A DNA stretch of 64,000 bases from the NCBI GenBank assembly GCA_965223465.1, contig OZ245025.1, forward strand, positions 2,253,900 through 2,317,899, read 5' to 3'. Origin of the DNA: Candidatus Poriferihabitaceae bacterium (GTDB lineage Bacteria > Pseudomonadota > Gammaproteobacteria > Arenicellales > Poriferihabitantaceae). This document shows, piece after piece, positions 1 to 64,000 of this stretch. Every line of letters begins with the position of its first letter. Position 1 is the first letter of the stretch. The notes below the pieces were generated by a model that ran no database searches, had not been told where the DNA came from, and was given only the letters and a program-made list of their open reading frames with translations. The translations under genes were made by a program, and so were the position numbers.

Positions 1-2165
1 TAAGCATTGTTGCCAATCACCAGCGCGTAGAATTTGCCAAATTTTATTTTCGGGGTCGTCAATTTGCCCCCGCCGGTCAATGCCAGACGACCTGTTGTGG
101 TGGGTTCAATCACCAATGCGGTCTTACTAGATCTGCCTTGCTCGTCGACAGCTTCTATTTCTACGGTTTGGGCGGTGTCTGAAATCTCTACGGTGGTTAA
201 AAACAATCCATTGGTATCCAGTTGTTCGGTTTTACCGTTAACTTTAAACTGGCTTATGGTCTTGTTGGGATAGACTGCTCCCACGATATTCACCACCGAG
301 CCTGCACCCACTACTGCTTTTTTAATCCCGTCTGACGCATCTAATTTGGGCCATCGCAAGGCGATGACCGGCCCGTCCTTGGGTACCATTTTATCGATCT
401 GGTGATTGGCTTGGTCGCGTTCGCGCTTGAGCTGTTCAAGACTTGCTTTTAGTTTTTCATTATTGCTTTCTTCCTGTTCAAGCAATTCTTGTTTGGCCTG
501 CAACGTCGCCTCCAATTGCTCAAAGCTTTCTTTTTTGGGCAATGCGGCAATGCTCGCTTTTAATGAATCTATAGTTGCGTATGCCGTTTGAATTTCTACG
601 TTTTTAGTCTCCACAGATTGATTAATATTTTGTAGTTTTTGGCTGGCCTCCGCGAGTTGCGCCTCCAATCCTTTTACATAAGCCGAATTATCAGCATTAC
701 TTTTACTCGCGTCGTTTAATCGATCATTGAGCATTTTGACATTGCCCTGTTGCTTGCTTATTTCAATTTCGAGTAATTGCAGTTGGTTCTGATAGTATTT
801 TTCCCTTGCTTGTAAGGTATCTTTGACCTTCGCCAGTTGATCGGCGGGCTCCAATTGGGCGCTTTGATCCTTAAGGGCAAGTAATTCCTTTTCCAAAAGC
901 TGAATTTGCTGCTCTTGACGAACCGTAAGCACCGCCCAATCTTCAGCGACCTGCCGGGCATGCTCAAGATCATATTTATATGCGCTGATGTCGGCTGTAT
1001 TGTCTTGATCGGCCCCAACCAACTTGGCTTTCAATTCCTTGACCAAATCTTGTTGTGCCGTATATTGCTTTGTCATCTTCGCCAAATCTTGACTCAAAGC
1101 CTCCTTTTCCTTGGTGAGTTGTTTCTTAACCAACTTAAGTTGCTTTTCCGGCGATTTGTTTTCGATTGAAGCTTGCAGCTTTGCGAGCTTCGTTTTTAGT
1201 GCTTCGGTCGCTTTTTCCTTTTTTCGGGCCTGACGTTGTTGTGCCTTTAACGTTTTTTGTGCCGCTTTTAGTTCATCCGCGATAAACGTGTTGGTCGACT
1301 CACCCGTCCGCGCGATTTCAAGTTCAGACCTTAATGCAGCCATCATTAGCTTATGCGAGTCCAGTGCTTTGCGCGCTTCTGCTAGCTCGGTTTCCATTTT
1401 TAAGGTATCGGGTCTACCCTTTGGCGGCGCCCCACTTTTCGATTCTTTTAGCGCTTGCTCTTGTTGCGCAACATCTGCCTTGAGCTTTTGTATATTTTGT
1501 TTTGACTGACCCAGGCGGCCTTGTAGCCGGGTTAATTTGGCAGATAATTCTGCCGAGGTTTGTTTCTCCTGGCTGAGCGCCTGACGTAAAGATTGTATCT
1601 CCTGTGTGTCTTCCAGTCGGGCTTTTTCAAATACGGATGCGTATTCGATTTGTTCACCGTCCAACCCAGATGCCTTGCGATACAGGTTCATCGCTTTGGC
1701 CAAATCTTTTTCCACCCCCATGCCACCTTCATACATTCTGCCCAGACTCATCAATGCCGGACCATAATTCTGCGCAGCAGATTTTTTATACCACACCAGC
1801 GCAAGATCAACATCAGGTGGCTGGCCCATCCCCTTTTCGTAAATCTCTCCTACATAATACTGCGCCTCAGCCTCGCCCAGGGTGGCAGACTCCAGCCAAA
1901 CTTTCAGCGCACTGGCAACCGTCGCACGGTCATATTTAACGTAGTCACCGCCACGAATCTCACACTCATCCGCTGACGCTTTGATAGGGCGCTTTTTCGA
2001 AACATAGGCTCGTCGGGTACCCAACTGGCTTACCTTGCCTGGCAACATGCAGTCCACGATCAGCGCATTGTCGGCAATGAGTTTTTTAGCTGCGGCTAAC
2101 TGGCTTATCGCCACCAAAGAACTGGTGAGAAAGCACACCAGCAATGATTTGATCGATTTATTCAT
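1..2165 (-). CDS. Secreted Sel1-repeat / long coiled-coil / caspase-like (peptidase C14) protein; partial, C-terminal part lies outside the window
   Basis: Missing from the ORF track because it runs off the left edge. The reverse-strand ATG at 2165-2163 (MNKSIKSLLVCFLTSSLVAISQLAAA, signal-like) stays open down to base 3; I checked the frame at several points. Sel1-type repeats are present (AQYYVGEIYEKGMG, LVWYKKSAAQNYGPALMSLGRMYEGGMG, AMNLYRKA). They are followed by ~400 aa of Q/E/K/L-rich coiled coil. The last residues, FYALVIGNNA, match the typical first strand of a caspase fold. Confidence 0.7.
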   Translation of the reverse strand, partial: MNKSIKSLLVCFLTSSLVAISQLAAAKKLIADNALIVDCMLPGKVSQLGTRRAYVSKKRPIKASADECEIRGGDYVKYDRATVASALKVWLESATLGEAEAQYYVGEIYEKGMGQPPDVDLALVWYKKSAAQNYGPALMSLGRMYEGGMGVEKDLAKAMNLYRKASGLDGEQIEYASVFEKARLEDTQEIQSLRQALSQEKQTSAELSAKLTRLQGRLGQSKQNIQKLKADVAQQEQALKESKSGAPPKGRPDTLKMETELAEARKALDSHKLMMAALRSELEIARTGESTNTFIADELKAAQKTLKAQQRQARKKEKATEALKTKLAKLQASIENKSPEKQLKLVKKQLTKEKEALSQDLAKMTKQYTAQQDLVKELKAKLVGADQDNTADISAYKYDLEHARQVAEDWAVLTVRQEQQIQLLEKELLALKDQSAQLEPADQLAKVKDTLQAREKYYQNQLQLLEIEISKQQGNVKMLNDRLNDASKSNADNSAYVKGLEAQLAEASQKLQNINQSVETKNVEIQTAYATIDSLKASIAALPKKESFEQLEATLQAKQELLEQEESNNEKLKASLEQLKRERDQANHQIDKMVPKDGPVIALRWPKLDASDGIKKAVVGAGSVVNIVGAVYPNKTISQFKVNGKTEQLDTNGLFLTTVEISDTAQTVEIEAVDEQGRSSKTALVIEPTTTGRLALTGGGKLTTPKIKFGKFYALVIGNNA

Positions 2166-2204
2166 CCTCCTTCTCCTGTATGTTATCGGGTTTGCACTAT
2201 CGTC

Positions 2205-2963
2205 TTAGCAGTCGACTCGCTTTACATCTGCGATACCATAAGTCTGTAATTGATTGTCCGGGCGGCCACAGTAAGTCACTGTGCCGACACCTCGCATCAC
2301 ACCCGCCAAAACACCTTTGCCGCTAAACGCCAGGTCAACGCTACTGGTACCATCTATATCAAGTTGGGCCAGTTCTACCTGGCTGTTGGAAAAATCAAGT
2401 GTCGAAACGCCACTTGCGATATGGTGTAATGTTGCGATTTTATTGTTATCACCATGCAAATTAGAGACACCATACAAAGCGAGTGATAACGCGGTTTGGT
2501 TAAAGTTTTCAACACGAGCAGTCTGGACACTATTGAGATCAAGCGCTGATATTGAGGGCATACCAAGCATTACTTTAAACCTGGCATTTTGATAACTACC
2601 ATTCTCTAGCGAAATAATGAGCATATTGCCTTGTTGCTCGACCCTGACCTTTTCCAGCAAATTGCTATCGGCTTGTACCTGTACGGAATACTCATCCGCC
2701 CGCTTAAGCAGCAATTCAATATTCTGCGCAGTGACCGCATCAAACCCTTTAAAATCCAATTCCTTTACGACGATATCGCCATTGCCTTTAAGCGTTGAAC
2801 CTTGATCCGTGCAGGTATTGGTACACACGCCATTGATACAATTGCTGGTGCAGTTTAGTCCACTAGCAGATTGCACTATCGTGCCTGCATTCACGGCGGA
2901 ACAAGACAACAACAAGGCCGTACCAACCACTATCGTATTAAACCCAATGCTTAAATCAGACAT
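2205..2963 (-). CDS. GIN-domain / DUF2807-like secreted protein (putative adhesin-head-like beta structure)
   Basis: 252 aa with an N-terminal hydrophobic signal. GNGDIVVKELDFKGFDAV followed by repeated short strand motifs (VSNLHG, VSTLDFS, SSVDLAFSG, GVGTVTY) is the DUF2807 pattern. There is only a 1-nt gap to the upstream gene. Confidence 0.55.
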   Translation of the reverse strand: MSDLSIGFNTIVVGTALLLSCSAVNAGTIVQSASGLNCTSNCINGVCTNTCTDQGSTLKGNGDIVVKELDFKGFDAVTAQNIELLLKRADEYSVQVQADSNLLEKVRVEQQGNMLIISLENGSYQNARFKVMLGMPSISALDLNSVQTARVENFNQTALSLALYGVSNLHGDNNKIATLHHIASGVSTLDFSNSQVELAQLDIDGTSSVDLAFSGKGVLAGVMRGVGTVTYCGRPDNQLQTYGIADVKRVDC

Positions 2964-2964
2964 C

Positions 2965-3498
2965 TCATTGCGATAAGGTAGTAATGGCTACCCGTCTGTT
3001 CGCCGCGGCGTAAGGATTGCTCTGATCCAACAATTCAGTTTCTCCTTTGCCAATCAACTTAAGATTTGTCGGGTCTACTGCAAAATTACTATGCAGGTAC
3101 TGCCCGACAGACTTCGCACGACGTTGGGATAAATTAAGATTATATTGATCGCTTCCTGATGCGTCCGTATGACCCTCAAGCTTGAAAGAAAGCCCAGCAA
3201 GTTCATTTGAATTTAACGCTGCACCAAGTGGTTCCAGTTGCGCAATAGCCTGCTGCGTTAGCTCAGCCGAATTAAGCTTAAACTGGATCTCCATAGAGAT
3301 TGATTTTTCCGATACGGGTGCCTGCGCTTGCGATTGATTCAAACGAATACCGCGTGTTAGCACCTGGGGTTGCAGTGCGCTGATGATCTCATCTTTATTC
3401 ATCACCCTGGTGCCAACATGGGTGGTTGAATCCGCCCACGCAATGCCATAACCCAAACAGCCGCTGATCAATAGTGTTGTTAATAGTTTTGTATTCAT
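2965..3498 (-). CDS. OmpA-like peptidoglycan-binding protein
   Basis: 177 aa with a signal/lipobox-like N-terminus (LLISGCLG). The C-terminal motif is LEGHTDASGSDQYNLNLSQRRAKSV...NRRVAI. Confidence 0.8.
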   Translation of the reverse strand: MNTKLLTTLLISGCLGYGIAWADSTTHVGTRVMNKDEIISALQPQVLTRGIRLNQSQAQAPVSEKSISMEIQFKLNSAELTQQAIAQLEPLGAALNSNELAGLSFKLEGHTDASGSDQYNLNLSQRRAKSVGQYLHSNFAVDPTNLKLIGKGETELLDQSNPYAAANRRVAITTLSQ

Positions 3499-3501
3499 GG
3501 T

Positions 3502-3825
3502 TTAGTCCTCTATAAAAATGCAAAATGTTGCACCAAAATCATAAAAGTAAAGCTTTTGCTTGCCCTTGTATAAAACCCTCGCCTGACTTTTATCTCCTAG
3601 TCTCCAGTTGTTTTCGACCACAATTAGGTCGCCGTCCTGCCAGCATCTAAGCTGGTCTTTTTTATAATTGACCGCGCTTTTTTCAACGCTGGGTCTGTTG
3701 ATCGTTGTACTAATTCCATCGCTGTTAACCGGTGGCGCTGACTTATGTTGTGTGACTTCAGCGTACCCTACACTGGCAAGCAGTAATATGATGGCCGGTA
3801 CGAATATAAGTTTTTTAATCTTCAT
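3502..3825 (-). CDS. Small secreted protein, unknown function
   Basis: 107 aa with a clear signal peptide (MKIKKLIFVPAIILLLASVGYA). Tightly packed inside the operon, with 2-3 nt gaps on both sides. Confidence 0.5.
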   Translation of the reverse strand: MKIKKLIFVPAIILLLASVGYAEVTQHKSAPPVNSDGISTTINRPSVEKSAVNYKKDQLRCWQDGDLIVVENNWRLGDKSQARVLYKGKQKLYFYDFGATFCIFIED

Positions 3826-3827
3826 GG

Positions 3828-5447
3828 CTACTGCACCTTGATTGTATAAGTTGTTTTTGCGTATCTACCCGTCGTCGCCTTCTCATACTCCTTAAAAATT
3901 TCTTCTGCTGAGGCGATGGGTAAAGAATCAAAGTCTGCCAGCCGTAACTTGGCAGGCAAATCCGCCTGGATTTTTTCGGTGGTGAGTACGCAATGTATTT
4001 TTTCACCATCTTTATCTGAGGTAATGGAATACGCGGGCGAGTCCGGTAGGGTAATCAGGCCTTTATTAGATATGAACCCGTCAGCAGAAAAGCGGTTGGG
4101 AAAAATTCGCGCATAGACATCTCCGCTTTCCATATAACAATCAACATAACCGTTGGTATTGCTTTTTACCGTCAGGAAAATATCTTCACCCGCGACATAG
4201 CTTTCTTTGACACTAGACGAAGCCAGCGTTATCGACAGCTTTTCGGGGGTTGCCGGCTTACCCGCTAAGGCCAGCTGCTGCTCCTCGCTGCGCTTGGAAA
4301 AAATCGGTTCAGGCTTAGCGTTAGCTTTGGCGACCTGCTTTTTTTTCTGCACGACGTACGCCAGTTTTGAACTATCGATGCTGTTAGGTGAGTCATTTAA
4401 AAACGCCCGGTAAAAAGCCAGATCAACCCCACCATTGGGCTCCAGACCCAAGCGCTCTTTATATTTAATAACCGCAGCCTGATACTCTGGGGTAATGCTT
4501 GTATCCAGAGGGCCCGCATAGTAACCCCTGAGATACAAATGCACTTTAGTCTCACTGTGAATCGTTCCGGATTGCGTGAGCTGATAGTGCCAATCAGACA
4601 GCTCTCGTTCGATAGTTGGATGATCAGCGTCTAATCCAAGGCATTTCCAGTAGGGTAGCTTGGCCATTTTTCCTGCCAGTTCGATGGCAGATAATTCAAT
4701 TAGTGCCCGCAGCGCCTGCGCCTGCCCGTCACTTCTCCCGGTAGAAATACTATAATTAATACCGGTTTTCTGAATACCTGCATCAAAACCTCCACCCTTA
4801 CCAGTTTTATAGATCACCACCGCATTTCGGGTAGTAACACCCGGGATCACGGCCATGTTGTGCGTGGTAATCACACTAAGATCCAGCCCCAGAATCGAGC
4901 CAGCGTTACTGGCAGACAGACCAAAGCCACCACCAAATTTTTTGCCATCTGAGGTACCGCCAGTTTGTAAGCCAGCGTCAGCCTGTTTGCGTAATAAATC
5001 CTTATCCAGCTGAGATACCGCACCAATGATGTCATAAGGCGGGATATTCTGATAGGCGCCTTTTTGTTCCGCTGAGTTTAAAAACGCAACCAGGTTACCC
5101 GAGTCATTCCCGAATGCGATGACCTGAATGGCCTGGCTCCGACGCGTCATGTCAGAAATTGCTGATATCAGCATTTCGCGTGTACCCGCTTTGACTTTAT
5201 CGGTTTTATCCTTGATATCTTCGAGTAGCATTACATAGCTATTGGGTGCAAACCCGAAGGCCACAAACATATTGTCCATGCAACGCAGGCCTTCGGCGAA
5301 ATCAGTAATATTTCGCTCCGGTAGCTCACGTGGGCCTTTTCGTAGCGCCTGTATTTCTTCTTCAGTTTCCTGGATAACCTTGGTGACACAGCCATTCAAA
5401 ACCAAAGTGGCTGCGATTATGATTGATCCCATTATTTTAGTTTTCAT
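3828..5447 (-). CDS. CsgG/HfaB-like lipoprotein fused to a peptidoglycan-binding-like module and a DUF4384-like C-terminal domain
   Basis: 539 aa with a lipobox (TLVLNGC). The N-terminal ~280 aa follow the CsgG-family layout (EDIKDKTDKVKAGTREMLISAISDM, PYDIIGAVSQLD, ILGLDLSVITTHNMAVIPG, AQALRALIELSAIELAGKM). The PG_binding_1-like segment is GPLDTSITPEYQAAVIKYKERLGLEPNGGVD. The DUF4384-like segment is YVAGEDIFLTVKSNTNGYVDCYMESGDVYARIFPN. Confidence 0.6.
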   Translation of the reverse strand: MKTKIMGSIIIAATLVLNGCVTKVIQETEEEIQALRKGPRELPERNITDFAEGLRCMDNMFVAFGFAPNSYVMLLEDIKDKTDKVKAGTREMLISAISDMTRRSQAIQVIAFGNDSGNLVAFLNSAEQKGAYQNIPPYDIIGAVSQLDKDLLRKQADAGLQTGGTSDGKKFGGGFGLSASNAGSILGLDLSVITTHNMAVIPGVTTRNAVVIYKTGKGGGFDAGIQKTGINYSISTGRSDGQAQALRALIELSAIELAGKMAKLPYWKCLGLDADHPTIERELSDWHYQLTQSGTIHSETKVHLYLRGYYAGPLDTSITPEYQAAVIKYKERLGLEPNGGVDLAFYRAFLNDSPNSIDSSKLAYVVQKKKQVAKANAKPEPIFSKRSEEQQLALAGKPATPEKLSITLASSSVKESYVAGEDIFLTVKSNTNGYVDCYMESGDVYARIFPNRFSADGFISNKGLITLPDSPAYSITSDKDGEKIHCVLTTEKIQADLPAKLRLADFDSLPIASAEEIFKEYEKATTGRYAKTTYTIKVQ

Positions 5448-5462
5448 GATATTGCTCCTTTT

Positions 5463-5807
5463 CTATTTACAATTATTACCCGCGTTTATGACGTCGCCGG
5501 TGATAATGACATCGACTTGCTGGGGTGTACCAAACGGTTTGTCGTTGGTGACATTGCCAATATCCACCACGCCACATTTTTCCTCTTCAAACCCGGATGA
5601 GACATCCCCTTCAACATCATCGGGGATGGACTTATCCATTAATTCGTTTTGCAGCACACGCCCTTTTGCCTTAAATCGAGAAACTTTCGCGTTTTGTGCA
5701 TCATCAAAATCCAACTCGCCTGCATAAGCGGTTTGTGATAATCCGATTACCAGGCCCAAGCACAAGCTTGCGAGGTAATACGCCATATTTCCTTGTTGTG
5801 TTTTCAT
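5463..5807 (-). CDS. Small secreted acidic protein, unknown function (accessory-factor candidate)
   Basis: 114 aa with a signal peptide ending AYAGE. Lies between the repeat-protein genes and the CsgG-like gene. Confidence 0.45.
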   Translation of the reverse strand: MKTQQGNMAYYLASLCLGLVIGLSQTAYAGELDFDDAQNAKVSRFKAKGRVLQNELMDKSIPDDVEGDVSSGFEEEKCGVVDIGNVTNDKPFGTPQQVDVIITGDVINAGNNCK

Positions 5808-5812
5808 ATGAT

Positions 5813-6703
5813 CTACTCCGCTGATCCAATACTAATTTCATTAATCGTCCCAGCGCCGGAGGCACCTTGTATGATGTTTCCGACACGTACATTGGCCGCA
5901 TGACCACCCGTACCAATGTTGCTCGCTGAGCCAATACTCAGCATATTCTTACTGCCTACTCCTGAAACCCCTTGTACGACCTCACCGACTTGCACGTTCA
6001 CGTTCATTTCTCCAACCGCAGCATTTCGGGCTGAACCAATATCAATCAAATTCTGGTTGAATACCCCGCCTGCTGATTGAGAAATGCTACCTACACTGGT
6101 ATCGCTACTGAAAACACCAACTCCAGAATTTCGTACCGCTCCCACATTCGCCTCATTGGTATTGGATAGCCCGGAATTGGACTGGGTGATATCACCAACT
6201 GTTGCATTTGACTGAAAACTATCGACCGTTGAGTTGCGGATTGCACCGATATTCAACTCATTGCGCCCCGAGATACCTGTGTGGGTTTGCAGCACAGTGC
6301 CTACCGACGTGTTTGACTCTACCGCGCCCGTCGTTGCATTTTGGACTGCGCCTATATTTAGCTCATTGGTGTTAAATAAGCCCTGGTTAGATTGAATGAT
6401 AGTGGTTGCCGACATATTGGTATTGAGCGCGCCTGTTGCAGAATTGTTGACCCCGCCCAGGTTAGCTTGGTTTTGGTTCGAGAGCCCCGTGGTGGTTTGC
6501 AATATGCTACCGACCGAGGTGCTAGTGTTCAGCGCACCCGTCTCAGAACCGACAACCGCGCCTGCATTTACATTATTTTGCTGATTCAGACCCAAATCGT
6601 TCTGAATGATCGAGCCGGTAACGGTATTGCTCGACTGGGCAAATAACAGACTACTACAAAACAGTAATTGTCCTATTGCCGATATTGATATTAGTCGCTT
6701 CAT
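5813..6703 (-). CDS. Secreted Q/N/G/S-rich tandem-repeat protein (about eight degenerate ~35-aa repeats), curlin-like composition
   Basis: 296 aa with a signal peptide (LLFCSSLLFAQS). The repeats follow the pattern G-x-I/V-x-Q-x3-G-L/I-x-N-x-N-E/x-x-N-I/V-G-A-V-x-N-x3-G, for example GTVLQTHTGISGRNELNIGAIRNSTVDSFQSNATV. Confidence 0.7.
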   Translation of the reverse strand: MKRLISISAIGQLLFCSSLLFAQSSNTVTGSIIQNDLGLNQQNNVNAGAVVGSETGALNTSTSVGSILQTTTGLSNQNQANLGGVNNSATGALNTNMSATTIIQSNQGLFNTNELNIGAVQNATTGAVESNTSVGTVLQTHTGISGRNELNIGAIRNSTVDSFQSNATVGDITQSNSGLSNTNEANVGAVRNSGVGVFSSDTSVGSISQSAGGVFNQNLIDIGSARNAAVGEMNVNVQVGEVVQGVSGVGSKNMLSIGSASNIGTGGHAANVRVGNIIQGASGAGTINEISIGSAE

Positions 6704-6776
6704 GTTTACTTGAATGTGGGATGCCCGGAAAAGGCCATTTACGCCATTACGTATCGCGAAAATGGCCTTGATCCAT

Positions 6777-7931
6777 TTACCTCACTGAACCAACAGCTGC
6801 ATCATTCTCAGCCGTCAAGCCCAACGCGCTTTGGTTAATCGCGCCGGAAGCAGTGGTGTTATTCAGATTGCCATTCACATTTGAATTAATGATGGAACCT
6901 ACCGCTGCCTTGTTACTTGCAGTCAAGCCCAACGCACTTTGGTTAATCGCGCCGGAAGCAGTGGTATTACGCACATCACCGTTAACACTTGAATTTACTA
7001 CCGAGCCTACCGCAGCTTCATTGTTAGCTGTTAAGCCCAATGCGCTTTGATTGATTACACCAGAGGCCGTGGTATTCTGAACATCACCATTAACGTTTGA
7101 GTCCACCACTGAACCTACTCTCGCCTTGTTATCGGCAGTTAAGCCCAATGCGCTCTGATTAATCGCACCAGAAACAGTCGTATTTCGCACGTCACCGTTA
7201 ATGCTTGAATTAGCCACCGAGCCGACGTCCGCCGTATTATCAGCTGTCAAGCCTAGAGCACTTTGGTTGATCGTGTTGGACACAGTGGCGTTCTGAACAT
7301 CACCGTTGACGCTTGAATCTACTACCGAACCGACCGCTGCCTTGTTGCTGGCCGTCAAGCCCAGCGCACTTTGGTTGATGGCACCGGACACAGTGTTGTT
7401 TTGAACATCACCATTAATGCGTGATCTAACAACTGAACCTACTGCAGCTTCGTTGTTTGCAGTCAATCCCAGTGCACTTTGGTTTATTACACCAGAAGCA
7501 GTGTTGTTCTGAACATCACCATTGACACGTGAATCAACCACTGAACCGACCGCAGCCTTGTTGCTGGCAGTCAGACCTACAGCGCTTTGATTAATGGCAC
7601 CAGAGGCAGTGTTATTCTGAACATCACCATTGATGGTTGAACCCACCACTGAACCAACCGCAGCTTCGTTTTCTGCAGTCAAGCCCAGCGCACTTTGATT
7701 AATCACGCCGGAAGCGGTGTTGTTTTGCACATCACCGTTTACAGTTGAACCCACCACTGAACCAACCGCAGCCTTATTGCTGGCGGTGAGGCCCACAGCG
7801 CTTTGATTAATGGCGCCAGAGACAGTATTGTTCTGTACGTCACCGTTTATAGTTGACTGAGCAGAAGCTGTACCCGCAACCATCGTAGGTAAGCTCGCTG
7901 CCAGCAGAATAGTTAGTAATTTACGTTTCAT
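6777..7931 (-). CDS. Secreted tandem-repeat protein, 10 x 36 aa (NGDVQNNTASGAINQSALGLTASNKAAVGSVVxSxV), putative beta-solenoid / amyloid-like fibre subunit
   Basis: 384 aa. After the signal peptide (LAASLPTMVAGTASAQS) the whole mature protein is ten head-to-tail 36-aa repeats. It is the first gene of the operon. Confidence 0.75.
   Translation of the reverse strand: MKRKLLTILLAASLPTMVAGTASAQSTINGDVQNNTVSGAINQSAVGLTASNKAAVGSVVGSTVNGDVQNNTASGVINQSALGLTAENEAAVGSVVGSTINGDVQNNTASGAINQSAVGLTASNKAAVGSVVDSRVNGDVQNNTASGVINQSALGLTANNEAAVGSVVRSRINGDVQNNTVSGAINQSALGLTASNKAAVGSVVDSSVNGDVQNATVSNTINQSALGLTADNTADVGSVANSSINGDVRNTTVSGAINQSALGLTADNKARVGSVVDSNVNGDVQNTTASGVINQSALGLTANNEAAVGSVVNSSVNGDVRNTTASGAINQSALGLTASNKAAVGSIINSNVNGNLNNTTASGAINQSALGLTAENDAAVGSVR
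6780..7859 (-). repeat. Ten in-frame tandem 108-bp repeats inside the 6777..7931 gene
   Basis: Direct DNA recurrence at a 108-bp period. For example gtcaagcccaacgc[g/a]ctttggttaatcgcgccggaagcagtggt occurs at ~6815 and again at ~6923, with related copies through ~7800. Confidence 0.85.
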
Positions 7932-8528
7932 GATTATTTCCTATATAAAATTTAAGTTTCGTTGCATTATTTTTAGCAACATTGTTTATTTACAAATTTC
8001 CGTTTACTTCAATTAAGTCCTTTACATTGATACCTCCTAAATTCCTTTTCGAGGTTCGCATTAGACGCGATTGTTGATTTCTACCGCGTGACAAAAATCA
8101 CACTTTGGAAATTGTCTGAAAATTTTTACAGAAGATTTTGCAGTATGGTTCGTCCAAGGCAGGTATCCGAACAGTGTGGTGATTTTTATGTGACTACCAG
8201 ACTGCCGAATGGTGGTTTGTTGTGCGAGTCGCTAAGTGCACCGGAGCTTAGTCAGCCATAAAACAAAACCATAGTTTGAATTCACAGGATCATTAATCCT
8301 TATCCGGTAGGTTTGAGTCGGTACCAGTGGTGTTCTATAATGCATGCGATGGGCATTGCGTAGACCTGATACCAGCCGCGCAAGGTTTTTAAAACTAATA
8401 TAACCCGAGCGCCTATCATTAATATTCACTGGTCACGCTACTTTGAGTCGGCGTCCTAAAATATCGTTGGTAGTCAATCGAACGAACCAATCCACAAGAG
8501 CATTACTGTCGAGGAGGAGGTGTTTTAG

Positions 8529-9089
8529 ATGTTTCAAGTACGTATTCACGGTCGGGGTGGACAAGGCGTTGTATCTGCCGCTGAAATGCTGTCAATTGCT
8601 GCCTTTGAACAGGGCATGTTCTCCCAGGCGTTCCCGAGTTTTGGTTCCGAGCGAATGGGCGCGCCCGTTGTATCCTACGTGCGTATGGACGATGACGTCA
8701 TCGAGCTACGCGAACCAGTGTTTGAACCTGATCTGCTGGTGATTCAAGATCCAACCCTGTTTCACGCTGTCGATGTTTTCGAAGGACTGAAAGCAGATGG
8801 CTTCGTGTTGATCAATTCGAGAAGACAGCCTGAGGAATTGGGCATCCAGGAAGCAACCGATAAATTACCATCCGGTCACGTCGCCACAATTCCTGCTACC
8901 CATCTGGCGATGCAGTATCTCAAACGGTCCACGCCTAATACAGTTTTACTGGGGGCCTTTACCGCGATGAGTGAACTGCTCAAAATAGAATCAGTCGAAA
9001 AAGCCATCCTGGATAAATTTTCTGGTGCAGTAGGTGAAAGTAATGTCGCGGCTGCGCGTGCAGCCAAACAAGCCACTGTCATCTGTTGA
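8529..9089 (+). CDS. porG: 2-oxoacid:acceptor oxidoreductase, gamma subunit (PorG-like)
   Basis: N-terminus MFQVRIHGRGGQGVVSAAEMLSIAAF is the family signature. A strong RBS (ggaggagg) lies upstream. Confidence 0.85.
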   Translation: MFQVRIHGRGGQGVVSAAEMLSIAAFEQGMFSQAFPSFGSERMGAPVVSYVRMDDDVIELREPVFEPDLLVIQDPTLFHAVDVFEGLKADGFVLINSRRQPEELGIQEATDKLPSGHVATIPATHLAMQYLKRSTPNTVLLGAFTAMSELLKIESVEKAILDKFSGAVGESNVAAARAAKQATVIC

Positions 9090-9100
9090 GGAAATAAGCA

Positions 9101-10354
9101 ATGCGAAAACAAATCGAAGGTTCCCAGGCAGTCGCAGAAGCCGTTGCCCTGTGCCGGCCTGAAGTCATCTCTGCCTACCCGATCACGCCGCAGACTCATA
9201 TCGTGGAGGACCTGGGTGTGATGGTTAAATCTGGTGAATTGTCACCCTGCGAATTCATGCTGGTGGAATCAGAATTTGGTGCCTTGAGCGCTTGCATCGG
9301 TTCTTCTTCAGCAGGGGCACGAAGTTATACCGCCACCTCAAGCCAGGGCATGTTGTTTATGATGGAAGCGGTTTACAATGCTTCCGGGATCGGATTGCCA
9401 ATTGTGATGACGGTGGGTAACCGCGCTATTGGTGCACCAATCAATATCTGGAATGACTGGAGTGACTCCATGTCAGCACGAGATGCCGGCTGGATTCAGC
9501 TGTTTGTGGAGGACAATCAACAGGCGGTGGATGTGCATATCCAGGCGTTTAAGCTTGCAGAAGAACTTTCCCTGCCGGTCATGGTGTGTATGGACGGGTT
9601 TATCCTGACCCATGCTTATGAACAGGTCGACATACCCTCCCAAGAGCAGGTTGACGGGTTCTTACCTCCTTTTCAGCCACGCCAGGTTCTGGACCCTGCT
9701 GCGCCGCTTTCCATCGGCGCGATGGTTGGCCCCGAAGCGTTTACCGAAGTGCGGTTTCTGGCGCACTTCAAACAACTTCAGGCATTGGAACTGATTCCGC
9801 AACATTCTCGAAACTACACCGATATCATCGGGCGAGACTCAGGTGGGCTGATCAAGTCATTTGAAGCAGAAGGCGCTGAAACCGTGGTCATTACCATGGG
9901 CTCCGTGATCGGCACTTTCAAACACGTTCTGGCTGAGATGCGTGAACACGGGCACTCCGTTGGGGCGATTACGATTCGGTCTTACCGGCCATTCCCGAGA
10001 GATGCCCTGCGCGCGGCCTTAAAAGATGCCAAACGCGTTATTGTATTTGAAAAATGTCTGGCAGTTGGCATGGGTGGCGTTGTTGCCATGAATGTTCGAA
10101 CCGCGCTTGAAGGTTTTTCCTTACCGGTTTATTCAGTGATTGGGGGCTTGGGTGGCCGACCAATTACCCAAGAAAACTTACGCCGCATGCTGAATAAGGG
10201 CGTGAATGACGATCTCGAAGAGCCCCATTTTCATGATGTGCAGATGGATGTCGTCAACAAAGAGCTGGAACGAGAACGCACTGAACGACGCAGTGGCGGG
10301 CGCGCTGAAAACATACTGCGCGAGATGGGTATTGCGGCCACCGGTAAAAACTAA
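9101..10354 (+). CDS. porA: 2-oxoacid:acceptor oxidoreductase, alpha subunit (PorA-like)
   Basis: 417 aa; GSQAVAEAVALCRPEVISAYPITPQTHIVE is a typical alpha-subunit start. Confidence 0.85.
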   Translation: MRKQIEGSQAVAEAVALCRPEVISAYPITPQTHIVEDLGVMVKSGELSPCEFMLVESEFGALSACIGSSSAGARSYTATSSQGMLFMMEAVYNASGIGLPIVMTVGNRAIGAPINIWNDWSDSMSARDAGWIQLFVEDNQQAVDVHIQAFKLAEELSLPVMVCMDGFILTHAYEQVDIPSQEQVDGFLPPFQPRQVLDPAAPLSIGAMVGPEAFTEVRFLAHFKQLQALELIPQHSRNYTDIIGRDSGGLIKSFEAEGAETVVITMGSVIGTFKHVLAEMREHGHSVGAITIRSYRPFPRDALRAALKDAKRVIVFEKCLAVGMGGVVAMNVRTALEGFSLPVYSVIGGLGGRPITQENLRRMLNKGVNDDLEEPHFHDVQMDVVNKELERERTERRSGGRAENILREMGIAATGKN

Positions 10355-10369
10355 GCAGGAGAGACCAAC

Positions 10370-11386
10370 ATGAAAAATATTCCCGAATCCCAGCAAAAAG
10401 TAAAATTTTATCAAACCGGTACTTTTACCGTAGGTAATCGATTGCTCGACTCAGCTCAGCGTACCGTGCAGGCCACTATTGATCGGTCTAACTCGCTCGA
10501 TTCCGGCCATCGTGCTTGTCAGGGTTGTGGTGAAGCCCTGGGTGCTCGCTACGCGCTCGACGCAGCCATGCGCGCAACTGATCGTCAATTGATTGCCGCT
10601 AATGCAACTGGATGCCTGGAAGTATTCACTACGCCGTATCCGGAAACCGCCTGGTCCATCCCCTGGGTGCATTCACTGTTTGGTAATGCCGCGGCGGTCG
10701 GTGCAGGTATAGCCGCAGCAATGAAGGTCAAGGGACGCCAGGATGTACGAGTGATCGCACAGGGTGGAGATGGTGGTACCACTGATATTGGCATGGGGTG
10801 TTTGTCAGGTATGTTCGATCGTAATGATGACGTTTTGTATATCTGCTATAACAACCAGGGCTATATGAACACCGGTGTACAGCGCTCCAGTGCTACCCCG
10901 GGCGCCGCCCGTACTGCCACCACCCAGCCAGTCGGAAACCAACCCGGCAATGATTTTAATACCGGAAAAAGTGTCCCCTTGATCGCCATGGCGCACAATA
11001 TACCGTACGTTGCAACAGCCGGAGTTCATGATCTGCATGATCTGGAATATAAGATTACCAAAGCGATGGAGTTTAGAGGGTCTCGCTATGTTGAGATTTT
11101 TGTGCCCTGCCCACTGGGCTGGGGATCGACCCCAGGTGATACCATCAAGCTTTCCAGGCTAGCGGCTGAAACCGGGTTTTTTCCGCTATTTGAAAGTGAA
11201 AATGGTGAAATAACCGCGGTAACCAAAATCCGTCGACTACAGCCTGTAGATGAATTTTTGCGTTTGCAGCGTCGTTTCGCGCATGTATTCAAACCTGAAA
11301 ATGCCGACCAGCTAGAACATTTGCGCGCGATTGCGCAGCGAAATATCAGGCGCTTTGATCTGGTCGATGAGGAGGTACCAGCATGA
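10370..11386 (+). CDS. porB: 2-oxoacid:acceptor oxidoreductase, beta subunit (TPP- and Fe-S-binding, PorB-like)
   Basis: 338 aa with the CQGCGE cysteine motif and the GDGGTTDIGMGCLSG TPP-binding motif. Confidence 0.85.
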   Translation: MKNIPESQQKVKFYQTGTFTVGNRLLDSAQRTVQATIDRSNSLDSGHRACQGCGEALGARYALDAAMRATDRQLIAANATGCLEVFTTPYPETAWSIPWVHSLFGNAAAVGAGIAAAMKVKGRQDVRVIAQGGDGGTTDIGMGCLSGMFDRNDDVLYICYNNQGYMNTGVQRSSATPGAARTATTQPVGNQPGNDFNTGKSVPLIAMAHNIPYVATAGVHDLHDLEYKITKAMEFRGSRYVEIFVPCPLGWGSTPGDTIKLSRLAAETGFFPLFESENGEITAVTKIRRLQPVDEFLRLQRRFAHVFKPENADQLEHLRAIAQRNIRRFDLVDEEVPA

Positions 11387-13032
11387 GCAACGATGCGCCA
11401 ATTCAGGATAAACCATTTGCGATCACGCTGGATGTCGGCACTAGCCGACTGAACAAAACCGGCACTTGGCGTACCGAAAAGCCAGTTTACCTCGACCGTT
11501 TACCACCCTGTAATCATGCCTGCCCAGCAGGTGAAAATATCCAGGCCTGGTTGGCGTTGGCAGAGGAAGGGGATTATCAAAGTGCCTGGCGAGAAATTGT
11601 CAAAAACAATCCACTGCCTGCGATCATGGGTCGAGCCTGCTACCACCCTTGTGAGTCGGCGTGCAATAGACGTGAGCTGGATGAAGCAGTTGGCATCCAT
11701 GCAGTTGAGCGCTTTTTGGGAGACCAGGCGATCAAACATGACTGGCAGTTTGATAAACCGTCTAGCCACAGTGGTAAAAAGATTCTGGTGATTGGTGCGG
11801 GACCGAGTGGTCTTTCCGCGGCTTACCACCTGGCCACCCTTGGACACCAGGTCGAAATTCATGAGGCTGGCCCTGTAGCCGGGGGGATGATGCGGTTTGG
11901 AATTCCGCGGTATCGCCTGCCGAGGGATACGGTTGACGCCGAGATCCAGCGTATAGTCAATCTCGGGATAACATTAAAACTAAACACGCCGGTAGATGAT
12001 ATCCAGTCAGCCATCAAACAAGGCGGATTTGACGCTTGTTTTGTGGCCATTGGCGCGCATTTGGCCAATCGGGTTGATATACCTGCCCCGGATGCGACAC
12101 GTATTCTTGATGCGGTTAAGGTCTTACATGATATGGAAACGGATGAAGCTCCACCGCAGCTGGGACGCAAAGTCATCGTTTATGGCGGCGGCAATACCGC
12201 CGTGGATATGGCGCGTACCGCAAAACGTCTGGGTGCCAGTGAGGCAGTAATTGTCTACCGACGCACACGCGAACAAATGCCAGCACATGATTTTGAAATG
12301 GATGAAGCCATCGAAGAAGGCGTGGTAGTAAACTGGTTAAGGACCATCACCCAGGCGGATGAAAAAGAATTTACCATTGAGAAAATGGAGCTGGATGAAA
12401 ACGGTAAACCGCAGCCGACCGGAGAATACGAAACGATTGAGGCGGATACACTAGTGCTCGCATTAGGGCAAAACGTGGATACCCAAATTCTGGATAATTT
12501 GCCTGATGTCAGTATTAAAAACGGTGTGGTTGAAGTAGACAGCAATATGATGACAGGCCACAAAGGCGTGTTTGCCGGTGGCGATATGGTACCTTCTGAA
12601 AGAACCGTCACGGTGGCGGTAGGCCATGGAAAAAAGGCGGCCAGGCATATTGACGCTTATTTAAAGGGCGAATCCTATATTAAGCCCAAAGCACCCGAGC
12701 TGGTTGATTTTGATATGTTGAATACCTGGTATTACACCGATGCGGAAGCGGCGGTACAACCGATGCTAGATAACATTCGTCGTCAATCAACTTTCGATGA
12801 AGTCTTAAGTGGTTTGGATAAAAACAACGCATTGTACGAAGCGCGCCGCTGCCTTTCTTGCGGTAACTGTTTTGAGTGTGACAATTGTTATGGCGTCTGT
12901 CCGGATAATGCTGTGATTAAAAAGGGCCCCGGCAAACGTTTTGAGTTCAAGTATGATTACTGTAAAGGATGCGCAATGTGCGCCACAGAATGCCCCTGTG
13001 GGGCGATAAAGATGGTTCCGGAGGAGATATAA
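11383..13032 (+). CDS. GltD/SudA-like NAD(P)H flavoprotein fused to a C-terminal 2x[4Fe-4S] ferredoxin domain
   Basis: 549 aa. The N-terminal Fe-S region (CNHACPAGENIQ...CYHPCESACNR) and the dinucleotide fold (KILVIGAGPSGLSAAYHL; VIVYGGGNTAVDMA) match glutamate-synthase small-subunit relatives. The C-terminus carries CLSCGNCFECDNCYGVCP and CKGCAMCATECPCGAI. The ATGA overlap with porB suggests translational coupling. Confidence 0.8.
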   Translation: MSNDAPIQDKPFAITLDVGTSRLNKTGTWRTEKPVYLDRLPPCNHACPAGENIQAWLALAEEGDYQSAWREIVKNNPLPAIMGRACYHPCESACNRRELDEAVGIHAVERFLGDQAIKHDWQFDKPSSHSGKKILVIGAGPSGLSAAYHLATLGHQVEIHEAGPVAGGMMRFGIPRYRLPRDTVDAEIQRIVNLGITLKLNTPVDDIQSAIKQGGFDACFVAIGAHLANRVDIPAPDATRILDAVKVLHDMETDEAPPQLGRKVIVYGGGNTAVDMARTAKRLGASEAVIVYRRTREQMPAHDFEMDEAIEEGVVVNWLRTITQADEKEFTIEKMELDENGKPQPTGEYETIEADTLVLALGQNVDTQILDNLPDVSIKNGVVEVDSNMMTGHKGVFAGGDMVPSERTVTVAVGHGKKAARHIDAYLKGESYIKPKAPELVDFDMLNTWYYTDAEAAVQPMLDNIRRQSTFDEVLSGLDKNNALYEARRCLSCGNCFECDNCYGVCPDNAVIKKGPGKRFEFKYDYCKGCAMCATECPCGAIKMVPEEI

Positions 13033-13075
13033 ACCAGGCTTTAGCCAGTTAAGCTTTGGTCAATGAATACGCAGC

Positions 13076-13528
13076 TTAGTCGACCAATTCGCTTATCGCA
13101 CAAGGCTCAAGACCAATCTGCTCCAATGTAGGGTTCTGGAATACGCGAATGGTTAATACCGTACTACCCACGATCAAGGTATCAGGCAAACTTACATCAG
13201 AGAAATTCGTCCGACCGGATGCATCTGTACTACTACTCTCTGTAGCAAGTGTACCAATGCCCGACGCTTCAACACGATAAGTTAAAAGCACTGAATTTTC
13301 CGGTGTCGGACTAATAGTCACATTGATATTGCTAATATCGCCGCTCGGGGCTGCCGCGGAAAAATCTGCAACAATGCTACAAGTGAATGCAGGTGATGTT
13401 TGTGCATGTAGGGGTAGTACCAAACTATTAACAACGGGCGTGGTCCAGGCGGCCCCCATGCTAATCTTTTTCAGTGTCTCTCTGCGCGAAGATTTGTAAC
13501 TATTTTTCATCTTAACTCCATCTTTCAA
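13076..13528 (-). CDS. Small exported protein with a Tat-like signal, unknown function
   Basis: SRRETLKKISMGAAWTTPVVNSLVLPLHAQT resembles a twin-arginine signal. The start is probably the internal Met at 13510. Confidence 0.45.
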   Translation of the reverse strand: MKDGVKMKNSYKSSRRETLKKISMGAAWTTPVVNSLVLPLHAQTSPAFTCSIVADFSAAAPSGDISNINVTISPTPENSVLLTYRVEASGIGTLATESSSTDASGRTNFSDVSLPDTLIVGSTVLTIRVFQNPTLEQIGLEPCAISELVD

Positions 13529-14021
13529 TAAACTGAGGTTAAATAAACCACAGGATATATTTATGATCGTCAGGTTAGGGGCTTGTCTGCACAGCGCTGT
13601 ACGCTGGTATATTGGGGTTGAGGAATTATGAGGCTAAAGTTATTAAAAAAATGAATATTCTATCGTTTTCTTAACGGTCGGCTACAATGTTAAGTTAGAC
13701 ACCGACTTTATGTCCAATCCGATATTCTAAGTCAACCGCCCCTTCGAACTAACATCAGCTAGCCGTTTCATTTAAATATCGTACCTCTTCAACGCAAGTT
13801 GGTCAGTTGGGGATGATTGCAGAAAACTGTTTCAGATAATAACTAACCTTAGCAGGAAGTAATGTGGTCGAAACGATAATCCAGGAAAACAAGTAATTGA
13901 GTTCCAGATAAATATTGGGCTCTGGTAGGTCTAAATACTCAACCAATGGGATTAACAGCCCAATGATTTTACCGAAAATTTGCACAGCTACAATTTTCCA
14001 ACTCACTAATTGATTGAGAAT

Positions 14022-14098
14022 TGGTGGGCCCGGTAGGACTTGAACCTACGACCAATGGATTATGAGTCCACTGCTCTAACCAACTGAGCTACAGGCCC
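14022..14098 (-). tRNA. ileX: tRNA with CAU anticodon, most likely tRNA-Ile2 (lysidine type, ileX-like)
   Basis: Minus strand reads GGGCCTGTAGCTCAGTTGGTTAGAGCAGTGGACTCATAATCCATTGGTCGTAGGTTCAAGTCCTACCGGGCCCACCA, a full cloverleaf. The C4:G69 and C5:G68 pairs and the TTCAAGT T-loop resemble E. coli ileX rather than elongator Met. It sits just downstream of rpoD, as ileX does in E. coli. Confidence 0.8.
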
Positions 14099-14196
14099 TT
14101 ATGTTGCAACCAGCGGATATAATGCGTGGAACAATGCGGGTTGCGAGGGAGGCGCGATGTTACCGCAGAGATACATCTGCGGCAAATCTATTTGGT

Positions 14197-16368
14197 TTAT
14201 TCGTTCAGAAAGTTTTTCAGCATTTCTGAGCGGCTTGGGTGGCGTAATTTTCGTAACGCCTTGGCTTCGATTTGACGAATGCGCTCGCGCGTAACATCGA
14301 ATTGTTTGCCTACCTCTTCCAGAGTGTGATCGGTATTCATATTAATCCCGAAACGCATTTGCAAGACCTTCGCTTCACGCTCAGTGAGCGATTCCAATAT
14401 CGTTTTAGTCGCATCACGCAATCCAATATTGGTAGCAAACTCATCTGGCGCGGTGATATTTTTATCTTCAATAAAATCACCCAAATGTGAGTCGTCATCG
14501 TCGCCTACTGGCGTTTCCATCGAAATCGGCTCTTTGGCAATTTTGAGTACTTTACGCACCTTGTCTTCAGGCATTTCCATTAACTCGGATAACTCTTCCG
14601 GGGTGGCTTCGCGGCCTTTTTCCTGCATGATTTGACGCGACATACGATTCAGTTTGTTTATCGTCTCAATCATGTGAACCGGGATACGAATGGTACGCGC
14701 TTGATCCGCGATTGAGCGGGTAATGGCCTGACGAATCCACCAGGTTGCGTAAGTGGAAAATTTGTAACCGCGTCGATACTCAAATTTATCGACTGCCTTC
14801 ATCAAACCAATGTTACCTTCCTGAATTAAATCCAAAAACTGTAGGCCACGGTTGGTATATTTTTTCGCAATAGAGATGACCAGACGCAAATTGGCTTCGA
14901 CCATCTCTTTTTTCGCGCGACGCGCCTTTGCTTCACCGATTGACATACGCCTTGCGATGTCTTTCAGGGTGGGCAACGGCAGGCCCATGCTGGTTTCTAT
15001 ACCGCGCATTTGACGCGTATGCAAAGTAAGATGATCGCTAAATTGATGCAATTGCTTAGCCTCGTTCGGTGCTGCTTCAATGAGCTTGTCCAGCCATGTT
15101 TCATCCGTTTCATTGCCGATGAAAACGCCCGTAAAGGTATTACGTGGTACTTTACATTTAGAAATACAAATGCCAGCAATTTTTCGTTCCAGCTTACGCG
15201 TTTTTTCCAGTGAATCGCGCATTAGATCATTCAATCGTTCGATCTGAATAGGCGTGATTTTAAGCTGCATTAGTTCGTCCGCAATCTTCTGTAACTGGGC
15301 TTGCGCTTTATCGGATACGTTGCTTTCATTCTCCAGAATTTTCTCGTAATTCCGATACAGCGTTCTAATTTTTCTAAAGCGTTTGTTCGCCTCGACTGGA
15401 TCCGGCCCGGTATCTTCTACCACCACGTCGTTTTCACCAGGTTGGGGTGGCAAGATGATGTCAGGGATGACTTCGTTCGGATCAATAAAATCAACCAGAA
15501 AATCAGTCAATTTCATGTCTTCTTCCTTGATCCGGTCAACGATATTAATAACTTCCTCAATCACCCGTGGGCATGTTGAAATCGCCTGATTACGTTGTTT
15601 TAAACCTGCCTCGATACGTTTAGCAAGCCGAATTTCATCTTCACGTGTTAACAGCTCGACCGTACCCATCTCACGCATATACATACGAACGGGGTCGGTG
15701 GTACGGCCAAATTCACTTTCCACCGCGGTTTTCAGCACCGCTTCAGCCTCTTCAACAACCTCCTCGTCCTCGGGGTTGTCAGTAATCAGCAACAGCTCTT
15801 CCGCATCAGGCGCTTTATCAAACACCTCAATACCCATGTCATTGATCATCTTAACAACGGCCTCAATCTGATCGGTGTCATGCATATCTTCGGGCAAATG
15901 ATCGTTGATCTCTGAGTAGGTTAAAAAACCTTGCGCCTTACCTTTAAGGATCATCTGCTTCATCGCGGAGCGCTCCGAAGCTCGTGGTTGTTTTGGCTGG
16001 TCGCTATCCTGCGTTTTGGCTTTATTTGCCTCTACCTTTGGCACAGAAGCGGAAATGTGTGTGCTTGGCTTGGTGTCAATAGCCTGTTTATCAGTGGCCT
16101 TCTTTTCAGCCACCTTCTTTTTGCTAACTTTCTTTTTAGCTATTTTCTTGGCCGTCACTTTTTTCTTACTCGTGACTTTCTTTTTCGCAGTAACTTTCTT
16201 GGCAACTTTTTTCTTGGTAGCTGCTTTTTTGGCAACTTTTTTCTTACTCACGACCTTCTTTTTGGCCGCAATTTTTTTAGCAACTTTTTTCTTGGTCACA
16301 GCCTTGTTACCCGCTATTTTTTTCTTTACAGCAACCTTCTTTTTAGCGGTGGTTTTTTTTGCAGCCAT
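14197..16368 (-). CDS. rpoD: RNA polymerase sigma-70 (RpoD) with a ~135-aa lysine-rich N-terminal extension
   Basis: 723 aa. The canonical regions are all present ([94 protein letters not shown]). Residues 1-95 are KKKVA-type repeats. Confidence 0.95.
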
Positions 16369-16578
16369 TCAGTCAACCTCTTTTTATGTCGTGTGCCAAA
16401 ATCAAAAAGCGCGTAAATATACCCTAATCGCCTCTGAATCTCCACAATTGTAGGGGTAATTCAAGCAATTTATTTTTGGGGGCACGTCATTCATATTCAA
16501 GGGTTTTCTGGGGAAAGGGGTAAAATATGCCGCCCATATGCGTATAATCGCGCACCCAACTAGATTAATCCTTTAGCT

Positions 16579-17457
16579 ATGGCGCAAAAACTAAAACTGG
16601 GTATCCCAAAAGGCAGCCTGGAATCATCCACTTTAAAGCTGTTTAAACAGGCGGGATGGAACATAACATCGCGAGCTCGCCACTATTTTCCCAGCGTGAA
16701 TGATGACGAACTTTCCTGCAAACTCATCAAGGCACAGGAGCTTAGTACCTATGTTGAAAGCGGCGTACTAGACTGTGGCCTGACCGGACAGGATTGGACG
16801 ATCGAAAACGACTCAGATATCGAAGAAATATGCGGTCTTAATTATTCTAAATCATCTGATCAGGGGTGCCGCTGGGTACTAATAGTTAAGAATGATTCCC
16901 CTGTTCAATCGATTGAAGATCTACAGGGCAAAATTGTTGTTACCGAATTGATGGATTTTACCCAACGCTATCTAAAAGAACGAAATATTGACGCAAGCGT
17001 CCAATATTCGTGGGGGGCAACTGAAGCGAAGGTAGTAGAGGGGCTGGCAGATGCAGCGGTTGAGATTACTGAAACCGGCACCACTATTCGCGCCCACGGT
17101 TTGCGCATCGTTGAAGATTTGCTCCACACGCATACGGTTTTTGTAGCCAATAAACAGGCGATGCAAGACCCGTTCAAGCGCAACAAGATCGAGAATATCG
17201 CATTGATGTTACAAAGCGCCATGGCCGCGCGCGAGAAGGTATTGTTAAAACTGAATGCGCCGGTTGCAAATCTCGACAATATTGTCGCAGCATTGCCGAG
17301 TTTACACGCGCCTACAATCAATCGTCTGCATGATGAGGACTGGGTTGCGGTAGAGACCGTCACCAGTCGGCTGCAAACGCGTGATTTGATCCCTAAATTA
17401 AAAGCAGCTGGGGCGGAAGGTATCCTGGAGCTCAATCTAACCAAGTTGGTTGAATAG
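16579..17457 (+). CDS. hisG: ATP phosphoribosyltransferase, long form
   Basis: 292 aa; LKLGIPKGSLE...ADAAVEITETGTTIRAHGL plus a C-terminal regulatory-domain-length tail. Confidence 0.85.
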   Translation: MAQKLKLGIPKGSLESSTLKLFKQAGWNITSRARHYFPSVNDDELSCKLIKAQELSTYVESGVLDCGLTGQDWTIENDSDIEEICGLNYSKSSDQGCRWVLIVKNDSPVQSIEDLQGKIVVTELMDFTQRYLKERNIDASVQYSWGATEAKVVEGLADAAVEITETGTTIRAHGLRIVEDLLHTHTVFVANKQAMQDPFKRNKIENIALMLQSAMAAREKVLLKLNAPVANLDNIVAALPSLHAPTINRLHDEDWVAVETVTSRLQTRDLIPKLKAAGAEGILELNLTKLVE

Positions 17458-17482
17458 CGCATCTTTTACGTATCATAGACGT

Positions 17483-17512
17483 AAAAAAGCAGCGCAATGC
17501 GCTGCTTTTTAT
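17483..17512. terminator. Rho-independent terminator (bidirectional hairpin) between hisG and the LysM gene
   Basis: aaaaaaGCAGCGCaatGCGCTGCttttta: a 7-bp GC stem with an A-run on one side and a T-run on the other. Confidence 0.8.
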
Positions 17513-17561
17513 TTGCTCTTCGCCCTGCTTCTTAACAGGCAACTAGGCTAGTTATCCCTGG

Positions 17562-18011
17562 CTATCCCCCTAGATAAGCCTGGTCAGAAGCCTCAGTTGG
17601 CCCGACGGCCCATGCACCACGCGTCTTGGCATGGTTTACGGCGCGGTCGATATCACCTTGGCTTAAAGAACGCGGGATATCAAATACCTGACCAGGATAT
17701 ATCAAATCAGCGTCTTTAATTTGGCTGGCGTTCGCCTTATAGATTAACGGCCAATTATATGCGGTACCGTAAATTTCATCTTTCTTGGAGATACACCAAA
17801 GATTATCGTCTTTAACCACTGTGTAGCTGGTAAAGTCACTTGATGGAACATCGGCAGCTGCCATGGGTGCCGCCACTTCTTGCTCTGGGGCGGGTGCCGC
17901 CATCGCTTTTTCATCACCTTTGTTCATCTTTGCACTAACACAACCGCCGGCAGTCGCCATAGCAACCGCGAGTGCAGTGAGCCTCAACACATTGAATTTC
18001 GTTTGGTGCAT
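17562..18011 (-). CDS. LysM-domain lipoprotein
   Basis: Lipobox MATAGGC. The LysM segment is YTVVKDDNLWCISKKDEIYGTAYNWPLIYKANASQIKDADLIYPGQVFDIP. Confidence 0.8.
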   Translation of the reverse strand: MHQTKFNVLRLTALAVAMATAGGCVSAKMNKGDEKAMAAPAPEQEVAAPMAAADVPSSDFTSYTVVKDDNLWCISKKDEIYGTAYNWPLIYKANASQIKDADLIYPGQVFDIPRSLSQGDIDRAVNHAKTRGAWAVGPTEASDQAYLGG

Positions 18012-18317
18012 ATTATTCGTCTCTCAAATCAATAAGTTATAATGTCTGTTATTTGCATTTGCGAAACTATGCCAGAAGTCGCTATACAAATACCCCTATA
18101 CGCATTCGAGTTTACGCGTTACGCTTGCTGGAAGCAATACATTGCCTGAAAAATTGTCATTTAGTTGCTTTTTGGCAAAATTCTATTGAATTCACCTCGT
18201 AAGTAAATAAAAACGCGTGAAATATTTCTGCTAACCATCTTCGATATGCAGCCAAGTGTTCTCTGTACCACCCTAGTTTATAGCGCACCTCTATTAGTCA
18301 TACATGGCGCTTAAAGT

Positions 18318-19844
18318 ATGAATAGAAACCAGGGAAAAGCCGCAGATATAGTGCTCGCCACCATAAATGCGCGTTATATCCACACCGCGTTTGGCTTACG
18401 CTACTTAAAGGCAAATTTACATGAATTGGAACAACACTGCGACATTGTCGAGTTCACCTTAGAGCAACGGCCCCTCGATATTGCGGAGCAACTTCTGGCA
18501 CGCCAGCCAAAGATTATTGGCTTAGGGGTGTATATTTGGAATACGTTGCAGTGCGTACAAGTCGCCGCCTTGATTAAGCGGATTTCACCCAAAACCATAT
18601 TGGTATTGGGTGGCCCCGAAGTAAGCTATGAGCAATCGCAACAGGCGATATGCCAGCTGGCGGATTACGTACTGAGTGGGCCAGCTGAGGCTGCGTTTTA
18701 TCACCTGTGCAAAGCCAAACTTCAGGGACAGCGATATACGGCAGCACAATATCCTAATCCTAAACTTGCGCAGCTAAAGTTTCCCTACTATTTATATTCA
18801 AATACGGATATCACGCACCGAGTGATTTATGTCGAGGCGTCACGTGGTTGTCCGTTTAAGTGCGAGTTCTGTTTATCCGCATTGGATAAAACCGCCAAAG
18901 CCTTTCCTCTGCAACCATTTCTTGTAGAACTGGATAAGCTTTATCAACGTGGTGCCAGACAGTTTAAATTTGTTGATCGAACCTTTAATTTGAGCAGCAA
19001 AGTCAGCGTTCCGATCATGCAGTTTTTCTTGGAGAGAATGAGCGATGCATTATTCGTCCATTTCGAAGTGATCCCTGATCGTTTACCCTCGGCTTTGAAA
19101 ACCGTGATCGAGCAATTTCCACCCGGCAGCCTGCAATTTGAGGTCGGTGTGCAAACGTTAAATCCAGATGTGCAACGCATTATTCAACGTCGCCAAAACA
19201 AGCAAAAAACTCAAAAAAACCTTGCATGGCTCTGCCAACAAAGCAATGCGCATGTTCACGCGGATTTGATCTTTGGTTTACCGGGCGAGACTATCGTTAG
19301 TATTGCCCAGAGCTTTGATCAGTTAGTGGTACTTCAACCCGATGAAATTCAGCTGGGCATGCTAAAACGCCTGCGCGGTATGCCGATGACTGAGCAGGAA
19401 AATCAATACCAACTTGTGTTCAACCCCAATCCGCCCTACGATATCTTGTCTACCAAGGATATCGATTTTGCCAATATGCAAAAACTAAGACGCATGGCAC
19501 GGTACTGGGACTTAATCGCTAACAGCGGACGCTTTAAAACCAGCCTAGGAACAATTCTCGGTCATGCCCCTTTCGAGCGGTTTATGCAGCTTAGCGAGTG
19601 GCTACATCACACCACCGGTCAAACCCACAAAATCAGCCTTAAGCGTATGTTTGATTTACTGTTTCAAGCGCTCACCGAACGCTTTGCTATCGATTCCACC
19701 TGGGCAACCCAACTGCTAAGCCGAGATTTTGAGCGCAGCGGTATAAAAGGCTTACCGCAGTGCCTGGCTGCAAACAAGCCTCAGACCCGCACTGCCCAAC
19801 CCAAGCGATCAGGCTACAAACGCCAAAACACGCATCTGAACTAG
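18318..19844 (+). CDS. B12-binding-domain radical SAM protein (DUF4080-type C-terminus)
   Basis: 508 aa. An N-terminal B12-binding-like region is followed by the radical SAM motif ASRGCPFKCEFC. Confidence 0.7.
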   Translation: MNRNQGKAADIVLATINARYIHTAFGLRYLKANLHELEQHCDIVEFTLEQRPLDIAEQLLARQPKIIGLGVYIWNTLQCVQVAALIKRISPKTILVLGGPEVSYEQSQQAICQLADYVLSGPAEAAFYHLCKAKLQGQRYTAAQYPNPKLAQLKFPYYLYSNTDITHRVIYVEASRGCPFKCEFCLSALDKTAKAFPLQPFLVELDKLYQRGARQFKFVDRTFNLSSKVSVPIMQFFLERMSDALFVHFEVIPDRLPSALKTVIEQFPPGSLQFEVGVQTLNPDVQRIIQRRQNKQKTQKNLAWLCQQSNAHVHADLIFGLPGETIVSIAQSFDQLVVLQPDEIQLGMLKRLRGMPMTEQENQYQLVFNPNPPYDILSTKDIDFANMQKLRRMARYWDLIANSGRFKTSLGTILGHAPFERFMQLSEWLHHTTGQTHKISLKRMFDLLFQALTERFAIDSTWATQLLSRDFERSGIKGLPQCLAANKPQTRTAQPKRSGYKRQNTHLN

Positions 19845-19864
19845 ATCATTCACCCAATGATTAA

Positions 19865-22800
19865 TTATCGTGTCGCTTCAAACGCTTGCCAGGCTTGGTC
19901 CAGTCGTTTTGGTGAAACAGGTATGGGTGGCTTAACTTTGGGCGCAAACAAAGAAACGCGGTAGGCTTCAACCATCCAGCGATAATGATCCAAAGCCGCG
20001 TTGTCTGGATGCGCCTCCCAGCTTTGCAAATAACGCGACCAATAGGGCTCTAGCAAAACAAGCTTTTTCTCGTCCCCTTGCGGATCATAACGAAGCCGCT
20101 CAATTCGCGCTGCCAGTGCCTTAAAATATACTGGGTAAACAAGCACCGTCTCAAGCGGTACTTCCAGCAGAAAATCTTCGTAGATTAGATAGTTCAGCTG
20201 TACCTGAATATCTTCCTGGCTGGGTGTGGACAGCCCTTCAATCAGACCAAGACATTGCCCATACGCGTTTAAAGCCAGCTGCAGCGCCTGACACACTGGC
20301 TCCACTTCGCCACTGAAATGCTGTTCGGTGTAAACCAGGGCACGCTCAAACTGTTGTTTAGTTTGAATGACTGGTTCGGCGGCAAACATCAGGCCTTGGA
20401 TAAGCGCATCGAGCAGGGCAGCGCGTAAACCATCTTGGGAGCCTATCGCGCTATAACGCAAACTAATTTCCTGCCAATAAGGCAGGGGGCGTTTGACCAA
20501 ACTTTTGCCAAAACGCGAGCCAAAACGCGCTAATCGAGTAACGCCCATCTTGTGCGCATACTGGGCCTCAATTGGATCGTCGAATAGCTGTATGTTGACC
20601 GTATCACCGGCATCTACCAGTGCTGGATAGGCTTGGGTTTCAAGACCATGCGTATTCACCACCACGTTCACGGGCAAATCATCAAAATGCCAATCGGTTA
20701 AGCCTTGTTGTTGCCAGGTATGGTCTGTCTCAGCGATGGTATTGCTTGCCTGATCACCAAATTCATCCTGTAAATCACTTAGCTTATCTGCACGTGCTAG
20801 CTCATCACCTTGTTCGTCCAACAACACCAGCTTCATGTTTAAGTGCTCCGGCAGCGTGGCAGGGTTAAAGTGTGCAGGGACAACTTTCAGCCCACTTTGT
20901 GCATGAAGTGCATCAGCCAGTGCCGCTAATAAAGGTCGCGTATCTTCTCTTACAATCGGTTTGACATGGTCGATGGTCTCAGCCAAAGGCGCCAGTTGCT
21001 TACGGATGTTTTTTGGTAAGCTGCGCACCAGGAGTTCTATTTTCTCTCCGAGATAACCCGGCACCAGCCGGTCAAAATCTGCCTGACTAAGCTGGTTAAG
21101 TAATGGCAGGGGAACGCTCGCAGACACACCGTCATGCGCCTCTCCGGGTGCAAATTGATAATCCAATGCGAGCTTGTGTTTACCCGTCTTAAGCACATCG
21201 GGCAAATCATCACGCGCCTGTATCTCTCTTTTGAGCAAGGTTTCCTGACGTACAAATAAAGCATTATGTTGTTCAGTTGAAAGAGACCTCAGCCATTTTT
21301 TTAATCCCGCTTCACTGTTTACCCACTCGGGAATTTGCGCACCATAAAAACGCACCAACACTTCGTCTGAAACCAAAATATCATGCCGACGTATTTTATG
21401 CTCCAGCGTCACGACTTCGTCGATACGGGCCAGATTGTGCGTTACAAAATCAAAGGGTTGATTGAGCTCACCCGGCACCAACGCATCCCGAATAAATATC
21501 GCATGCGCTTCTTCAGGATCAATTTCACCGTAAGGACGGCGGCGACCGCTAAATATCGGCAAGTTAAGAAAGTAACCGCGCTGATAGGCCATAACTTGCC
21601 CGGCTTTTTGTGACCAATATGGCGCCGAATATTCGTGCCGAATCAAGTTATCCGCGAGTTGCTCGATCCAACTCACCTTGACCGGGGCAACCGTGCGCGC
21701 AAACAACTGGCTGGTCTCCACCATTTCTGCTGCCATAATCCATTTAGGTGCATTTTTAGCCAGGGCTGAGCCTGGGAATATAGCAAGTTGTTTACCGTAG
21801 GTTCCGGTATATTGGTTCTTTTCCCCCTTCATGGCGATTTGATCAAGCAAGCCACTAAGCAGGGCGCGATACACCACATCTTGGTCTGCCGGCTGTGAGT
21901 TTATTTTTCCTTTCAAACTACTGGCATCTTGTCGTAGCCGTCGCACCAAATCTCGCCATTCCCACATACGCGCGGGCGCCAAAAAGTTGCGTTGGCACCA
22001 AGCGCTTAATTGTTTACGGCTCAGTGCTGCGCGTTGCGCTTGAAAGGATTGGTATAGATTGATCAACGCAAAAAAGTCACAACCACCTTTGGCCTGTTCC
22101 AGATGGTGCTGACGCGCGGCTTGCATGGTATCATGAGGTACTAATCTAGGGTCGGGAATTTCTAAACTGGCCGCTAGGATGGTCATTTCTGCCAGGCAGT
22201 TTTCATCCCGCGCAGCAGCATACAACATGCACCCAATACGCGGATCTACATTCAGCTTTGCCAGTGCAATACCAATGGGGGTTAGTCCCTGATCATCGTC
22301 CAGCGCACCCAGAATCTTAAGTTCCTGGCGCGCTGCATTCCATTGTTTGCGTTCCGGTGGGTCAATAAATGGAAATGCTTCTGGTTCACCGAGTCGGCGA
22401 AACTTCAAAGCAAGTACCACCCCAGTTAAAGCAGTACGCAAAATTTCCGGTGCGGTGTAATCCTCTCTGGAGGCGAAATCCTCTTCACTATACAAGCGTA
22501 CGCAAATACCATTTTTCACCCGACCACAGCGCCCTTTGCGTTGATCCGCCGCCGCCTTGGAGATACGCTCGATCGGCAAGGTATTGACCCTACGCCCTGG
22601 ACTATAACGACTTACACGTGCCAAACCCGTATCAATTACATAATCAATACCAGGCAGGGTAAGCGAGGTTTCTGCAACATTGGTTGACAGGATAATGCGC
22701 GTTGCATGCGCCGGGCGAAACAGTTTTACTTGATCCTTGGCCGGTAATCTGGCGTAAAGCGGCAGCACTTCAATCCCGGGTTTAAGCCGACGCTGTAGAA

Positions 22801-23707
22801 ATTTTTGTGCCTCGCGAATTTCACGCTCACCGGGCAAAAAAACCAGGGTGTGGCCTGGGCGTTTTTTAAACAATGAATCGATGGCGTCCAAAATCGCCTG
22901 ATTAGTTTGCCGATCACTGCGTGATTTTTCATCTTCAGGCGCCTGGTAGCGAACCTCAACCGGATAAGTACGGCCGGACACATTGACAATGGGTGCATCA
23001 TTAAAATGCTTGGAGAATTTATCGGTGTCGATGGTCGCCGAGGTAATGATCAGTTTTAGATCCTTGCGCTTGGCTAACAGTTGCTTTAAGAACCCCAGTA
23101 AAAAATCAATATTTAATGAGCGTTCATGGGCTTCATCAACGATGATAGTGTCGTACTGATTCAGAAAACGATCACGTTGTGCCTCGGCGAGTAGCATGCC
23201 GTCGGTGAGTACCCGGATATAGTCCTGCTGGCTTATTTTTTCATCAAAACGTACCCGATAACCCACCCCGGACCCTAGCTGAACCACAAGCTCTTGTGCC
23301 AAACGATTGGCAATTGCACGCGTGGCGATGCGCCGTGGCTGGGTATGCGCAATTTGGCCGTATACACCCTGCCCGGCGGCAAGACATAATTTGGGAATTT
23401 GAGTGCTTTTGCCTGAGCCGGTTTCCCCAGCAACAATCAATATCTGGTGCTGTTGGATACGTTCGACCAATTCATCCGCGCGTGCAGTGACCGGCAGCGC
23501 TTCTGGGTAGTAAATCTTTGGTAACAACTGGCGACGCTTTTGAACCGCTTGAATGGATGCGCTGATTTTTTCTACCAGAGCGTCGCGCGCCGATGGTGAT
23601 TTGGCTTGGCTTAGCTGGCGCCGAAACCCGTGCCGATCAATGGTTCGGCATTGCTCAATGGCTTTGACAGAAAACCTCATAGAGCGGCACACATTATCAA
23701 AACACAA
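19865..23707 (-). CDS. hrpA: ATP-dependent RNA helicase HrpA (DEAH box)
   Basis: 1280 aa with GETGSGKSTQIP, DEAHERS, SATID and QRKGRCGR motifs. The start may instead be the Met 9 codons downstream. Confidence 0.95.
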   Translation of the reverse strand: MCFDNVCRSMRFSVKAIEQCRTIDRHGFRRQLSQAKSPSARDALVEKISASIQAVQKRRQLLPKIYYPEALPVTARADELVERIQQHQILIVAGETGSGKSTQIPKLCLAAGQGVYGQIAHTQPRRIATRAIANRLAQELVVQLGSGVGYRVRFDEKISQQDYIRVLTDGMLLAEAQRDRFLNQYDTIIVDEAHERSLNIDFLLGFLKQLLAKRKDLKLIITSATIDTDKFSKHFNDAPIVNVSGRTYPVEVRYQAPEDEKSRSDRQTNQAILDAIDSLFKKRPGHTLVFLPGEREIREAQKFLQRRLKPGIEVLPLYARLPAKDQVKLFRPAHATRIILSTNVAETSLTLPGIDYVIDTGLARVSRYSPGRRVNTLPIERISKAAADQRKGRCGRVKNGICVRLYSEEDFASREDYTAPEILRTALTGVVLALKFRRLGEPEAFPFIDPPERKQWNAARQELKILGALDDDQGLTPIGIALAKLNVDPRIGCMLYAAARDENCLAEMTILAASLEIPDPRLVPHDTMQAARQHHLEQAKGGCDFFALINLYQSFQAQRAALSRKQLSAWCQRNFLAPARMWEWRDLVRRLRQDASSLKGKINSQPADQDVVYRALLSGLLDQIAMKGEKNQYTGTYGKQLAIFPGSALAKNAPKWIMAAEMVETSQLFARTVAPVKVSWIEQLADNLIRHEYSAPYWSQKAGQVMAYQRGYFLNLPIFSGRRRPYGEIDPEEAHAIFIRDALVPGELNQPFDFVTHNLARIDEVVTLEHKIRRHDILVSDEVLVRFYGAQIPEWVNSEAGLKKWLRSLSTEQHNALFVRQETLLKREIQARDDLPDVLKTGKHKLALDYQFAPGEAHDGVSASVPLPLLNQLSQADFDRLVPGYLGEKIELLVRSLPKNIRKQLAPLAETIDHVKPIVREDTRPLLAALADALHAQSGLKVVPAHFNPATLPEHLNMKLVLLDEQGDELARADKLSDLQDEFGDQASNTIAETDHTWQQQGLTDWHFDDLPVNVVVNTHGLETQAYPALVDAGDTVNIQLFDDPIEAQYAHKMGVTRLARFGSRFGKSLVKRPLPYWQEISLRYSAIGSQDGLRAALLDALIQGLMFAAEPVIQTKQQFERALVYTEQHFSGEVEPVCQALQLALNAYGQCLGLIEGLSTPSQEDIQVQLNYLIYEDFLLEVPLETVLVYPVYFKALAARIERLRYDPQGDEKKLVLLEPYWSRYLQSWEAHPDNAALDHYRWMVEAYRVSLFAPKVKPPIPVSPKRLDQAWQAFEATR

Positions 23708-23770
23708 ACGCCCACCAATGGTGGGCGTCTACGCTCACTGCACTTACAGGCAGCGCAAAACAAACGGGCC

Positions 23771-24346
23771 TTACTCCACAATTTCGGCTTTATTGAGCAC
23801 CACATCTTCTTTGGGTACATCCTGATGCATACCTGCGCTACCCGTCTCTACTTGGCCCATCGCATCCACCACATCCTGGCCTTCAATTACTTTACCAAAT
23901 ACGGCATAACCCCAGCCTTGCGCATTTTTCGCGGTATGGTTTAAAAAATCGTTATTGGTTAAATTGATAAAAAACTGCGAGGTGGCGGAATGTGGATCGT
24001 TGGTGCGTGCCATCGCAATGGTCCCTTTATTGTTTTTCAGGCCATTATCCGCTTCATTTTCAATCGGAGATAAATTTGGACGCTCTTTCAAACCCGGTTC
24101 CATGCCGCCGCCCTGAACCATAAATCCGGAAATAATCCGATGGAAAATAAGGCCATCATAGTGACCGTTTTTCACATAGTTAACAAAATTCTCAACTGTC
24201 ACTGGCGCTTTTTCGGCATCTAGTTCAAGCAGTATATCGCCCATACTGGTGCTGAATTTAACTTTTGGGTTCATTGCGTTCTCCGCGTAAATGTTAATAG
24301 AAAGTAGGCTTAGGAAAATAAGCGTGAATAAGGTTTTAAATCGCAT
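23771..24346 (-). CDS. ppiA: Periplasmic cyclophilin-type peptidyl-prolyl isomerase
   Basis: 191 aa; signal peptide plus [14 protein letters not shown] and SQFFINL motifs. Confidence 0.9.
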
Positions 24347-24361
24347 ATTATTTATCTCGTG

Positions 24362-24952
24362 TTAGCGTTGCTCAAACAACCGGGCCCGCTTATCAGTCAC
24401 AACCCCCTGCAAAGAAATATCCCATATTGCCGGCACGATTTGATCCACACGTTGAAACTCGTGCGCCAACCCGATCAATGTCGGGCGCTGATGATACGGT
24501 CGCTGATGTTTAAAAGCCAGTGTTCGATCATAAAAACCCCCACCCATGCCGAGGCGATTGCCCTTTGCATCAAAGGCCACCAACGGCATTAAAATTAAAT
24601 CAAGCAAATGCGCTTGTAATACTTGTTCTTGGTCAACTACCGGCTCAGGAATATTGAAACGATTTCTAGTAAACCTGCTATCCGGTGTGACCAATGCAAA
24701 CAGCATCGATTCGTCGTTACCCCGAACGATTGGTAAATAACAAAGTTTTGCCTGCTCCCAGGCCCAGCTTAAAAATTCGGCGGGATCAATTTCACCGTCA
24801 TTGACAATGTACAGTCCGATGCGTTCGGCCTGCTGGACCAAGTCCAACGCTTGCAAATGTTGGTTTAGTTTCTGCGCCGCACTGGCTCGCGCTTCTGCAC
24901 TCAGTGCACGGCGTTGTTGTCGAATGCGATTACGCAGATGATGCTGATCCAT
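24362..24952 (-). CDS. ygfA: 5-formyltetrahydrofolate cyclo-ligase
   Basis: 196 aa; DLILMPLVAFDAKGNRLGMGGGFYDRTL is the family motif. Confidence 0.85.
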   Translation of the reverse strand: MDQHHLRNRIRQQRRALSAEARASAAQKLNQHLQALDLVQQAERIGLYIVNDGEIDPAEFLSWAWEQAKLCYLPIVRGNDESMLFALVTPDSRFTRNRFNIPEPVVDQEQVLQAHLLDLILMPLVAFDAKGNRLGMGGGFYDRTLAFKHQRPYHQRPTLIGLAHEFQRVDQIVPAIWDISLQGVVTDKRARLFEQR

Positions 24953-25134
24953 TTGCGATGATATTACCAGCTAAGTAGTGAGGGTTAGCTTGCGAAATGT
25001 CGTATAGCAATTTAAGTGTCAAAACCATATTACCAAGTGAAATTAAGTTTAGCAAAAGGTAGCGCGACGTTGATCAACGCATTATTGATGGAATCTGATC
25101 TCGCGAGAGACCATGGTCGAAGACATGCAAGCTA

Positions 25135-25320
25135 ATTTGTCTTCAAAAGTTTGATTGATAAAGCGTTACCCGCCTGTGCCGTGGCTAATCTGGACCTTGA
25201 ACCTGGAGGTTCAAGTGGGAGCGCCGGCATTGGTTTGGGCTTTCCGCTGACAAACAGTAAGGTACTTTTGCCACGGACATGCTCACCCCCTCCGCAATCA
25301 CTGCTCCCGAGATATGCATT
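25135..25320 (-). ncRNA. ssrS: Probable 6S RNA (ssrS); ends approximate
   Basis: The minus strand contains GGUGAGCAUG and, downstream, CACUUGAACCUCCAGGUUCAAGG. These parallel the E. coli 6S elements GGUGAGCAUG and CACCUUGAACCAAGGGUUCAAGG as I recall them. Long-range pairings are present (UGAUUG/CAAUCA, CCGUGGC/GCCACGG). It lies immediately upstream of ygfA on the same strand, which is the conserved ssrS-ygfA arrangement. Confidence 0.55.
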
Positions 25321-25447
25321 AGGTTCTAAGGGATATAGATTCGCTCACGCACACCGCAGGTAACGTCACGCAATTGTAGCAAATAAAAGGTCTATTCGGC
25401 TAAATAGCGCAAAATTTTGTTCACAACCAAGTGGTTTTGCTAAACTT

Positions 25448-26461
25448 GTGGGTATGTTATTGGATCAACTTCAACGCCCCATCCGCGATTTACGTATTTC
25501 GGTTACCGATCGCTGCAATTTTCGCTGCGGTTACTGTATGCCTATCGATAAGTATGGGCGACACCACCAGTTTCTAAAGCGCAAGGCTTTACTAACTTTT
25601 GAAGAAATAGAATCTATCGCTCGCGTCTTCATTTCGCTTGGTGTGGTTAAAATACGCCTGACCGGGGGAGAGCCACTGGTGCGCAGTGATCTTGAATCGC
25701 TGGTAAGTCGACTGGCACAGCTGGAGGGTCTCAGAGATCTAAGCCTCACCACTAACGCCTCATTACTCTCTGCCAAACGTGCTGATGCATTACGCAAAGC
25801 CGGTATAGCGCGCATCAACATCAGTCTGGATGCGCTCGATGACAAGACGTTCGGACGCCTGAATGGGATCGGCTATCCAGTCAAAGATGTACTGGCCGGC
25901 GTCGAAAACGCACGCCGCGCAGGCTTTGAGCAAGTTAAGGTGAATATGGTGGTACAAAAAGGAAAAAACGAAGCCTCCATTTTACCCATGGTCGATTATT
26001 TTATTGGGCGCGGAGTCATCTTGCGTTTTATCGAATTTATGGATGTCGGTAATAGCAATGATTGGTCTGTTGAAGATGTATTTACTTCCCAGGAAATTAA
26101 AGATCTCATTGAAACCCGCTATCGGATTGCGCCAATGGATGCAAATTATCGAGGTGAGGTGGCCAAACGTTGGCAACTTGTGGATGAACCCCTAGAGCTT
26201 GGATTAATTTCCTCCGTAACCGAACCTTTTTGTGGTGATTGCTCACGCGCACGCCTATCTGCCATCGGGGAAGTCTATACCTGCTTATTCTCTGCTAAAG
26301 GCTATGATTTACGTGCCATTATTCGTGACCCCGAAGCGGGGCAACCCTTAGATGAGGCTATTGGAAAGCTCTGGAACCAACGCTCGGATCGCTATTCCGA
26401 GTTACGTACCGAAATCGGCCCAGAAGTTGAAAAAGTAGAAATGTCCTATATTGGCGGCTAA
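25448..26461 (+). CDS. moaA: GTP 3',8-cyclase (molybdenum cofactor biosynthesis protein A)
   Basis: 337 aa; LRISVTDRCNFRCGYCMP radical SAM motif and the C-terminal CGDCSRARLSAIGEVYTCLF cluster. The start is either GTG 25448 or ATG 25454. Confidence 0.92.
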   Translation: MGMLLDQLQRPIRDLRISVTDRCNFRCGYCMPIDKYGRHHQFLKRKALLTFEEIESIARVFISLGVVKIRLTGGEPLVRSDLESLVSRLAQLEGLRDLSLTTNASLLSAKRADALRKAGIARINISLDALDDKTFGRLNGIGYPVKDVLAGVENARRAGFEQVKVNMVVQKGKNEASILPMVDYFIGRGVILRFIEFMDVGNSNDWSVEDVFTSQEIKDLIETRYRIAPMDANYRGEVAKRWQLVDEPLELGLISSVTEPFCGDCSRARLSAIGEVYTCLFSAKGYDLRAIIRDPEAGQPLDEAIGKLWNQRSDRYSELRTEIGPEVEKVEMSYIGG

Positions 26462-26475
26462 GGCCAAGCCAGTGA

Positions 26476-26748
26476 TTAGCAGTGGGCGAAAGCAGTATAA
26501 CCCCCAATATTATGCGCCTCATAACCCGCCTGCGCTAAATAACGCTGGGCCAACTCACTGCGCGCACCTGAGCGACAATATAATAGAACAGGTTTATTTT
26601 TTGGTAATTGCTCGAGAATGGCTGGTATTCCATTGAGTGGAATATTTTGCGCCCCAGGAATCGCGCCAGCAGCATACTCGCGCGGCGTGCGCACATCTAT
26701 GAGTGCACCACCTTCATCCAGGATTTTTTTAATTTGTGTACAAGGCAT
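26476..26748 (-). CDS. Single-domain rhodanese-like sulfurtransferase
   Basis: 90 aa with the active-site loop YCRSGARS. Confidence 0.8.
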   Translation of the reverse strand: MPCTQIKKILDEGGALIDVRTPREYAAGAIPGAQNIPLNGIPAILEQLPKNKPVLLYCRSGARSELAQRYLAQAGYEAHNIGGYTAFAHC

Positions 26749-26828
26749 AGCCGTTATATTAGTAATTAATAATATGCAATTATAGTTGTTCTTGCTAGAA
26801 ATGCAAGATGGGCAGAAGCAATTTTAAT

Positions 26829-27602
26829 TTAGCTTCTCAGCCCATAACCTTTTGAAATGAGGCGTAAATTAACCGCAAACAGTACGATGATGAAAAACAA
26901 AATGGTGAGATAAGAAGTCCAAAGTGGAATATCGGAAACCCCTAGAAAGCCATAACGAAATGCGTTAATCATATACAGCACAGGGTTAATTTGAGAGACC
27001 GTTTGCCAAAATTGCGGTAATAATTTGATGGAATAAAAAACGCCACCCAGGTAGGTCAACGGGGTTAACACAAAGGTAGGAATGATCGAAATATCATCAA
27101 ATTTTTTTGCCAACAAGGCGTTGGTAAATCCACCTAATGAAAATAAAATCGACGTTAAAATGATGGTACTACACAACACGCTCAAGTTATAGATTTGCAA
27201 TTTACTGAAAAATAACGACACGAGTGTGACCACGACACCTACCGAAATTCCGCGCGCCACACCGCCGGTAATATAGCCGAGCAAAATGGTCGTATCGGCG
27301 GTCGGGGAAACCAGCAGTTCTTCCACCGATCGCTGAAACTTGGAGCTAAAAAAAGAAGACGCGACATTTGCATAGCTATTGGTAATCACCGACATCAATA
27401 TCAGGCCCGGCACAATAAAATTAATATAGCTAAAGCCATCCATCTCACCAATTCGTGGCCCAATTAAATTTCCGAAAATGACAAAATACAAAGTAGTGGT
27501 AATCACCGGCGGGATAATTGTTTGCTGCCAAATGCGGGTGAAACGTATCACCTCTTTGACGGCTATCGTTCTAAATGCGATCCAATTCAGGTACCGATTC
27601 AT
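26829..27602 (-). CDS. ABC-2 type transporter permease (YadH-like)
   Basis: 257 aa and multi-TM. Overlaps the upstream ATPase gene by 4 nt. Confidence 0.8.
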   Translation of the reverse strand: MNRYLNWIAFRTIAVKEVIRFTRIWQQTIIPPVITTTLYFVIFGNLIGPRIGEMDGFSYINFIVPGLILMSVITNSYANVASSFFSSKFQRSVEELLVSPTADTTILLGYITGGVARGISVGVVVTLVSLFFSKLQIYNLSVLCSTIILTSILFSLGGFTNALLAKKFDDISIIPTFVLTPLTYLGGVFYSIKLLPQFWQTVSQINPVLYMINAFRYGFLGVSDIPLWTSYLTILFFIIVLFAVNLRLISKGYGLRS

Positions 27603-28534
27603 TCGTTAGGCCCCTGCTGGTCAGCATGGGTCTCGACTAAGTCCATAAATAATTGTTCAAGGCGATTGGTTTTATTGCGCATGCTGACCACCTTAATGCC
27701 CTTTTCTTTTAACTGAATAAATGTTTCATTAAGTGCCTGGCCCTTGGGAACATCGATTTCAATACTGCCGTCATCGCGTTGGCGCCAGCCACGTTCCTGG
27801 CTAAGATCAATGCCCGCTGCGGTATCGACATCCAGTACATAACTTTCCTTTTGAAGACCGCGCAATAAGCTGCGCATACTCGAATCATGCACCACATGAC
27901 CTTTGTCTATGATAGCTATGTTACGACACAGGTTTTCGGCCTCTTCAAGATAGTGCGTGGTCAACACAATAGTCGTGCCTTCGGCGTTAATTCGTTTAAG
28001 GAAATCCCACATGCTGCGCCGTAACTCAATATCCACACCCGCGGTTGGTTCATCCAGAATAAGTATCTTGGGATGATGAATCAAGGCCCGCGCGATCATC
28101 AGGCGTCGCTTTTGTCCACCTGAAAGCGTACGAGAGACTGCATTTCGCTTTTCCCATAAGCCCAGCTGACGTAAAAAATGTTCCGCCCGCTCAGCAGCTA
28201 TACTCGGTTCAAGACCATAGTAACCCGCTTGCTGCTGTACGATCTGCCAGGTTTTTTCAAACACACTGAAATTAAATTCCTGCGGAACCACGCCAAGGTA
28301 TGACTTTGCCTTTGGAAAATCGACATCAATATCCGCGTCAAAAATTTTGACGCTTCCTGCCGTTTTATTCACCAATGAACAGAGTATTCCGATAGTGGTT
28401 GATTTGCCCGCTCCATTGGGGCCAAGTAAGGCGAAAAAGTCGCCCGCTTCAACACTGAGATCAATCCCTTTTAGCGCCTCAAACCCGTCCGCGTAGGTTT
28501 TCCGCAAGTGGGTAATTTCAATCGCTTTGGTCAT
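27599..28534 (-). CDS. ABC transporter ATP-binding protein (YadG-like)
   Basis: Walker A GPNGAGKST, signature LSGGQKRR, Walker B ILILDEPT. Confidence 0.9.
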   Translation of the reverse strand: MTKAIEITHLRKTYADGFEALKGIDLSVEAGDFFALLGPNGAGKSTTIGILCSLVNKTAGSVKIFDADIDVDFPKAKSYLGVVPQEFNFSVFEKTWQIVQQQAGYYGLEPSIAAERAEHFLRQLGLWEKRNAVSRTLSGGQKRRLMIARALIHHPKILILDEPTAGVDIELRRSMWDFLKRINAEGTTIVLTTHYLEEAENLCRNIAIIDKGHVVHDSSMRSLLRGLQKESYVLDVDTAAGIDLSQERGWRQRDDGSIEIDVPKGQALNETFIQLKEKGIKVVSMRNKTNRLEQLFMDLVETHADQQGPNE

Positions 28535-28608
28535 TTTTTATAAGCACGTATAAACCGTTTGTGATGCGGTCAGGTTTTAAAATTTAAAGATAGTGATCCG
28601 CGCCCCAC

Positions 28609-29124
28609 TTAGGCGTCAACCTTAAATAGGGGTTCCCAGGCTGCACATTTTTGCTCAAAGTTCATGCGCGCGTTAGCCGGGCTGGTGGAAGGTAGGTAAT
28701 GAATGGCCACATTATCAGCATCAAACCGAGGCAAACAGTGACGTTTAAACAAACCCGCCGCAGCGCCACCATTCAGACCAATAGCTCGGATACTTGGGTG
28801 TTTTTCAATCAAGTCAGCAACCGGATTGATTTTCTCACTGCCTTTTACAATGGCGCTATCCAAGCTCCCCAGACGTTCGCATTGGCCGATGACATCCCAT
28901 ATCGCAATTCCGTTTTGCGTAACTTTGGCAACGTTGTTAGCGTATTCCGCGTGCAGCTTAAAACTTAGCAAGCGCGCCAACAACGGCCAAAACACATTGC
29001 GCGGATGTGCATAGTATTGTTGTTTGTCTAGAGAGACAACGCTTGGCATCGAACCCAGTAACAGTATTCTTGGCCGGGCGCCAATCAGAGGTGCTAGCCC
29101 GTTGAGTACGCCCAACTGCTTCAC
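28609..29124 (-). CDS. DNA-deoxyinosine (hypoxanthine) glycosylase, UDG superfamily
   Basis: 171 aa; RILLLGSMPSVVSLDKQQYYAHPRNVFWPLL and LPSTSPANA motifs. Confidence 0.65.
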   Translation of the reverse strand: MKQLGVLNGLAPLIGARPRILLLGSMPSVVSLDKQQYYAHPRNVFWPLLARLLSFKLHAEYANNVAKVTQNGIAIWDVIGQCERLGSLDSAIVKGSEKINPVADLIEKHPSIRAIGLNGGAAAGLFKRHCLPRFDADNVAIHYLPSTSPANARMNFEQKCAAWEPLFKVDA

Positions 29125-29132
29125 CCGCAGGT

Positions 29133-30401
29133 TTATCCTTCAGCGCGTTTTTTGGTTTCCTGATAAACGAATAACGGACGCGTACCTTCCGTAATGACGG
29201 ATTTGTCTACGATTATTTTCTGCACGCCTTCGAGTGAAGGCAATTCGTACATGGTTGCCAACAAGGCGCGCTCTATGATGGAACGCAAGCCACGCGCGCC
29301 AGTCTTGCGCTCCTTGGCTTTCTTGGCAATCGCCTTGAGTGCGCCTTCGCGAAACTCAAGCTCAACCCCTTCAAATTCAATCAGCTTTTGATATTGTTTT
29401 ACCAATGCGTTTTTAGGCTCAAGCAGGATACGTACCAGGGACTCTTCGTCCAGCTCTTCTAAAACCGCATGTACAGGCAGGCGGCCCACAAATTCCGGAA
29501 TCAAGCCATAGCGAACCAAATCCTCTACTTCAAGGTTATTCAGCAGCTCGCCTGAACGGTCTTCGGCGGTGCGCTCGTTTATGTCCGCGCCAAAACCGAT
29601 ACCGGATTTTTCAGTACGTTGTTGTACGACTTTTTCCAGCCCTGAAAACGCACCGCCTACAATGAACAAAATATTGCGCGTATCTACCTGCACAAATTCC
29701 TGCTGTGGGTGCTTGCGCCCTCCTTGGGGTGGAATAGAAGCGACGGTGCCTTCGATGAGCTTTAGCAGGGCCTGTTGTACACCCTCACCAGAAACATCGC
29801 GCGTAATGGATGGGTTATCCGATTTGCGGGAAATCTTATCTATCTCATCGATATAAATAATGCCCATTTGCGCGCGTTCAGCGTCATAGTCGCACTTTTG
29901 CAGTAACTTTTGGATAATGTTCTCTACATCCTCACCCACATAACCTGCTTCGGTCAATGTGGTGGCATCCGCCATGGTAAATGGCACATCCAGCTGGCGA
30001 GCGAGCGTTTCAGCGAGCAAGGTTTTACCCGAGCCGGTCGGCCCAATGAGCAAAATATTGCTCTTGGACAGCTCTACATCATCTTCTTTATCTTCGTTGA
30101 AAATCCGCTTGTAATGGTTATAAACCGCAACTGAGAGTACTTTTTTGGCGTCATCCTGGCCAATCACGTAATCATCCAGTATTGCATGGATTTCCTGGGG
30201 TGAAGGGGTGGATTTTTCGGCGGTCGCGTCATCAACCTCCCCTTCCGCTTCTTCTCGGATAATGTCGTTACATAGATCAACGCACTCGTCACAAATAAAA
30301 ACCGAAGGCCCGGCAATCAGCTTACGTACTTCATTTTGGCTTTTGCCACAAAATGAACAATACAGTAGCTTGTCTTCGTCTTGATCCTTATCTTTTGCCA
30401 T
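29133..30401 (-). CDS. clpX: ATP-dependent Clp protease ATP-binding subunit ClpX
   Basis: 422 aa; zinc-finger [26 protein letters not shown] and Walker A GPTGSGKT. Confidence 0.97.
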
Positions 30402-30576
30402 TTTAAGTACACATCTTAATTCTAAAGCCTTTGCGTTGACTGATATCGTAATTCAAATAAACAACCAATCGAACGATTTTGCAATCACTTCGGGTAAGTA
30501 TGTGGTAGCGCAGAGCGTTTTTCAAGCCGTCTGGCAGAATAAATCCGGGTGAATAATGGCTTAGAAAATTGCCCAA

Positions 30577-31257
30577 TCAGGCTGACATATCGGCGCGTTT
30601 GACCAACATTGAGTCGATTAAACCATATTTAACCGCTTCATCTGTGCTCATAAAATTATCGCGCTCTGTATCGGTTTCGATGGTTTTGAGTTTTTGTCCG
30701 GTATGTGCTGCCAACAATTCATTCAACTCAGCGCGTATACGCAAAATTTCCTTGGCATGGATATCGATATCACTGGCTTGGCCTTGAAAGCCCCCCATTG
30801 GTTGGTGAATCATAATGCGAGAATGGGGTAGGGCAAAACGTTTTCCTTTGGTACCGGCGGTTAACAAAACTGCACCCATGCTGGCAGCCTGACCGATACA
30901 AGCAGTACTCACATCTGAGTGAATGAACTGCATGGTATCGTAAATCGACATTCCAGAGGTGACCGATCCACCCGGGCTATTGATATACAGGTTAATGTCT
31001 TTCTCGGGGTTTTCAGACTCCAGAAACAGCAGCTGCGCGACCACCAGATTGGCCATATAATCCTCGACTTGGCCCACTAAAAATATCACTCGCTCTTTGA
31101 GTAGGCGCGAATAGATGTCATAAGCGCGCTCCCCCCGACCGGTAGTTTCAATTACCATGGGCACGAGTCCACCGGCTGCCTCAACATTGGCCTCGACTAG
31201 CTCCTTGGCATGCATGGAGGTTAAATCAGATAATTTTGGACGATCAGAATAAGACAT
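30577..31257 (-). CDS. clpP: ATP-dependent Clp protease proteolytic subunit ClpP
   Basis: 226 aa; [17 protein letters not shown] and [11 protein letters not shown] motifs. An internal Met could be the true start. Confidence 0.95.
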
Positions 31258-31293
31258 AAATAAAACAGAGGTTCGGTTGCTAACGCTAGGAGT

Positions 31294-32589
31294 CTACTCG
31301 CTTGTCATAAACTCTTCGTAAGATTTTTTCACATTTTTAAGCTTGGCTGTGCTGATCAAGTGATCAATAACCTGCTCTTCTATCACCACACTGGCGATTT
31401 GATTGCGCTGCTGCTCATCGTTCATCACGTACTGTTTATATTTGTCCGGCTCGGCATAGCTCCCGGCGAGCTCGTCAACGCGCTTTTCGATTAGCTTTTC
31501 ATCAGGTTTCAGTTTTTCTTCTTCTACCACCGCGTTGACCAGTAAACCCAGCTTAACGCGCTTTTCAGAAGGCTCCTGATAATTCTCGCGCTTGATCATA
31601 TCCTTACTCGGAATACCTTGTTGCTCCAGCTGGCGGGTAACCTCCGCTACCGCTCGATTAATTTCCTCTTCTACGGGTGCCTTGGGAATCGGAAAGTCAT
31701 ATTTATCCGCAATTTTGGACAGCACCTGGTCGCGCAGTGCGTTGCGCTGTTTCTGCTTTAATTCACGATCCAGCCCTTCACGCACTTCTTCACGCATGGC
31801 CTTGATACCGCCCTCAATCCCCATGGATTTGGCAAACGTATCATCTATTTTGGGTAAAGTTCCTTTTTCTATCTTCTTAACAATAACGGCGAATTCGGCG
31901 GTTTTACCGGCTACGTCTTTACCGTGATAATCTTTCGGAAATTTAAGCTTAAAGGTTTTTTCGTCACCTTTTTTAGCACCTTCTAGATTTTTCTCAAACT
32001 CTGGCATGAAACGACCTTCGCCCAACACCAGCTCCGCATCTTTACCTTCACCGCCCGCGAAAGCCTCGCCTTTTATCGTACCGGTAAAATCAACGGTAAG
32101 CTTATCACCTTGTTTGGCCGCTTTATCCGTTTCGGTGTATTCGGTTTGGCGTTTCTGAATGCTGTCAATGGTACGATCAATATCTGCTTCGGTCACATCA
32201 ACCTCAATGGCCTCAATCGTTTCACCTTCCAGGGTAGGTGGATCGATCTCTGGGTAAACTTCGATATCCACATCGAAAACGAAATCCTTGCCCCGCTCCA
32301 TTTGGGTCGGCACGATATTGAGCAAGCTCGCTGGCATGATTTTTTCTTGCTGCAACGCTTTGGGATAGTACTCATTAATAAGTTCGTCCATAGCTTCTTT
32401 AAGTGCAGAACCACCAAACTGCTTTTCGAGCATTTTTTGCGGGATTTTACCCTTGCGAAACCCAGGTAGCTTTGCGTTCTTGGCATAGCGCGCGAGCTTT
32501 TTATTGACCGCCTTATCAAATACTTTTGCTGCGACTGATATGGTGACTTTACGTGCGATACCTTCTTGCTTCTCGATTGAAACTTCCAT
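31294..32589 (-). CDS. tig: Trigger factor
   Basis: I trimmed the ORF-track start (32700) to the Met at 32589 (MEVSIEKQEGIARKVTISV). The upstream extension overlaps a tRNA-Leu gene. FRKGKIPQKMLEKQFG is the ribosome-binding signature. Confidence 0.93.
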   Translation of the reverse strand: MEVSIEKQEGIARKVTISVAAKVFDKAVNKKLARYAKNAKLPGFRKGKIPQKMLEKQFGGSALKEAMDELINEYYPKALQQEKIMPASLLNIVPTQMERGKDFVFDVDIEVYPEIDPPTLEGETIEAIEVDVTEADIDRTIDSIQKRQTEYTETDKAAKQGDKLTVDFTGTIKGEAFAGGEGKDAELVLGEGRFMPEFEKNLEGAKKGDEKTFKLKFPKDYHGKDVAGKTAEFAVIVKKIEKGTLPKIDDTFAKSMGIEGGIKAMREEVREGLDRELKQKQRNALRDQVLSKIADKYDFPIPKAPVEEEINRAVAEVTRQLEQQGIPSKDMIKRENYQEPSEKRVKLGLLVNAVVEEEKLKPDEKLIEKRVDELAGSYAEPDKYKQYVMNDEQQRNQIASVVIEEQVIDHLISTAKLKNVKKSYEEFMTSE

Positions 32590-32670
32590 TACTAGTTCTA
32601 TTGTATGCGTTAAATTAAATCGGGGTGGCTTATTCGGAGTCGTGTAGTGCTGGCCAACAAGCCCTGAAGA

Positions 32671-32756
<86 letters not shown>

Positions 32757-32895
32757 TTCATATGCTTTCACGTACTCGCGCGCAGCGCGACAAACGCGAA
32801 AGGCTTAGTGCAGAATAAATCTATTCGATAAATTCTGCCCAGTACTTTATCACCAGCACCAATCACTATAGCCGCATATCGCCGCTATAAAAATA

Positions 32896-32972
32896 TGGGG
32901 TGAGCGATGGGGCTCGAACCCACGACCACCGGAATCACAATCCGGGGCTCTACCAACTGAGCTACGCTCACC
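32896..32972 (-). tRNA. tRNA-His (GUG anticodon) with the extra 5' G(-1)
   Basis: Minus strand reads GGTGAGCGTAGCTCAGTTGGTAGAGCCCCGGATTGTGATTCCGGTGGTCGTGGGTTCGAGCCCCATCGCTCACCCCA. Confidence 0.92.
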
Positions 32973-33032
32973 ATAATCAGCACCTGCCTTACAACAAATA
33001 CTGCGCCTCAACAGAGACTTGCACCAACCTAT

Positions 33033-33418
33033 TGGCGCGCCCGACAGGACTCGAACCTGTAACCTACGGCTTAGCTTACCCACCACGGCTTTCGCCGCCA
33101 AGATGATAGGCTATTCGCGCTACACACCCTGTTTGGGGTCTGGACTATATCTTCACCATTTCAGGTGGGACACGTATAGTCTCTACGGATCCCGTTTATT
33201 CGATACCTACCGCCACAGTGCTTCGCCCGCGACCCTTCGGTATCTTGCCGGTTTCCTCGGTATTGCCATAAGTGTACCACTATCATGCACTTGAAGGTTT
33301 CACCGATACAGTGTCCTGCACTGATCAAGTTTTGTTTCCCCGATCAGGCTCCTGTTAGAAATCAACTGCTCGATTTCATGTCAAAGGCCGTTGCTCTATC
33401 CAGTTGAGCTACGGGCGC
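33033..33418 (-). tRNA. tRNA-Arg (UCU anticodon) gene split by a group I intron between anticodon-loop positions 34 and 35
   Basis: The 5' exon is 33418-33384 (GCGCCCGTAGCTCAACTGGATAGAGCAACGGCCTT). The 3' exon is 33074-33033 (CTAAGCCGTAGGTTACAGGTTCGAGTCCTGTCGGGCGCGCCA). Joined, they give a perfect 77-nt cloverleaf with anticodon loop CUUCUAA. Confidence 0.85.
33075..33383 (-). ncRNA. Group I intron (IC3-like tRNA-intron type), ~309 nt, no internal ORF
   Basis: Core pairings are readable on the minus strand: P3 GGACAC/GTGTCC, P4 GTATC/GATAC, P6 GGGTC/GATCC, P7 AGACTATA/TATAGTC, P8 CACC-TGAAAT-GGTG, P2 CTGATC/GATCAG, and a GAAA-capped CGGC/GCCG hairpin. The upstream exon ends in U, the intron ends in G, and a GAGCC guide sequence is present. 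Confidence 0.8.
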
Positions 33419-33470
33419 TCATTCATTGCCAAAATAATTGTTAAATCACACCAATAATCTGGGCTAAAAC

Positions 33471-33547
<77 letters not shown>

Positions 33548-33600
33548 AGCTTACCTGTTGTGCACCAGACATACGCCGGCACGTATACACAGGGTGGGCG

Positions 33601-33629
33601 AATATACTGACTCATATCCTAAAGGTCAA
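33601..33629 (-). promoter_or_regulatory. Candidate sigma-70 promoter of the Pro-Arg-His-Leu tRNA operon, with a GC-rich discriminator
   Basis: Minus strand reads TTGACC, a 17-nt spacer, TATATT, then CGCCCACCC. This lies ~45 nt upstream of the tRNA-Pro 5' end. Confidence 0.5.
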
Positions 33630-33835
33630 TGCTGTTCAAGGCTTTATTTGATCTATCAGAATAGTGCTTTAGATTGATCAGCGAATGGTACTCTATGACA
33701 AGCCATCCACTTTACCTGAATTAAACTTATCAACCAAGGTTAAAGCAAGGGGCTGTGCCACCTTAACCCTGTTCTCGTTATGGTGGCTAACCCAAACCGC
33801 AGCACTGAATTGTGCTACGGTAACCTGGGTTGATT

Positions 33836-34765
33836 TTAATGTGTGAATTTACCTAATTTGATTCGCTCTGCTTCCATCAGCTCAACTTCACGCGCGCCGG
33901 AAATCACGATAGCGGGATCCGGAACAAAATCTAACTCTAGATTACCGCGCTCGTAGGGTACCGCATTTAAAATCACGCGCATTGCATTTAAACGAGCCAG
34001 GTGTTTGTCATTGGAGCGTATCACCGTCCACGGCGCATTGCTCACGTGCGTACGCTTAAGCATTTCATATTTTTGGTTGGTAAAATCGTCCCAACGTTCC
34101 TGCGCCTGTAAATCAACCTCGCTCAGTTTCCATTGACGCAGTGGGTCAGTTTTACGTCGCTCAAACCGATCGGCCTGCTCTGATTTGGTTACACTAAAAT
34201 ATAGTTTCACCAGAATGATGCCATTGCGTACCAGGTCTTTTTCAAAACCGACCACGCCCTTCATAAATTGGCGATATTCTTCCGGGGTACAAAACCCAAA
34301 TACGGGTTCGACCATCGCTCGGTTATACCAACTTCGATCAAACAAAACGACTTCCCCACCCCGGGGGAATTTTTCAACATAGCGCTGAAAAAACCATTGG
34401 GTGCGCTGCGCATCACTGGGTTTACCTTGCGCCACAATGCGATAGTGCTTTTCATTCATATAACGTGCAACCCTGCGAATCGTACCGCCCTTTCCCGAAG
34501 CATCCCGCCCTTCAAACAAAATAATCATCGGACGCTTGGTTTGTTCCAGGTAATTTTGCAACCGAATTAATTCCGCTTGATACGGCTTGAGAGATTTTTC
34601 TTGTTGCCGCTTGGAAACTGCTTTTGCCGTCTTGCGCGCTTGCTTGGCCTCAGGATCTTCTACCGGCTTCGGTGCCGCGGTCTTAGCTTGAGATGACTCT
34701 GATTTGGCTTTTATCGGGGCGGCAACTGGAGGCTTGTTCTTGGGAGGTGTTTGTGTCGTCATCGC
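33836..34765 (-). CDS. ppk2: Polyphosphate kinase 2 (single PPK2 domain)
   Basis: ILFEGRDASGKGGTIRRV Walker-A-like motif and RSWYNR. I moved the start to MTTQTPPKNK (34765), because the 18-codon upstream extension looks spurious. Confidence 0.85.
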   Translation of the reverse strand, partial: AMTTQTPPKNKPPVAAPIKAKSESSQAKTAAPKPVEDPEAKQARKTAKAVSKRQQEKSLKPYQAELIRLQNYLEQTKRPMIILFEGRDASGKGGTIRRVARYMNEKHYRIVAQGKPSDAQRTQWFFQRYVEKFPRGGEVVLFDRSWYNRAMVEPVFGFCTPEEYRQFMKGVVGFEKDLVRNGIILVKLYFSVTKSEQADRFERRKTDPLRQWKLSEVDLQAQERWDDFTNQKYEMLKRTHVSNAPWTVIRSNDKHLARLNAMRVILNAVPYERGNLELDFVPDPAIVISGAREVELMEAERIKLGKFTH

Positions 34766-34904
34766 TTCTCCGGGGTGATGGTTGAACAGGAAACATGAGA
34801 TTTTATACCAAATTAGCACATAACCGCATTATCCATCTGAAAAACAAGCGCAAAAATTGACGTATATCATTTATCTATACGCCCATAAGCACAAAAGCTC
34901 CTTC

Positions 34905-35429
34905 CTACAAAAGATCTACAATGGCTTGGCGTAATTGAGCTTCAGACATCAACCCCAACTTCTTGGCGCGCAGCTGACCTTGCCGATCAAATACCAGGGT
35001 TAATGGCAGACTGCCATTACTACCCAGCGATGCCAACCATTTGCTACCCTGCATCGGACCAGCGAGCAGTTGCGGATACTCCATACCCATCGCATCGACA
35101 TACCGACGCACAGCTTCTTTATCATCATGCGCAATACCGATCAGCTCCAATCCCTGGGTTTGGTATTGTGCCAGCACATCCATAAACATTGGTATTTCCT
35201 TGCGACAAGGCTCACACCAGGTGGCCCAGTGATTCACCACCAAAACCTTACCTTGCCATTCGGTTAAGCGATTTTGGCCATCATCAAGATTGTCCCAGAG
35301 TAAATCGGACAGCGTATTGTCGCTTATTTCGAAGGAGGTATCGGGTGGAGTTGTGCGTTGACTACCAAATTGCCAGCCCAGCACAAGCCCCACTACCGCC
35401 AGACCAATAAAGATGCCTTTTCTTATCAC
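34905..35429 (-). CDS. TlpA/ResA-like periplasmic thiol:disulfide oxidoreductase
   Basis: 174 aa with an N-terminal membrane anchor and a WATWCEPC thioredoxin motif. Confidence 0.85.
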   Translation of the reverse strand: MIRKGIFIGLAVVGLVLGWQFGSQRTTPPDTSFEISDNTLSDLLWDNLDDGQNRLTEWQGKVLVVNHWATWCEPCRKEIPMFMDVLAQYQTQGLELIGIAHDDKEAVRRYVDAMGMEYPQLLAGPMQGSKWLASLGSNGSLPLTLVFDRQGQLRAKKLGLMSEAQLRQAIVDLL

Positions 35430-35450
35430 GCCAGCGTATCTGTTATATCG

Positions 35451-37769
35451 CTAAATCGAGTTCAGGTGTACCAGAAATCGCTCGGCGTTCTTAAAACCAT
35501 AAAAACTCTTGTCCTTGAGTTGCTCACCCTCGGGACTAAAAAACAATACCGCCGGTGGACCAAATACACCAAAGCGCTTTTTCAACGCCTTACGCTGTTC
35601 GTCATTGGGGTCGGTTACATCCACCTGCAGCGCGATAAAACCTTGCGCCAATGCATTGCGCACCGCTGGATCACTGAATGTGGCTTCCTCCATCTTGATG
35701 CAGTCAACGCACCAATCCGCGTAGTAATCAATCATGATGTGTTTACCCGATTGGCGGGCAACAACGAATTGCTGGTCTAGCGCTTCAGTATTATTTACGC
35801 GGGTAAATACATGTTCGTTTTCAACTGCTGTTTTATGCTGGGTTGCTGGGCCGACAAACAAGCGCTCAGGCAAAGGATGCAAGATATCACGCTGCCCATA
35901 AATTGCGCCGACCAGCGCCAGTACACCCCACACCAGAAAAAGCGTTCCCAAGCCTTTAAATAGTTTTCGCCAGCCCGAAGCCTCTTCAGGCAAGGATTGG
36001 GTGGCACCCAGATAAACTGCCACCACGATAAACAAGGCCGACCATAGATACAGTACCGGTACCTCCGGTAAGACCGATAGAAGATAAATCGCGACGGCCA
36101 ATAACAGCACGCCAAAAACATATTTAACTTTATCCATCCAGGCGCCTGCTTTAGGGATAAGGTGGCCCGCACCCATGCCGATGAGTATCAGCGGCACCCC
36201 CATACCCAGCGCCATCGAGAACATGGTCATCGCACCCAAGCTGGCCGAGCCACGCGCAATCGCAATACTTAAAAATGAAATCAATACCGGCGATACACAA
36301 GCGCCCACAATCAACGCTGAGATTAGGCCGAGTAAAAATACCATCGGTGTCGATCCGCCCTTGATGCCCTGGGATTTTTCTGTCATGCGTGATTGAATGA
36401 ATGATGGCATCTGGATTTCATACAGACCAAACATCGACAAGGCCATTAAAACAAAAATCAATGCGATGATGCCAATCGCCCACACGTTTTGGAAATACGC
36501 CTGCAATTGGTCACCGGTTGCGCCTGCCACCGCACCGATGGCGGCATAGGTAACCGCCGTACCCAAAACATAGATACTCGCTAACCAGGCTGCCTTGGTT
36601 TTCGTCAGGCTTTCGCCCTGACCCGCGATCACGCTCGAGAGAATGGGGATCAGCGGCAGCACACAAGGGGTAAACGTCAACCCAATACCCGCCGCAAACG
36701 CGGTTAGTAATATCCACCAGAGGGTTTTATCATTTTTGGTTGCCGGATTCAGCGAGGATGATGCTGGTACCTGAATCGGGTTTTGCGTCGAAAGCGATTT
36801 ATTCGTGTTCGACCCATTTTGCGCACTCGCCGTGCTGATTAAGGCTGGCATGGTGAGCTCAAAACTTTTGTTCTGTGGCGGATAGCACACCCCGAGCTCG
36901 GCACAACCCTGATACTGAATATCCAGCATCAAGGTATTTTTATCTGCGACTCCGCCAGCGGCCTTTATCGATGCATCAAAAGGATATTTATACACCACCA
37001 CTTCACCAAAGTACTCATCTTGTTTGAGCTCACCTTCGGGTAACACGGGCTGTTCTAACTTATGACTGGAAGAATCAAACTTGAACTTGTTCTGATATAA
37101 GTAATACCCCTCGGCGATATCGAAACGTAGGCTGATGGTGTCATCGCGGGCGATTACGTTGACCTTAAACGCCTCATCCACCGGCAACAATTCGTCTTCT
37201 GCAGTTTCCACGCCCAGCAAGTTTCGCAAATCCTCAATCGAGCTTAGCGACCCTTCATCTGCAGCAGTTGCGTTCATCTGGGGCGTGGGGTCGGCAAGCG
37301 GTTTGGGTGCTTCGGTACCAGCGGCAGCCAGGGTGATCGGTATTTCGTGGGTGATTGGCGGGTAGCATACCCCCACCGGTTCGTTACACCCCTGGCCTTT
37401 TACGGTCAGAATTGCATCCTCGGCATTTCCTTTTGGGTGAAGCGTAAACGCAACCTGATTGAGATAGACTTCAACGCTGCCGAATACCGGATCTTCTTTA
37501 GGCTTGCTTTCGGGAAAATCGTAATTAATCGCAATGGGGTTGCCCGCTTGATCCTCCAGGGCAAAGGATAATTTATCGCGATACATATAGTAACCGTCTG
37601 CAATCTCCCATTTGGCTTCAATCGTATCCGTGAGGGTGTTCGCAGAAAATGCAAAAGCTTCTTCCGATGGCAGCAGCTCGTCATCCTGCGCAAAACTTAG
37701 CCCACAACTCAACCCAAGCAAGCTGCTGAAGAGTATGCTGGTAATAGTGGAAACTGGGTTTTTTAACAT
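35451..37769 (-). CDS. dsbD: Thiol:disulfide interchange protein DsbD with two tandem N-terminal alpha domains
   Basis: 772 aa. Two copies of the DsbD-alpha pattern occur (DELLP..EAF...A.GYY.Y....QGC.....GVCYPP). They are followed by the multi-TM core and the C-terminal thioredoxin-like domain (YADWCVDC). Confidence 0.9.
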   Translation of the reverse strand: MLKNPVSTITSILFSSLLGLSCGLSFAQDDELLPSEEAFAFSANTLTDTIEAKWEIADGYYMYRDKLSFALEDQAGNPIAINYDFPESKPKEDPVFGSVEVYLNQVAFTLHPKGNAEDAILTVKGQGCNEPVGVCYPPITHEIPITLAAAGTEAPKPLADPTPQMNATAADEGSLSSIEDLRNLLGVETAEDELLPVDEAFKVNVIARDDTISLRFDIAEGYYLYQNKFKFDSSSHKLEQPVLPEGELKQDEYFGEVVVYKYPFDASIKAAGGVADKNTLMLDIQYQGCAELGVCYPPQNKSFELTMPALISTASAQNGSNTNKSLSTQNPIQVPASSSLNPATKNDKTLWWILLTAFAAGIGLTFTPCVLPLIPILSSVIAGQGESLTKTKAAWLASIYVLGTAVTYAAIGAVAGATGDQLQAYFQNVWAIGIIALIFVLMALSMFGLYEIQMPSFIQSRMTEKSQGIKGGSTPMVFLLGLISALIVGACVSPVLISFLSIAIARGSASLGAMTMFSMALGMGVPLILIGMGAGHLIPKAGAWMDKVKYVFGVLLLAVAIYLLSVLPEVPVLYLWSALFIVVAVYLGATQSLPEEASGWRKLFKGLGTLFLVWGVLALVGAIYGQRDILHPLPERLFVGPATQHKTAVENEHVFTRVNNTEALDQQFVVARQSGKHIMIDYYADWCVDCIKMEEATFSDPAVRNALAQGFIALQVDVTDPNDEQRKALKKRFGVFGPPAVLFFSPEGEQLKDKSFYGFKNAERFLVHLNSI

Positions 37770-38088
37770 GATTTGTTTATCGGAATACCATTCGCTTCGC
37801 AGGCACGCTGCTTTCCAAGCGTAATATCTGACCGCGAATTAGGCCACAAGTTCGGCTATTTGTATGTAGCTCATTAGTTGTATGACAATTAGTACTATTA
37901 CGTGTTGTGTTCTGCAAAACAGATACGGCTTCACAACGTGTAAACTATTTGCTCGCCCTTTTTACATATTTTTCACAACATAACGATTCAAGGGTCACGT
38001 AATCTCCTACTGGCGCATAATTGTCATCGTTATGGACGAGTGGATTTGGGCCTATCCACTCAACGACAATAGTATGCGTATCAATTAT

Positions 38089-38247
38089 CTATTCCTGCTT
38101 CGCCCAAGCATAGAAAGACGCTGCGACGCTGTCCAGCGCTAAGTCTTTACCAATCGCAACAACGCGTGCCAGTTTTTCTTGGCCCGGTCCATAAGCAACC
38201 ATAATTTCATCCCCAAGCTTTACCTCAGTCCCGCATTTATATTTCAT
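38089..38247 (-). CDS. Small hypothetical protein (52 aa from the internal Met)
   Basis: MKYKCGTEVKLGDEIMV... is preceded by taaggaaacct, an RBS at good spacing. The longer ORF-track start overlaps the upstream gene. Confidence 0.4.
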   Translation of the reverse strand: MKYKCGTEVKLGDEIMVAYGPGQEKLARVVAIGKDLALDSVAASFYAWAKQE

Positions 38248-38275
38248 AGGTTTCCTTAGTGTGTAATGGCGATCA

Positions 38276-38620
38276 CTAATGCGGCACATTAAACAACTGG
38301 TCCAGCTTATCGATTGCTGCCAGCAGGTCGTCGGTGTTTTCCTCGTAAAGTTTAAATTCTTCCTCAGCCAAAGGGTGAATTTCGCAAAAAGTTGGTAGCG
38401 GCAATTGTTTGGCGATTAACTCGCGCGTTTTAGGAAACATCACCCATTGCAACCATTCCAGAAAAGCCATGGTATCGTAACAAAACGGCGCGGTACTCCC
38501 GAACGCGCTCGCGTCTGGACGCTCGCTGGCGTACAAACTCAGCTCTTGCATTATCGCTTCGATACGCTGAATTTGGCTTTCAATCCGGACATAACGCTGT
38601 TTACTTGCGGTACTACACAT
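38276..38620 (-). CDS. YqcC-like protein (DUF446)
   Basis: 114 aa; ELSLYASERPDASAFGSTAPFCYDTMAFLEWLQWVMFPK matches the YqcC family pattern. Confidence 0.65.
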   Translation of the reverse strand: MCSTASKQRYVRIESQIQRIEAIMQELSLYASERPDASAFGSTAPFCYDTMAFLEWLQWVMFPKTRELIAKQLPLPTFCEIHPLAEEEFKLYEENTDDLLAAIDKLDQLFNVPH

Positions 38621-38694
38621 TTATACTTTAGCTAGCATGGTAATTTGGGTAATCAACCATATATTATAAGGACCCAATCTTATAAAACGATTAT

Positions 38695-39129
38695 ATGTTC
38701 AAGCTTTTTCTGCTTTTTTTGCTCGTTCCTGCCATTGAGCTTTATTTCCTGATCGAAATAGGCAGCGTCATTGGCGCGGGCTTTACCATATTTATGGTGG
38801 TGCTGACAGCGGTGATTGGCGCGGCATTAGTTCGCTATCAAGGGGTCACGACCCTGGCGCGCGCACAAACTGAACTGATTAAAAAAAGGGTGCCGGCGAT
38901 GGAAGTAATGGAAGGAGCCTTAATATTACTCGCTGGCGCGATGCTGCTGATTCCTGGGTTTTTTTCTGATGCAATGGGCTTTGTTTTATTGATTTCACCC
39001 CTGCGCCGCTGGTTGGTACAGCGATACTTAAAAAATCGAGTGGTCAGTGTCGGGGGCCACGTCGACACAACGCAAAACGAGGCCGGCAATCGACGTGTGA
39101 TAGACGTAGATTATAAAGATTTGGACTAA
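38695..39129 (+). CDS. fxsA: FxsA family inner-membrane protein
   Basis: MFKLFLLFLLVPAIELYFLIEIGSVIGAGFTI... and LLIPGFFSDAMGFVLLISPLRR. Confidence 0.85.
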   Translation: MFKLFLLFLLVPAIELYFLIEIGSVIGAGFTIFMVVLTAVIGAALVRYQGVTTLARAQTELIKKRVPAMEVMEGALILLAGAMLLIPGFFSDAMGFVLLISPLRRWLVQRYLKNRVVSVGGHVDTTQNEAGNRRVIDVDYKDLD

Positions 39130-39171
39130 TCACGTATTTTTTATCTCCTTCCATTTTTTTTAATTTTCCTA

Positions 39172-39198
39172 TTGAAATTTAAATCGCTATCACTATGA
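39172..39198 (+). promoter_or_regulatory. Candidate sigma-32-type heat-shock promoter of groESL
   Basis: TTGAAA (39172-39177), a 13-nt spacer, then CACTATGA. This is a loose fit to CTTGAAA-N13-14-CCCCATNT. Confidence 0.4.
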
Positions 39199-39225
39199 TT
39201 AGCACTCGCTGAGCGAGAGTGCTAA
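39199..39225 (+). promoter_or_regulatory. CIRCE operator (HrcA binding site)
   Basis: TTAGCACTC-gctgagcga-GAGTGCTAA is a perfect match to the CIRCE consensus TTAGCACTC-N9-GAGTGCTAA. It lies 77 nt upstream of groES. Confidence 0.85.
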
Positions 39226-39301
39226 TTCGCTCGTAAGAAATACAAGCCTTAAACGGGCTTGTATATTTTTTTAAACCATTGAATAGATAGGAGTAAAGAG
39301 A

Positions 39302-39589
39302 ATGAATATTCGTCCTCTTCATGATCGAGTTGTCGTCAAACGTGTTGACGAAGAAACTACTAGCGCGGGTGGCATCGTACTGCCTGGCTCTGCCACCGAA
39401 AAGCCCATGCAAGGTGAAGTCCTCGCGGTTGGTAACGGCAAAATAAACGAAAACGGCGACGTACGCCCTTTGGACGTCAAGGTTGGAGATTCAGTACTAT
39501 TTGGTAAATTTTCCGGCACCGAAGTCAAAATTGACGGTGAGGAAGTACTCATTATGCGCGAAGATGACCTGATGGGTATCTTCGAGTAA
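39302..39589 (+). CDS. groES: Co-chaperonin GroES
   Basis: 95 aa; [31 protein letters not shown]. Confidence 0.97.
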
Positions 39590-39617
39590 ACAACTTTAGA
39601 TTAATAACGACAGATAA

Positions 39618-41288
<1,671 letters not shown>

Positions 41289-41315
41289 CCCTCCCCCTTT
41301 AACGCTGTAAACAAA

Positions 41316-41348
41316 GCCCTCGACTATACGATAGTCGGGGGTTTTTTA
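41316..41348 (+). terminator. Rho-independent terminator after groEL
   Basis: CCCTCGACTAT-acg-ATAGTCGGGGG followed by TTTTTTATT. Confidence 0.8.
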
Positions 41349-41489
41349 TTAATAAACGGTATATTATTGCCGATAATGATTGATATCACTATATAACATA
41401 TGCTACCTTGTTGGGCTTAGGCAAATTAGTATCAATGAACACGCTTGGAAACCACTATAGCCGCTACATAAACCGCCCTATACATCAAT

Positions 41490-42164
41490 ATGAAATTAGT
41501 GATTACACTATTTTGTTTGTTATTTCTGCCAGTGCAGAGTACCTGGGCTGCCTGTGGCAACGATGAGGCGTGTTTGCACAATGTTATTCGTGATGCGTTG
41601 AGTTTTGGTCAGACTTTGACAAATTTGGGGCCCAATTTAAATCAGGCTTACGATTTTGGATTGCAAAACCGGCCCGCCAATCCCCTACCACCATTAAACA
41701 ATTCGAATAACTTACGCAGCTCAGCGGCGAGTCACGCAAGACAATGTACATTTAGTCATAGTGGTATCAGTGGGGTGGGAGAAAACCTGTTTGTTGGCAC
41801 TGGCAACGCCTGGACATTAATAAACGCGATTAATAGTTGGGCAGATGAGGCGAGATATTTATCTTACCCAAAGAATGCTGCGTCTGTCAGCTGCGCAGCT
41901 GGCAAAGTTTGCGGACACTATACGCAAATGATCTGGGAAACCACTACCAATGTTGGCTGCGCTGTGCAATATTGCGCGCATGGGATTAGCGGATTTAGCA
42001 ACACACCTTCAACTAACATCGTGTGTCAATATAGCCTCCCGGGTAACTACGTCAACCACATCGGTGGCCCCATTTTGGCCCCCTATGCAGGTTTGGGTGT
42101 TATCAGCACCGATTCAATCCAGGCCATCACGCAAATCATTCAGTTATTATTGCTTAGCGAGTAA
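41490..42164 (+). CDS. Secreted CAP/SCP/PR-1-like domain protein
   Basis: Signal peptide plus GENLF and GHYTQMIWETTTNVGCAV hallmark motifs. Confidence 0.75.
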   Translation: MKLVITLFCLLFLPVQSTWAACGNDEACLHNVIRDALSFGQTLTNLGPNLNQAYDFGLQNRPANPLPPLNNSNNLRSSAASHARQCTFSHSGISGVGENLFVGTGNAWTLINAINSWADEARYLSYPKNAASVSCAAGKVCGHYTQMIWETTTNVGCAVQYCAHGISGFSNTPSTNIVCQYSLPGNYVNHIGGPILAPYAGLGVISTDSIQAITQIIQLLLLSE

Positions 42165-42173
42165 ATCTGGCCC

Positions 42174-42857
42174 ATGAACGAAGTATGGCGGGCTTTTATG
42201 GAAGATTTCCAGGTGAATAATATTGCTACGCAAATTGGCAGCACCTTGAGTCAATCGGAACGCACTCGACTGCAAGGCTTGACTCGCACGCAGCGACAAA
42301 AACAATATCTGCTATCAAGAGCGATGATGCGCGTTGCGCTCTCGCATCATTACGACCTGCCCTTATCCCACTGGCAACTGCAAGAAGGCCCTGATGCACC
42401 TCCCTCATTAATGAATCCAGTCGATCAACCACTTTATCTTAGTTTGAGCCATAGTGCAGATTGCATTATGTTGGCGATTAGTGCGCAGCCAGTGGGCCTG
42501 GATGTTGAATATATGCGGGCCGACCGACCCTTTACCCAAATTGCGCGGCGCGTGTTTACCCCAGAGCAGCAAGAGTCCTTGACCCGTTTCGACAAAAAAG
42601 AGCGGATGAAATATTTTTATCGCTTATGGACTGAGAAAGAAGCGCTGGTAAAAATTGCTGACCCTAATACAATTATCAGTATGTATTCCACCACACCGTG
42701 GGCAACCCATGAATATTCCGGCTATCACACTTATTTTGATGATTTTTATGTCTCAATTTTAAGCTCACTGGATGTCCAGGTATTTAGCAGCTATGACCTA
42801 AATTCATTTGAGGGATACGAAAAAAACTATATATTTAGCAAATACCAGCAGCATTAA
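42174..42857 (+). CDS. 4'-phosphopantetheinyl transferase (Sfp/EntD type)
   Basis: LSLSHSADCIMLAIS, VGLDVE and WTEKEALVK motifs. Confidence 0.75.
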   Translation: MNEVWRAFMEDFQVNNIATQIGSTLSQSERTRLQGLTRTQRQKQYLLSRAMMRVALSHHYDLPLSHWQLQEGPDAPPSLMNPVDQPLYLSLSHSADCIMLAISAQPVGLDVEYMRADRPFTQIARRVFTPEQQESLTRFDKKERMKYFYRLWTEKEALVKIADPNTIISMYSTTPWATHEYSGYHTYFDDFYVSILSSLDVQVFSSYDLNSFEGYEKNYIFSKYQQH

Positions 42858-42913
42858 CGCCCCATTTAATGCAAACTTCCAGGCAATAAACATTAATAAG
42901 CTACGGATCGCTT

Positions 42914-44647
42914 TTGGATACCTTATCTGAATCTAAAAAAATCGCCGCAACTATCTTGCTCGGCTTTGACCACCACTTTACCCTGTTCAGCGCAGTCACC
43001 AAGGGGGCAAAACGACGCTTCGAACAAGCTAACTGGGAGGGCGATAACCAGGCACGCGTCGAACGCATTGCCTATTATGATATCCGGGTTCGCGAGGCGG
43101 TTCATGAGTTGCAGAAAAACTTTAGCCTTGAGCATCAAGATAGAGGCTTATGGCAACAAGTCAAGCTACAGTATATGGGTCTACTGTATGAACATCGACA
43201 GCCAGAGCTGGCCGAAAGTTTTTACAACTCTGTTTTTTGCCAGTTATTTCACCGCAGTTATTACGATAACTCGCACATTTTTGTACGTCCCGGTCTATCA
43301 ACCGATATTATTGATCTGCACACCCCGGCGTACCGCAGTTTTTATCCGCTTGAATGGGGCACCAAAAAAACCCTGAGAACTTTACTCTTACAGTTTCACC
43401 TAAAACTGGAGTGGGAAGATTTAGGGCGAGATGTAAAACGTTTATCCAAAGCGTTTAAACCTTTATTTAGCAGTCCACGCCAAACCAGTGATACCTGTCA
43501 GCTACAAATAATCACTACCTTGTTCTTTAGGAATAAGGCTGCGTATATCGTTGGCAGAACGCGCGTTGCAGGTCAAATCTCCGGCTTTGTGATTCCCTTA
43601 TTGCGCAATGATAATGATCAGCTCTATGTTGATACCCTGATTACCGATGATCGTTCTCTGGCCATTATATTCAGCTTCACCCGCGCGTATTTTATGGTCG
43701 ACAGTAAAGTGCCTTCAGCCCTGATCGGCTTTATGCACAGTATTTTACCGAGCAAGACCAAATCGGATCTTTACACCGCGATCGGTTTTCAGAAGCAAGG
43801 TAAGACATTGTTTTATAGAGATTTTCTTAGCCATCTGGCACATTCTTCTGATCAATTTATTATCGCGCCAGGAATTGAAGGAATGGTCATGAGCGTATTT
43901 ACGCTACCCTCATTTCCCTATGTATTCAAGGTAATCAAAGACAAATTCGACCAGCCCAAAAACATTACCCGTCAGCAGGTAAAAAACCAGTACCTGTACG
44001 TTAAGACGCATGATCGCGTGGGGCGCATGGCCGACACGCTCGAATTCTCCCACGTTGCATTTCCCATAGAACGTGTTTCAGCAGAGCTCCTAGACAAATT
44101 AAAGCAAGACATTAGCGACAGCCTAACCATTGAAGATGATCAAATCATTATTCGCCATTTGTATATCGAACGGCGCATGATCCCACTGAACCTATACCTT
44201 GCAGAAGCAGATGATGCGTCGATAGAGCACGCCATCAAGGAATACGGCAATACCATCAAAGAACTCATCAAAGCGAATATTTTCCCGGGTGATATGCTGC
44301 TTAAAAACTTTGGAGTCACCCGTCAAAACCGGGTTGTTTTTTATGATTATGATGAAATTGTGCCAATGAAATCCGTTCGAGTGCGGGCGATCCCACCTGC
44401 TCGAACACCGGAACAGGAAATGGCCACCGAACCCTGGTATCGGGTAGAAGAAAATGATTTCTTTCCCGAACAGTTCGAACGTTTTGTCGCCAGTGCGCCC
44501 AAAATTAGAACGCTGTTTGTCAAGCATCATGCTGATTTACTTGATCCTGAATACTGGCAAGGGGTGGTTAGGAATCTAGAGAAAGGGGTGCGTGCAGATG
44601 TCTATCCTTATCCGCAGAATGTAAGGTTTAAACGTAATTCGACGTAA
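42914..44647 (+). CDS. aceK: Isocitrate dehydrogenase kinase/phosphatase
   Basis: 577 aa. AATILLGFDHHFTLF...AKRRFEQANW at the N-terminus and ANIFPGDMLLKNFGVTRQNRVVFYDYDE at the C-terminus. Non-ATG start. Confidence 0.9.
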   Translation: MDTLSESKKIAATILLGFDHHFTLFSAVTKGAKRRFEQANWEGDNQARVERIAYYDIRVREAVHELQKNFSLEHQDRGLWQQVKLQYMGLLYEHRQPELAESFYNSVFCQLFHRSYYDNSHIFVRPGLSTDIIDLHTPAYRSFYPLEWGTKKTLRTLLLQFHLKLEWEDLGRDVKRLSKAFKPLFSSPRQTSDTCQLQIITTLFFRNKAAYIVGRTRVAGQISGFVIPLLRNDNDQLYVDTLITDDRSLAIIFSFTRAYFMVDSKVPSALIGFMHSILPSKTKSDLYTAIGFQKQGKTLFYRDFLSHLAHSSDQFIIAPGIEGMVMSVFTLPSFPYVFKVIKDKFDQPKNITRQQVKNQYLYVKTHDRVGRMADTLEFSHVAFPIERVSAELLDKLKQDISDSLTIEDDQIIIRHLYIERRMIPLNLYLAEADDASIEHAIKEYGNTIKELIKANIFPGDMLLKNFGVTRQNRVVFYDYDEIVPMKSVRVRAIPPARTPEQEMATEPWYRVEENDFFPEQFERFVASAPKIRTLFVKHHADLLDPEYWQGVVRNLEKGVRADVYPYPQNVRFKRNST

Positions 44648-44675
44648 TTCAACCAAAGTAAATGAGTGGTTAATT

Positions 44676-45065
44676 TCAGTTTGCCCATCGCGTATTATTC
44701 CTATAGTCTAGGCTAAACCCACCCGCGCCATGGACCGCGAGTAACAACAATCCCCCTGCCATGGCTACATTTTTCATAAATAGCATCACCTGTATCTGGT
44801 CACCAAAATCCACATGGAACAATAATGCAGTGAGCACGGTAAAACTCCCCAAGGCCACCGCCGCTAACCGGGTATGCCAACCAATAATAATCAGAATCGG
44901 CAGCCCCAATTCAGCAACGATCACAAAGGGGAGCAACCAATCCGCCACGCCGGATAGTTCCATAAAACGCGCGGTTTCTTGATAGGCCAGGATTTTAGTC
45001 GTACCCGCCATTAGAAATATGGCGGACAATAAAATGCGACTCACAAGTTCTAGCACGTTTTGCAT
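44676..45065 (-). CDS. DoxX family membrane protein
   Basis: 129 aa with four TM segments; RILLSAIFLMAGTTKI pattern. Confidence 0.7.
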   Translation of the reverse strand: MQNVLELVSRILLSAIFLMAGTTKILAYQETARFMELSGVADWLLPFVIVAELGLPILIIIGWHTRLAAVALGSFTVLTALLFHVDFGDQIQVMLFMKNVAMAGGLLLLAVHGAGGFSLDYRNNTRWAN

Positions 45066-45196
45066 AGTTGGCAGTCGGATTACAACCGCATTTAAAAAAC
45101 CCAGATCTTCTCATTAGTGTACAAGTATAACGATAAGTTCATTGTGCCAAGGTTTAACAATTGTAGTTATTCGCCCTAGCAATTAAGATCGCGCCC

Positions 45197-45829
45197 ATGA
45201 AACATCGTTTTGCCATCACTATGCTGGCCATCTATCTGGTGGTTTTTGTACTCATGGCGGTAAATCCCTATGATCGCGCTACCTGGTGGGCAGAAAATCT
45301 GCCGGTGATGATCACGGTTGGGTTACTGCTTGTCACCTACCCGTGGTTTCAGTTTTCCAATATTGCATACGCACTGATGACCTTATTTCTGTGCTATCAC
45401 ACCGTTGGGGGGCATTACACCTTTGCCTTGACTCCGTTCGAATGGGGTAACCGTCTGCTTAGCTGGTTAAATATGGAGTTTCTTTTTCCCGATGGGCGCA
45501 ATAATTTTGATCGCCTCGGTCACTTTTTGGTGGGTGTGTTCGCATACCCAGTCGCTGAACTGGCCTATCGAAAAAAATGGGTAAGCAGCACCATCATGGC
45601 AGCGGTACTGGGTATTTTTGCCCTGGGGTTTTGGGGCGCTGCCTACGAGGTTATCGAAATGGCTTTTGCGGTTATTTATGGTGGAGATTCAGGTGCGGCG
45701 TTTTTGGGCTCACAAGGTGATGAATGGGACGCCCAAAAAGATATGCTGATAGATATTCTTGGTGCAATCGTGACCGCCTTGTTGTTCTTAACGGTATGGG
45801 CCAATAAATATCCAGATGACCGATACTGA
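45197..45829 (+). CDS. DUF2238 (YjdF-like) membrane protein
   Basis: 210 aa, multi-TM; FLCYHTVGGHYTF and FDRLGHFLVG motifs. Confidence 0.6.
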   Translation: MKHRFAITMLAIYLVVFVLMAVNPYDRATWWAENLPVMITVGLLLVTYPWFQFSNIAYALMTLFLCYHTVGGHYTFALTPFEWGNRLLSWLNMEFLFPDGRNNFDRLGHFLVGVFAYPVAELAYRKKWVSSTIMAAVLGIFALGFWGAAYEVIEMAFAVIYGGDSGAAFLGSQGDEWDAQKDMLIDILGAIVTALLFLTVWANKYPDDRY

Positions 45830-45872
45830 TGCGGCGCACCAGTGCGCCGCATCTAATTACGCCCAATAAGTT

Positions 45873-46844
45873 TTATAAATGTAAATCCACATCTGCGTAA
45901 CTGACCGGCGCATCTTCACTGACCGCCTCTTTAAACAGCGTAAGGTTGGTTACAACCAGATTCTTTTTGGTTTTTGATACGACCGCACTCAGTGCTTGTA
46001 TATCCTGTTCTTCTGTGCTGGATTCATCCTTTGCGCGCCAAATAAGCTCCGCTTTTTTATTATACTTCGTAATCTTTGATTCACTTGGATGGCCATATTT
46101 TTCCACTAAAAGTTGTTGGACATTGTCAGAATCAGTATTGACTACCTGCACCAATTCCAGGCGATCAAGCCGCGCAATGCGCTTGTCGCTAAACCAAGCT
46201 TTCAGGCATTTCCAGTTTGGCTTAGCCGCATAAACATATCGACTTGCATCAAAATTGGAAGGACAACCACCTGCTCGCATGGTCATCAATCCCTGATCCG
46301 CATCGTATTGAGGAACCACCTTAAACGTATCGGTCACTATTTTAGACACCTCAGCAACCGTCATACCCAATTCCAAATCCGTGACCGTTAACTTGTCGCT
46401 CAATACGTTGGTATCATACTGCGTTGTGCGCCAGTTATCGTTGTATCTTGCGCTGTCGTAGGGTGCTATCTGCCCAAGTGTATCTGATACGATGGGCTTC
46501 ACTAGCCAATTATTTCGTTGTGTCAAATTCCCCTGATATACGGTTTCACGCAAGCCTCTAACCATGCCGATGATATTAATTTCAGATAGCTGCGGACACT
46601 CATAATTAAGCATCGCGCGTACGGTGTCGCCGACCACCTGCAACTGCGTTGAACCTGGTTCGTAGATCTCCGGTCGCGAGGTATCTATAGTGATGTCAGC
46701 AGCGCGGTAACAATCCAGCGCCCCATTTAAACTCACTGTTTGATCACCATCGCTGATTAAAATGCGCTCTGCCCACGTGTTTGCAACGAATAAACAGTTT
46801 GCCAATAGCGCAGTGAACAATAATTTGTAGTTTAGCTTTTTCAT
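45873..46844 (-). CDS. Secreted hypothetical protein
   Basis: 323 aa with a signal peptide (LLANCLFVANTWA). I recognise no family. Confidence 0.5.
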   Translation of the reverse strand: MKKLNYKLLFTALLANCLFVANTWAERILISDGDQTVSLNGALDCYRAADITIDTSRPEIYEPGSTQLQVVGDTVRAMLNYECPQLSEINIIGMVRGLRETVYQGNLTQRNNWLVKPIVSDTLGQIAPYDSARYNDNWRTTQYDTNVLSDKLTVTDLELGMTVAEVSKIVTDTFKVVPQYDADQGLMTMRAGGCPSNFDASRYVYAAKPNWKCLKAWFSDKRIARLDRLELVQVVNTDSDNVQQLLVEKYGHPSESKITKYNKKAELIWRAKDESSTEEQDIQALSAVVSKTKKNLVVTNLTLFKEAVSEDAPVSYADVDLHL

Positions 46845-47644
46845 TAGATCCTCACCCAGTTACCGTTGGCTTGCTGACAGGCTTTGAACTGGTGAGATTC
46901 ACTGCTCCCACCGCGCAGACTTACCTTCTGCGTAATCATGCGACAATTCGACGCTTGCGTAACATAGCGGCCGGGCTGCGCGCCAAATGATGCGTCGCGT
47001 ATTGCATTGGCCTGTGCGGATTGATTGCTGTCATAACGCATCAATGGTGCGTATAAAAACCCTGATGCCTTGCCCTGCTCAGCGATCAGAAACCAATTGC
47101 TGTCGATGACTTTACCCACGACCGGAACCGATTTGCCCTGCGCGATACTGTGTAACACCGCGTACTCTGTGCCTGGCCCGCCACGAACATTGATATCCGT
47201 GGTGGGGGTATAAAAGGCATTCACCAACTCAATGGGTGGTAAGCGATCCAACGCAGGCTTTAAATGACTGCGTGAAGGTGGCGTATAATCTCTAACCGAT
47301 ACCTGGGTACGGGTGCCGGTATCCGGATTACGCCAGGTCGTCGGCTGGCCTGAATATATCGCCCTAGAAGTCGCTTGATTGATCCCAGCACGATCGATTT
47401 GCGTAAGCCGCCGGCCGATTTTTCCACCCGCCCAATAACCCGCGAGTGTACCCGCTGCAATCGCCGCGGTTCGACCACTACCCCCTCCAACTTTAGAACC
47501 GATAATGGCGCCGGTAATTGCCCCCAAGCCTTTGCTGACGTTTTCTTTATTTAACTCCGGCCAGTTCTGCGCCTGCACAGGCGTCGCCGAAATCCCCAAA
47601 ATTGTTAATCCTGTAAATATATATTTTTTAACCATCGCGTTCAC
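46844..47644 (-). CDS. Exported protein with a glycine-zipper (17-kDa-antigen-like) segment and a bacterial SH3 domain
   Basis: GAITGAIIGSKVGGGSGRTAAIAAGTLAGYWAGGKIG is the glycine zipper. INVRGGPGTEYAVLHSIAQGKSVPVVGKV..NWFLI is SH3b-like. Confidence 0.6.
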   Translation of the reverse strand: MNAMVKKYIFTGLTILGISATPVQAQNWPELNKENVSKGLGAITGAIIGSKVGGGSGRTAAIAAGTLAGYWAGGKIGRRLTQIDRAGINQATSRAIYSGQPTTWRNPDTGTRTQVSVRDYTPPSRSHLKPALDRLPPIELVNAFYTPTTDINVRGGPGTEYAVLHSIAQGKSVPVVGKVIDSNWFLIAEQGKASGFLYAPLMRYDSNQSAQANAIRDASFGAQPGRYVTQASNCRMITQKVSLRGGSSESHQFKACQQANGNWVRI

Positions 47645-47781
47645 CTTTCTACGTTTGAAAATGGTAAACGCATTCTAGATTGGGGTAAGTGAACGTAATT
47701 TGAATTTTAACCAAACACTTGCTGAACAACTGCTCTCGTTCAGGTTAGCATCAAGTTTTATGCGACCTCCAGAAGATTTTG

Positions 47782-48672
47782 TTAAAGACCACGTTGCCAC
47801 TCCGGCCTCAGTGTGGCCGCTTCGGGTCGATAAATTGCCTGATCAACCTGCGCCAGCAATCTTTCTTTATCTTTGTTCAAAACGCCCTTAAGCACCAGGT
47901 AATTCGAAGCGTGATCGCTTCGGAAAATGGTTTTACGTAAGTCAAGATGTTGTAGAAATAACCTGATTTCCTTAAACAAATGCGCCTGGTCTAGCGCCAC
48001 AAACTCACCCTCATACCCTTGTTGTACGCGCTGCTCGCCGTAAGGTAAGGAAACCACCAGAGTGGCCAGGTATTCGGGCTGGGCCAGATTCATTAACTTG
48101 GCACTGTTAATCGCATGTTGCGCTGAATACTTCTGCCCACCCATGCCATTTAAAATCATAATCGAGCTTTTAATGCCGGCTTGTTTTATTTTATCCAGCG
48201 ATTCATAAGAGCTGGCGAAAGTCTCGCCTTTTTCGATTTTTTGTAGTACTTCATCATCCCCACTTTCACAACCAACATAAAGTAATTCCAGACCAAGCGC
48301 TTTAAGGCTGGCTAACTGCTCAACACTTTTGTTTTTAAGGTTGCGAGGCAAACAGTAAGCCGAGACCCGCTGTATTGTAGGCAATGCTGCCTGAATGGCC
48401 TCAAGAATGGCGCGTAGGCGCCGATAAGATAAAGCCATCGCATCACCATCGGCGAGAAATATACGCCTTACGGGATAACCCATTTTTACCACCGCCTGAA
48501 GTTCGCGCTCAATCTCATCCTGCGCCTTAGGCTTAAAGCGCTTTTGTGGCGCGGTATACATATCGCAGAAAGTACACCGATTCCAGGAGCAGCCATTGGT
48601 GACTTGCAGGATCAGTGAATTGACTTCACTCGGCGGCCTGAAAACCGGCTCAATGTAATCCAGTGGGTACAC
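47782..48672 (-). CDS. Radical SAM protein, function unknown
   Basis: 296 aa; the motif CSWNRCTFC lies near the N-terminus. Confidence 0.7.
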   Translation of the reverse strand: MYPLDYIEPVFRPPSEVNSLILQVTNGCSWNRCTFCDMYTAPQKRFKPKAQDEIERELQAVVKMGYPVRRIFLADGDAMALSYRRLRAILEAIQAALPTIQRVSAYCLPRNLKNKSVEQLASLKALGLELLYVGCESGDDEVLQKIEKGETFASSYESLDKIKQAGIKSSIMILNGMGGQKYSAQHAINSAKLMNLAQPEYLATLVVSLPYGEQRVQQGYEGEFVALDQAHLFKEIRLFLQHLDLRKTIFRSDHASNYLVLKGVLNKDKERLLAQVDQAIYRPEAATLRPEWQRGL

Positions 48673-48702
48673 GCTATCTGCGGAACTAGCTTGGTTGGAG
48701 AA

Positions 48703-49971
48703 TTATGCCTTAAACGCCTGTTCAAGGTCTGCCAGGATATCATCAATATGCTCGATGCCAATACAAAGACGCAGCATTTCCGGGGTCACGCCGGCGGTGG
48801 CCTGTTCCTGTTCATTCAACTGCCGATGCGTGGTGGACGCAGGATGGCAAGCCAAAGTCTTGGTATCACCAATATTCACCAGTCGTTTAATCATTTGTAG
48901 TGCGTCATAAAACTTCACGCCTGCATCAAACCCACCTTTGATGCCAAAGGTCAGCAAGGACGCGGGGGCACCACCCATATATTTTTGCGCCAAATCGTAA
49001 TACTGATCACCTTCTAGCCCCGCATAATTAACCCACTCTACCTGGGAGTGATTCTGCAAATATTGCGCGACTGCAAGCGCATTTTCGCAATGTCGCTCCA
49101 TTCTCAAGGTTAACGTTTCAATCCCTTGGAGCAGCATAAATGCGCTCATGGGCGAAAGCGCCGAACCGGTATTACGCAAAGGTACGGTACGCGCCCTGGC
49201 GATAAAGGCCGCAGCCTCAAATGCCTCGGTATAAACCACATCATGATAGGCCGGCTCCGGTTGGGTCAATGTAGGAAAACGCTCAGTGTGGTCTGCCCAG
49301 GGGAAGGCACCAGAATCGACAATAATGCCACCTAGGGTCGTACCATGACCACCCATATACTTGGTTAGCGAATGCACCACAATATCCGCGCCATATTCAA
49401 TCGGCTTAAGCAGGGCGGGCGTCGCGACGGTATTATCGACAATCAACGGCACGTGATGCTGATGCGCCATATCTGCAAGTGACTCAATATCTGCGATATT
49501 GCCCGCGGGATTCCCAATGGATTCACAATAAACTGCCTTGGTATTTTCATCGATCAATTTTGCCAGGTCTGCGGCGCTATCACTTTCTGCAAAGCGCACC
49601 TCTATACCTTGCTTGGGGAGCATGTGGGCTAATAAGGTATACGTTCCACCATATAGCTGGGGTGTACTGACGATATTATCACCCGCTTGCGCGATGGTCA
49701 GAATGGCATAATTTATCGCCGCGCTGCCCGCTGAGGTCGCCAACGCAGCAATTCCCCCTTCCAGCGCTGCGACTCTTTTTTCTAGCACATCCCAGGTGGG
49801 ATTCATGATACGCGTATAAATATTCCCAGGCACCGCCAGATCGAATAAATCCGCACCGTGTTGTGCGTTGTCAAACTCATACGCTACCGTTTGATAAATC
49901 GGTACTGCACAAGATTTCGTGGTCTGATCGGTTTCGTAACCTTCGTGCACACAAATAGTCTCAATTTTCAT
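48703..49971 (-). CDS. metY: O-acetylhomoserine sulfhydrylase (PLP-dependent, MetY type)
   Basis: 422 aa; HSLTKYMGGHGTTLGGIIVD contains the PLP lysine. Confidence 0.88.
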   Translation of the reverse strand: MKIETICVHEGYETDQTTKSCAVPIYQTVAYEFDNAQHGADLFDLAVPGNIYTRIMNPTWDVLEKRVAALEGGIAALATSAGSAAINYAILTIAQAGDNIVSTPQLYGGTYTLLAHMLPKQGIEVRFAESDSAADLAKLIDENTKAVYCESIGNPAGNIADIESLADMAHQHHVPLIVDNTVATPALLKPIEYGADIVVHSLTKYMGGHGTTLGGIIVDSGAFPWADHTERFPTLTQPEPAYHDVVYTEAFEAAAFIARARTVPLRNTGSALSPMSAFMLLQGIETLTLRMERHCENALAVAQYLQNHSQVEWVNYAGLEGDQYYDLAQKYMGGAPASLLTFGIKGGFDAGVKFYDALQMIKRLVNIGDTKTLACHPASTTHRQLNEQEQATAGVTPEMLRLCIGIEHIDDILADLEQAFKA

Positions 49972-50102
49972 GGAACTCCTCTTAAGTGATTTTTATAGAT
50001 TGTTCTGGCTTACCACCAGCGCTGCCTTTATACGCGATATTATTGCATAATTTGAAAATTGAACGCAGCCAAGGATACGGTCAAATTGTCAGGTTTTTGC
50101 TG

Positions 50103-51263
50103 TTAGTCTTCAAGTAACGTTCCCGCCGGATTCGGCATAGATTGCTTACCGGCGATGCGCGCCAGTACCTGCCCGGGCCGGGCGAGACGATCCAGACGCC
50201 GCGCAAACATAATACCTGCGACCGACGCCTTAAGCTCAATGCGGGATTGCTTAGTATCATACTGCGTGATGTCAAATACCACACAAATCACATCGCCAGG
50301 ATTAACCCACGCTCCTGGCTGTTTTTTATAGCTGACCACGCCTGCGATCGGTGCGGTAATTTTCTCGACGCCATCTAAGGGGGTGGCTTCTATGCTTAGC
50401 TTTGCTGGCGTGGGTGGCTCGCCAAGTAGTAGTCCACATGACTGTAAATAGTAGAATAGATTTTGTGCGTCTGTGTGGGCTTGCTGTTCATTTGTATCTG
50501 TTTTGCCACGTAGTTCTATTGTCGCAGCCTGACAAGCATTACCAATTGGCTTATCTGGAAAGCGCTCTGCCAATGCCCACCAGAGCCCACTTAAGGCTTC
50601 ATCAAATGGGTTACCACCCGAGACTTTTTCCAGTAGCACGGCTTCGGCACGCATATAGGCTGCCAGATTTTTCATGCCTGACCATAAAGGGGTACCCATA
50701 TAAATATGCATGACGGACTGCCAGTCACAATGCAGGTCTAGCACAATATCGGCATCAATAGCGTTGGTGAGCAACGTGTTTTTAAGAAAGCCTGCTTCAT
50801 CTCGCGGGCGCTTCTTTTTAATCAACTTTTTAGCCGATTGACGAATAAGTTGGGTATTTAGTTGCGCGTCTTTGCATAACTTGTTGGCGACCCGCTCCGC
50901 GACTTGATCTGCCAACTCAGGATATTGACGGTTAAAATTAATCCCGCTTGATTGTTCGTAGCGCCCGGCCAGCTCTCCGAACAAATGCTGCGCCAGCCCA
51001 ATCGGGTTGGCAATCGGTACGAGTACAATATGCCCCGCAATTTCACCCGCTTGATCCGCCGCATCGAGCAACTGAATCAATTGATGCATGACCAGCAGTC
51101 CCGGTATTTCATCGGCGTGCAATGCCGCCTGCAAATAGGCTTTGGGGCCGTGATCAACTACCCCATAGTGGAGGATATCGAGCGACCGTTGGGTACCCGG
51201 GCTGGCACTGGGCAGCGAGATTTTCTCCACCCTTCGCGTATTTTTCTGAGATAAATCTGGCAT
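50103..51263 (-). CDS. Succinylglutamate desuccinylase/aspartoacylase family zinc hydrolase
   Basis: 386 aa; AALHADEIPG and DLHCD motifs of the AstE/AspA family. Confidence 0.7.
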   Translation of the reverse strand: MPDLSQKNTRRVEKISLPSASPGTQRSLDILHYGVVDHGPKAYLQAALHADEIPGLLVMHQLIQLLDAADQAGEIAGHIVLVPIANPIGLAQHLFGELAGRYEQSSGINFNRQYPELADQVAERVANKLCKDAQLNTQLIRQSAKKLIKKKRPRDEAGFLKNTLLTNAIDADIVLDLHCDWQSVMHIYMGTPLWSGMKNLAAYMRAEAVLLEKVSGGNPFDEALSGLWWALAERFPDKPIGNACQAATIELRGKTDTNEQQAHTDAQNLFYYLQSCGLLLGEPPTPAKLSIEATPLDGVEKITAPIAGVVSYKKQPGAWVNPGDVICVVFDITQYDTKQSRIELKASVAGIMFARRLDRLARPGQVLARIAGKQSMPNPAGTLLED

Positions 51264-51813
51264 ATCTATCTACCTGGAAAATCAACAACCTCGCCGCTAG
51301 CAGTGGGGTAGGTACGAGGAACTGCTTAACCTTCGCCCCAAGGTGCGGCGAATTAGACCCATTAGTGGGATTAAAACCAATGGGTCTTTAAGATTCGGCC
51401 TCTTTTACGATATTACACCATACGACAATTTATTGACTCCGTAGTACTCAGTGGGGTAATCATCTCCGCCCCTAAGCTCGAAATTAATTTGAGCCATAGA
51501 GATCTGATTAGATTCGGGTAAATGCTAGAAGTGCCAAAAACGGAGCGGGTCAATAAATACACAGTTTAGATGTGGTATATTTGATGCACTAGGATTAGGG
51601 GTGTTCGGACGAACAAAATTTTCGAATGCTAAACCACTATTTCGTTTATCCGAGCGCGAACTACTTAAAGGTGTACTTGCTAAATCTATTAGGTGCAATA
51701 CCAAAAGAAATACTAATTAACTTATTGATATATAAATGATAAATTATAAAAAGAAATTATTTATACACCTGGTAGTAAAAATATATACACCTTCACAAGG
51801 TGTATAATAATTG

Positions 51814-52555
51814 TTAGGCATCAAGGGATATCACTGGTGGAAATCCAAACTCTTCAGAATCAACTTGTGATTGATCATGCGTAGGCTTATTGGCTCGTTG
51901 TGGTGGGTTCTGGAGAGCCAGTGGTGGGTTGTCATTGAACATACGGATGGGCTCCAAAAATGCATTCGGGCCGGGAGCCCAACCGCATTGATCGTTCTCA
52001 TCTGGGCGCCGATTATGTGCTTCCCCCAATGGCTCATCGCGCCGCTGTTCGGTTATAGGCTGGAAACTCTGTCAGTTTTCGTGGCTCGGATGGCCGCTAT
52101 GTGCATCGTTCGAAAGCTCGATGGGATCATGCCCCTCACAAGAGCATTGGGGCTTTGCCATCTGGTTACTTTCGGCCCTGTTCTGGTTCTTCTGCTTATG
52201 TCAGGCAGCGCCAGTTCCGAGGGTTCCTACTTCGGTTGGTTCGTCTTGAGTCAGATCTTTGTTATTGGGCTCTGCTTGTTTATGGATGCGCGTGATTTCT
52301 TCTTCTATCTGGGAGGGCATCCGTATCCATGCTACGTGCGAGAAGGTGCCATTGGCGGTCAACTGCAAATAGATGACCCGAAGGCTCATGAGAAAGTCAC
52401 ATGGCGATCTCGGTTCATCGGCCCTTAAAGATGAGAAATCGCACAGCTGGCCGCACCGGAAGCGTTTGCGGTTTGAGGCCTAACAAATCGCTTCAGAGGA
52501 CGAGAAACCGTTCGGCTTACGCCTCCTCGGCTTCTCGCCGCTGAGCCTGGGTCCG
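51814..52555 (+). mobile_element. Integron-type gene cassette 1 (742 bp)
   Basis: Starts after the G of GTTAGGC (51813-51819). Ends at the G of GTTAGAG (52555). Its attC inverse core GCCTAAC (52478-52484) is the exact complement of its own upstream core. Confidence 0.7.
51877..52428 (+). CDS. Cassette-borne hypothetical membrane protein
   Basis: Cassette ORF. The track starts it at TTG 51871, but ATG 51877 is more likely. It has several hydrophobic segments and I recognise no family. Confidence 0.5.
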   Translation: MRRLIGSLWWVLESQWWVVIEHTDGLQKCIRAGSPTALIVLIWAPIMCFPQWLIAPLFGYRLETLSVFVARMAAMCIVRKLDGIMPLTRALGLCHLVTFGPVLVLLLMSGSASSEGSYFGWFVLSQIFVIGLCLFMDARDFFFYLGGHPYPCYVREGAIGGQLQIDDPKAHEKVTWRSRFIGP

Positions 52556-52561
52556 TTAGAG
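52478..52561 (+). mobile_element. attC recombination site 1 (84 bp)
   Basis: The left arm is GCCTAAC-AAATC-GCTTCAGAGGACGAGAAACC. It is an imperfect inverted repeat of the right arm GGCTTCTCGCCGCTGAGCCTG-GGTCC-GTTAGAG, with extrahelical bases as is typical of attC. Confidence 0.7.
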
Positions 52562-53051
52562 CTACTCAATGATAAAAAGCATCATAATAATTACTGGTGT
52601 AGTGTTAATTGTTTGGCTATATCATTTATTTACACGCCCGTTGCCTGCATTTAGGGCTTTACCACATAGTGTCGCTGAGCGCGCTCAAGAATACTATGTT
52701 AGCTCAGATTTTCTTCCCAATTATACGCATTGCATCAAAGCCCCCTTGAATGTGCAGCAATTCCAAGAGTTTGTAACAAAAATGGAATTTTCAAAGGGCT
52801 CGGCATTAAAAACTTATCCTCAAACTTGTAATAATAAGTGGCATAACAACTCATGGTGGGATCCACCATTATTAAAAGAGGCTGTAATAATCTTTGAAAA
52901 CTATAGTACTACAACTGAATCTGGCGAGTTAGCAGTATTCAGTGAGGGACGACTATATTATGTTGGCTGGAATTCGTAGCTCTAACAAATCATTCAAGTT
53001 TGCCGCTACGCGGCGGGACGCGCGCTGCGCTTGCGGCCCCTAATTCAACCG
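52556..53051 (+). mobile_element. Integron-type gene cassette 2 (496 bp), visibly AT-richer than its flanks
   Basis: Starts TTAGAGC. Its attC begins GCTCTAAC (52979-52986), the exact complement of GTTAGAGC at its upstream boundary. Ends at the G of GTTGGAT (53051). Confidence 0.7.
52569..52979 (+). CDS. Cassette-borne hypothetical protein with an N-terminal TM helix
   Basis: 136 aa. The stop codon overlaps the attC inverse core, which is a common cassette layout. Confidence 0.55.
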   Translation: MIKSIIIITGVVLIVWLYHLFTRPLPAFRALPHSVAERAQEYYVSSDFLPNYTHCIKAPLNVQQFQEFVTKMEFSKGSALKTYPQTCNNKWHNNSWWDPPLLKEAVIIFENYSTTTESGELAVFSEGRLYYVGWNS

Positions 53052-53057
53052 TTGGAT
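52979..53057 (+). mobile_element. attC recombination site 2 (~79 bp)
   Basis: GCTCTAAC-AAATC-ATTCAAGTTTGCCGC ... GCGGCCCCTAATTCAACC-GTTGGAT. It shares TAACAAATC.(C/T)TTCA with attC1 and ends in a GTTRRRY core. Confidence 0.65.
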
Positions 53058-53118
53058 CTCAGACATAATCGATACTTTGTCGTACTAAAAATAAGCGTAT
53101 TTCTCTGCGCATAAGACA

Positions 53119-53149
53119 CAAAAAACCCGGCCTTCGGCCGGGTGTTTTA
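53119..53149. terminator. Bidirectional rho-independent terminator
   Basis: aaaaaACCCGGCCttcGGCCGGGTgtttt. It serves the minus-strand cytochrome c gene and would also stop read-through from the cassettes. Confidence 0.8.
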
Positions 53150-53170
53150 ACTCTGTAAAGTAGGGTGACA

Positions 53171-53485
53171 CTATTTATTTGCTTCGATCATATAATCTAC
53201 CGCTGTTTTAATCTCATCGTCGCTTAAGTTCATAAACCCCCCTTTTGGCGGCATCACGCCCGTCTCACCCTGAAAGCCGTTGATGGCATGTCCATAGAGG
53301 GTTTCTTTATCTTGGCCAATACGTGCTGCCCATGCTGCTTTATCACCCATTTTAGGTGCACCCGCGACACCCGTTGCATGACATGCTGCGCAACCGCTGT
53401 TATATACCGCTTTGCCGTCAGCCATTGCTGTGCCAGCCATAAAGGTTAAACTGCCCGCAATAAGTAACGTTCTTACTAATTTCAT
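53171..53485 (-). CDS. Cytochrome c5-type monoheme cytochrome
   Basis: 104 aa; signal peptide, CAACH heme-binding site, and a distal MPPKGG Met ligand region. Confidence 0.88.
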   Translation of the reverse strand: MKLVRTLLIAGSLTFMAGTAMADGKAVYNSGCAACHATGVAGAPKMGDKAAWAARIGQDKETLYGHAINGFQGETGVMPPKGGFMNLSDDEIKTAVDYMIEANK

Positions 53486-53684
53486 TTTTTGTTCCGATTC
53501 AATTATTTATTAACGTCAAGTCCGCTGCGTTAATTCTGGCAGCAATACTATCGGGCTGAACTTAACCCAATCTGAACTTTTCGTCTATTATTTATTTATT
53601 ATAAGAATATAATTAAATAAATGTATTATGTGAATGATGTCTGGTCATAGAGGCGCCTTCTTAGCGTGGTTACGCGCAATTAGA

Positions 53685-54143
53685 TTATGTTTTACCGGTA
53701 TGTCCGAATCCACCTGTCGCCCGCTCAGATTCGACAAATTCTTCTACTACATTAAACGATGCTTGCACCACGGGCACGAACACCATTTGGGCGATTCGGT
53801 CTCCTGGTTCAATGGTAAATGCACTCTGGCCGCGATTCCAGCAAGAGATATACACCTGACCTTGATAATCTGAATCAATCAGGCCGACCAAATTGCCCAA
53901 CACAATACCGTGTTTATGGCCCATCCCCGAACGTGGCAATAATACTGCGGCCAACGATGGATCATCTAAGTAGATGGCAATCCCTGAAGGAATCAGTTCG
54001 GTTTGCCCTGCCGCAAGCGAGATGGGCGCGTCAATACAAGCGCGCAAATCCAGGCCGGCTGAACCATCCGTCGCGTAGTGGGGTAAACCAAATTCACCCT
54101 GAATGCGTTGATCCAGGATTTTTACTTGTACGGTTTGAGTCAT
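53685..54143 (-). CDS. dut: dUTP diphosphatase
   Basis: 152 aa; [33 protein letters not shown], and the [11 protein letters not shown]-terminal motif. Confidence 0.95.
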
Positions 54144-54790
54144 ATCAGTTGATTATGAATGTGAGAAAGAATGGTCTCTGCGAGCTGTGATTTCGCTTGC
54201 CTGCCAATATCCAGTACTTCAGCAGCGCTGATGATGAGCACGCGGTTATCGTCGGCACCGAAACCAACGCCTTGTTCACTGACATCATTGGCAATAATCA
54301 TATCCAGCTTTTTGGCTTTCAATTTCGCCTTCGCATGCGCCTGCAGGTGTTGGGTTTCTGCGGCAAAACCCACCGTAAACGGACGCCTTTTGGTCAACGC
54401 GGCCACGCTGGCAACAATATCGGGGTTTTTGGTCAGTTCAATGCTCAGCTTATCCGCAGATTTCTTAATTTTCTGCTCAGCAACATCAACCGGCCGGTAA
54501 TCCGCAACCGCAGCCACACCGATAAACACATCAATCGAGTGCGCTTTGATATGCGCGTGAACAGCATCATACATTTGCAGCGCGGACTGTACTTGCGTGG
54601 TTTCAATATCGGTAGGCTCTGGTAAACAAACCGGCCCTGAAACCAACAAGACACGCGCACCCAGCTTAGCTGCGGTGGTTGCCAGTGCATAACCCATTTT
54701 GCCTGAACTATGGTTGGTAATTCCGCGTACTGGATCAATCGCTTCCCAGGTCGGACCAGCGGTAATCAAAAAGGTTTTGTTTTCTAACAC
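54140..54790 (-). CDS. coaB: Phosphopantothenate-cysteine ligase (CoaB half of CoaBC), separate reading frame
   Basis: 216 aa. [26 protein letters not shown] is the CoaB signature. The GTG start overlaps the coaC stop by 7 nt. Confidence 0.75.
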
Positions 54791-55323
54791 TCGACGCCTG
54801 GATTATCAGCAAGGGCTGCCACAATATCTTCGGGTTCTACCATACGACCCGCACCGGTTTCTCCACATGCCTGCTCTCCCTTGGCGGGCCCTATTATTTG
54901 TACGCCGCGCTCTGTTAAGCGTGCAACGTTTTCCTGGGTTGCCACATGTTTCCACATTTGCTGATTCATGGCAGGGGCTAAAACAAGGGGCGCGGTGGTT
55001 GCCAGGCATAGCGTTAAGAGCAAATCCCCTGCTAAACCGTAGGACAACTGCGCAATGCAGTGCGCGGTGGCAGGTGCGACTAATATGAGATCTGCCCAGC
55101 GTGCTAGTTCGATATGATCCATCGCTGACTCGGCCGCTGGATCGAACAATGCCGCGCGTACTGTTCTACCGGAAACCGCTTGCAAGGCCAGCGGCGCTAC
55201 AAATTCGCGCGCACTGTCGCTCATCACCACCTGTACTTGGTGGTCATCTTTAACCAGCTTACGCACTAAATCCGGGGTTTTGTAAGCGGCAATACCACCC
55301 GTGATACCAAGAATTATATTCAT
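54784..55323 (-). CDS. coaC: Phosphopantothenoylcysteine decarboxylase (CoaC half of CoaBC), separate reading frame
   Basis: MNIILGITGGIAAYKTPDLVRKL and PAMNQQMW are flavoprotein motifs. I trimmed the start to 55323, because the 38-codon upstream extension in the track is hydrophobic junk. Confidence 0.75.
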   Translation of the reverse strand: MNIILGITGGIAAYKTPDLVRKLVKDDHQVQVVMSDSAREFVAPLALQAVSGRTVRAALFDPAAESAMDHIELARWADLILVAPATAHCIAQLSYGLAGDLLLTLCLATTAPLVLAPAMNQQMWKHVATQENVARLTERGVQIIGPAKGEQACGETGAGRMVEPEDIVAALADNPGVEC

Positions 55324-55430
55324 GGTGTCGAGTCTAAGCCAATGTACCTGAAAAGACCAAATGATTAGCGAGCCGAATACAACGATAAATACGTTATAAT
55401 TAGCAAAGACTAATATTATCGAGCAATAAG

Positions 55431-56093
55431 ATGCCAAGTACAGATGACTTAAAAAAGGCTGCCGCCGAAGCTGCGCTAGAGTACGTAAATAGTGGAGATA
55501 TCGTCGGCGTAGGCACCGGTTCGACCGCCAATCACTTCATCGAGTTTTTGGGCAAGATAAAAGGAAAGATTGACGGCGCGGTATCGAGTAGCGAGTTTAG
55601 CGCTAAATTGTTGCGCAGCCATGGTATTGAAGTCATGGAATTGAACGACGTGGGCACCTTGCCCGTTTACGTAGATGGTGCCGACGAAGCCACCCAACAC
55701 GGCTATCTGATTAAAGGGGGCGGGGGCGCCCTCACGCGCGAAAAGATTGTTGCGCAGGCCAGCGAAAAATTCGTTTGCATCGCTGACGATAGCAAACTGG
55801 TCGAAGTATTGGGTGAGTTCCCGCTCCCGGTAGAAGTCATCCCGATGGCACGCAGCTTGGTGGCTCGCTATCTGGTTGACTTGGGGGGTCAGCCGGAATA
55901 TCGGGCTGGCTTTGTAACGGATAACGGCAACCTGATTCTGGATGTGCGCAACCTAGAAATCGTACAACCCAAAGAGCTCGAAACCCAAATCAATCAAATG
56001 CCCGGCGTGGTTACCAATGGCCTGTTTGCGCTTCGCGGCGCGAATATCATGCTATTCGGTGGCGCAAGTGGGGTTGAAAAGATCGTGGTTTAA
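55431..56093 (+). CDS. rpiA: Ribose-5-phosphate isomerase A
   Basis: 220 aa; [21 protein letters not shown] and [13 protein letters not shown] motifs. Confidence 0.93.
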
Positions 56094-56193
56094 CCCCGTA
56101 ATGATCAGCCTGGATTAATCGTAATCCATATATCCTAGCAGTTTCTCACAAACTTTTAGCGCCATGAATGTAAATCGGGGCAAGTAGTATTTT

Positions 56194-56754
56194 ATGAAGT
56201 CTAATATCAAAATAGCCGCTATCGTTATTGCACTTATAACCCTAATGAGTGCCTGCGATGAGTCCAGTAAAACTGAATCCGGAGCCAAAGGGAATCCAGT
56301 GGAGGCAGCCACTCCATCTCGAGAAACGATATCTTTGAATGCGTTTTCTGACTTTGATTGCACCTCAGCCTGGACGACACGCGATGGCGCTTTGGGCCTC
56401 AGAGCAGGATCTGGATCTGGCGAATGTAAAACCACTTTTGGTGGCGTTACTGGGGAATACTATATTACTCTGATAGCACAAGCGGAATTTGATGGCGCGC
56501 CACCATATAGCATCCAGGTTAATGGGGGTGAGGTAAAATCGGGTAACTACCCTTATTCTAAAGACCGCTTGATTTGTGATTGCCCAAATTGGCGGCAGAA
56601 CTGCCCGGATAAACGAGTCGATATCGACACGCCACCACTCACCCTAAATCAAGGTGATATCATTGTCTTTTCTGCCCGGGAAGTTTATCCCTGTGGACCA
56701 TCTCATGGTGCCTATGCCAAGTGGCTTGGCATGGAAATTGTTCCGCTTGAATAA
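56194..56754 (+). CDS. Lipoprotein, unknown function
   Basis: 186 aa with lipobox LMSAC. No recognised family. Confidence 0.5.
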   Translation: MKSNIKIAAIVIALITLMSACDESSKTESGAKGNPVEAATPSRETISLNAFSDFDCTSAWTTRDGALGLRAGSGSGECKTTFGGVTGEYYITLIAQAEFDGAPPYSIQVNGGEVKSGNYPYSKDRLICDCPNWRQNCPDKRVDIDTPPLTLNQGDIIVFSAREVYPCGPSHGAYAKWLGMEIVPLE

Positions 56755-56920
56755 AGTGGTTTGACCCAAAGGCGCAAACACAGATTCTGCGCCAAACGAA
56801 TGTTGGGTAGGTTAATGGTCGTGGTTATCTCGTACCGATCAGCACCAAGATAATGGTATCAATTATGGTAAGGGCGAGCGGCTTTACGTCTCGGTTAACC
56901 GGGCAGCTGTGAATAACCGT

Positions 56921-58063
56921 TTAAATCAGACCTAAAAGCAATGCAGCCTGCTTCGAAAGCAATAGATCATAGACCCAGGGCAGGGCGAATGTGTGGCCTG
57001 CACACCTCATGCTTTCAAAAGTTGGTCGCCAATGCTGCAAGGTGTTGATGGTAGAGTTAGTGATGTTAGGCAAACCAAGGATGCGCGCGACCACATTAGC
57101 TGCATCACCATTGCGTATCGGTTGCTTGGGGGTGGTGTAAGGTGGATTGTTATCGATAGCAGGCTGGTGCGCATTACACGCATTGAGCGCGTAAATCGAT
57201 GTGGCTGCTGCAACATCCACGCCCCACATATAAAACGGTATGACGTGGCTTTCTGAAACATTGGGCCAGTGTTCGTTTTCATTTTCCTGACCCCCATGAT
57301 CACTGGTTAGGATAAGCACCGTTTTGCCCCGATAATTATTGTCCGTTTTTAACAAAGAAATAACCCTGCCCAGATAACCATCCACTTCTATTATGCTTTG
57401 CATATACTCACTATTGGGCACCCAGTTCCAACTCGACGCATGCCCGGCTGTATCGGGATCACGAATATGTAAAAACGCATAGTGCCGGGGTGTGGTATGT
57501 AAGTCATTGATAAAGGCTGTTACCAAGTTCTCGGTGTTTCTTAGGTAAACATAGCGGTCAATTTTGTCACGGCCATGATTAATACCGACGCTATCTATTG
57601 CCCCATTTTCTTCATTCCAGCTCCGATCAAAGAGCGCAAACTTGTGTTTGCCTGCAAACAATGAAGTAGATTTACCTGCATCGTGCACCCTATCAAATAC
57701 GCCTGCGACGTATTGATCTGCCACGGTATGTAAAGTGACGGGTGAACCCGGGTCAAAGTTAACAATCCAGCGATGCCCGCCAGCTGCGTTAACCGAACGC
57801 CCGGTAAATTGGGAAACGTGGTTGGGCAGGGTTTCCGTAAATTGTGGGTCAGTACGCGCTGCCAAGGTACTGGCGCCTTCTGTGCTTAAGCGATAAAAGT
57901 TGGGCAATTTGCTGGGCCCATGTATCGCAATGGCTTCAGCGTACAAGCCGTCAACACTGATATGAACCACTCTTTCGGCCGCATTGATGGGCAAGGAATA
58001 GCCTAAAAACACCATCATAAATAATGCGTGAAATAACTGCCTTGTTTTCGGTATCTTTTCCAT
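56921..58063 (-). CDS. Alkaline-phosphatase-superfamily phosphodiesterase/nucleotide pyrophosphatase-like secreted enzyme
   Basis: 380 aa; VHISVDGL near the N-terminus, HIRDPDTAGH, and LTSDHGG motifs. Confidence 0.6.
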   Translation of the reverse strand: MEKIPKTRQLFHALFMMVFLGYSLPINAAERVVHISVDGLYAEAIAIHGPSKLPNFYRLSTEGASTLAARTDPQFTETLPNHVSQFTGRSVNAAGGHRWIVNFDPGSPVTLHTVADQYVAGVFDRVHDAGKSTSLFAGKHKFALFDRSWNEENGAIDSVGINHGRDKIDRYVYLRNTENLVTAFINDLHTTPRHYAFLHIRDPDTAGHASSWNWVPNSEYMQSIIEVDGYLGRVISLLKTDNNYRGKTVLILTSDHGGQENENEHWPNVSESHVIPFYMWGVDVAAATSIYALNACNAHQPAIDNNPPYTTPKQPIRNGDAANVVARILGLPNITNSTINTLQHWRPTFESMRCAGHTFALPWVYDLLLSKQAALLLGLI

Positions 58064-58352
58064 GCTAGTTGTTTATAAATTAATAGTTGGTTAATCCCCA
58101 CATGCGAACTTAATATTAAACCAGTCGGGCCCTGATGAGTCACAAAAAAATCTGTGCCTAAACGTGATGTATTCAGGCATCACTCGCAGAAATGAGAAGC
58201 ATTATTCCCTTGCCATAAATTCGCTTAAAGCGAAATCCTTAGAAATTCACTTGCGTTTCGGTGTTACTATCAGCTGGGTAAACTCGAGACCATGCGGTAT
58301 TTTCTAAGCGGGCCTTATACAATAAAACGAATAATACAGAATAAACAAGCCG

Positions 58353-59162
58353 ATGAATTGCCTGGATAAATACAGAAACAAGCTCATTCGTGAGATAAAT
58401 CAAAATCTAAGGAGCATCCGAACGCAACCCGAAGAAGAGGCGATTCATGAATACCGGGTTGGGGTAAAAAGGCTGACGGCATTTTATTTCTTCCTCAGCC
58501 AGATAGACCCAAGCCTGCAGGCAAAAACAATTCTCAAGCCCTACCGTACTTCTTTTAAATTTGTAGGCAAAATCCGCGACGGCCATATTGCCATAAATTT
58601 AATTCGCAACCTGACCGAACTTGACCCCGCGGAAAAAAAAGGACTTATTAAAGCGATCAACGCTAGAGTACGGAAAGACATTCGCGCATTTGCAAAACAC
58701 GTTCAATCTGAAACGCAATCACCTATTCGAATGCCTTCGGTTAAAACGCTGGGTATTTCAGAACGCGCCATTTTAAAACACAAGCCTATCATTCTGAATG
58801 CGCTTATCTCCTCCGTTTCAAATACAGAGGGTCGAGTAACCGCGAAACAATGGCATAAGAAGCGTATATTACTTAAACGCTACCAACACATTATGGATGC
58901 CTTTGAGTATTGTCCTGGACATCAATCTGACGAACGTGAACTCAAACAAATCTACATGTTACAAAAATTACTCGGCGACTGGCATGATCGCGTGGTCACC
59001 ATGGAGTTATTGCAATCTATGCCAGAAATTGAACATCAGATAGAACACATTATTGCGGTTGCGCAAAATCAAGATAGGTTGTTGTTGGGGTCTGCCAAAA
59101 TTTATTTACACAATTATTCAATTTGGTATAAGACCACCAAAGATTCTGGAGGCGGCCAATAG
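58353..59162 (+). CDS. CHAD-domain protein
   Basis: 269 aa; helical and histidine-rich, with IHEYRVGVKRL, WHKKRILLKRYQH and LGDWHD motifs. Confidence 0.7.
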   Translation: MNCLDKYRNKLIREINQNLRSIRTQPEEEAIHEYRVGVKRLTAFYFFLSQIDPSLQAKTILKPYRTSFKFVGKIRDGHIAINLIRNLTELDPAEKKGLIKAINARVRKDIRAFAKHVQSETQSPIRMPSVKTLGISERAILKHKPIILNALISSVSNTEGRVTAKQWHKKRILLKRYQHIMDAFEYCPGHQSDERELKQIYMLQKLLGDWHDRVVTMELLQSMPEIEHQIEHIIAVAQNQDRLLLGSAKIYLHNYSIWYKTTKDSGGGQ

Positions 59163-59456
59163 TTCATCGTTTTAGCGGCCGGCTGCGCGATTTAAATAGC
59201 ACATATTTGCGGTGATATAGAGAACCATTTACCCATCGCAAATCCATATTCGAATTTATACTCTTGTGATTAGTTGACCGGATTTATCCTTAGTCTGGTA
59301 AATTTTATCCGTACAAGCTTATATCCCGGCTTGGTTTATCGGTATAATTAGGGAAACAGTGTTTATGTTGCGCGGCTAGCTCGTTGTTGGGTGTTGCAAA
59401 AAACCCAGTTGCCAACGTTATAAGCTGGAATGTATACAAAAATTGGGAAACAAAAA

Positions 59457-59714
59457 ATGAAAACAAAGATTTTAATCTTATCTGGTTTGATGTTTGCGTT
59501 AACGGCTTGCGGAGATAGCAGCTCAGATTCCAAGGCCACATCAAGTGCATGGTTTAAGGTTTCACCGCTTGGCAACAGTTGCAAAACTGTTAGATCAGAC
59601 CCTTTATTTCCCGCTTGGGCTCATTCGACCTGTAATGCACACAACTTGCAGTATCTTTATCAATCTCGCTGTGATGACCACGATAAAGCGGAAGTGTTGT
59701 GCGGCAACGAATAG
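59457..59714 (+). CDS. Small cysteine-rich lipoprotein
   Basis: MKTKILILSGLMFALTACG lipobox, taken from the internal Met of the track ORF. Confidence 0.5.
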   Translation: MKTKILILSGLMFALTACGDSSSDSKATSSAWFKVSPLGNSCKTVRSDPLFPAWAHSTCNAHNLQYLYQSRCDDHDKAEVLCGNE

Positions 59715-59899
59715 CGCAACTACCTAAATACTAGAAGGCATCATCTTACAAACAGGGCAAGGTTAAACATTACGAGTGAGGTGGTTGTGGTGGATCACTA
59801 ATATAAGGATATTAGGGAATCCATTATATAAAATAGTAAATACTTACTTAGTAAAACCCTACCTGGCCCCTTGGTCGCTGTAGCTCTACGCGTTCTTTA

Positions 59900-60478
59900 T
59901 TATCCAGCCATCTCGCGATTACGTTTTAGTAAGGGGATGGCAATGATGGCACCCAGTAAATTCGCCACGATATCTATCGCTGTGTTTTCGTAACCACCGA
60001 CATTGGTGTCTGGAATCAATACCGTCGCAGCAAACTCAACAATCTCATTTAATCCGCCAATCCCGGTTGCGGCTAGGACAGTAATTAGGACTAACACACC
60101 GTGGCGAGCATCCGCACCTGCGATATGGCTGACAACCGACCATATCAATAAGGTGACCACGGTATAACAGTAAGCATGAACCAATTGATCGTATTTCAAT
60201 ATTAAATACGGTTCGCCGACGATTGGGATGAGCACCTTGTTATATAAAACCTCATCTCCGACAACCCACAGGCCACCCAGAATATGCATGACAAGCCATA
60301 CAACAAAAGCCCACAATACCCAGGACGGATAATGAAATAACGGGTCAGTTCGATGAATAATCATGACTAATACCAACACCACGACCGCATACAGTATAAA
60401 TTCGTAAGTTCCCGTAATTAGGCTCCATGCCACTAAGATCCCGCAAAGGATATAACCGATAATATACTGGACGCTCAT
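59900..60478 (-). CDS. Polytopic membrane protein, unknown function
   Basis: 192 aa with 5-6 TM segments. The C-terminal GGYENTAIDIVANLLGA loosely resembles the DUF2238 protein at 45197. Confidence 0.5.
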   Translation of the reverse strand: MSVQYIIGYILCGILVAWSLITGTYEFILYAVVVLVLVMIIHRTDPLFHYPSWVLWAFVVWLVMHILGGLWVVGDEVLYNKVLIPIVGEPYLILKYDQLVHAYCYTVVTLLIWSVVSHIAGADARHGVLVLITVLAATGIGGLNEIVEFAATVLIPDTNVGGYENTAIDIVANLLGAIIAIPLLKRNREMAG

Positions 60479-60517
60479 AGCACGACTAAACCTTCCAAAG
60501 AAATGGGCTTTCTTTTC

Positions 60518-61768
60518 TTACTGATCGTCCAACAGCACCGGCACCAACGCCGGCATACTAACGACAGCGCTGGTGTTTTTAACCGGTTTTAGCCGAAATA
60601 ATCCGGTTACTTCACCCCGATCACTGGTGAAATACAAATGTCCATCCGGCCCGATTAAGGCACCGACTGGGCGCGCAAAACGTGAGCCATCTGCGCGCTG
60701 AAACCCAGTGATAATATCTACAACGCTTTGTGGTTGATTTTGGGCAAACTTAACCATCACCAGCTTGGGTGGGCGTCGTGAAGCATTACCGCCTCCAGGT
60801 GGTCTTGCCCAGGAACCATGGATGGCAACAAAGGCATTGCCAATGAACTCAGATCCCAGTGAAGTGTTGGGCGCGAATGCGATTGCCATCGGGGTGCTAC
60901 GCGCATCAAAGGTAACGCTGGGAGGCGTGGCCTCGCTAGCAGGTCGGGGTGGAGGAGGGTTTGAAATACAGCCCTGACGCTCGAATTGCCCATCGATATA
61001 TTGAAACCACGGCATGCCATGGTAGGAACCTACTGCCAGCGCTGAAAATATTTCTCTCGGCTGATTAAACCCTAAATCATCCGAACCCGCATTGGTTGCA
61101 AACAATTGATTCAATGCAGGGTCAAAAGCCAGCCCAATCGGGTTGCGCAAACCAGATGAAAACGGCACCAGTGCTGGGCTTGCTCCCGCTTCGTCCAACC
61201 TGAAAACACCACCTCGACGTAATTCGAAAAGATAGGCGTTATCCAAATATTCGTTACTGCAATTCCCGCTGATACCCAGACCAATATATAGCGCATTGTC
61301 TGGCCCCACGATTACCGTTCGGCTTGCATGCCCTCCCGTTACCGAAGGCAAACTTACGTAATCGAAAAAATCACTTTCATTCAGATTGGTTGTCAGGCCA
61401 TTATAGCTCGCGGTTAACAGCATACCAGGGTCTGCGGTAAATAACGCGCCATCACGGTAGACCACGCTATGATGATTGCTACCGGACAAATTCGCTAGAA
61501 CCTGCGGGTTGGTGTAGGGTGGGGCAACCCGGTAAATGCGTGAATTATTGGTTCCCACCAATAGCTCATTGTTCGGACCTAAAGATAAAAAACGTGGGCC
61601 CGCCATCGAACCTAGAAACTCAACCTCGGTGTTAGCAGGAACTTGTAATTGCACGCTATGGCCATTGGCCGTCAACGTTTGGGTTTGGTAATTGAGCGCC
61701 ACAACCGATTGTGGGAATATCCCTAACACGAATAGGCCCGCAAACAAGCTATATTTTTTAGTAAACAT
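60518..61768 (-). CDS. PQQ-dependent sugar (glucose/sorbosone) dehydrogenase-like beta-propeller protein
   Basis: 416 aa; signal peptide and a GLRNPIGLAFDP propeller motif. Confidence 0.55.
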   Translation of the reverse strand: MFTKKYSLFAGLFVLGIFPQSVVALNYQTQTLTANGHSVQLQVPANTEVEFLGSMAGPRFLSLGPNNELLVGTNNSRIYRVAPPYTNPQVLANLSGSNHHSVVYRDGALFTADPGMLLTASYNGLTTNLNESDFFDYVSLPSVTGGHASRTVIVGPDNALYIGLGISGNCSNEYLDNAYLFELRRGGVFRLDEAGASPALVPFSSGLRNPIGLAFDPALNQLFATNAGSDDLGFNQPREIFSALAVGSYHGMPWFQYIDGQFERQGCISNPPPPRPASEATPPSVTFDARSTPMAIAFAPNTSLGSEFIGNAFVAIHGSWARPPGGGNASRRPPKLVMVKFAQNQPQSVVDIITGFQRADGSRFARPVGALIGPDGHLYFTSDRGEVTGLFRLKPVKNTSAVVSMPALVPVLLDDQ

Positions 61769-61914
61769 AAAATAAATCCTCCAAGAATTATCTTATCAGA
61801 GGGTGTAGCCCATGGCAAAAAAGGAGGCAGCGGCCTAATTTACTATTCATAGTAGTTTCAGCTCGGCCCTGCGGTCATTTTGGAGCGATATAACAGAGGA
61901 ATAAATCGCTTGGG

Positions 61915-62502
61915 TTAATCGTTTCTTGTTTTGAGTTGACTGACCTTAAATAAGGAACTAAGCGGTGTTTGACGAGCTCCAGGTATCAACCGGAATGCTT
62001 CACCAACTCGAATACTGCCGGTGGACTTGACTGAGAGGTAAAATCCACTAAAGCCGGTTTGCGCCATTTTTTTGGCCGCGAGCTTATCTTGCATTACCGC
62101 ATTAAATTTGAAACAGGGCTGACGTGGCTCTGTGATGCGTAACACACAGTGGTTAAAATGCAGCTCATCACCCACAAAAACATCTGATTCCAACAAGCCG
62201 GAAATCGTTAGGTTTTCTCCCAAACTGCCGAAGGGCAGGGTGCCTGAATGATTGGATTGCTGCGCCTGTTTTGTCCAATAGGCATAGTGCTCCGCTGGGT
62301 AGGCGTAAACCGCTCTCGATAACCCACCATGTACGCTTAAATCAGCTTGCTCATCGCCCTCCAACCCAAGGGTCGTTACTTTAACTTCACCCGCTACCGG
62401 GGTTTTGTGGATTGCGGTCATTACGCTGTTACCCGCTATTTCGATGGGTTTGGCTGTGCCGATCTGAACACCCAACACCTTAAAATGATGCTTCACCGTC
62501 AT
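61915..62502 (-). CDS. MOSC-domain protein (YiiM-like)
   Basis: 195 aa; GLEGDEQADLSVHGG and ITEPRQPCFKF motifs. Confidence 0.8.
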   Translation of the reverse strand: MTVKHHFKVLGVQIGTAKPIEIAGNSVMTAIHKTPVAGEVKVTTLGLEGDEQADLSVHGGLSRAVYAYPAEHYAYWTKQAQQSNHSGTLPFGSLGENLTISGLLESDVFVGDELHFNHCVLRITEPRQPCFKFNAVMQDKLAAKKMAQTGFSGFYLSVKSTGSIRVGEAFRLIPGARQTPLSSLFKVSQLKTRND

Positions 62503-62559
62503 TTACACCTATTCGCAGCTTCAATATAGACATAATTAGTAACAACAGATAAGCACATA

Positions 62560-63549
62560 CTAGTTGCAGCTATACGAGCAAATTGTGTTTGAACTTGAAT
62601 CCCAACACCATAAGTTTTCTTGCGTTAGGTGAACACCCCCAATCCAGTAATCTGGGCTGCTTATATCCAACCAATGGCTTTTACCCGCCAGTACTTTTTC
62701 CCCCGCTGGCGTTATAGATAACTGACTATCTTTTAGTGCTGGCCAAATTAGTCTTTGGTTTTTTGATGATTCCAGCAAGGACGGCGCCGAATCCAGGAGC
62801 GCTTGCAGAATAATCCAAAAGCTGGCATCGCCCATAAATATACGTGTTTCTAGCTGCTGGTTCTGCGCAAAGATTTTTCCAGGGTGCCGCACCCCACTTG
62901 CGATAATCTGTAACGCTTGTTGCGCGGTACGCGAAAGCCCATTCAATACACTTGGATATTCTTCGAGCTGCCGGATAATCGCTCCTTCCAGAAAAGGTAA
63001 GGCGCTGGTATCTACGTGGCGAAGCGCACTCCATTTTTCCGGTGTGCTGGATCGAAAAGCCGCCCATGCTTTACTTGCCAGCGATAAATGGGTTTGCGTA
63101 ATCGGCACCTCGAACTGAACCAGGTCTTGCATTTCTGCAGGCGAAAGCATGCCCAAATAGTTATCCGTACAAATCATGGATAAAGGGATATCAGGTTTGT
63201 GCACATGAATCCAATCTAGTATTTGTAGCAATTGCAGCTGGTCATATAAATCATGTTCAAACCACAAAATAACTCTTTCGTAGCGTTCACAATCTTCCAA
63301 AATGCGGTCTCTTGCCACAAACCCTTTTTTGATTTGTTCGGCTTTGCCCCAGCCACGACTCGCGATAAATTTTGCGCGAACCCCCGAAAGCGCTTGCAGG
63401 GAAAGCCCCTCCGGTACCGGCCCGTCGTGCAGCACATCACGCCAGGGCAAGAATACACCCGGGATATCGGCCCGCTGCATGATTTCAACCGCACTATCTC
63501 CATTAGTGATGTTAAGGATTTCTCTCATGTTTTTCACTCTACCTATCAT
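62560..63549 (-). CDS. DUF1835-domain protein
   Basis: LNITNGDSAVEIM...FLPWRDVLHDGPVP is the DUF1835 N-terminal pattern. The true start may be the Met at 63528. Confidence 0.6.
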   Translation of the reverse strand: MIGRVKNMREILNITNGDSAVEIMQRADIPGVFLPWRDVLHDGPVPEGLSLQALSGVRAKFIASRGWGKAEQIKKGFVARDRILEDCERYERVILWFEHDLYDQLQLLQILDWIHVHKPDIPLSMICTDNYLGMLSPAEMQDLVQFEVPITQTHLSLASKAWAAFRSSTPEKWSALRHVDTSALPFLEGAIIRQLEEYPSVLNGLSRTAQQALQIIASGVRHPGKIFAQNQQLETRIFMGDASFWIILQALLDSAPSLLESSKNQRLIWPALKDSQLSITPAGEKVLAGKSHWLDISSPDYWIGGVHLTQENLWCWDSSSNTICSYSCN

Positions 63550-63613
63550 TCCTCAACACCGTAATGCCCGCACTCAACTTAGTTACAATTTCCTTAAGGC
63601 CCGCCTTATAAGG

Positions 63614-63985
63614 CTAAACAAAAGCGTAAACAAGAAACCCACCAAATACAGCAGCAAACATCCCTCCCAACCGGCCAAACGCCTTTAACTCATTTAGTGC
63701 CCATGCCATAAGTTTTAGAAAATTTTGCCGACCCATTACGGCCAAGATTAGCGCTACAATGATCGCAAGCCAGCCTAGCACGCTAATCGCAGCGGGATAC
63801 TTAGATAAGGCGGCTTGGCCTACCAACAGCATACCAAGCGCGAACCTTACCACCACTGCCAGCACATGGACGACTGGCTTGGTGTAATAACGTCGCAAAA
63901 ATCCGAAGATCAACTCAGGGTTGATCATAATTACCAATCCCACGAGCAAGATCAGAACACCGAATATAATCAACAGCATGGTCAT
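63614..63985 (-). CDS. Small four-TM membrane protein, unknown function
   Basis: 123 aa, almost entirely hydrophobic helices. Confidence 0.45.
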   Translation of the reverse strand: MTMLLIIFGVLILLVGLVIMINPELIFGFLRRYYTKPVVHVLAVVVRFALGMLLVGQAALSKYPAAISVLGWLAIIVALILAVMGRQNFLKLMAWALNELKAFGRLGGMFAAVFGGFLVYAFV

Positions 63986-64000
63986 ACCTTAATTCTCTGG

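Follow-up and report, generated by a model that had tools for sequence, protein, structure and literature searches.

The operon at the beginning of the window (the whole stretch of 64,000 nucleotides that was analysed) raises the question whether it encodes a machine for the export of extracellular fibres. Since a lipoprotein with the CsgG fold is paired here with uncapped repeat proteins, the locus has the appearance of a curli-related fibre secretion system that had gone unrecognised. A type VIII-like (curli-like) pathway, predicted from genes and models, that would export beta-solenoid subunits of a new class through the outer membrane and assemble them into fibres is given a probability of roughly 55%, and no prior account of the operon or system was found in the literature searched. 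The original prediction of a candidate non-canonical curli-like fibre system was judged to be supported. Three results named as speaking against it were looked for and none was obtained: a lipoprotein with no CsgG-family homology, repeat proteins that are soluble non-fibrillar adhesins, and a gene set that is not co-conserved.

The ORF listing of the window confirmed eight minus-strand ORFs at the predicted coordinates (all coordinates below refer to this strand unless mentioned otherwise). The gaps computed from these coordinates are short (1-73 nt), with 73, 5, 15, 2, 3, 1 and 39 nt in transcription order, and the last ORF leaves the window at base 1. Each ORF has homologues in dozens of genomes, where the gene order is the same, which indicates real genes and not chance ORFs. 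The eight-gene operon is real and is kept in hundreds of proteobacterial species. Relatives of the lipoprotein were found in 237 species, and 505 clusters were counted at 50% identity (E<=1e-30), with the gene order maintained from Arenicellales to Variovorax.

The neighbourhood survey revealed strong co-conservation in 49 well-flanked loci. The small secreted proteins S1 and S2 are encoded in 49 and 45 of these, an OmpA-like protein in 41, a caspase-like protein in 36 and a GIN protein in 29, while genes for repeat (Rep) proteins adjoin the S1-lipoprotein pair in at least 42. The GIN gene is missing from 20 loci and the caspase gene from 13; the latter varies in position and is often present in two copies. 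The invariant core consists of S1-lipoprotein-S2 together with Rep. The OmpA, GIN and caspase partners had been called foreign to known curli, Fap or Hfa loci; the accessory set is indeed unlike those loci, but these proteins are conserved members of the system rather than foreign add-ons. In locus L001 only, an autotransporter gene follows the cluster.

The core of the system is an outer-membrane lipoprotein of 539 aa (3828..5447) with the lipobox LNGC, of which Cys20 is kept in at least 90% of 112 homologues. Its assignment as CsgG-like was not borne out by sequence models, as Pfam gave no CsgG match for the window protein at E<=1 and a profile search of the PDB did not return CsgG; it stood at the level of the fold. 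In the AlphaFold (AF2) model (pLDDT 83, pTM 0.78), a CsgG-fold domain at about residues 40-270 (4638..5330) was delimited by Foldseek, secondary structure and hhalign register. The best PDB matches of the model in Foldseek were all CsgG (4uv2/6l7a/4uv3, E 2e-6 to 3e-5, probability 1.0), with TM-scores of 0.46-0.53 on the target over about 240-290 aligned columns. The pore-less relatives PelC and HpaA scored below CsgG, and GNA1162 was also among the matches. The domain contains a pair of long beta-hairpin inserts, at about residues 150-186 and 214-238, which are amphipathic and alternate in hydropathy in their alignment columns; they correspond to both inserts that form the CsgG barrel. Alignment to E. 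coli CsgG by hhalign (E 0.056) placed the conserved motifs in the register predicted by the fold, and sub-threshold PF03783 matches were found in 16 of 90 family members. These results were taken as CsgG homology; the likeness is one of predicted fold only, the TM-scores are moderate, and a pore cannot be seen in a model of the monomer.

Two further domains are fused C-terminal of the CsgG-fold domain. A PG_binding_1-like helical domain (residues 303-347, 4407..4541) reached only E 0.0035 in the window protein, below the Pfam cut-off, and was matched in 68 of 90 family members (best E 1e-10); PDB profile matches were to the peptidoglycan-binding domains of SleB/OpcA. A DUF4384 beta-sandwich domain (residues 417-491, 3975..4199) scored 29.5 bits in Pfam against a cut-off of 27 (E 8e-7) and was matched in all 90 members.

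In RepA (6777..7931, 384 aa), a signal peptide of 24 aa (ASA|QST) precedes a mature part of exactly 10 x 36 aa, as predicted, with agreement between the unit listing and Tandem Repeats Finder (TRF; period 108, 9.5 copies, score 721; period 216, score 896). Caps and extra domains are absent, and the mature protein (360 aa, 10.0 units) does not contain C, F, H, M, P, W or Y. The AF2 model, built from a single sequence, is a continuous all-beta solenoid (pLDDT 77), as had been expected; a structure search with it gave no significant neighbour (best E 0.26). RepB (5813..6703, 296 aa), the second and more degenerate repeat protein, contains eight degenerate 35-aa units that have the core motif [QN]-x3-G-x9-G-x-[VIA] in common with RepA, and it ends in ISIGSAE. 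Its phmmer matches, down to E 2e-78, are repeat proteins adjoining the lipoprotein gene in other genomes. The Rep family ranges from 82 to 1649 aa (20-fold) with a period of 31-38 aa and one to five paralogues per locus. The predicted analogy to a major and a minor subunit was not supported by the comparison, since the number of repeat genes varies in this way and only a RepB-like gene was seen in the closest relatives, as far as their sequence was available.

All Rep C-termini lie 2-4 residues past one conserved Gly, i.e. at a constant repeat phase. Among 27 proteins with periods of 31-39 aa, the mature length deviates by 0.14 or less from a whole number of repeats in 26 (binomial p 8e-14). 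The junction of the RepA tail with its own head resembles an internal unit boundary, with agreement at about 20 of 26 positions. Whole-repeat length and in-phase ends would fit seamless head-to-tail stacking of Rep subunits, and the uncapped solenoid points away from soluble non-fibrillar adhesins.

S1 (5463..5807, 114 aa) and S2 (3502..3825, 107 aa), defined by neighbourhood and by conservation and alignment, respectively, represent new secreted families for which no Pfam or PDB relative was found. The lipoprotein gene is immediately preceded by the S1 gene in 81 of 81 loci and immediately followed by the S2 gene in 75 of 81. The last 36 aa of S1, framed by a conserved Cys on each side (C-G-x3-I-G-N-V ... 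I-T-G-D-V-I-N ... C), look like a junction between repeat units, in which the final part of one runs into the first part of another; against the repeat profile, the IGNV motif matches consistently but weakly (median 1.2 bits). In the S2 alignment, C-W-Q-x-G-x-L is invariant, as is another Cys. The GIN/DUF2807 beta-helix protein (2205..2963, 252 aa, Pfam E 8e-17) carries near its N-terminus the segment GTIVQSASGLNCTSNCINGVCTNTCTDQGSTLKGNGDIVV (residues 27-66, 2766..2885), a copy of a single repeat unit that contains four Cys, with I-x-Q-S-A-x-G-L, G-x9-G and then N-G-D-[IV], which the repeat-unit HMM matched at 11.2 bits (E 5e-4 to 2e-3 among the window ORFs). Related motifs are found in GIN orthologues of the gamma clade (TTI[IV]QSNxGxGCSxVCINGNC) and of the Oleiphilus/Cellvibrio clade (GNINQRNIGV), and such a segment is absent from the GIN proteins of Burkholderiales. 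The OmpA/Pal-like peptidoglycan-binding protein (2965..3498, 177 aa, Pfam OmpA E 3e-18) has NCBIfam matches to YiaD/PA1041/YfiB/Pal-like domains, all below equivalog cut-offs. Signal-like N-termini are present in all eight products, as claimed, although lipobox and signal-peptidase-I sites could not be told apart for two of them: the OmpA-like protein is possibly a lipoprotein (LISGC), and GIN orthologues carry AMA|Q and AFA|Q sites.

The last gene is represented by its 5' part of 721 codons (1..2165; translation, Pfam and orthologues), encoding Sel1 repeats (Pfam E 2e-15), a coiled coil of roughly 400 aa, an Ig-like domain and a caspase domain, in this order. While the predicted OmpA, GIN and Sel1 assignments were all recovered in the window by Pfam, the caspase assignment came through orthologues (E 1e-91 to 1e-104) with Peptidase_C14, as only the first 13 residues of this domain, FGKFYALVIGNNA, precede the window edge. 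The catalytic His/Cys dyad is kept in 77 of 77 proteins.

In the curli-like pathway proposed here, the Rep proteins would be carried over the inner membrane by Sec, be kept unfolded in the periplasm and leave through an oligomeric pore of the CsgG-fold domain. Outside the cell they may fold into rungs of 31-38 residues. As the mature subunits are uncapped and comprise complete rungs only, they could then join head-to-tail and build one uninterrupted solenoid filament, possibly of amyloid character. Of the accessory roles, the one held with most confidence is that the peptidoglycan-binding domain of the lipoprotein and the OmpA-like protein would fasten the export machinery to the cell wall. 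With less confidence, S1 and the GIN protein, as Cys-bracketed copies of rung parts, may template, anchor or cap the fibre end and so be counterparts of CsgB/CsgF. Most tentatively, the secreted caspase-like protease, possibly docked on DUF4384, could process or quality-control subunits, a proposed counterpart of FapD.

It is possible, if rather unlikely, that the Rep proteins do not polymerise and are instead beta-helical proteins of the surface or periplasm (such as adhesins, matrix- or ice-binding proteins) that use another route or stay periplasmic, and that the lipoprotein is a peptidoglycan-tethered, CsgG/PelC-like periplasmic scaffold with no pore. The non-pore lipoproteins PelC, HpaA and GNA1162 also have the CsgG fold, the lipoprotein is not placed in CsgG by sequence, its peptidoglycan-binding and DUF4384 domains are typical of periplasmic proteins, and the weak structural neighbours of RepA are ordinary beta-helix enzymes and adhesins. 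However, the lipoprotein has both of the hairpin inserts that form the barrel, which are amphipathic, and CsgG outscores the pore-less relatives. Whole repeats with in-phase ends, no capping or anchoring domains and a 20-fold length range would be expected of stacking subunits but are not usual among globular beta-helix adhesins. The Rep proteins have Sec signals and no export domain recognisable in Pfam or NCBIfam, and the neighbourhood has no other conserved exporter, the autotransporter being confined to L001. Less probable still is an envelope module built around the caspase, which would be the effector in stress sensing, programmed cell death or anti-phage defence, with DUF4384/Sel1 for docking or sensing and the repeat proteins as substrates, decoys or sensors that form no fibre. 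Fusions of orthocaspases to DUF4384 are recurrent (PMC8283722). Sel1 is likewise a known accessory domain of orthocaspases, the caspase genes in 36 of 49 loci are intact at His/Cys, and the L001 caspase matches the generic PADLOC 'caspase' model (E 2e-11). Against this, no defined defence system was matched, only generic OmpA/MotB, coiled-coil and caspase domains; export signals on all components would place the protease outside the cytoplasm; the core is invariant whereas the caspase is missing from some loci and varies in position; and the whole-repeat, in-phase design is left unexplained.

That the locus is a divergent member of a described functional-amyloid system (curli csgBAC/DEFG, Pseudomonas fapA-F or Caulobacter hfaABD) is very improbable. 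The logic of repeat subunits beside an outer-membrane export component, small accessories and a cysteine protease as in Fap is common to both, and by eye the Q-x3-G-x2-N motif recalls curlin Q-x-G-x-G-N and the FapC motif NVAAG..NQQ. Yet no product gave a Curlin_rpt, CsgE/F/C, Fap- or Hfa-named match in Pfam and NCBIfam at E<=1, and no CsgE/F/C/B homologue was found in Pfam or the PDB, in agreement with the predicted lack of CsgE/F/C look-alikes. The repeat profile had no PDB match at E<=10 although the CsgA chain 8c50 was in the library; by sequence the repeat is not curlin, as predicted. Curlin units are about 19-23 aa long compared with 31-38 aa in Rep, and the curli, Fap and Hfa accessory sets differ from S1, S2, OmpA-like, GIN, caspase and the fused peptidoglycan-binding and DUF4384 domains. 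Family matches, unit length and accessory set thus largely refute a known system.

Upstream of RepA, the intergenic region 7932..8528 (no strand assigned) is common to this operon and the divergent por operon. A weak sigma-70-like site on the minus strand (7995 to 7966) is no better than chance (10 found, 12.4 expected), and an AGGAAA ribosome-binding site precedes RepA.

Eight minus-strand open reading frames (ORFs) were confirmed by ORF calling between positions 1 and 7931. In order of transcription they encode two repeat proteins, RepA (6777-7931) and RepB (5813-6703), a small secreted protein S1 (5463-5807), a lipoprotein of 539 aa (3828-5447), a second small secreted protein S2 (3502-3825), an OmpA-like protein (2965-3498), a GIN/DUF2807 protein (2205-2963) and a Sel1/coiled-coil/caspase protein (1-2165), with intergenic gaps of 73, 5, 15, 2, 3, 1 and 39 nt. 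Scans for internal promoters and terminators in the operon performed no better than on shuffled sequence. Pfam searches agreed with the predicted OmpA (PF00691, 66.5 bits, cut-off 27.2), DUF2807/GIN (PF10988, 62 bits, cut-off 24.2), Sel1 and DUF4384 domains, the last of these located in the lipoprotein (PF14326, 29.5 bits, cut-off 27), and additionally returned a weak PG_binding_1 match among the operon products. The final gene leaves the window at base 1, so that of the caspase-like part attributed to it in the original prediction just the first 13 residues (FGKFYALVIGNNA) lie inside and the domain itself is situated beyond the window edge; orthologues of this protein (E 1e-91 to 1e-104) do carry Peptidase_C14.

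The organization of both repeat proteins was as originally described. In RepA, ten 36-aa units come after a signal peptide, and RepB contains eight degenerate units of 35 aa. TRF analysis of the RepA array gave a period of 108 nt with 9.5 copies and a stronger super-period of 216 nt. Units of two subtypes, SGAINQSAVGLTASNKAA and SGVINQSALGLTAxNEAA, follow one another in turn, and self-identity reaches 0.78 at a lag of 72 aa versus 0.74 at a lag of 36 aa. From the higher identity at the longer lag and the stronger 216-nt period, the array seems to have grown via two-unit duplications. Mature RepA is free of Cys, Pro and aromatic residues and contains 15% Asn. Among the relatives of these proteins in other loci (hereafter Rep), which measure 82 to 1649 aa and occur as one to five paralogues per locus, the unit length varies from 31 to 38 aa between clades around a common core, [QN]-x3-G-x9-[GSNA]-x-[VIA].

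The 1649-aa Rep, found in an Arenicella locus (L001, 4631-9580, plus strand; see also loci L009 and L010), combines two repeat dialects in one subunit, with a GGxxNVAAGQ-type unit in its N-terminal two-thirds and a lysine-rich unit, SVxRSxIxGxxxxNxxxxGxVxNKxKK, in its C-terminal third. In some Zoogloeaceae and other loci, four or five tandem paralogues replace one long Rep (L021, 7278-9035, and L052, 6696-9354, both on the plus strand); these are short, at about 89-103 aa, and every one of them combines a signal peptide with two repeat units. Long ORFs opposite the repeat genes (6392-7050 on the plus strand, e.g. 6392-6646 and 6853-7050) mirror the repeats periodically. Such ORFs are seen in all loci, and they are most plausibly by-products of repeat composition and not genes.

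The expectation that the repeat proteins are beta-solenoids was upheld in part. A single-sequence AlphaFold model of RepA (pLDDT 77, pTM 0.76) contains only beta structure between residue 22 and its C-terminal residue, with 3-4 strands per unit. Its structural neighbours are beta-helices or solenoids throughout, CsgA appearing at rank 4, and all of them are non-significant (best E 0.26; Pontibacter CsgA, E 0.59). A profile of 61 Rep units retrieved no PDB chain at E<=10, and a single-sequence search with RepB gave no meaningful PDB match. Nearly all genuine Rep proteins end 2-4 residues past the conserved Gly of an [IV]-G-[SN]-[VA] strand, in most cases on a charged residue. Counted from the predicted signal-peptidase site, the mature length of 26 out of 27 proteins with periods of 31-39 aa deviates from an integral multiple of the repeat by at most 0.14 units (binomial p 8e-14), and mature RepA, at 360 aa, equals exactly 10.0 units. 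When the C-terminus of RepA is joined to its own mature N-terminus, the resulting junction, TAENDAAVGSVR|QSTINGDVQNNTVS, has the same length as the internal unit boundary TASNKAAVGSVVGSTVNGDVQNNTAS and a near-identical sequence. The principle of head-to-tail stacking of open-ended solenoids has been described for curli (PMC10192328).

A word-indexed search of 5.8 billion proteins with RepA and RepB returned zero matches, not even the queries themselves, an outcome most likely due to the way in which the word index or its composition filter handles such repeats. Rep homologues were recovered, with E-values as low as 1e-87, by local phmmer analysis of the loci fetched together with the lipoprotein. 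Word indexes are likely to miss low-complexity repeat subunits like these systematically, and this invisibility suggests that systems built on them are systematically under-detected.

For the lipoprotein, the word-indexed search yielded more than 175 homologues, and an exhaustive search delimited a family of 505 clusters at 50% identity (E<=1e-30). Relatives are present in 237 GTDB species, the nearest in uncultured Gammaproteobacteria, Acidiferrobacterales and Arenicellales, and the database names of the homologues are solely 'DUF4384 domain-containing protein' or 'hypothetical protein'. The lipobox Cys20 is kept in at least 90% of homologues. C-terminal to the CsgG-like domain, a PG_binding_1-like region (68 of 90 members) is followed by DUF4384 (90/90).

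The original designation of this protein as CsgG-like proved right for the modelled fold and wrong for Pfam family membership, as neither PF03783 nor NCBIfam gave a CsgG match in the window protein at E<=1. Matches to PF03783 were obtained for 16 of 90 homologues, all sub-threshold (best E 5e-4). Neither phmmer nor a profile of 112 family sequences at E<=10 found a CsgG chain in the PDB, and hhalign of the family against E. coli CsgG, the sequence of which was checked against 4uv3, gave an E-value of 0.056, short of significance. Since no sequence method reached significance, the likeness to CsgG derives from the fold search. The AlphaFold model of the single chain (pLDDT 83, pTM 0.78) has CsgG as each of its 21 best PDB matches in Foldseek (E 2e-6 to 3e-4, probability 1.0), over 217-289 aligned columns at 11-15% identity. 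The pore-less proteins PelC, HpaA and GNA1162, which have a related fold, rank below CsgG (E 3e-4 to 2e-2). The weak hhalign alignment also follows the register predicted from the fold, pairing DIxGSISQ with MVEGSIIGY and LGLDLSV with IAVNLRVV.

All the elements of the CsgG fold, namely the alpha/beta core, the two hairpins and the N-terminal lipidated Cys, are found in the lipoprotein as modelled. The hairpins are insertions with long strands at about residues 138-194 and 199-236 of the model, and in the hairpin inserts (about residues 150-186 and 214-238) hydropathy alternates per residue in the family alignment. In CsgG, where nine subunits build a 36-stranded outer-membrane pore, the equivalent insertions are the transmembrane hairpins. 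PelC, HpaA and GNA1162 resemble the lipoprotein in their alpha/beta core and lipoprotein nature, but their published structures are not known to include the two long hairpin inserts. Remote homology between the lipoprotein and CsgG is probable, and the lipoprotein may form a pore.

Conservation of the gene neighbourhood was studied in 80 loci fetched around lipoprotein relatives and one obtained via exact-protein look-up, the ORFs of which were searched with the window proteins and then with iterated profiles. S1 is encoded directly upstream of the lipoprotein gene in all 81 loci, and S2 directly downstream in 75 of them. In the 49 well-flanked loci (at least 6 kb on either side) the gene set was found to be co-conserved, as had been predicted: S1 is present in 49, S2 in 45, the OmpA-like protein in 41, caspase in 36 (with two genes in many) and GIN in 29. 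An automatic periodicity test detected repeat proteins in 34 of the 49, and 8 of the remaining 15 loci were judged by eye to encode them as well. This recurrence identifies OmpA, GIN and caspase as conserved members of the system and not as passengers. An Arenicella genome with 43% lipoprotein identity keeps the gene order of the window, with Rep, the 1649-aa giant Rep, S1, lipoprotein, S2, OmpA and Sel1-coiled-coil-caspase, and the order in cultured Variovorax rhizosphaerae is Rep, S1, lipoprotein, S2, GIN, OmpA, caspase. Gamma- and Betaproteobacteria carry the system widely, among them the cultured Variovorax rhizosphaerae KACC 18900 (L051), Azohydromonas lata NBRC 102462 (L073) and Noviherbaspirillum autotrophicum TSA66 (L071), and the cultivable Variovorax and Azohydromonas make it directly testable. 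In many loci of Burkholderiales the core is flanked by two caspase genes, one short (about 280-290 aa) and one longer (about 400-990 aa). In the Variovorax locus L051 (13638-19428, plus strand) the cluster is directly followed by a second OmpA-type gene and a gene of 1107 aa, which by eye resemble TssL and TssM/IcmF of type VI secretion.

No match to S1 or S2, including CsgE, CsgF, CsgC and CsgH, was found in Pfam or the PDB with single sequences or with profiles (41 S1 and 33 S2 members), and the profile searches against all PDB chains at E<=10 returned unrelated proteins alone, with no Csg-named chain among them. Judged by sequence, both define new families, with a pair of conserved cysteines in either one. 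In S1, cysteines enclose the C-terminal stretch CGVVDIGNV...ITGDVINAGNNC, which looks like the last part of a Rep unit (AAVGSV) running into the first part of the next one (INGDVQNNT), and the alignment of the repeat profile to its IGNV motif is consistent, if weak (median 1.2 bits, versus -2.9 for shuffled S1 and -4.1 for S2). On the N-terminus of GIN the same profile scores 11.2 bits (E-value, for the ORFs of the window, 5e-4 to 2e-3), and the segment GTIVQSASGLNCTSNCINGVCTNTCTDQGSTLKGNGDIVV there contains the I-x-Q-S-A-x-G-L, the G-x9-G spacing and the N-G-D-[IV] of the Rep unit together with four cysteines. Related motifs occur in gammaproteobacterial GIN orthologues and are absent in Burkholderiales. 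S1 and GIN are put forward as candidate templates, anchors or caps at the fibre end. With their low-scoring Rep-like motifs, they are the possible counterparts of CsgB, the cell-bound nucleator of curli, which is related to the major subunit.

Orthocaspases are known to have DUF4384 and Sel1 as accessory domains (PMC8283722), which suggests that the operon caspase may interact with the DUF4384 of the lipoprotein. As in orthocaspases, a Peptidase_C14 with a His/Cys dyad, seen in orthologues of the last gene product, is combined with Sel1 in the same protein and with DUF4384 in the same operon. Unlike them, the protease here has a signal peptide and is encoded in an envelope/secretion operon, and DUF4384 is carried by the lipoprotein, not by the protease.

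Curli (csgBAC/csgDEFG; CsgG channel, CsgA/CsgB subunits) are extracellular amyloid fibres, as defined by Congo red/ThT binding and by resistance to SDS and formic acid. With curli, the operon shares a CsgG-fold outer-membrane lipoprotein (the fold as modelled) with both barrel hairpins, whose gene adjoins the Rep genes and is flanked by genes for small secreted accessory proteins. Both systems also have Sec-dependent, N/Q/G/S/A-rich tandem-repeat proteins with open-ended solenoid models and variable repeat number. The candidate channel differs, however, in falling outside Pfam CsgG and in its fusion to PG_binding_1 and DUF4384, and OmpA-like, GIN and caspase partners are added. The curlin repeat (PF07012) reads S-x5-Q-x-G-x-G-N-x-A-x3-Q over about 19-23 aa and forms a strand-turn-strand, whereas the Rep unit of 31-38 aa has about three strands per rung. 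In common with the Pseudomonas fapA-F operon are repeat-containing secreted subunits (FapB/FapC in Pseudomonas) with one or more paralogues and a periplasmic cysteine protease, FapD there and a putative C14 caspase here. The candidate exporter, in contrast, is a CsgG-fold lipoprotein and no FapF-type barrel, the protease is C14 instead of C39, and Rep units are contiguous, without the long linkers of Fap subunits. The Caulobacter HfaA/HfaB/HfaD system likewise uses a CsgG-type lipoprotein outside canonical curli; HfaB, a member of the CsgG/HfaB Pfam family acting in the holdfast anchor, offers a precedent for a type VIII-like export that has diversified. The present locus differs from it in lacking PF03783 membership by sequence and holdfast genes, and in its other substrates and accessories. 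According to a study on FapC (PMC12392863), each of its N/Q/G/A-rich repeats, about 30-40 aa long, makes up a single layer of several strands, as in the Rep model. The Rep repeat was rejected as a relative of curlin or FapC by sequence, from comparisons with Pfam families and PDB chains, and the fold similarity is non-significant.

The mechanism that we propose, to which as a whole we assign a probability of roughly 55%, is one of export and assembly. Rep subunits would cross the inner membrane via Sec and then, still unfolded, traverse an oligomeric pore made of the CsgG-fold lipoprotein, which its own PG-binding domain and the OmpA-like protein would hold on the peptidoglycan. Outside the cell, they would fold and form a solenoid filament by head-to-tail stacking, templated or terminated by S1 and GIN, and a secreted caspase may process or police them. 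Uncapped subunits with in-phase ends are expected to stack in this way into a continuous solenoid; an adhesin with a beta-helix that does not polymerise, accompanied by a lipoprotein serving as periplasmic scaffold, is considered unlikely.

The caspase homologues encoded in the loci retain the catalytic His and Cys of the p20 domain in 77 of 77 cases, and an envelope stress or defence module centred on the caspase would give this enzyme the main part. PADLOC matches comprised generic domains alone, which speaks against such a module and makes it rather improbable; a known anti-phage defence system was rejected on the same result. A divergent form of canonical curli, Fap or Hfa is given hardly any probability, because the membership tests fail. 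The repeat gave no Curlin_rpt match in Pfam at E<=1 and the operon products include no homologues of CsgE, CsgF, CsgC, CsgB or CsgD, results that for the repeat and for CsgE, CsgF, CsgC and CsgD agree with the original prediction. The eight products had no match at E<=1 to Fap-named families in Pfam and NCBIfam, a comparison made at family level.

The export-and-assembly reading can be extended, tentatively and with somewhat less than an even chance for all its elements jointly, to a third, unrecognised type VIII-like branch beside curli and Hfa. Here, a CsgG-fold pore with built-in PG-binding and DUF4384 domains would export Rep, subunits with an exact whole number of 31-38-residue rungs would join seamlessly into an endless beta-solenoid filament, and mimics of a single rung, locked by disulfides (S1 and the N-terminus of GIN), would start or end its growth. 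A periplasmic caspase would imply an extracytoplasmic, structural role for bacterial caspases. Full-text searches, with incomplete coverage of the literature, found no paper on the gene set or on a link between DUF4384 and CsgG. As far as sequences and models indicate, the subunit family, the rung geometry and the accessory set are new, and the system would in kind be a curli-like, type VIII-like fibre export system. Few dedicated export pathways for bacterial fibres or amyloids are known, e.g. curli and Fap, and these serve as models for controlled amyloid assembly, biofilm matrix biology, CsgG nanopore engineering and living materials. The scope of type VIII-like secretion would widen with a conserved system that has a remote CsgG-fold channel; such a system would also provide the first envelope or structural context for bacterial caspases, DUF4384, DUF2807/GIN and two unnamed families of small proteins.

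Divergent from the operon, a four-gene 2-oxoacid:ferredoxin oxidoreductase cluster is located on the plus strand at 8529-13032. It encodes POR gamma, a POR_N/PFOR_II alpha subunit, a TPP-binding beta subunit and a Pyr_redox_2/Fer4 protein of 549 aa similar to the small subunit of glutamate synthase, and suggests an anaerobic or microaerobic metabolism of the host.

Follow-up and report, generated by a model that had tools for sequence, protein, structure and literature searches.

A group I intron of class Arg.3Ug in the anticodon loop of a tRNA-Arg(UCU) gene within a Pro-Arg-His-Leu operon

The split gene and its operon

The locus was analysed within a 64-kb window, by which the whole stretch of DNA studied is meant. 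Between 33900 and 32500 the minus strand carries, in this order, tRNA-Pro(UGG), a split tRNA-Arg gene, tRNA-His(GUG), tRNA-Leu(UAG) and then tig (table 1), and the gene order read in the window is the Pro-Arg-His-Leu operon upstream of tig-clpP-clpX that a first-pass annotation of the same DNA had described. The exons of the split gene, 35 nt and 42 nt long and with an encoded CCA included in the second, join into a 77-nt product that ARAGORN recognizes as a flawless tRNA-Arg(tct) with stems of 7, 4, 5 and 5 bp; the sequences quoted in the first-pass annotation lie on the minus strand where it had placed them. The 309-nt insert divides the anticodon loop as CUU/CUAA, between U34 and C35. Only this boundary yields the 7-nt loop CUUCUAA, with the exon ending in U34 and the insert in G, and the insertion point proposed earlier is the same. 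The spliced tRNA shares 85.7% identity over its full length with the E. coli tRNA-Arg adjoining fimZ and intD, which is the argU locus, to which it had been described as very close.

ARAGORN in default mode and Rfam at the gathering threshold both detected the three uninterrupted tRNA genes, and neither reported anything between tRNA-Pro and tRNA-His. When introns were allowed, ARAGORN miscalled the precursor: it was labelled 'tRNA-Stop(tta)' and given an intron of 290 nt at the wrong position. AGA accounts for 3.6 of every 1000 codons and is present in 20 of the window's 29 long ORFs; a UCU-reading tRNA is therefore needed. Elsewhere in the window, both on the minus strand, lie a 6S/SsrS RNA gene (25163-25365; RF00013, 71.1 bits) and a solitary tRNA-Met(CAU) gene (14022-14098; 76.3 bits).

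Table 1. Features of the operon and of the intron. Positions are those of the window; percentages of paired cells and compensatory changes refer to alignment A1 (see text).
Feature	Position	Strand	Remarks
Sigma-70-like promoter candidate, TTGACC-17-TATATT	33601..33629	-	10/12 consensus matches; ~54 nt upstream of tRNA-Pro; consensus match only
tRNA-Pro(UGG), first operon gene	33471..33547	-	68.1 bits
5' exon of tRNA-Arg(UCU): acceptor 5' strand, D arm, anticodon stem 5' strand, C32 U33 U34	33384..33418	-	U34 (33384) = U-1 of 5' splice site
Group I intron, class Arg.3Ug, no ORF, 309 nt	33075..33383	-	RF00028, covariation P2-P9, model R1
P1, CUUU / GGAG	33386-33383 / 33352-33349	-	C32-U33-U34-U(+1) with guide; U34.G wobble at 5' splice site
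Putative internal guide GGAG, intron nt 32-35	33349..33352	-	112/115 family introns among the matches listed; sequence-level basis
P1 extension hairpin, GAAAUCGA / UUGAUUUC, in P1 loop	33358..33377	-	MFE fold; variable in relatives, 63% paired
P2, CUGAUC / GAUCAG	33347-33342 / 33326-33321	-	Compensatory 5/6 pairs; 92% paired
P3, GGACAC / GUGUCC	33316-33311 / 33173-33168	-	Compensatory 5/6 pairs; 94% paired
P4, UCGGUG / UACCGA	33306-33301 / 33262-33257	-	99.6% paired; two covarying pairs, UA/AU 48:29, GC/UA 47:32
P5, CC / GG	33297-33296 / 33267-33266	-	P4-P5-P5a domain 33257..33306
P5a, AAGUG / CACUU	33292-33288 / 33274-33270	-	Misaligned in relatives
P6, GGA / UCC	33256-33254 / 33189-33187	-	P6+P6a: compensatory 5/6 pairs, 96% paired
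P6a, CCG / CGG, with variable extension	33251-33249 / 33194-33192	-	P6 domain 33187..33256
P7, GACUAUA / UAUAGUC	33181-33175 / 33149-33143	-	Pseudoknot; 2 compensatory pairs, 87% paired; presumed guanosine-binding helix; encloses P3 3' strand and P8
P8, CACC / GGUG	33167-33164 / 33157-33154	-	100% paired; AU/GC 49:28
P9, ACCC / GGGU	33139-33136 / 33081-33078	-	94% paired; P9 region 33075..33139
P9a, AGGGUG / CAUCUU	33130-33125 / 33105-33100	-	Compensatory 6/6 pairs
P9b, GCGGC-GAAA-GCCGU, GAAA-tetraloop hairpin	33098-33085	-	2 compensatory pairs; followed by UAAG, ending in omega-G
Omega-G	33075	-	115/115 family introns among the matches listed
3' exon of tRNA-Arg(UCU): C35 U36 A37 A38, anticodon stem 3' strand, variable loop, T arm, acceptor 3' strand, encoded CCA	33033..33074	-	
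tRNA-His(GUG)	32896..32971	-	ARAGORN, Rfam
tRNA-Leu(UAG)	32671..32755	-	ARAGORN, Rfam
tig (trigger factor), then clpP and clpX downstream	31294..32589	-	58-69% identity to syntenic gene in L106, L026, L070

Identity, conserved structure and relatives of the intron

In a local Rfam scan the insert was aligned to the full RF00028 (Intron_gpI) model (positions 1-253) with 24.4 bits and E=4e-4, a significant match for a region of this size that nevertheless stays below the gathering threshold of 50 bits. The sub-threshold score is a property of the model, because 15 of 16 homologous Arg(UCU) introns of other species tested likewise missed 50 bits, the exception (L032) scoring 50.2. None of the Rfam group I seeds is bacterial, and a cut-off of 18-20 bits has been used instead (Williams 2020, bioRxiv 10.1101/2020.01.27.920355). 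For the 3' catalytic domain a covariance model, R1, was built from 71 other species with the window excluded and the structure picked by RNAalifold. Against the 64-kb window it gave a single site at 33189-33069 on the minus strand (100.1 bits, E=1.8e-22), the next match reaching 14 bits. Such a result lies far outside chance expectation and settles that the insert is a member of the Arg(UCU) intron family. The first-pass annotation had called a group I intron and had named an RF00028 search as the check on it; the search returned the full-length, sub-threshold match given above, and the call is upheld by this match, the family model and the covariation described below.

Relatives were collected with a scan pattern consisting of the terminal GAAA hairpin, the final G and a tRNA-Arg(NCU) 3' exon, one genome being taken per species. 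At least 119 loci matched the pattern. The 5' exon was located in 114 of 118 matches, and all 114 were tRNA-Arg(UCU) genes split exactly at CUU/CUAA by introns of 201-932 nt, from at least 114 other species. Among the matches listed, these genes occur in Gammaproteobacteria, Bacteroidota, Bacillota, Alphaproteobacteria and Chloroflexota, and at least 100 of the introns match that of the window by BLAST. U-1 and omega-G are present in every family intron listed (115/115) and the guide GGAG in all except three of them, with a pyrimidine at +1 in 110 of 112 listed, as expected from its pairing with the first G of GGAG. In the window the U at 33384, the terminal G at 33075 and the guide were likewise as annotated earlier, when the guide had been placed about 30 nt into the intron.

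For covariation analysis, the hand-built P1-P9 structure of the window intron was projected on an alignment (A1) of 79 distinct family introns of at most 420 nt. Paired cells amounted to 89.1%, versus 36-41% when partners were slid by 1-3 columns, and compensatory changes on both sides were found in 45 of 69 pairs; the covariation score was 0.328 versus 0.05-0.09 in controls, a value reached in 0 of 500 shuffles. P2, P3, P4, P6/P6a, P7 (in its pseudoknot with P3), P8, P9, P9a and P9b are each supported individually. P5a, which is misaligned in relatives and 31% paired, was the sole element that failed to align. The columns of P1 are 99.3% paired with an invariant exon side; since tRNA function leaves that side no room to vary, no covariation test is possible for this helix. 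All 66 family-invariant columns are kept in the window intron.

Of the helices proposed at first pass, P2, P3, P7, P8 and the GAAA hairpin stand, their strings being present in the insert. The P4 (GTATC/GATAC) and P6 (GGGTC/GATCC) given there were rejected, since each has one of its strands in a P6 extension missing from many relatives; the strings fall in J3/4 and in this variable extension, and covariation backs UCGGUG/UACCGA as P4 and GGA/UCC, with P6a CCG/CGG, as P6. P1 of the window intron is short, with 4 bp of which two are G.U. An alternative P1 register from the MFE fold, GGC/GCC plus UUUG/CAGG, was judged less likely than CUUY/GGAG because the C found at +1 in 42 family members (among the matches listed) pairs with the first G of GGAG and mostly not with the nucleotide upstream, and because published seeds too use CUU/GAG.

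The P7 region GUAGAGACUAUACG...GAAGAUAUAGUCC matches published bacterial tRNA-intron seeds, and the P5 domain contains CCUUCAAG...CUUAUGG, which resembles a GAAA-tetraloop receptor and, by analogy with the Azoarcus intron, may act as one. Subgroup IC3 is marked by the absence of P2.1, an L9 GAAA tetraloop with a receptor in P5, and short P5 and P6; with its GAAA hairpin, this receptor-like pair and its likeness to IC3 seeds, the window intron may belong to it. Two variants of the intron occupy the identical tRNA-Arg(UCU) site: an Azoarcus-like alphaproteobacterial one (J3/4 AAAUU, P6 GCC-AAG), represented in A1 by L013, L032, L035, L047, L056, L063 and L096, versus that of the window (J3/4 UGUA, P6 GGA-AAC, GAUAUAGUCC), which is more numerous and is found, among the matches listed, in Gammaproteobacteria, Bacteroidota and Bacillota. 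Within the variable P6 extension a GAAGG...GGUAG pair is conserved in many of the family (A1 columns ~317-323 and ~396-402; CCGAAGGGUCG...GGCGGUAGGUAUC in the window, ~33236-33205) and points to a peripheral module with a structure of its own.

About a third of the family, among the matches listed, carries a sense ORF of 136-149 aa in introns of ~600-700 nt; carriers include L003, L005, L006, L007, L019, L030, L036 and L060. The ORF belongs to PF11645 (PD-(D/E)XK endonuclease, E~1e-38) and weakly matches PDB 2OST, titled 'Putative endonuclease' in that entry, which we take to be I-Ssp6803I, the homing endonuclease of a tRNA-fMet intron. Judged by these matches, the ORF looks like a homing endonuclease of the I-Ssp6803I type, here within a tRNA-Arg intron. 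The window copy descends from this mobile family, of which roughly one member in three retains the PD-(D/E)XK enzyme; its own 309 nt contain no homing endonuclease ORF, and no internal ORF had been noted at first pass either.

Two further occurrences were recorded. Four IMG/VR 'viral' contigs of 83-281 kb (L240, L241, L244 and L245) contain a tRNA-Arg(UCU) gene that is interrupted at the same site by an intron of 205 nt and lies inside a cluster of tRNA genes (Met, Asn, Glu, Leu, Gln, Thr); the cluster could be the tRNA array of a large phage or a mis-binned host region. In Sporosarcina soli (L023), a relative from the Bacillota, an intact tRNA-Arg(tct) gene (2487-2562, oriented coordinates) lies directly upstream of the split copy, and intron-plus and intron-minus alleles therefore coexist tandemly in one genome.

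The arrangement Pro(UGG), split Arg, His, (Lys), Leu(UAG) is found in about 64 of 115 loci among the matches listed, with tig downstream in 36. The closest relatives of the window intron among the matches listed are those of an Arenicellales MAG (L106) and of L026 and L070, and the same three have the most similar Tig (58-69%); intron similarity thus tracks host similarity. The most similar ClpP proteins listed (80-86%) are from L106 and L070, and the gene upstream in the window is shared with L106 and L026. These similarities place the host of the window as an Arenicellales-like gammaproteobacterium, a lineage in which the intron looks vertically inherited. Intron-less genes with identical anticodon and T arms were found on at least 120 metagenome contigs, and most of those listed occupy the same Pro-Arg-His-(Lys-Leu)-tig-clpP operon in more distant Gammaproteobacteria, with Tig ~40% identical. 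As the intron-less gene sits in the same operon slot, the gene that the intron interrupts is the orthologous one, and across the class the intron is present in some members and absent from others.

Proposed splicing, alternative readings and significance

The observed anatomy, homology, conserved structure and conserved context of the split gene are read as those of a functional tRNA-Arg(UCU) gene with an ORF-less 309-nt group I intron of class Arg.3Ug between U34 and C35, a reading to which we give a probability of roughly 0.9. Group I introns are removed by guanosine-initiated, two-step self-splicing. If the window intron is active and follows this established chemistry, the Pro-Arg-His-Leu operon would be transcribed from a promoter upstream of tRNA-Pro, probably the candidate in table 1, and GGAG would pair with C32-U33-U34 and the intron U+1 as P1, so that the U34.G wobble coincides with the 5' splice site. 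The P3-P9 core, including the P3/P7 pseudoknot, would then fold, and the GAAA tetraloop of L9b would probably dock in the receptor-like P5 (CCUUCAAG/CUUAUGG), as in the Azoarcus intron. Exogenous guanosine bound in P7 would attack after U34; omega-G would replace it in the site, and the freed 3'-OH of U34 would attack after G33075, joining CUU to CUAA. The outcome would be the mature loop CUUCUAA in a tRNA reading AGA and AGG.

The two exons are without a flaw and the intron keeps every core position and helix that is invariant in the family, which argues against the insert being a decayed, non-splicing relic that has left a pseudogene, with AGA read by an uninterrupted tRNA-Arg(UCU) elsewhere in the genome. 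The compensatory substitutions across the family reflect ongoing selection for the fold, and in the operon the split gene stands at the orthologous position of the intron-less gene of more distant Gammaproteobacteria. A relic would be in keeping with the weak P1, with a homing endonuclease lost or never present in the window intron, and with the second copies that exist in some genomes, as the intact gene of S. soli illustrates; on balance it is considered improbable, at about one chance in twenty. The same low weight is given to a genuine group I intron that in vivo relies on a host protein (a chaperone or tRNA-binding factor) and does not self-splice efficiently. Many group I introns need protein facilitators, P1 is short and rich in G.U pairs, and there are large peripheral insertions in both P1 and P6; against this, the related tRNA introns of Azoarcus and Anabaena self-splice efficiently in vitro, and the tetraloop and receptor-like elements that stabilize such small introns are present. 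Chance insertion of some other element into the anticodon loop (a MITE, an IS remnant or an archaeal-type, protein-spliced intron), for which the silence of Rfam at the gathering threshold and of default ARAGORN could be cited, is refuted for practical purposes by the full-length RF00028 alignment, the 100-bit R1 match, the covarying P3/P7 pseudoknot core, the U-1 and omega-G boundaries, exact in all 115 introns among the matches listed, and an insert with neither terminal inverted repeats nor a transposase.

With the locus read as a functional split gene, it can be proposed, tentatively and at odds well below even, that no other gene supplies a UCU-anticodon tRNA to this organism and to its Arenicellales-like relatives, which would tie AGA decoding to ribozyme self-splicing. 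If this were true, translation of every AGA codon would hang on the ribozyme, vertical descent within the Pro-Arg-His-Leu-tig operon would have preserved this dependence throughout a large clade of Gammaproteobacteria, and rare-codon decoding could be coupled to GTP and Mg2+ status. The main value of the locus is for annotation. The split gene is missed by default tRNA finders and by the curated Rfam threshold, and many genomes of Gammaproteobacteria, Bacteroidota and Bacillota will therefore appear to be without an AGA-decoding tRNA although they carry one split by an intron; split tRNA-Arg(UCU) genes are probably widely unannotated (16 family loci; window 33125-33369). The family, with endonuclease-bearing and endonuclease-free members in at least 114 species and with presence and absence at an orthologous operon site, is a convenient natural dataset for studying how group I introns are gained, lost and domesticated. 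Neither a new mechanism nor a new type of host is revealed.

Comparison with known tRNA introns

The four classical settings of bacterial tRNA introns (Leu.3Ug, Arg.5Ug, fMet.2Ug and Ile2.5Ug) have been expanded to 21, among them Arg.3Ug, for which the seed Rba190.Arg.3Ug starts CUUC...GGAG (Williams 2020, bioRxiv 10.1101/2020.01.27.920355). No report of a bacterial Arg(UCU) intron beyond that work was found in the literature searched. The first-pass annotation had called the Arg(UCU) host unusual; this claim was based on a host list from before 2020 and is unsupported, the class being listed in 2020 and the identical split being present in at least 114 other species. Global identities of 79-86% (aligned columns) to the published seeds were inflated by free gaps and were dropped as evidence.

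Arg.3Ug introns share with that of the window the type of tRNA, insertion after loop position 3 (CUU/...g/), U-1, omega-G and P1 as CUU(Y)/GGAG, together with the core strings GUAGAGACUA..ACG and GAAG..AUAGUCCAG and a gcGAAAgc hairpin near the 3' end. The Rba190 seed is of the alphaproteobacterial, Azoarcus-like variant (J3/4 AAAUU, P6 GCC-AAG), as are L013, L032, L035 and L047, whereas the window intron is of the other variant and has extra P1, P5a, P6 and P9a extensions.

The classical IC3 tRNA introns, of which the Azoarcus tRNA-Ile(CAU) intron (Ile2.5Ug) and those of Anabaena/cyanobacterial tRNA-Leu(UAA), tRNA-fMet and Agrobacterium tRNA-Arg(CCU) were compared, resemble the window intron in being small and in having P2, a P3-P9 core, a terminal GAAA hairpin, a receptor-like motif in P5 and the P7/J6-7 sequence GUAGAGACUA. 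They differ in host tRNA and in length, the window intron having 309 nt versus about 200-250 nt through its peripheral insertions. Its insertion position, after U34, is that of the tRNA-Leu(UAA) intron, whereas the Ile and Arg(CCU) introns are inserted after loop position 5 and not 3. The I-Ssp6803I of the Synechocystis tRNA-fMet intron is of the same Pfam family (PF11645) as the ORFs in about a third of the Arg(UCU) family among the matches listed; the window intron differs from that intron in having no ORF and in its host tRNA and insertion site. Set beside these systems, the window intron is a real, well conserved and ordinary member of a described class.

Follow-up and report, generated by a model that had tools for sequence, protein, structure and literature searches.

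Layout of the locus

Between two housekeeping genes in a 64-kb stretch of DNA (the window, by which we mean the whole stretch analysed) lies an array with the canonical element order attI-[ORF-attC]-[ORF-attC] (Table 1). An earlier note on this DNA had described integron cassettes without an integrase nearby, flanked by genes for a desuccinylase-family hydrolase and a cytochrome c. Pfam bears out both flanks, as an AstE/AspA-family hydrolase and a cytochrome c, and the cassettes are recovered as well: two attC sites match covariance models, and tblastn searches with integron integrases come back blank throughout the 64 kb. The 3' end of the array stops ~110 bp short of the cytochrome c gene, whose terminator a consensus scan places at 53125-53143. 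A plasmid BLAST search with 51264-53170 returned no match.

Table 1. Features of the locus, in window coordinates.
Feature	Position	Strand	Basis and remarks
Left flanking core gene, AstE/AspA-family (succinylglutamate desuccinylase/aspartoacylase) hydrolase	50103..51263	-	Pfam PF24827, E 6e-17; syntenic in L014 and L015
Spacer, from hydrolase start codon to attI	51264..51749		Expected intI position; without IntI remnant
attI, Methylophaga-type integron family	51750..51815	+	Repeat/palindrome architecture, profile match
Cassette 1	51814..52555	+	From TT of GTTAGGC to G of the next GTT; ORF1 51877-52428, 183 aa
attC1	52478..52561	+	R'' GCCTAAC, L box GCTTCAG/CTGAGC, R' GTTAGAG; covariance models
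Cassette 2	52556..53051	+	5' end set by attC1, 3' end by attC2; ORF2 52569-52979
attC2 (weaker, divergent)	52980..53057	+	R'' (G)CTCTAAC, L box ATTCAAG/CCTAAT, R' GTTGGAT; covariance models
Right flanking core gene, cytochrome c (c5-like)	53171..53485	-	Pfam PF13442 and PF00034

The core motifs GTTAGGC (51813-51819), GTTAGAG(C) (52555-52562) and GTTGGAT (53051-53057) stand where the earlier note had placed them. Its label of GTTRRRY-type cores is right as to position but not as a strict description, since GTTAGAG/CTCTAAC departs from GTTRRRY/RYYYAAC. The exact pairing that it had seen between core and inverse core is there in both cassettes: GTTAGGC is matched by GCCTAAC at 52478-52484 (7/7), and GTTAGAGC by GCTCTAAC at 52979-52986 (8/8). 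In each cassette, the 5' end is thereby the complement of the cassette's own R'', the hallmark of a circular intermediate joined by recombination at G|TT. Given the start of cassette 2, the chance of finding its reverse-complement octamer within the following 620 bp is ~0.9%.

In these respects the locus resembles canonical platforms such as the class 1 integron and the Vibrio cholerae superintegron, in which attI is followed by co-oriented ORF-attC units, the attC sites have the form R''-L''...L'-R' with an extrahelical base in the L box, and the 5' end of a cassette likewise complements its own R''. Unlike those platforms, the window has no intI and no recognisable Pint or Pc, and ~66 bp of platform are left, or possibly ~147 bp. 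A scan for sigma-70 promoters found no more sites than in shuffled sequence, and we therefore propose no Pc promoter.

attC sites and cassettes

The covariance models that match the two attC sites were built solely from foreign attC sites in unrelated metagenomic arrays, with no sequence from the window; they are home-made rather than IntegronFinder's and draw on a related environmental cassette pool. Because MAFFT misaligned attC sites of unequal spacer length, the first model was limited to nine sites whose right spacers are 6 nt long (one site being loop-trimmed) and was then iterated. attC1 scores 43.3 bits with model R1 and 45.3 bits with model R2 (E 1e-7 to 2e-8). The scores of attC2 are marginal, at 20.1 and 19.1 bits, with a roughly calibrated E of 0.025-0.033 over the window and an E of 0.0047 in a 9-kb search with filters off; genuine attC sites withheld from training score 19-29 bits. 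These two sites were the only matches in 128 kb searched, the next best candidate reaching 10 bits, and ~100 kb of control loci gave zero covariance-model matches. The test by attC model that had been suggested for this locus thus speaks for both sites. They lie on the same strand with 419 bp between the matches, which places at least two attC sites within 4 kb, as in a CALIN, the name given to clustered attC sites without an integron integrase (Cury et al. 2016, PMC4889954).

Folding, also suggested earlier, supports attC1 but on energy alone is unconvincing for attC2. The bottom strand of attC1 forms an R-paired hairpin of -19.9 kcal/mol (z -2.5), whereas attC2 as it stands gives a z of +0.67 and hence no energetic signal. 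When the circular forms of the two sites are reconstructed, the R boxes are fully paired and attC2 adopts the attC hairpin, at a z of just -1.0. Its L box reads ATT...AAT against GTT...AAC in the family, a double compensatory change that also occurs in two other arrays (L021c, L039a). The motif said to be shared by both sites, TAACAAATC.(C/T)TTCA, is present, in attC2 only with an offset of 1 nt. A strict RYYYAAC...GTTRRRY scan missed both real sites and returned coding-region noise only, a constrained minimum-free-energy scan for AAC...GTT hairpins returned numerous false matches from coding sequence and did not recover attC2, and an Rfam search produced no attC family, its weak sRNA look-alikes falling solely at the cytochrome c terminator. 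Core-like heptamers are common in the window.

Both ORFs read in the cassette direction and have the sizes given earlier (~184 and 136 aa), ORF1 with 183 or 185 aa (51877 or 51871 to 52428) and ORF2 with 136 aa. Cassette 2 is, as had been remarked, AT-richer, its GC content being 0.36-0.40 against 0.47 for the whole window.

Cassette 1 recurs in an unrelated integron (L001/L002) at 97.8% nucleotide identity (98.7% in the ORF), directly after an integron integrase gene whose product is a TIGR02249-class IntI. The homology begins at GTTAGGC, and there too the cassette is the first of its array. Further, ORF1 homologues with 86-87% amino acid identity lie inside the cassette arrays L012 and L013, within the same boundaries. 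Judged by the recurrence of its sequence across arrays, cassette 1 is mobile. ORF1 matches no Pfam or NCBIfam family; its product is predicted to be a five-helix membrane bundle, and the AlphaFold model (pLDDT 90) has no fold match in the PDB. The product of ORF2 is an orphan with a hydrophobic anchor at its N terminus, and among 5.8 billion proteins it matches only itself. Because ORF2 has no relatives, it is the anatomy of cassette 2, and that only, which points to its mobility. Native sequence alignable with the related species (L015) resumes at ~53070-53120, past cassette 2. Annotators should mark ORF1 and ORF2 as accessory genes carried on cassettes and not as core genes.

The attI site and the missing integrase

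Comparison with other loci identifies the segment immediately 5' of the first GTT as a genuine attI, which is a new result. It comprises a direct repeat, TATACACC, at 51762-51769; a palindrome, TATACACC-ttcacaa-GGTGTATA, at 51784-51806; and the spacer ATAATT at 51807-51812, followed by the crossover triplet G|TT at 51813-51815. When six [intI-attI] modules from other loci were made into an nhmmer profile, this attI was its sole match in the window (E 1.2e-9).

A family scan with the pattern TATACACC-N7-GGTGTATA-N6-GTT found the same architecture in 15 distinct loci (the window included), mostly in Methylophaga-type MAGs, and their comparison yields the consensus TATACACC-N13/14-TATACACC-N7-GGTGTATA-ATAATT-G|TT. 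Since the search pattern itself prescribed the arms of the palindrome, finding them conserved is not independent evidence. The ATAATT spacer is conserved across the 15 loci even though the pattern left it unconstrained, as is the upstream direct repeat, and all of the loci (15/15) diverge immediately after GTT, into cassettes and then attC sites. The consensus is a searchable marker for Methylophaga-type integrons.

At five of these loci (L040, L042, L028, L037 and L047) a divergent TIGR02249 integron integrase starts 128-149 bp upstream, on the opposite strand; in L040, L042 and L028 the distance is ~138 bp. The gene is intact in L040, where the integrase scores 459.6 bits against TIGR02249, and in L042; it is frameshifted in L028 and reduced to remnants in L037 and L047. 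An intact adjacent intI is absent from 13 of the 15 attI loci, and one MAG carries two modules, each of intI codons 1-38 plus attI, with different flanks.

In the window, tblastn with P0094, P0199 and the L040 IntI found no integrase, the best match (E 0.2) lying elsewhere in the 64 kb; the intI-free stretch around the array reaches 51 kb in one direction and 11 kb in the opposite one. No protein of the source contig (3,377,492 bp) stands among the best 120 matches to the L001-type IntI or in the clusters of the L040 and L042 IntI. An intI adjoining attI, as in a complete integron, is found in L040 and L042 and not in the window. The spacer where intI would be expected is common only to the conspecific locus L014 and is absent from L015. 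Within it, AAGGTGTA at 51668-51675 aligns, not significantly, with a motif beside the intI start codon of other loci. A decayed intI 5' end at ~51610-51680, at which a MAFFT alignment hinted, was supported by neither nhmmer nor tblastn and was rejected.

Probable origin of the array and possible cassette exchange

Very probably, the locus is a decayed small sedentary chromosomal integron, of which attI and two cassettes are left and from which intI has been lost. The window array is a CALIN of the ordinary kind, whose origin is traceable here unusually cleanly. It is typical of the two-cassette class, with two attC sites ~500 bp apart, no intI within 4 kb, a small array and cassettes of unassigned function; two-cassette CALINs make up 1362 of 2961 (10.1101/2022.09.11.507474), and 95% of CALINs have no intI pseudogene nearby (PMC4889954). 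Where CALINs come from is debated, the candidates being integron debris, rearranged array fragments and direct attG insertions (PMC4889954; 10.1101/2022.09.11.507474). Whereas most CALINs have an untraceable origin, the window array still opens with an identifiable attI, so that loss of intI can be demonstrated as its origin. To our knowledge, attI sites are unannotated outside classes 1-3, and for that reason the origin of an individual CALIN can seldom be decided; because attI could be defined here by comparison, intI loss can be named as the origin of a CALIN that is typical of the two-cassette class.

According to the history that we propose, an integron integrase inserted the cassettes at the crossover triplet, recombining attI with attC; intI has been deleted, and attI and the two cassettes persist. 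Integron integrases recognise attC sites broadly and attI sites of their own kind specifically. For cassettes to be exchanged after the loss of intI, an integrase of the same, Methylophaga-type family would have to be supplied in trans, from another genomic locus or from a transient element.

Comparison with relatives, which the earlier note had also called for, reveals a cassette-boundary polymorphism exactly at GTT, plus an empty site. The conspecific L014 (95-99% nucleotide identity) is identical to the window through ...AATAATTGTT and then continues into a different ORF, the junction falling exactly at G|TT; it too is intI-less upstream of attI and has the same structure as the window, with a different first cassette. 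In L015 (~80% nucleotide identity) the hydrolase and cytochrome c genes are 197 bp apart, which represents the empty site. Elsewhere in the attI family, two loci that both lack intI (L026 and L046) differ by the precise presence or absence of a first cassette at the same attI. At third codon positions, ORF1 of the window differs from that of L001 at 4 of 184 sites, and the flanking genes of the window differ from those of L014 at 88 of 810 (Fisher p 6e-5), a contrast that involves four ORF1 substitutions only and assumes comparable rates. Between the window and L014, the attI core differs at 1 of 100 positions and the remaining spacer at 51 of 453 (p 5e-4).

These divergence data suggest that a cassette was captured after intI had been lost, from which we infer an integrase acting in trans. 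It seems to us an even call whether the attI kept exchanging cassettes after intI loss. Alternatively, deletion of intI would have killed the integron, with no recombination at attI since, and the different cassette in L014 would be due to homologous replacement by DNA of another lineage, to a polymorphism of older date, or to a join made in assembly across the repeated attI. We regard this as possible, if somewhat doubtful. The flanks of the window and L014 form a mosaic (99.2% versus 95.4% identity), and L014 is a metagenome contig of 3x coverage that ends in IS21, for which such a join is possible; attC2 looks eroded, and the 13 attI loci without an intact adjacent intI would also suit an inert relic, as would the widespread inactivation of intI in Xanthomonas, after which arrays remain fixed (bioRxiv 10.1101/2025.06.18.660453). 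By contrast, a relic in which recombination had ceased sits poorly with the divergence of cassette 1 from the copy carried by an unrelated integron, which is far smaller than that between the intI-less flanks, with an attI core much better conserved than the neighbouring spacer, with an L014 junction exactly at G|TT, and with the precise first-cassette difference between the intI-less L026 and L046.

The decayed Xanthomonas integrons at the ilvD locus, described by Gillings et al. 2005 as cited in bioRxiv 10.1101/2025.06.18.660453, which extends that work, share with the window a fixed chromosomal locus between core genes, an intI that is dead or deleted in most lineages, and attI and cassettes that persist. 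Those arrays, however, are reported to be stable once intI is dead, whereas here two conspecific sequences without intI differ in their first cassette and cassette 1 of the window looks recently acquired; the host lineage, here Methylophaga-like Gammaproteobacteria, and the attI sequence differ as well.

Extending continued exchange to the whole family, Methylophaga-type integrons could be distributed systems in which intI-less attI docking sites, sometimes several per genome, are under selection and exchange cassettes through one distal or transient integrase. We think this unlikely, though worth stating: it would account for the 13 of 15 loci without an intact intI and for the two attI modules in one MAG, and equally for an attI core conserved beside a diverged spacer and for a cassette 1 apparently younger than the intI-less state. 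If true, CALINs of this type would not be debris but satellite platforms that are still live. The locus offers a concrete way to test whether cassettes continue to be gained in trans at orphan attI sites.

It is very improbable that the cassettes were put directly into an ordinary secondary site (attG, consensus GWT) and that there was never an integron here. An attG origin has been proposed for two-cassette CALINs, which no other class outnumbers (10.1101/2022.09.11.507474); in SALIN/attG insertions (Loot et al., bioRxiv 10.1101/2022.09.11.507474), integrase-less chromosomal cassettes are joined at G|TT as they are in the window. The absence of a detected intI remnant from the window and the empty site in the related species would fit such an insertion. 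However, attG sites share GWT only and have no att likeness, whereas the window junction lies inside a conserved attI with repeat and palindrome: the insertion point is no arbitrary GWT but the crossover GTT of a 66-bp site matching the attI family. That family adjoins intI in L040, L042 and L028, and two related strains have the same junction with different cassettes.

The earlier note had left a choice between an integrase-less cluster and the far end of a decayed chromosomal integron. The decayed integron stands; the far end does not, since the array opens at a recognisable attI and is therefore the whole two-cassette array. The remnant is viewed from its attI-proximal end and is complete with its two cassettes. 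For many CALINs, Cury et al. did propose that arrays had been split by IS elements (PMC4889954), and an IS21 lies within the L014 array. Nevertheless, it is scarcely credible that a rearrangement parted the far end of a large array from its integrase here, with attI and not attC at the start, just two attC matches in 64 kb, and core genes syntenic with L015 on both flanks. Finally, we consider negligible the chance that the palindromes are terminators or REP-like elements behind two ordinary genes, to which the missing folding signal of attC2 and the frequency of core-like heptamers might otherwise point: the window has no other covariance-model matches, L015 lacks the locus, and cassette 1 is found in three independent integron arrays.

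Cassette anatomy and attC sites

Between core genes, in an accessory position, lies an attI without an integrase gene, and after it come two cassettes, ordered and oriented as in a canonical integron. Cassette 1 occupies 51814-52555 and cassette 2 occupies 52556-53051. The five core and inverse-core motifs reported in the earlier note are all where it placed them, and both ORFs lie between the cores in the cassette direction. Cassette 2 is indeed AT-richer than its surroundings (GC 0.36-0.40, against 0.51-0.56 for cassette 1 and 0.47 for the window), and the neighbours named as a desuccinylase-family hydrolase and cytochrome c5 are identified as an AstE/AspA-family hydrolase and a cytochrome c. 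The same note saw no integron integrase gene (intI) near the cassettes. Tblastn with the L001 integrase fragment, two full-length IntIs and a cognate-type IntI agrees, giving nothing better than E 0.2 in the 64-kb window and no match in 51264-51812. Among the top 120 L001-type IntI matches and the L040/L042 IntI clusters, no candidate intI for the same genome was identified. Elsewhere in the window, a 6S RNA gene (25163-25365, minus strand) and four tRNA genes (Met, Leu, His, Pro; 14022-14098 and 32671-33547) are all ordinary.

Features of the cassette locus, in window positions
Feature	Position	Strand	Basis or remark
AstE/AspA-family hydrolase	50103-51263	-	left neighbour
core GTTAGGC	51813	+	direct reading of sequence
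ORF1	51877-52428	+	183 aa counted from ATG
inverse core GCCTAAC	52478	+	direct reading of sequence
attC1	52478-52561	+	R1 43.3 bits, E 1.4e-7; R2 45.3 bits
core GTTAGAG(C)	52555	+	direct reading of sequence
ORF2	52569-52979	+	136 aa
inverse core GCTCTAAC	52979	+	direct reading of sequence
attC2	52980-53057	+	R1 20.1 bits, E 0.025; R2 19.1 bits
core GTTGGAT	53051	+	direct reading of sequence
cytochrome c	53171-53485	-	right neighbour

Because Rfam holds no attC family, we built a substitute covariance model without any window sequence. Training arrays came from two metagenomic loci reached through ORF1 homologues (L012, L013) and from more loci reached through the upstream-site search; model R1 comprised nine clean foreign attC sites with R box and L box pairs annotated by hand (alignment A4), and R2 was rebuilt from 23 sites. 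On both strands of the window at E <= 10, R1 returned exactly two matches, attC1 and attC2. Across 174 kb of gathered loci it recovered more true attCs outside its training set at 16.5-46 bits (most 19-46), including L028a, L031a, L039a and L012 3730, and it gave no attC match on the non-integron control loci L003, L009, L014 and L015. With R2, filters off, the next best match in 48-57 kb scored 10 bits. Both sites proposed earlier were therefore matched by these models, used in place of IntegronFinder's: attC1 is a secure attC site, and attC2 a weak one, correctly placed and oriented. The ends of attC2 fit the family consensus (left, CTAACAAATCATTCAAG vs CTAACAAATCGTTC...; right, TAATTCAACCGTT vs ...AACTCAANCGTT), and its L box, ATT...AAT where GTT...AAC is usual, carries a double compensatory change that L021c and L039a share. 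Folding energy alone gives attC2 no support, with z +0.67 as it stands and -1.0 with its own R' restored from the cassette 5' end; the minimum-energy fold of the restored form is an attC-type hairpin.

The recombination site upstream of the first cassette

The 60 bp before the first GTT carry TATACACC twice direct and once inverted, giving a perfect 8-bp-arm palindrome. A scan for TATACACC-N7-GGTGTATA-N6-GTT returned 25 loci from metagenome contigs and 10 from GTDB genomes; 14 distinct loci plus the window were kept after unrelated matches and duplicates were dropped. Beyond the scan pattern, these have in common an ATAATT spacer, another TATACACC-like repeat that lies 13-14 nt upstream, and extra GGTG motifs farther upstream. 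Similarity stops directly after GTT at every locus; from there on the loci differ, carrying small co-oriented ORFs with attC sites.

L040 and L042 (L042 being an uncultured Methylophaga MAG) each have an intact 317-aa gene on the opposite strand, whose start lies 138 bp upstream, and the L040 product scores 459.6 bits against the integron integrase model TIGR02249 (cutoff 265). The same gene is frameshifted in L028 and reduced to N-terminal fragments in L037, L047, L044 and L031/L050; eight attI loci, the window included, have no intI. The intI-attI-cassette order of L040/L042-type loci is the canonical integron layout. Further, a profile of six intI-attI modules has its sole window match at 51750-51815 (E 1.2e-9), which on this comparison we identify as the attI. 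Among orphan loci the platform kept upstream of GTT varies from ~48 to ~250 bp, as expected from independent deletions. The named hosts of the family (Methylophaga, Piscirickettsiaceae, Methylomarinum and unclassified Gammaproteobacteria) fit the composition of the window. Defining this attI family for Methylophaga-type integrons by comparison goes beyond routine annotation.

Several members of the family showed features of their own. The Methylophaga sp. NORP65 MAG holds two modules of an intI remnant (codons 1-38), attI and attC array (L044 5730-5979 and L047 6352-6602, oriented), 82% identical over ~250 bp, with apparently the same intI truncation point and unrelated upstream flanks; the pattern suggests that truncation came first and the platform was then duplicated or moved, the alternative being MAG contamination between strains. 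L046 (2697-2760) lacks the first cassette of L026 (1478-1885, both oriented) and has the second joined straight to attI at GTT, a precise cassette presence/absence between two intI-less loci. At 0-434, ~1 kb from its attI, L026 also encodes a homologue of the gene found at 46844-47644 in the window (58% aa). L027 (~700-760, reverse strand) has the same first cassette as L026 and a crossover triplet GAC, not GTT (...GGTGTATAATAATTGACAGTGGG); its attI is apparently mutated and presumably dead. In L040 (1248-1290) and L044 (5980-6020, oriented), a conserved GC-rich hairpin, C(T/C)CACCGCCAGC(C)GGCGGTG(A/G)GAA, directly follows the attI GTT and is followed by GAGTTAA; with no obvious ORF, this may be a cassette that lacks an ORF or some other structured element.

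Related genomes and the history of the locus

Cluster look-up led to two metagenome relatives from one sample, the conspecific contig L014 and the ~80%-identical L015. L014 matches window 40589-51815 at 95-99% identity, a match that covers all 550 bp ahead of the first core and ends at 51815. The shared sequence closes with ...GGTGTATAATAATTGTT; after it comes AGGCATCAAGG (cassette 1) in the window and, in L014, GTGTTTTGAAAGATGAATCAGG, a different small ORF broken by IS21. L014 coverage is low and the contig ends in the IS, an IS21-family element (IstA/IstB; L014 1-2766) that splits the first cassette after attI. L015 is syntenic on both sides; there 197 bp separate the hydrolase gene from the cytochrome c gene, and the cassettes and the AT-rich upstream segment are both absent. 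The L014 junction and the empty L015 site therefore make the locus accessory and polymorphic exactly at G|TT, the opposite of conserved core genome.

Identity to L014 falls from 99.2% (40589-45808) to 95.4% (45817-51815), which points to a recombination breakpoint near 45.8 kb, ~6 kb from the integron remnant. In the hydrolase-attI spacer, 51264-51400 (137 bp) is near-identical to L014, with 3 differences, includes an inverted repeat (GACCCATT...AATGGGTC, ~51357-51387) and may be a hydrolase promoter or leader; 51401-51715 (315 bp) is ~15% diverged.

Under the definition of Cury et al. (PMC4889954), the locus is a CALIN, an attC cluster without integron integrase; intI is the one feature that separates it from a complete integron. 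It resembles decayed Xanthomonas chromosomal integrons, in which intI is inactivated in most lineages (bioRxiv 10.1101/2025.06.18.660453). The earlier note had offered an integrase-less attC cluster or the far end of a decayed chromosomal integron; integrase-less and decayed both stand, and "far end" does not, as the array begins at attI. With attI at its start and core genes on both sides, it is not a distal fragment of a larger array. Nor is it an attG/SALIN-type insertion (10.1101/2022.09.11.507474), because the target is attI rather than bare GWT.

We propose that the lineage ancestral to both window and L014 would have carried an integron platform here, that intI would then have been deleted, because both share the intI-less spacer, and that cassettes would later have been swapped at attI. 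We give this last step, exchange after intI loss with an integrase acting in trans, an even chance. An argument for it, tempered by the low coverage of L014 and its end in an IS, is that window and L014, both intI-less, carry different first cassettes at the same G|TT. Further, at third codon positions the ORF1 copies of the window and of L001, an unrelated integron, differ by 4/184, a small count, against 88/810 for the flanking hydrolase and metY genes between window and L014, a mosaic flank (99.2% up to 45.8 kb, 95.4% beyond) (Fisher p 6e-5); the split between the cassette copies is therefore more recent than that between the two intI-less hosts. Window and L014 differ at 1 position in the last 100 bp before GTT, against 51/453 in the remaining spacer (p 5e-4), whose central part has 48/316 differences; this suggests that the orphan attI is under constraint. 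In every standard assay, integrases work in trans. In-trans mobilisation of CALINs is already assumed in the literature (bioRxiv 10.1101/2025.06.18.660453). On both counts the trans step would be mechanistically unremarkable. A second step beyond routine annotation is that the comparison resolves the origin of one two-cassette CALIN and offers circumstantial evidence that it captured cassettes once its integrase was lost.

Cassette mobility and cassette products

A protein search gave 64 ORF1 homologues. In Fangia and in some metagenome bins, the 198-aa form sits in the chromosome as an ordinary gene, with no nearby attC; the 183-aa form is cassette-borne. In the loci L001/L002, homology to the window starts at GTTAGGC, and a cassette 1 copy 97.8% identical (ORF 98.7%) lies directly 3' of an integrase gene whose product is 91% identical to proteins named integron integrase by JGI; a full-length relative of this integrase scores 443 bits against TIGR02249. 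L012, a 13-kb contig (11.2 kb read) with 16/16 called genes co-oriented, and L013 carry ORF1 copies 86-87% identical with the same 5' boundary as cassette 1, and in L012 an attC starting GCCTAACAAATCG follows. The L001/L002 intI (L001 3-686, L002 1-489) is on the same strand as the cassettes, an "inverted" layout; its product is only ~50% identical to the Methylophaga-type IntI, and its nearest named relative is in a Thermoanaerobaculales MAG (72%). Given so dissimilar an IntI beside the same cassette, cassette 1 circulates between very different integron platforms. ORF2 has no relatives besides itself among 5.8 billion proteins, so the mobility of cassette 2 is argued from anatomy and composition.

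Neither Pfam nor NCBIfam has a family that matches ORF1, and no PDB fold matches it; its high-confidence predicted model is a five-helix membrane bundle that ends in a short C-terminal tail (pLDDT 90, pTM 0.82). ORF2 has one N-terminal hydrophobic segment. Compared with P0038-P0049, the many invariant residues of the ORF1 family include His22, Trp43, Arg71, Asp82, His95, Asp137 and Arg139. The Fangia hongkongensis member is an ordinary chromosomal gene, and homologues 50-56% identical occur in dinoflagellate and diatom data (Symbiodinium, Durusdinium, Effrenium, Attheya).
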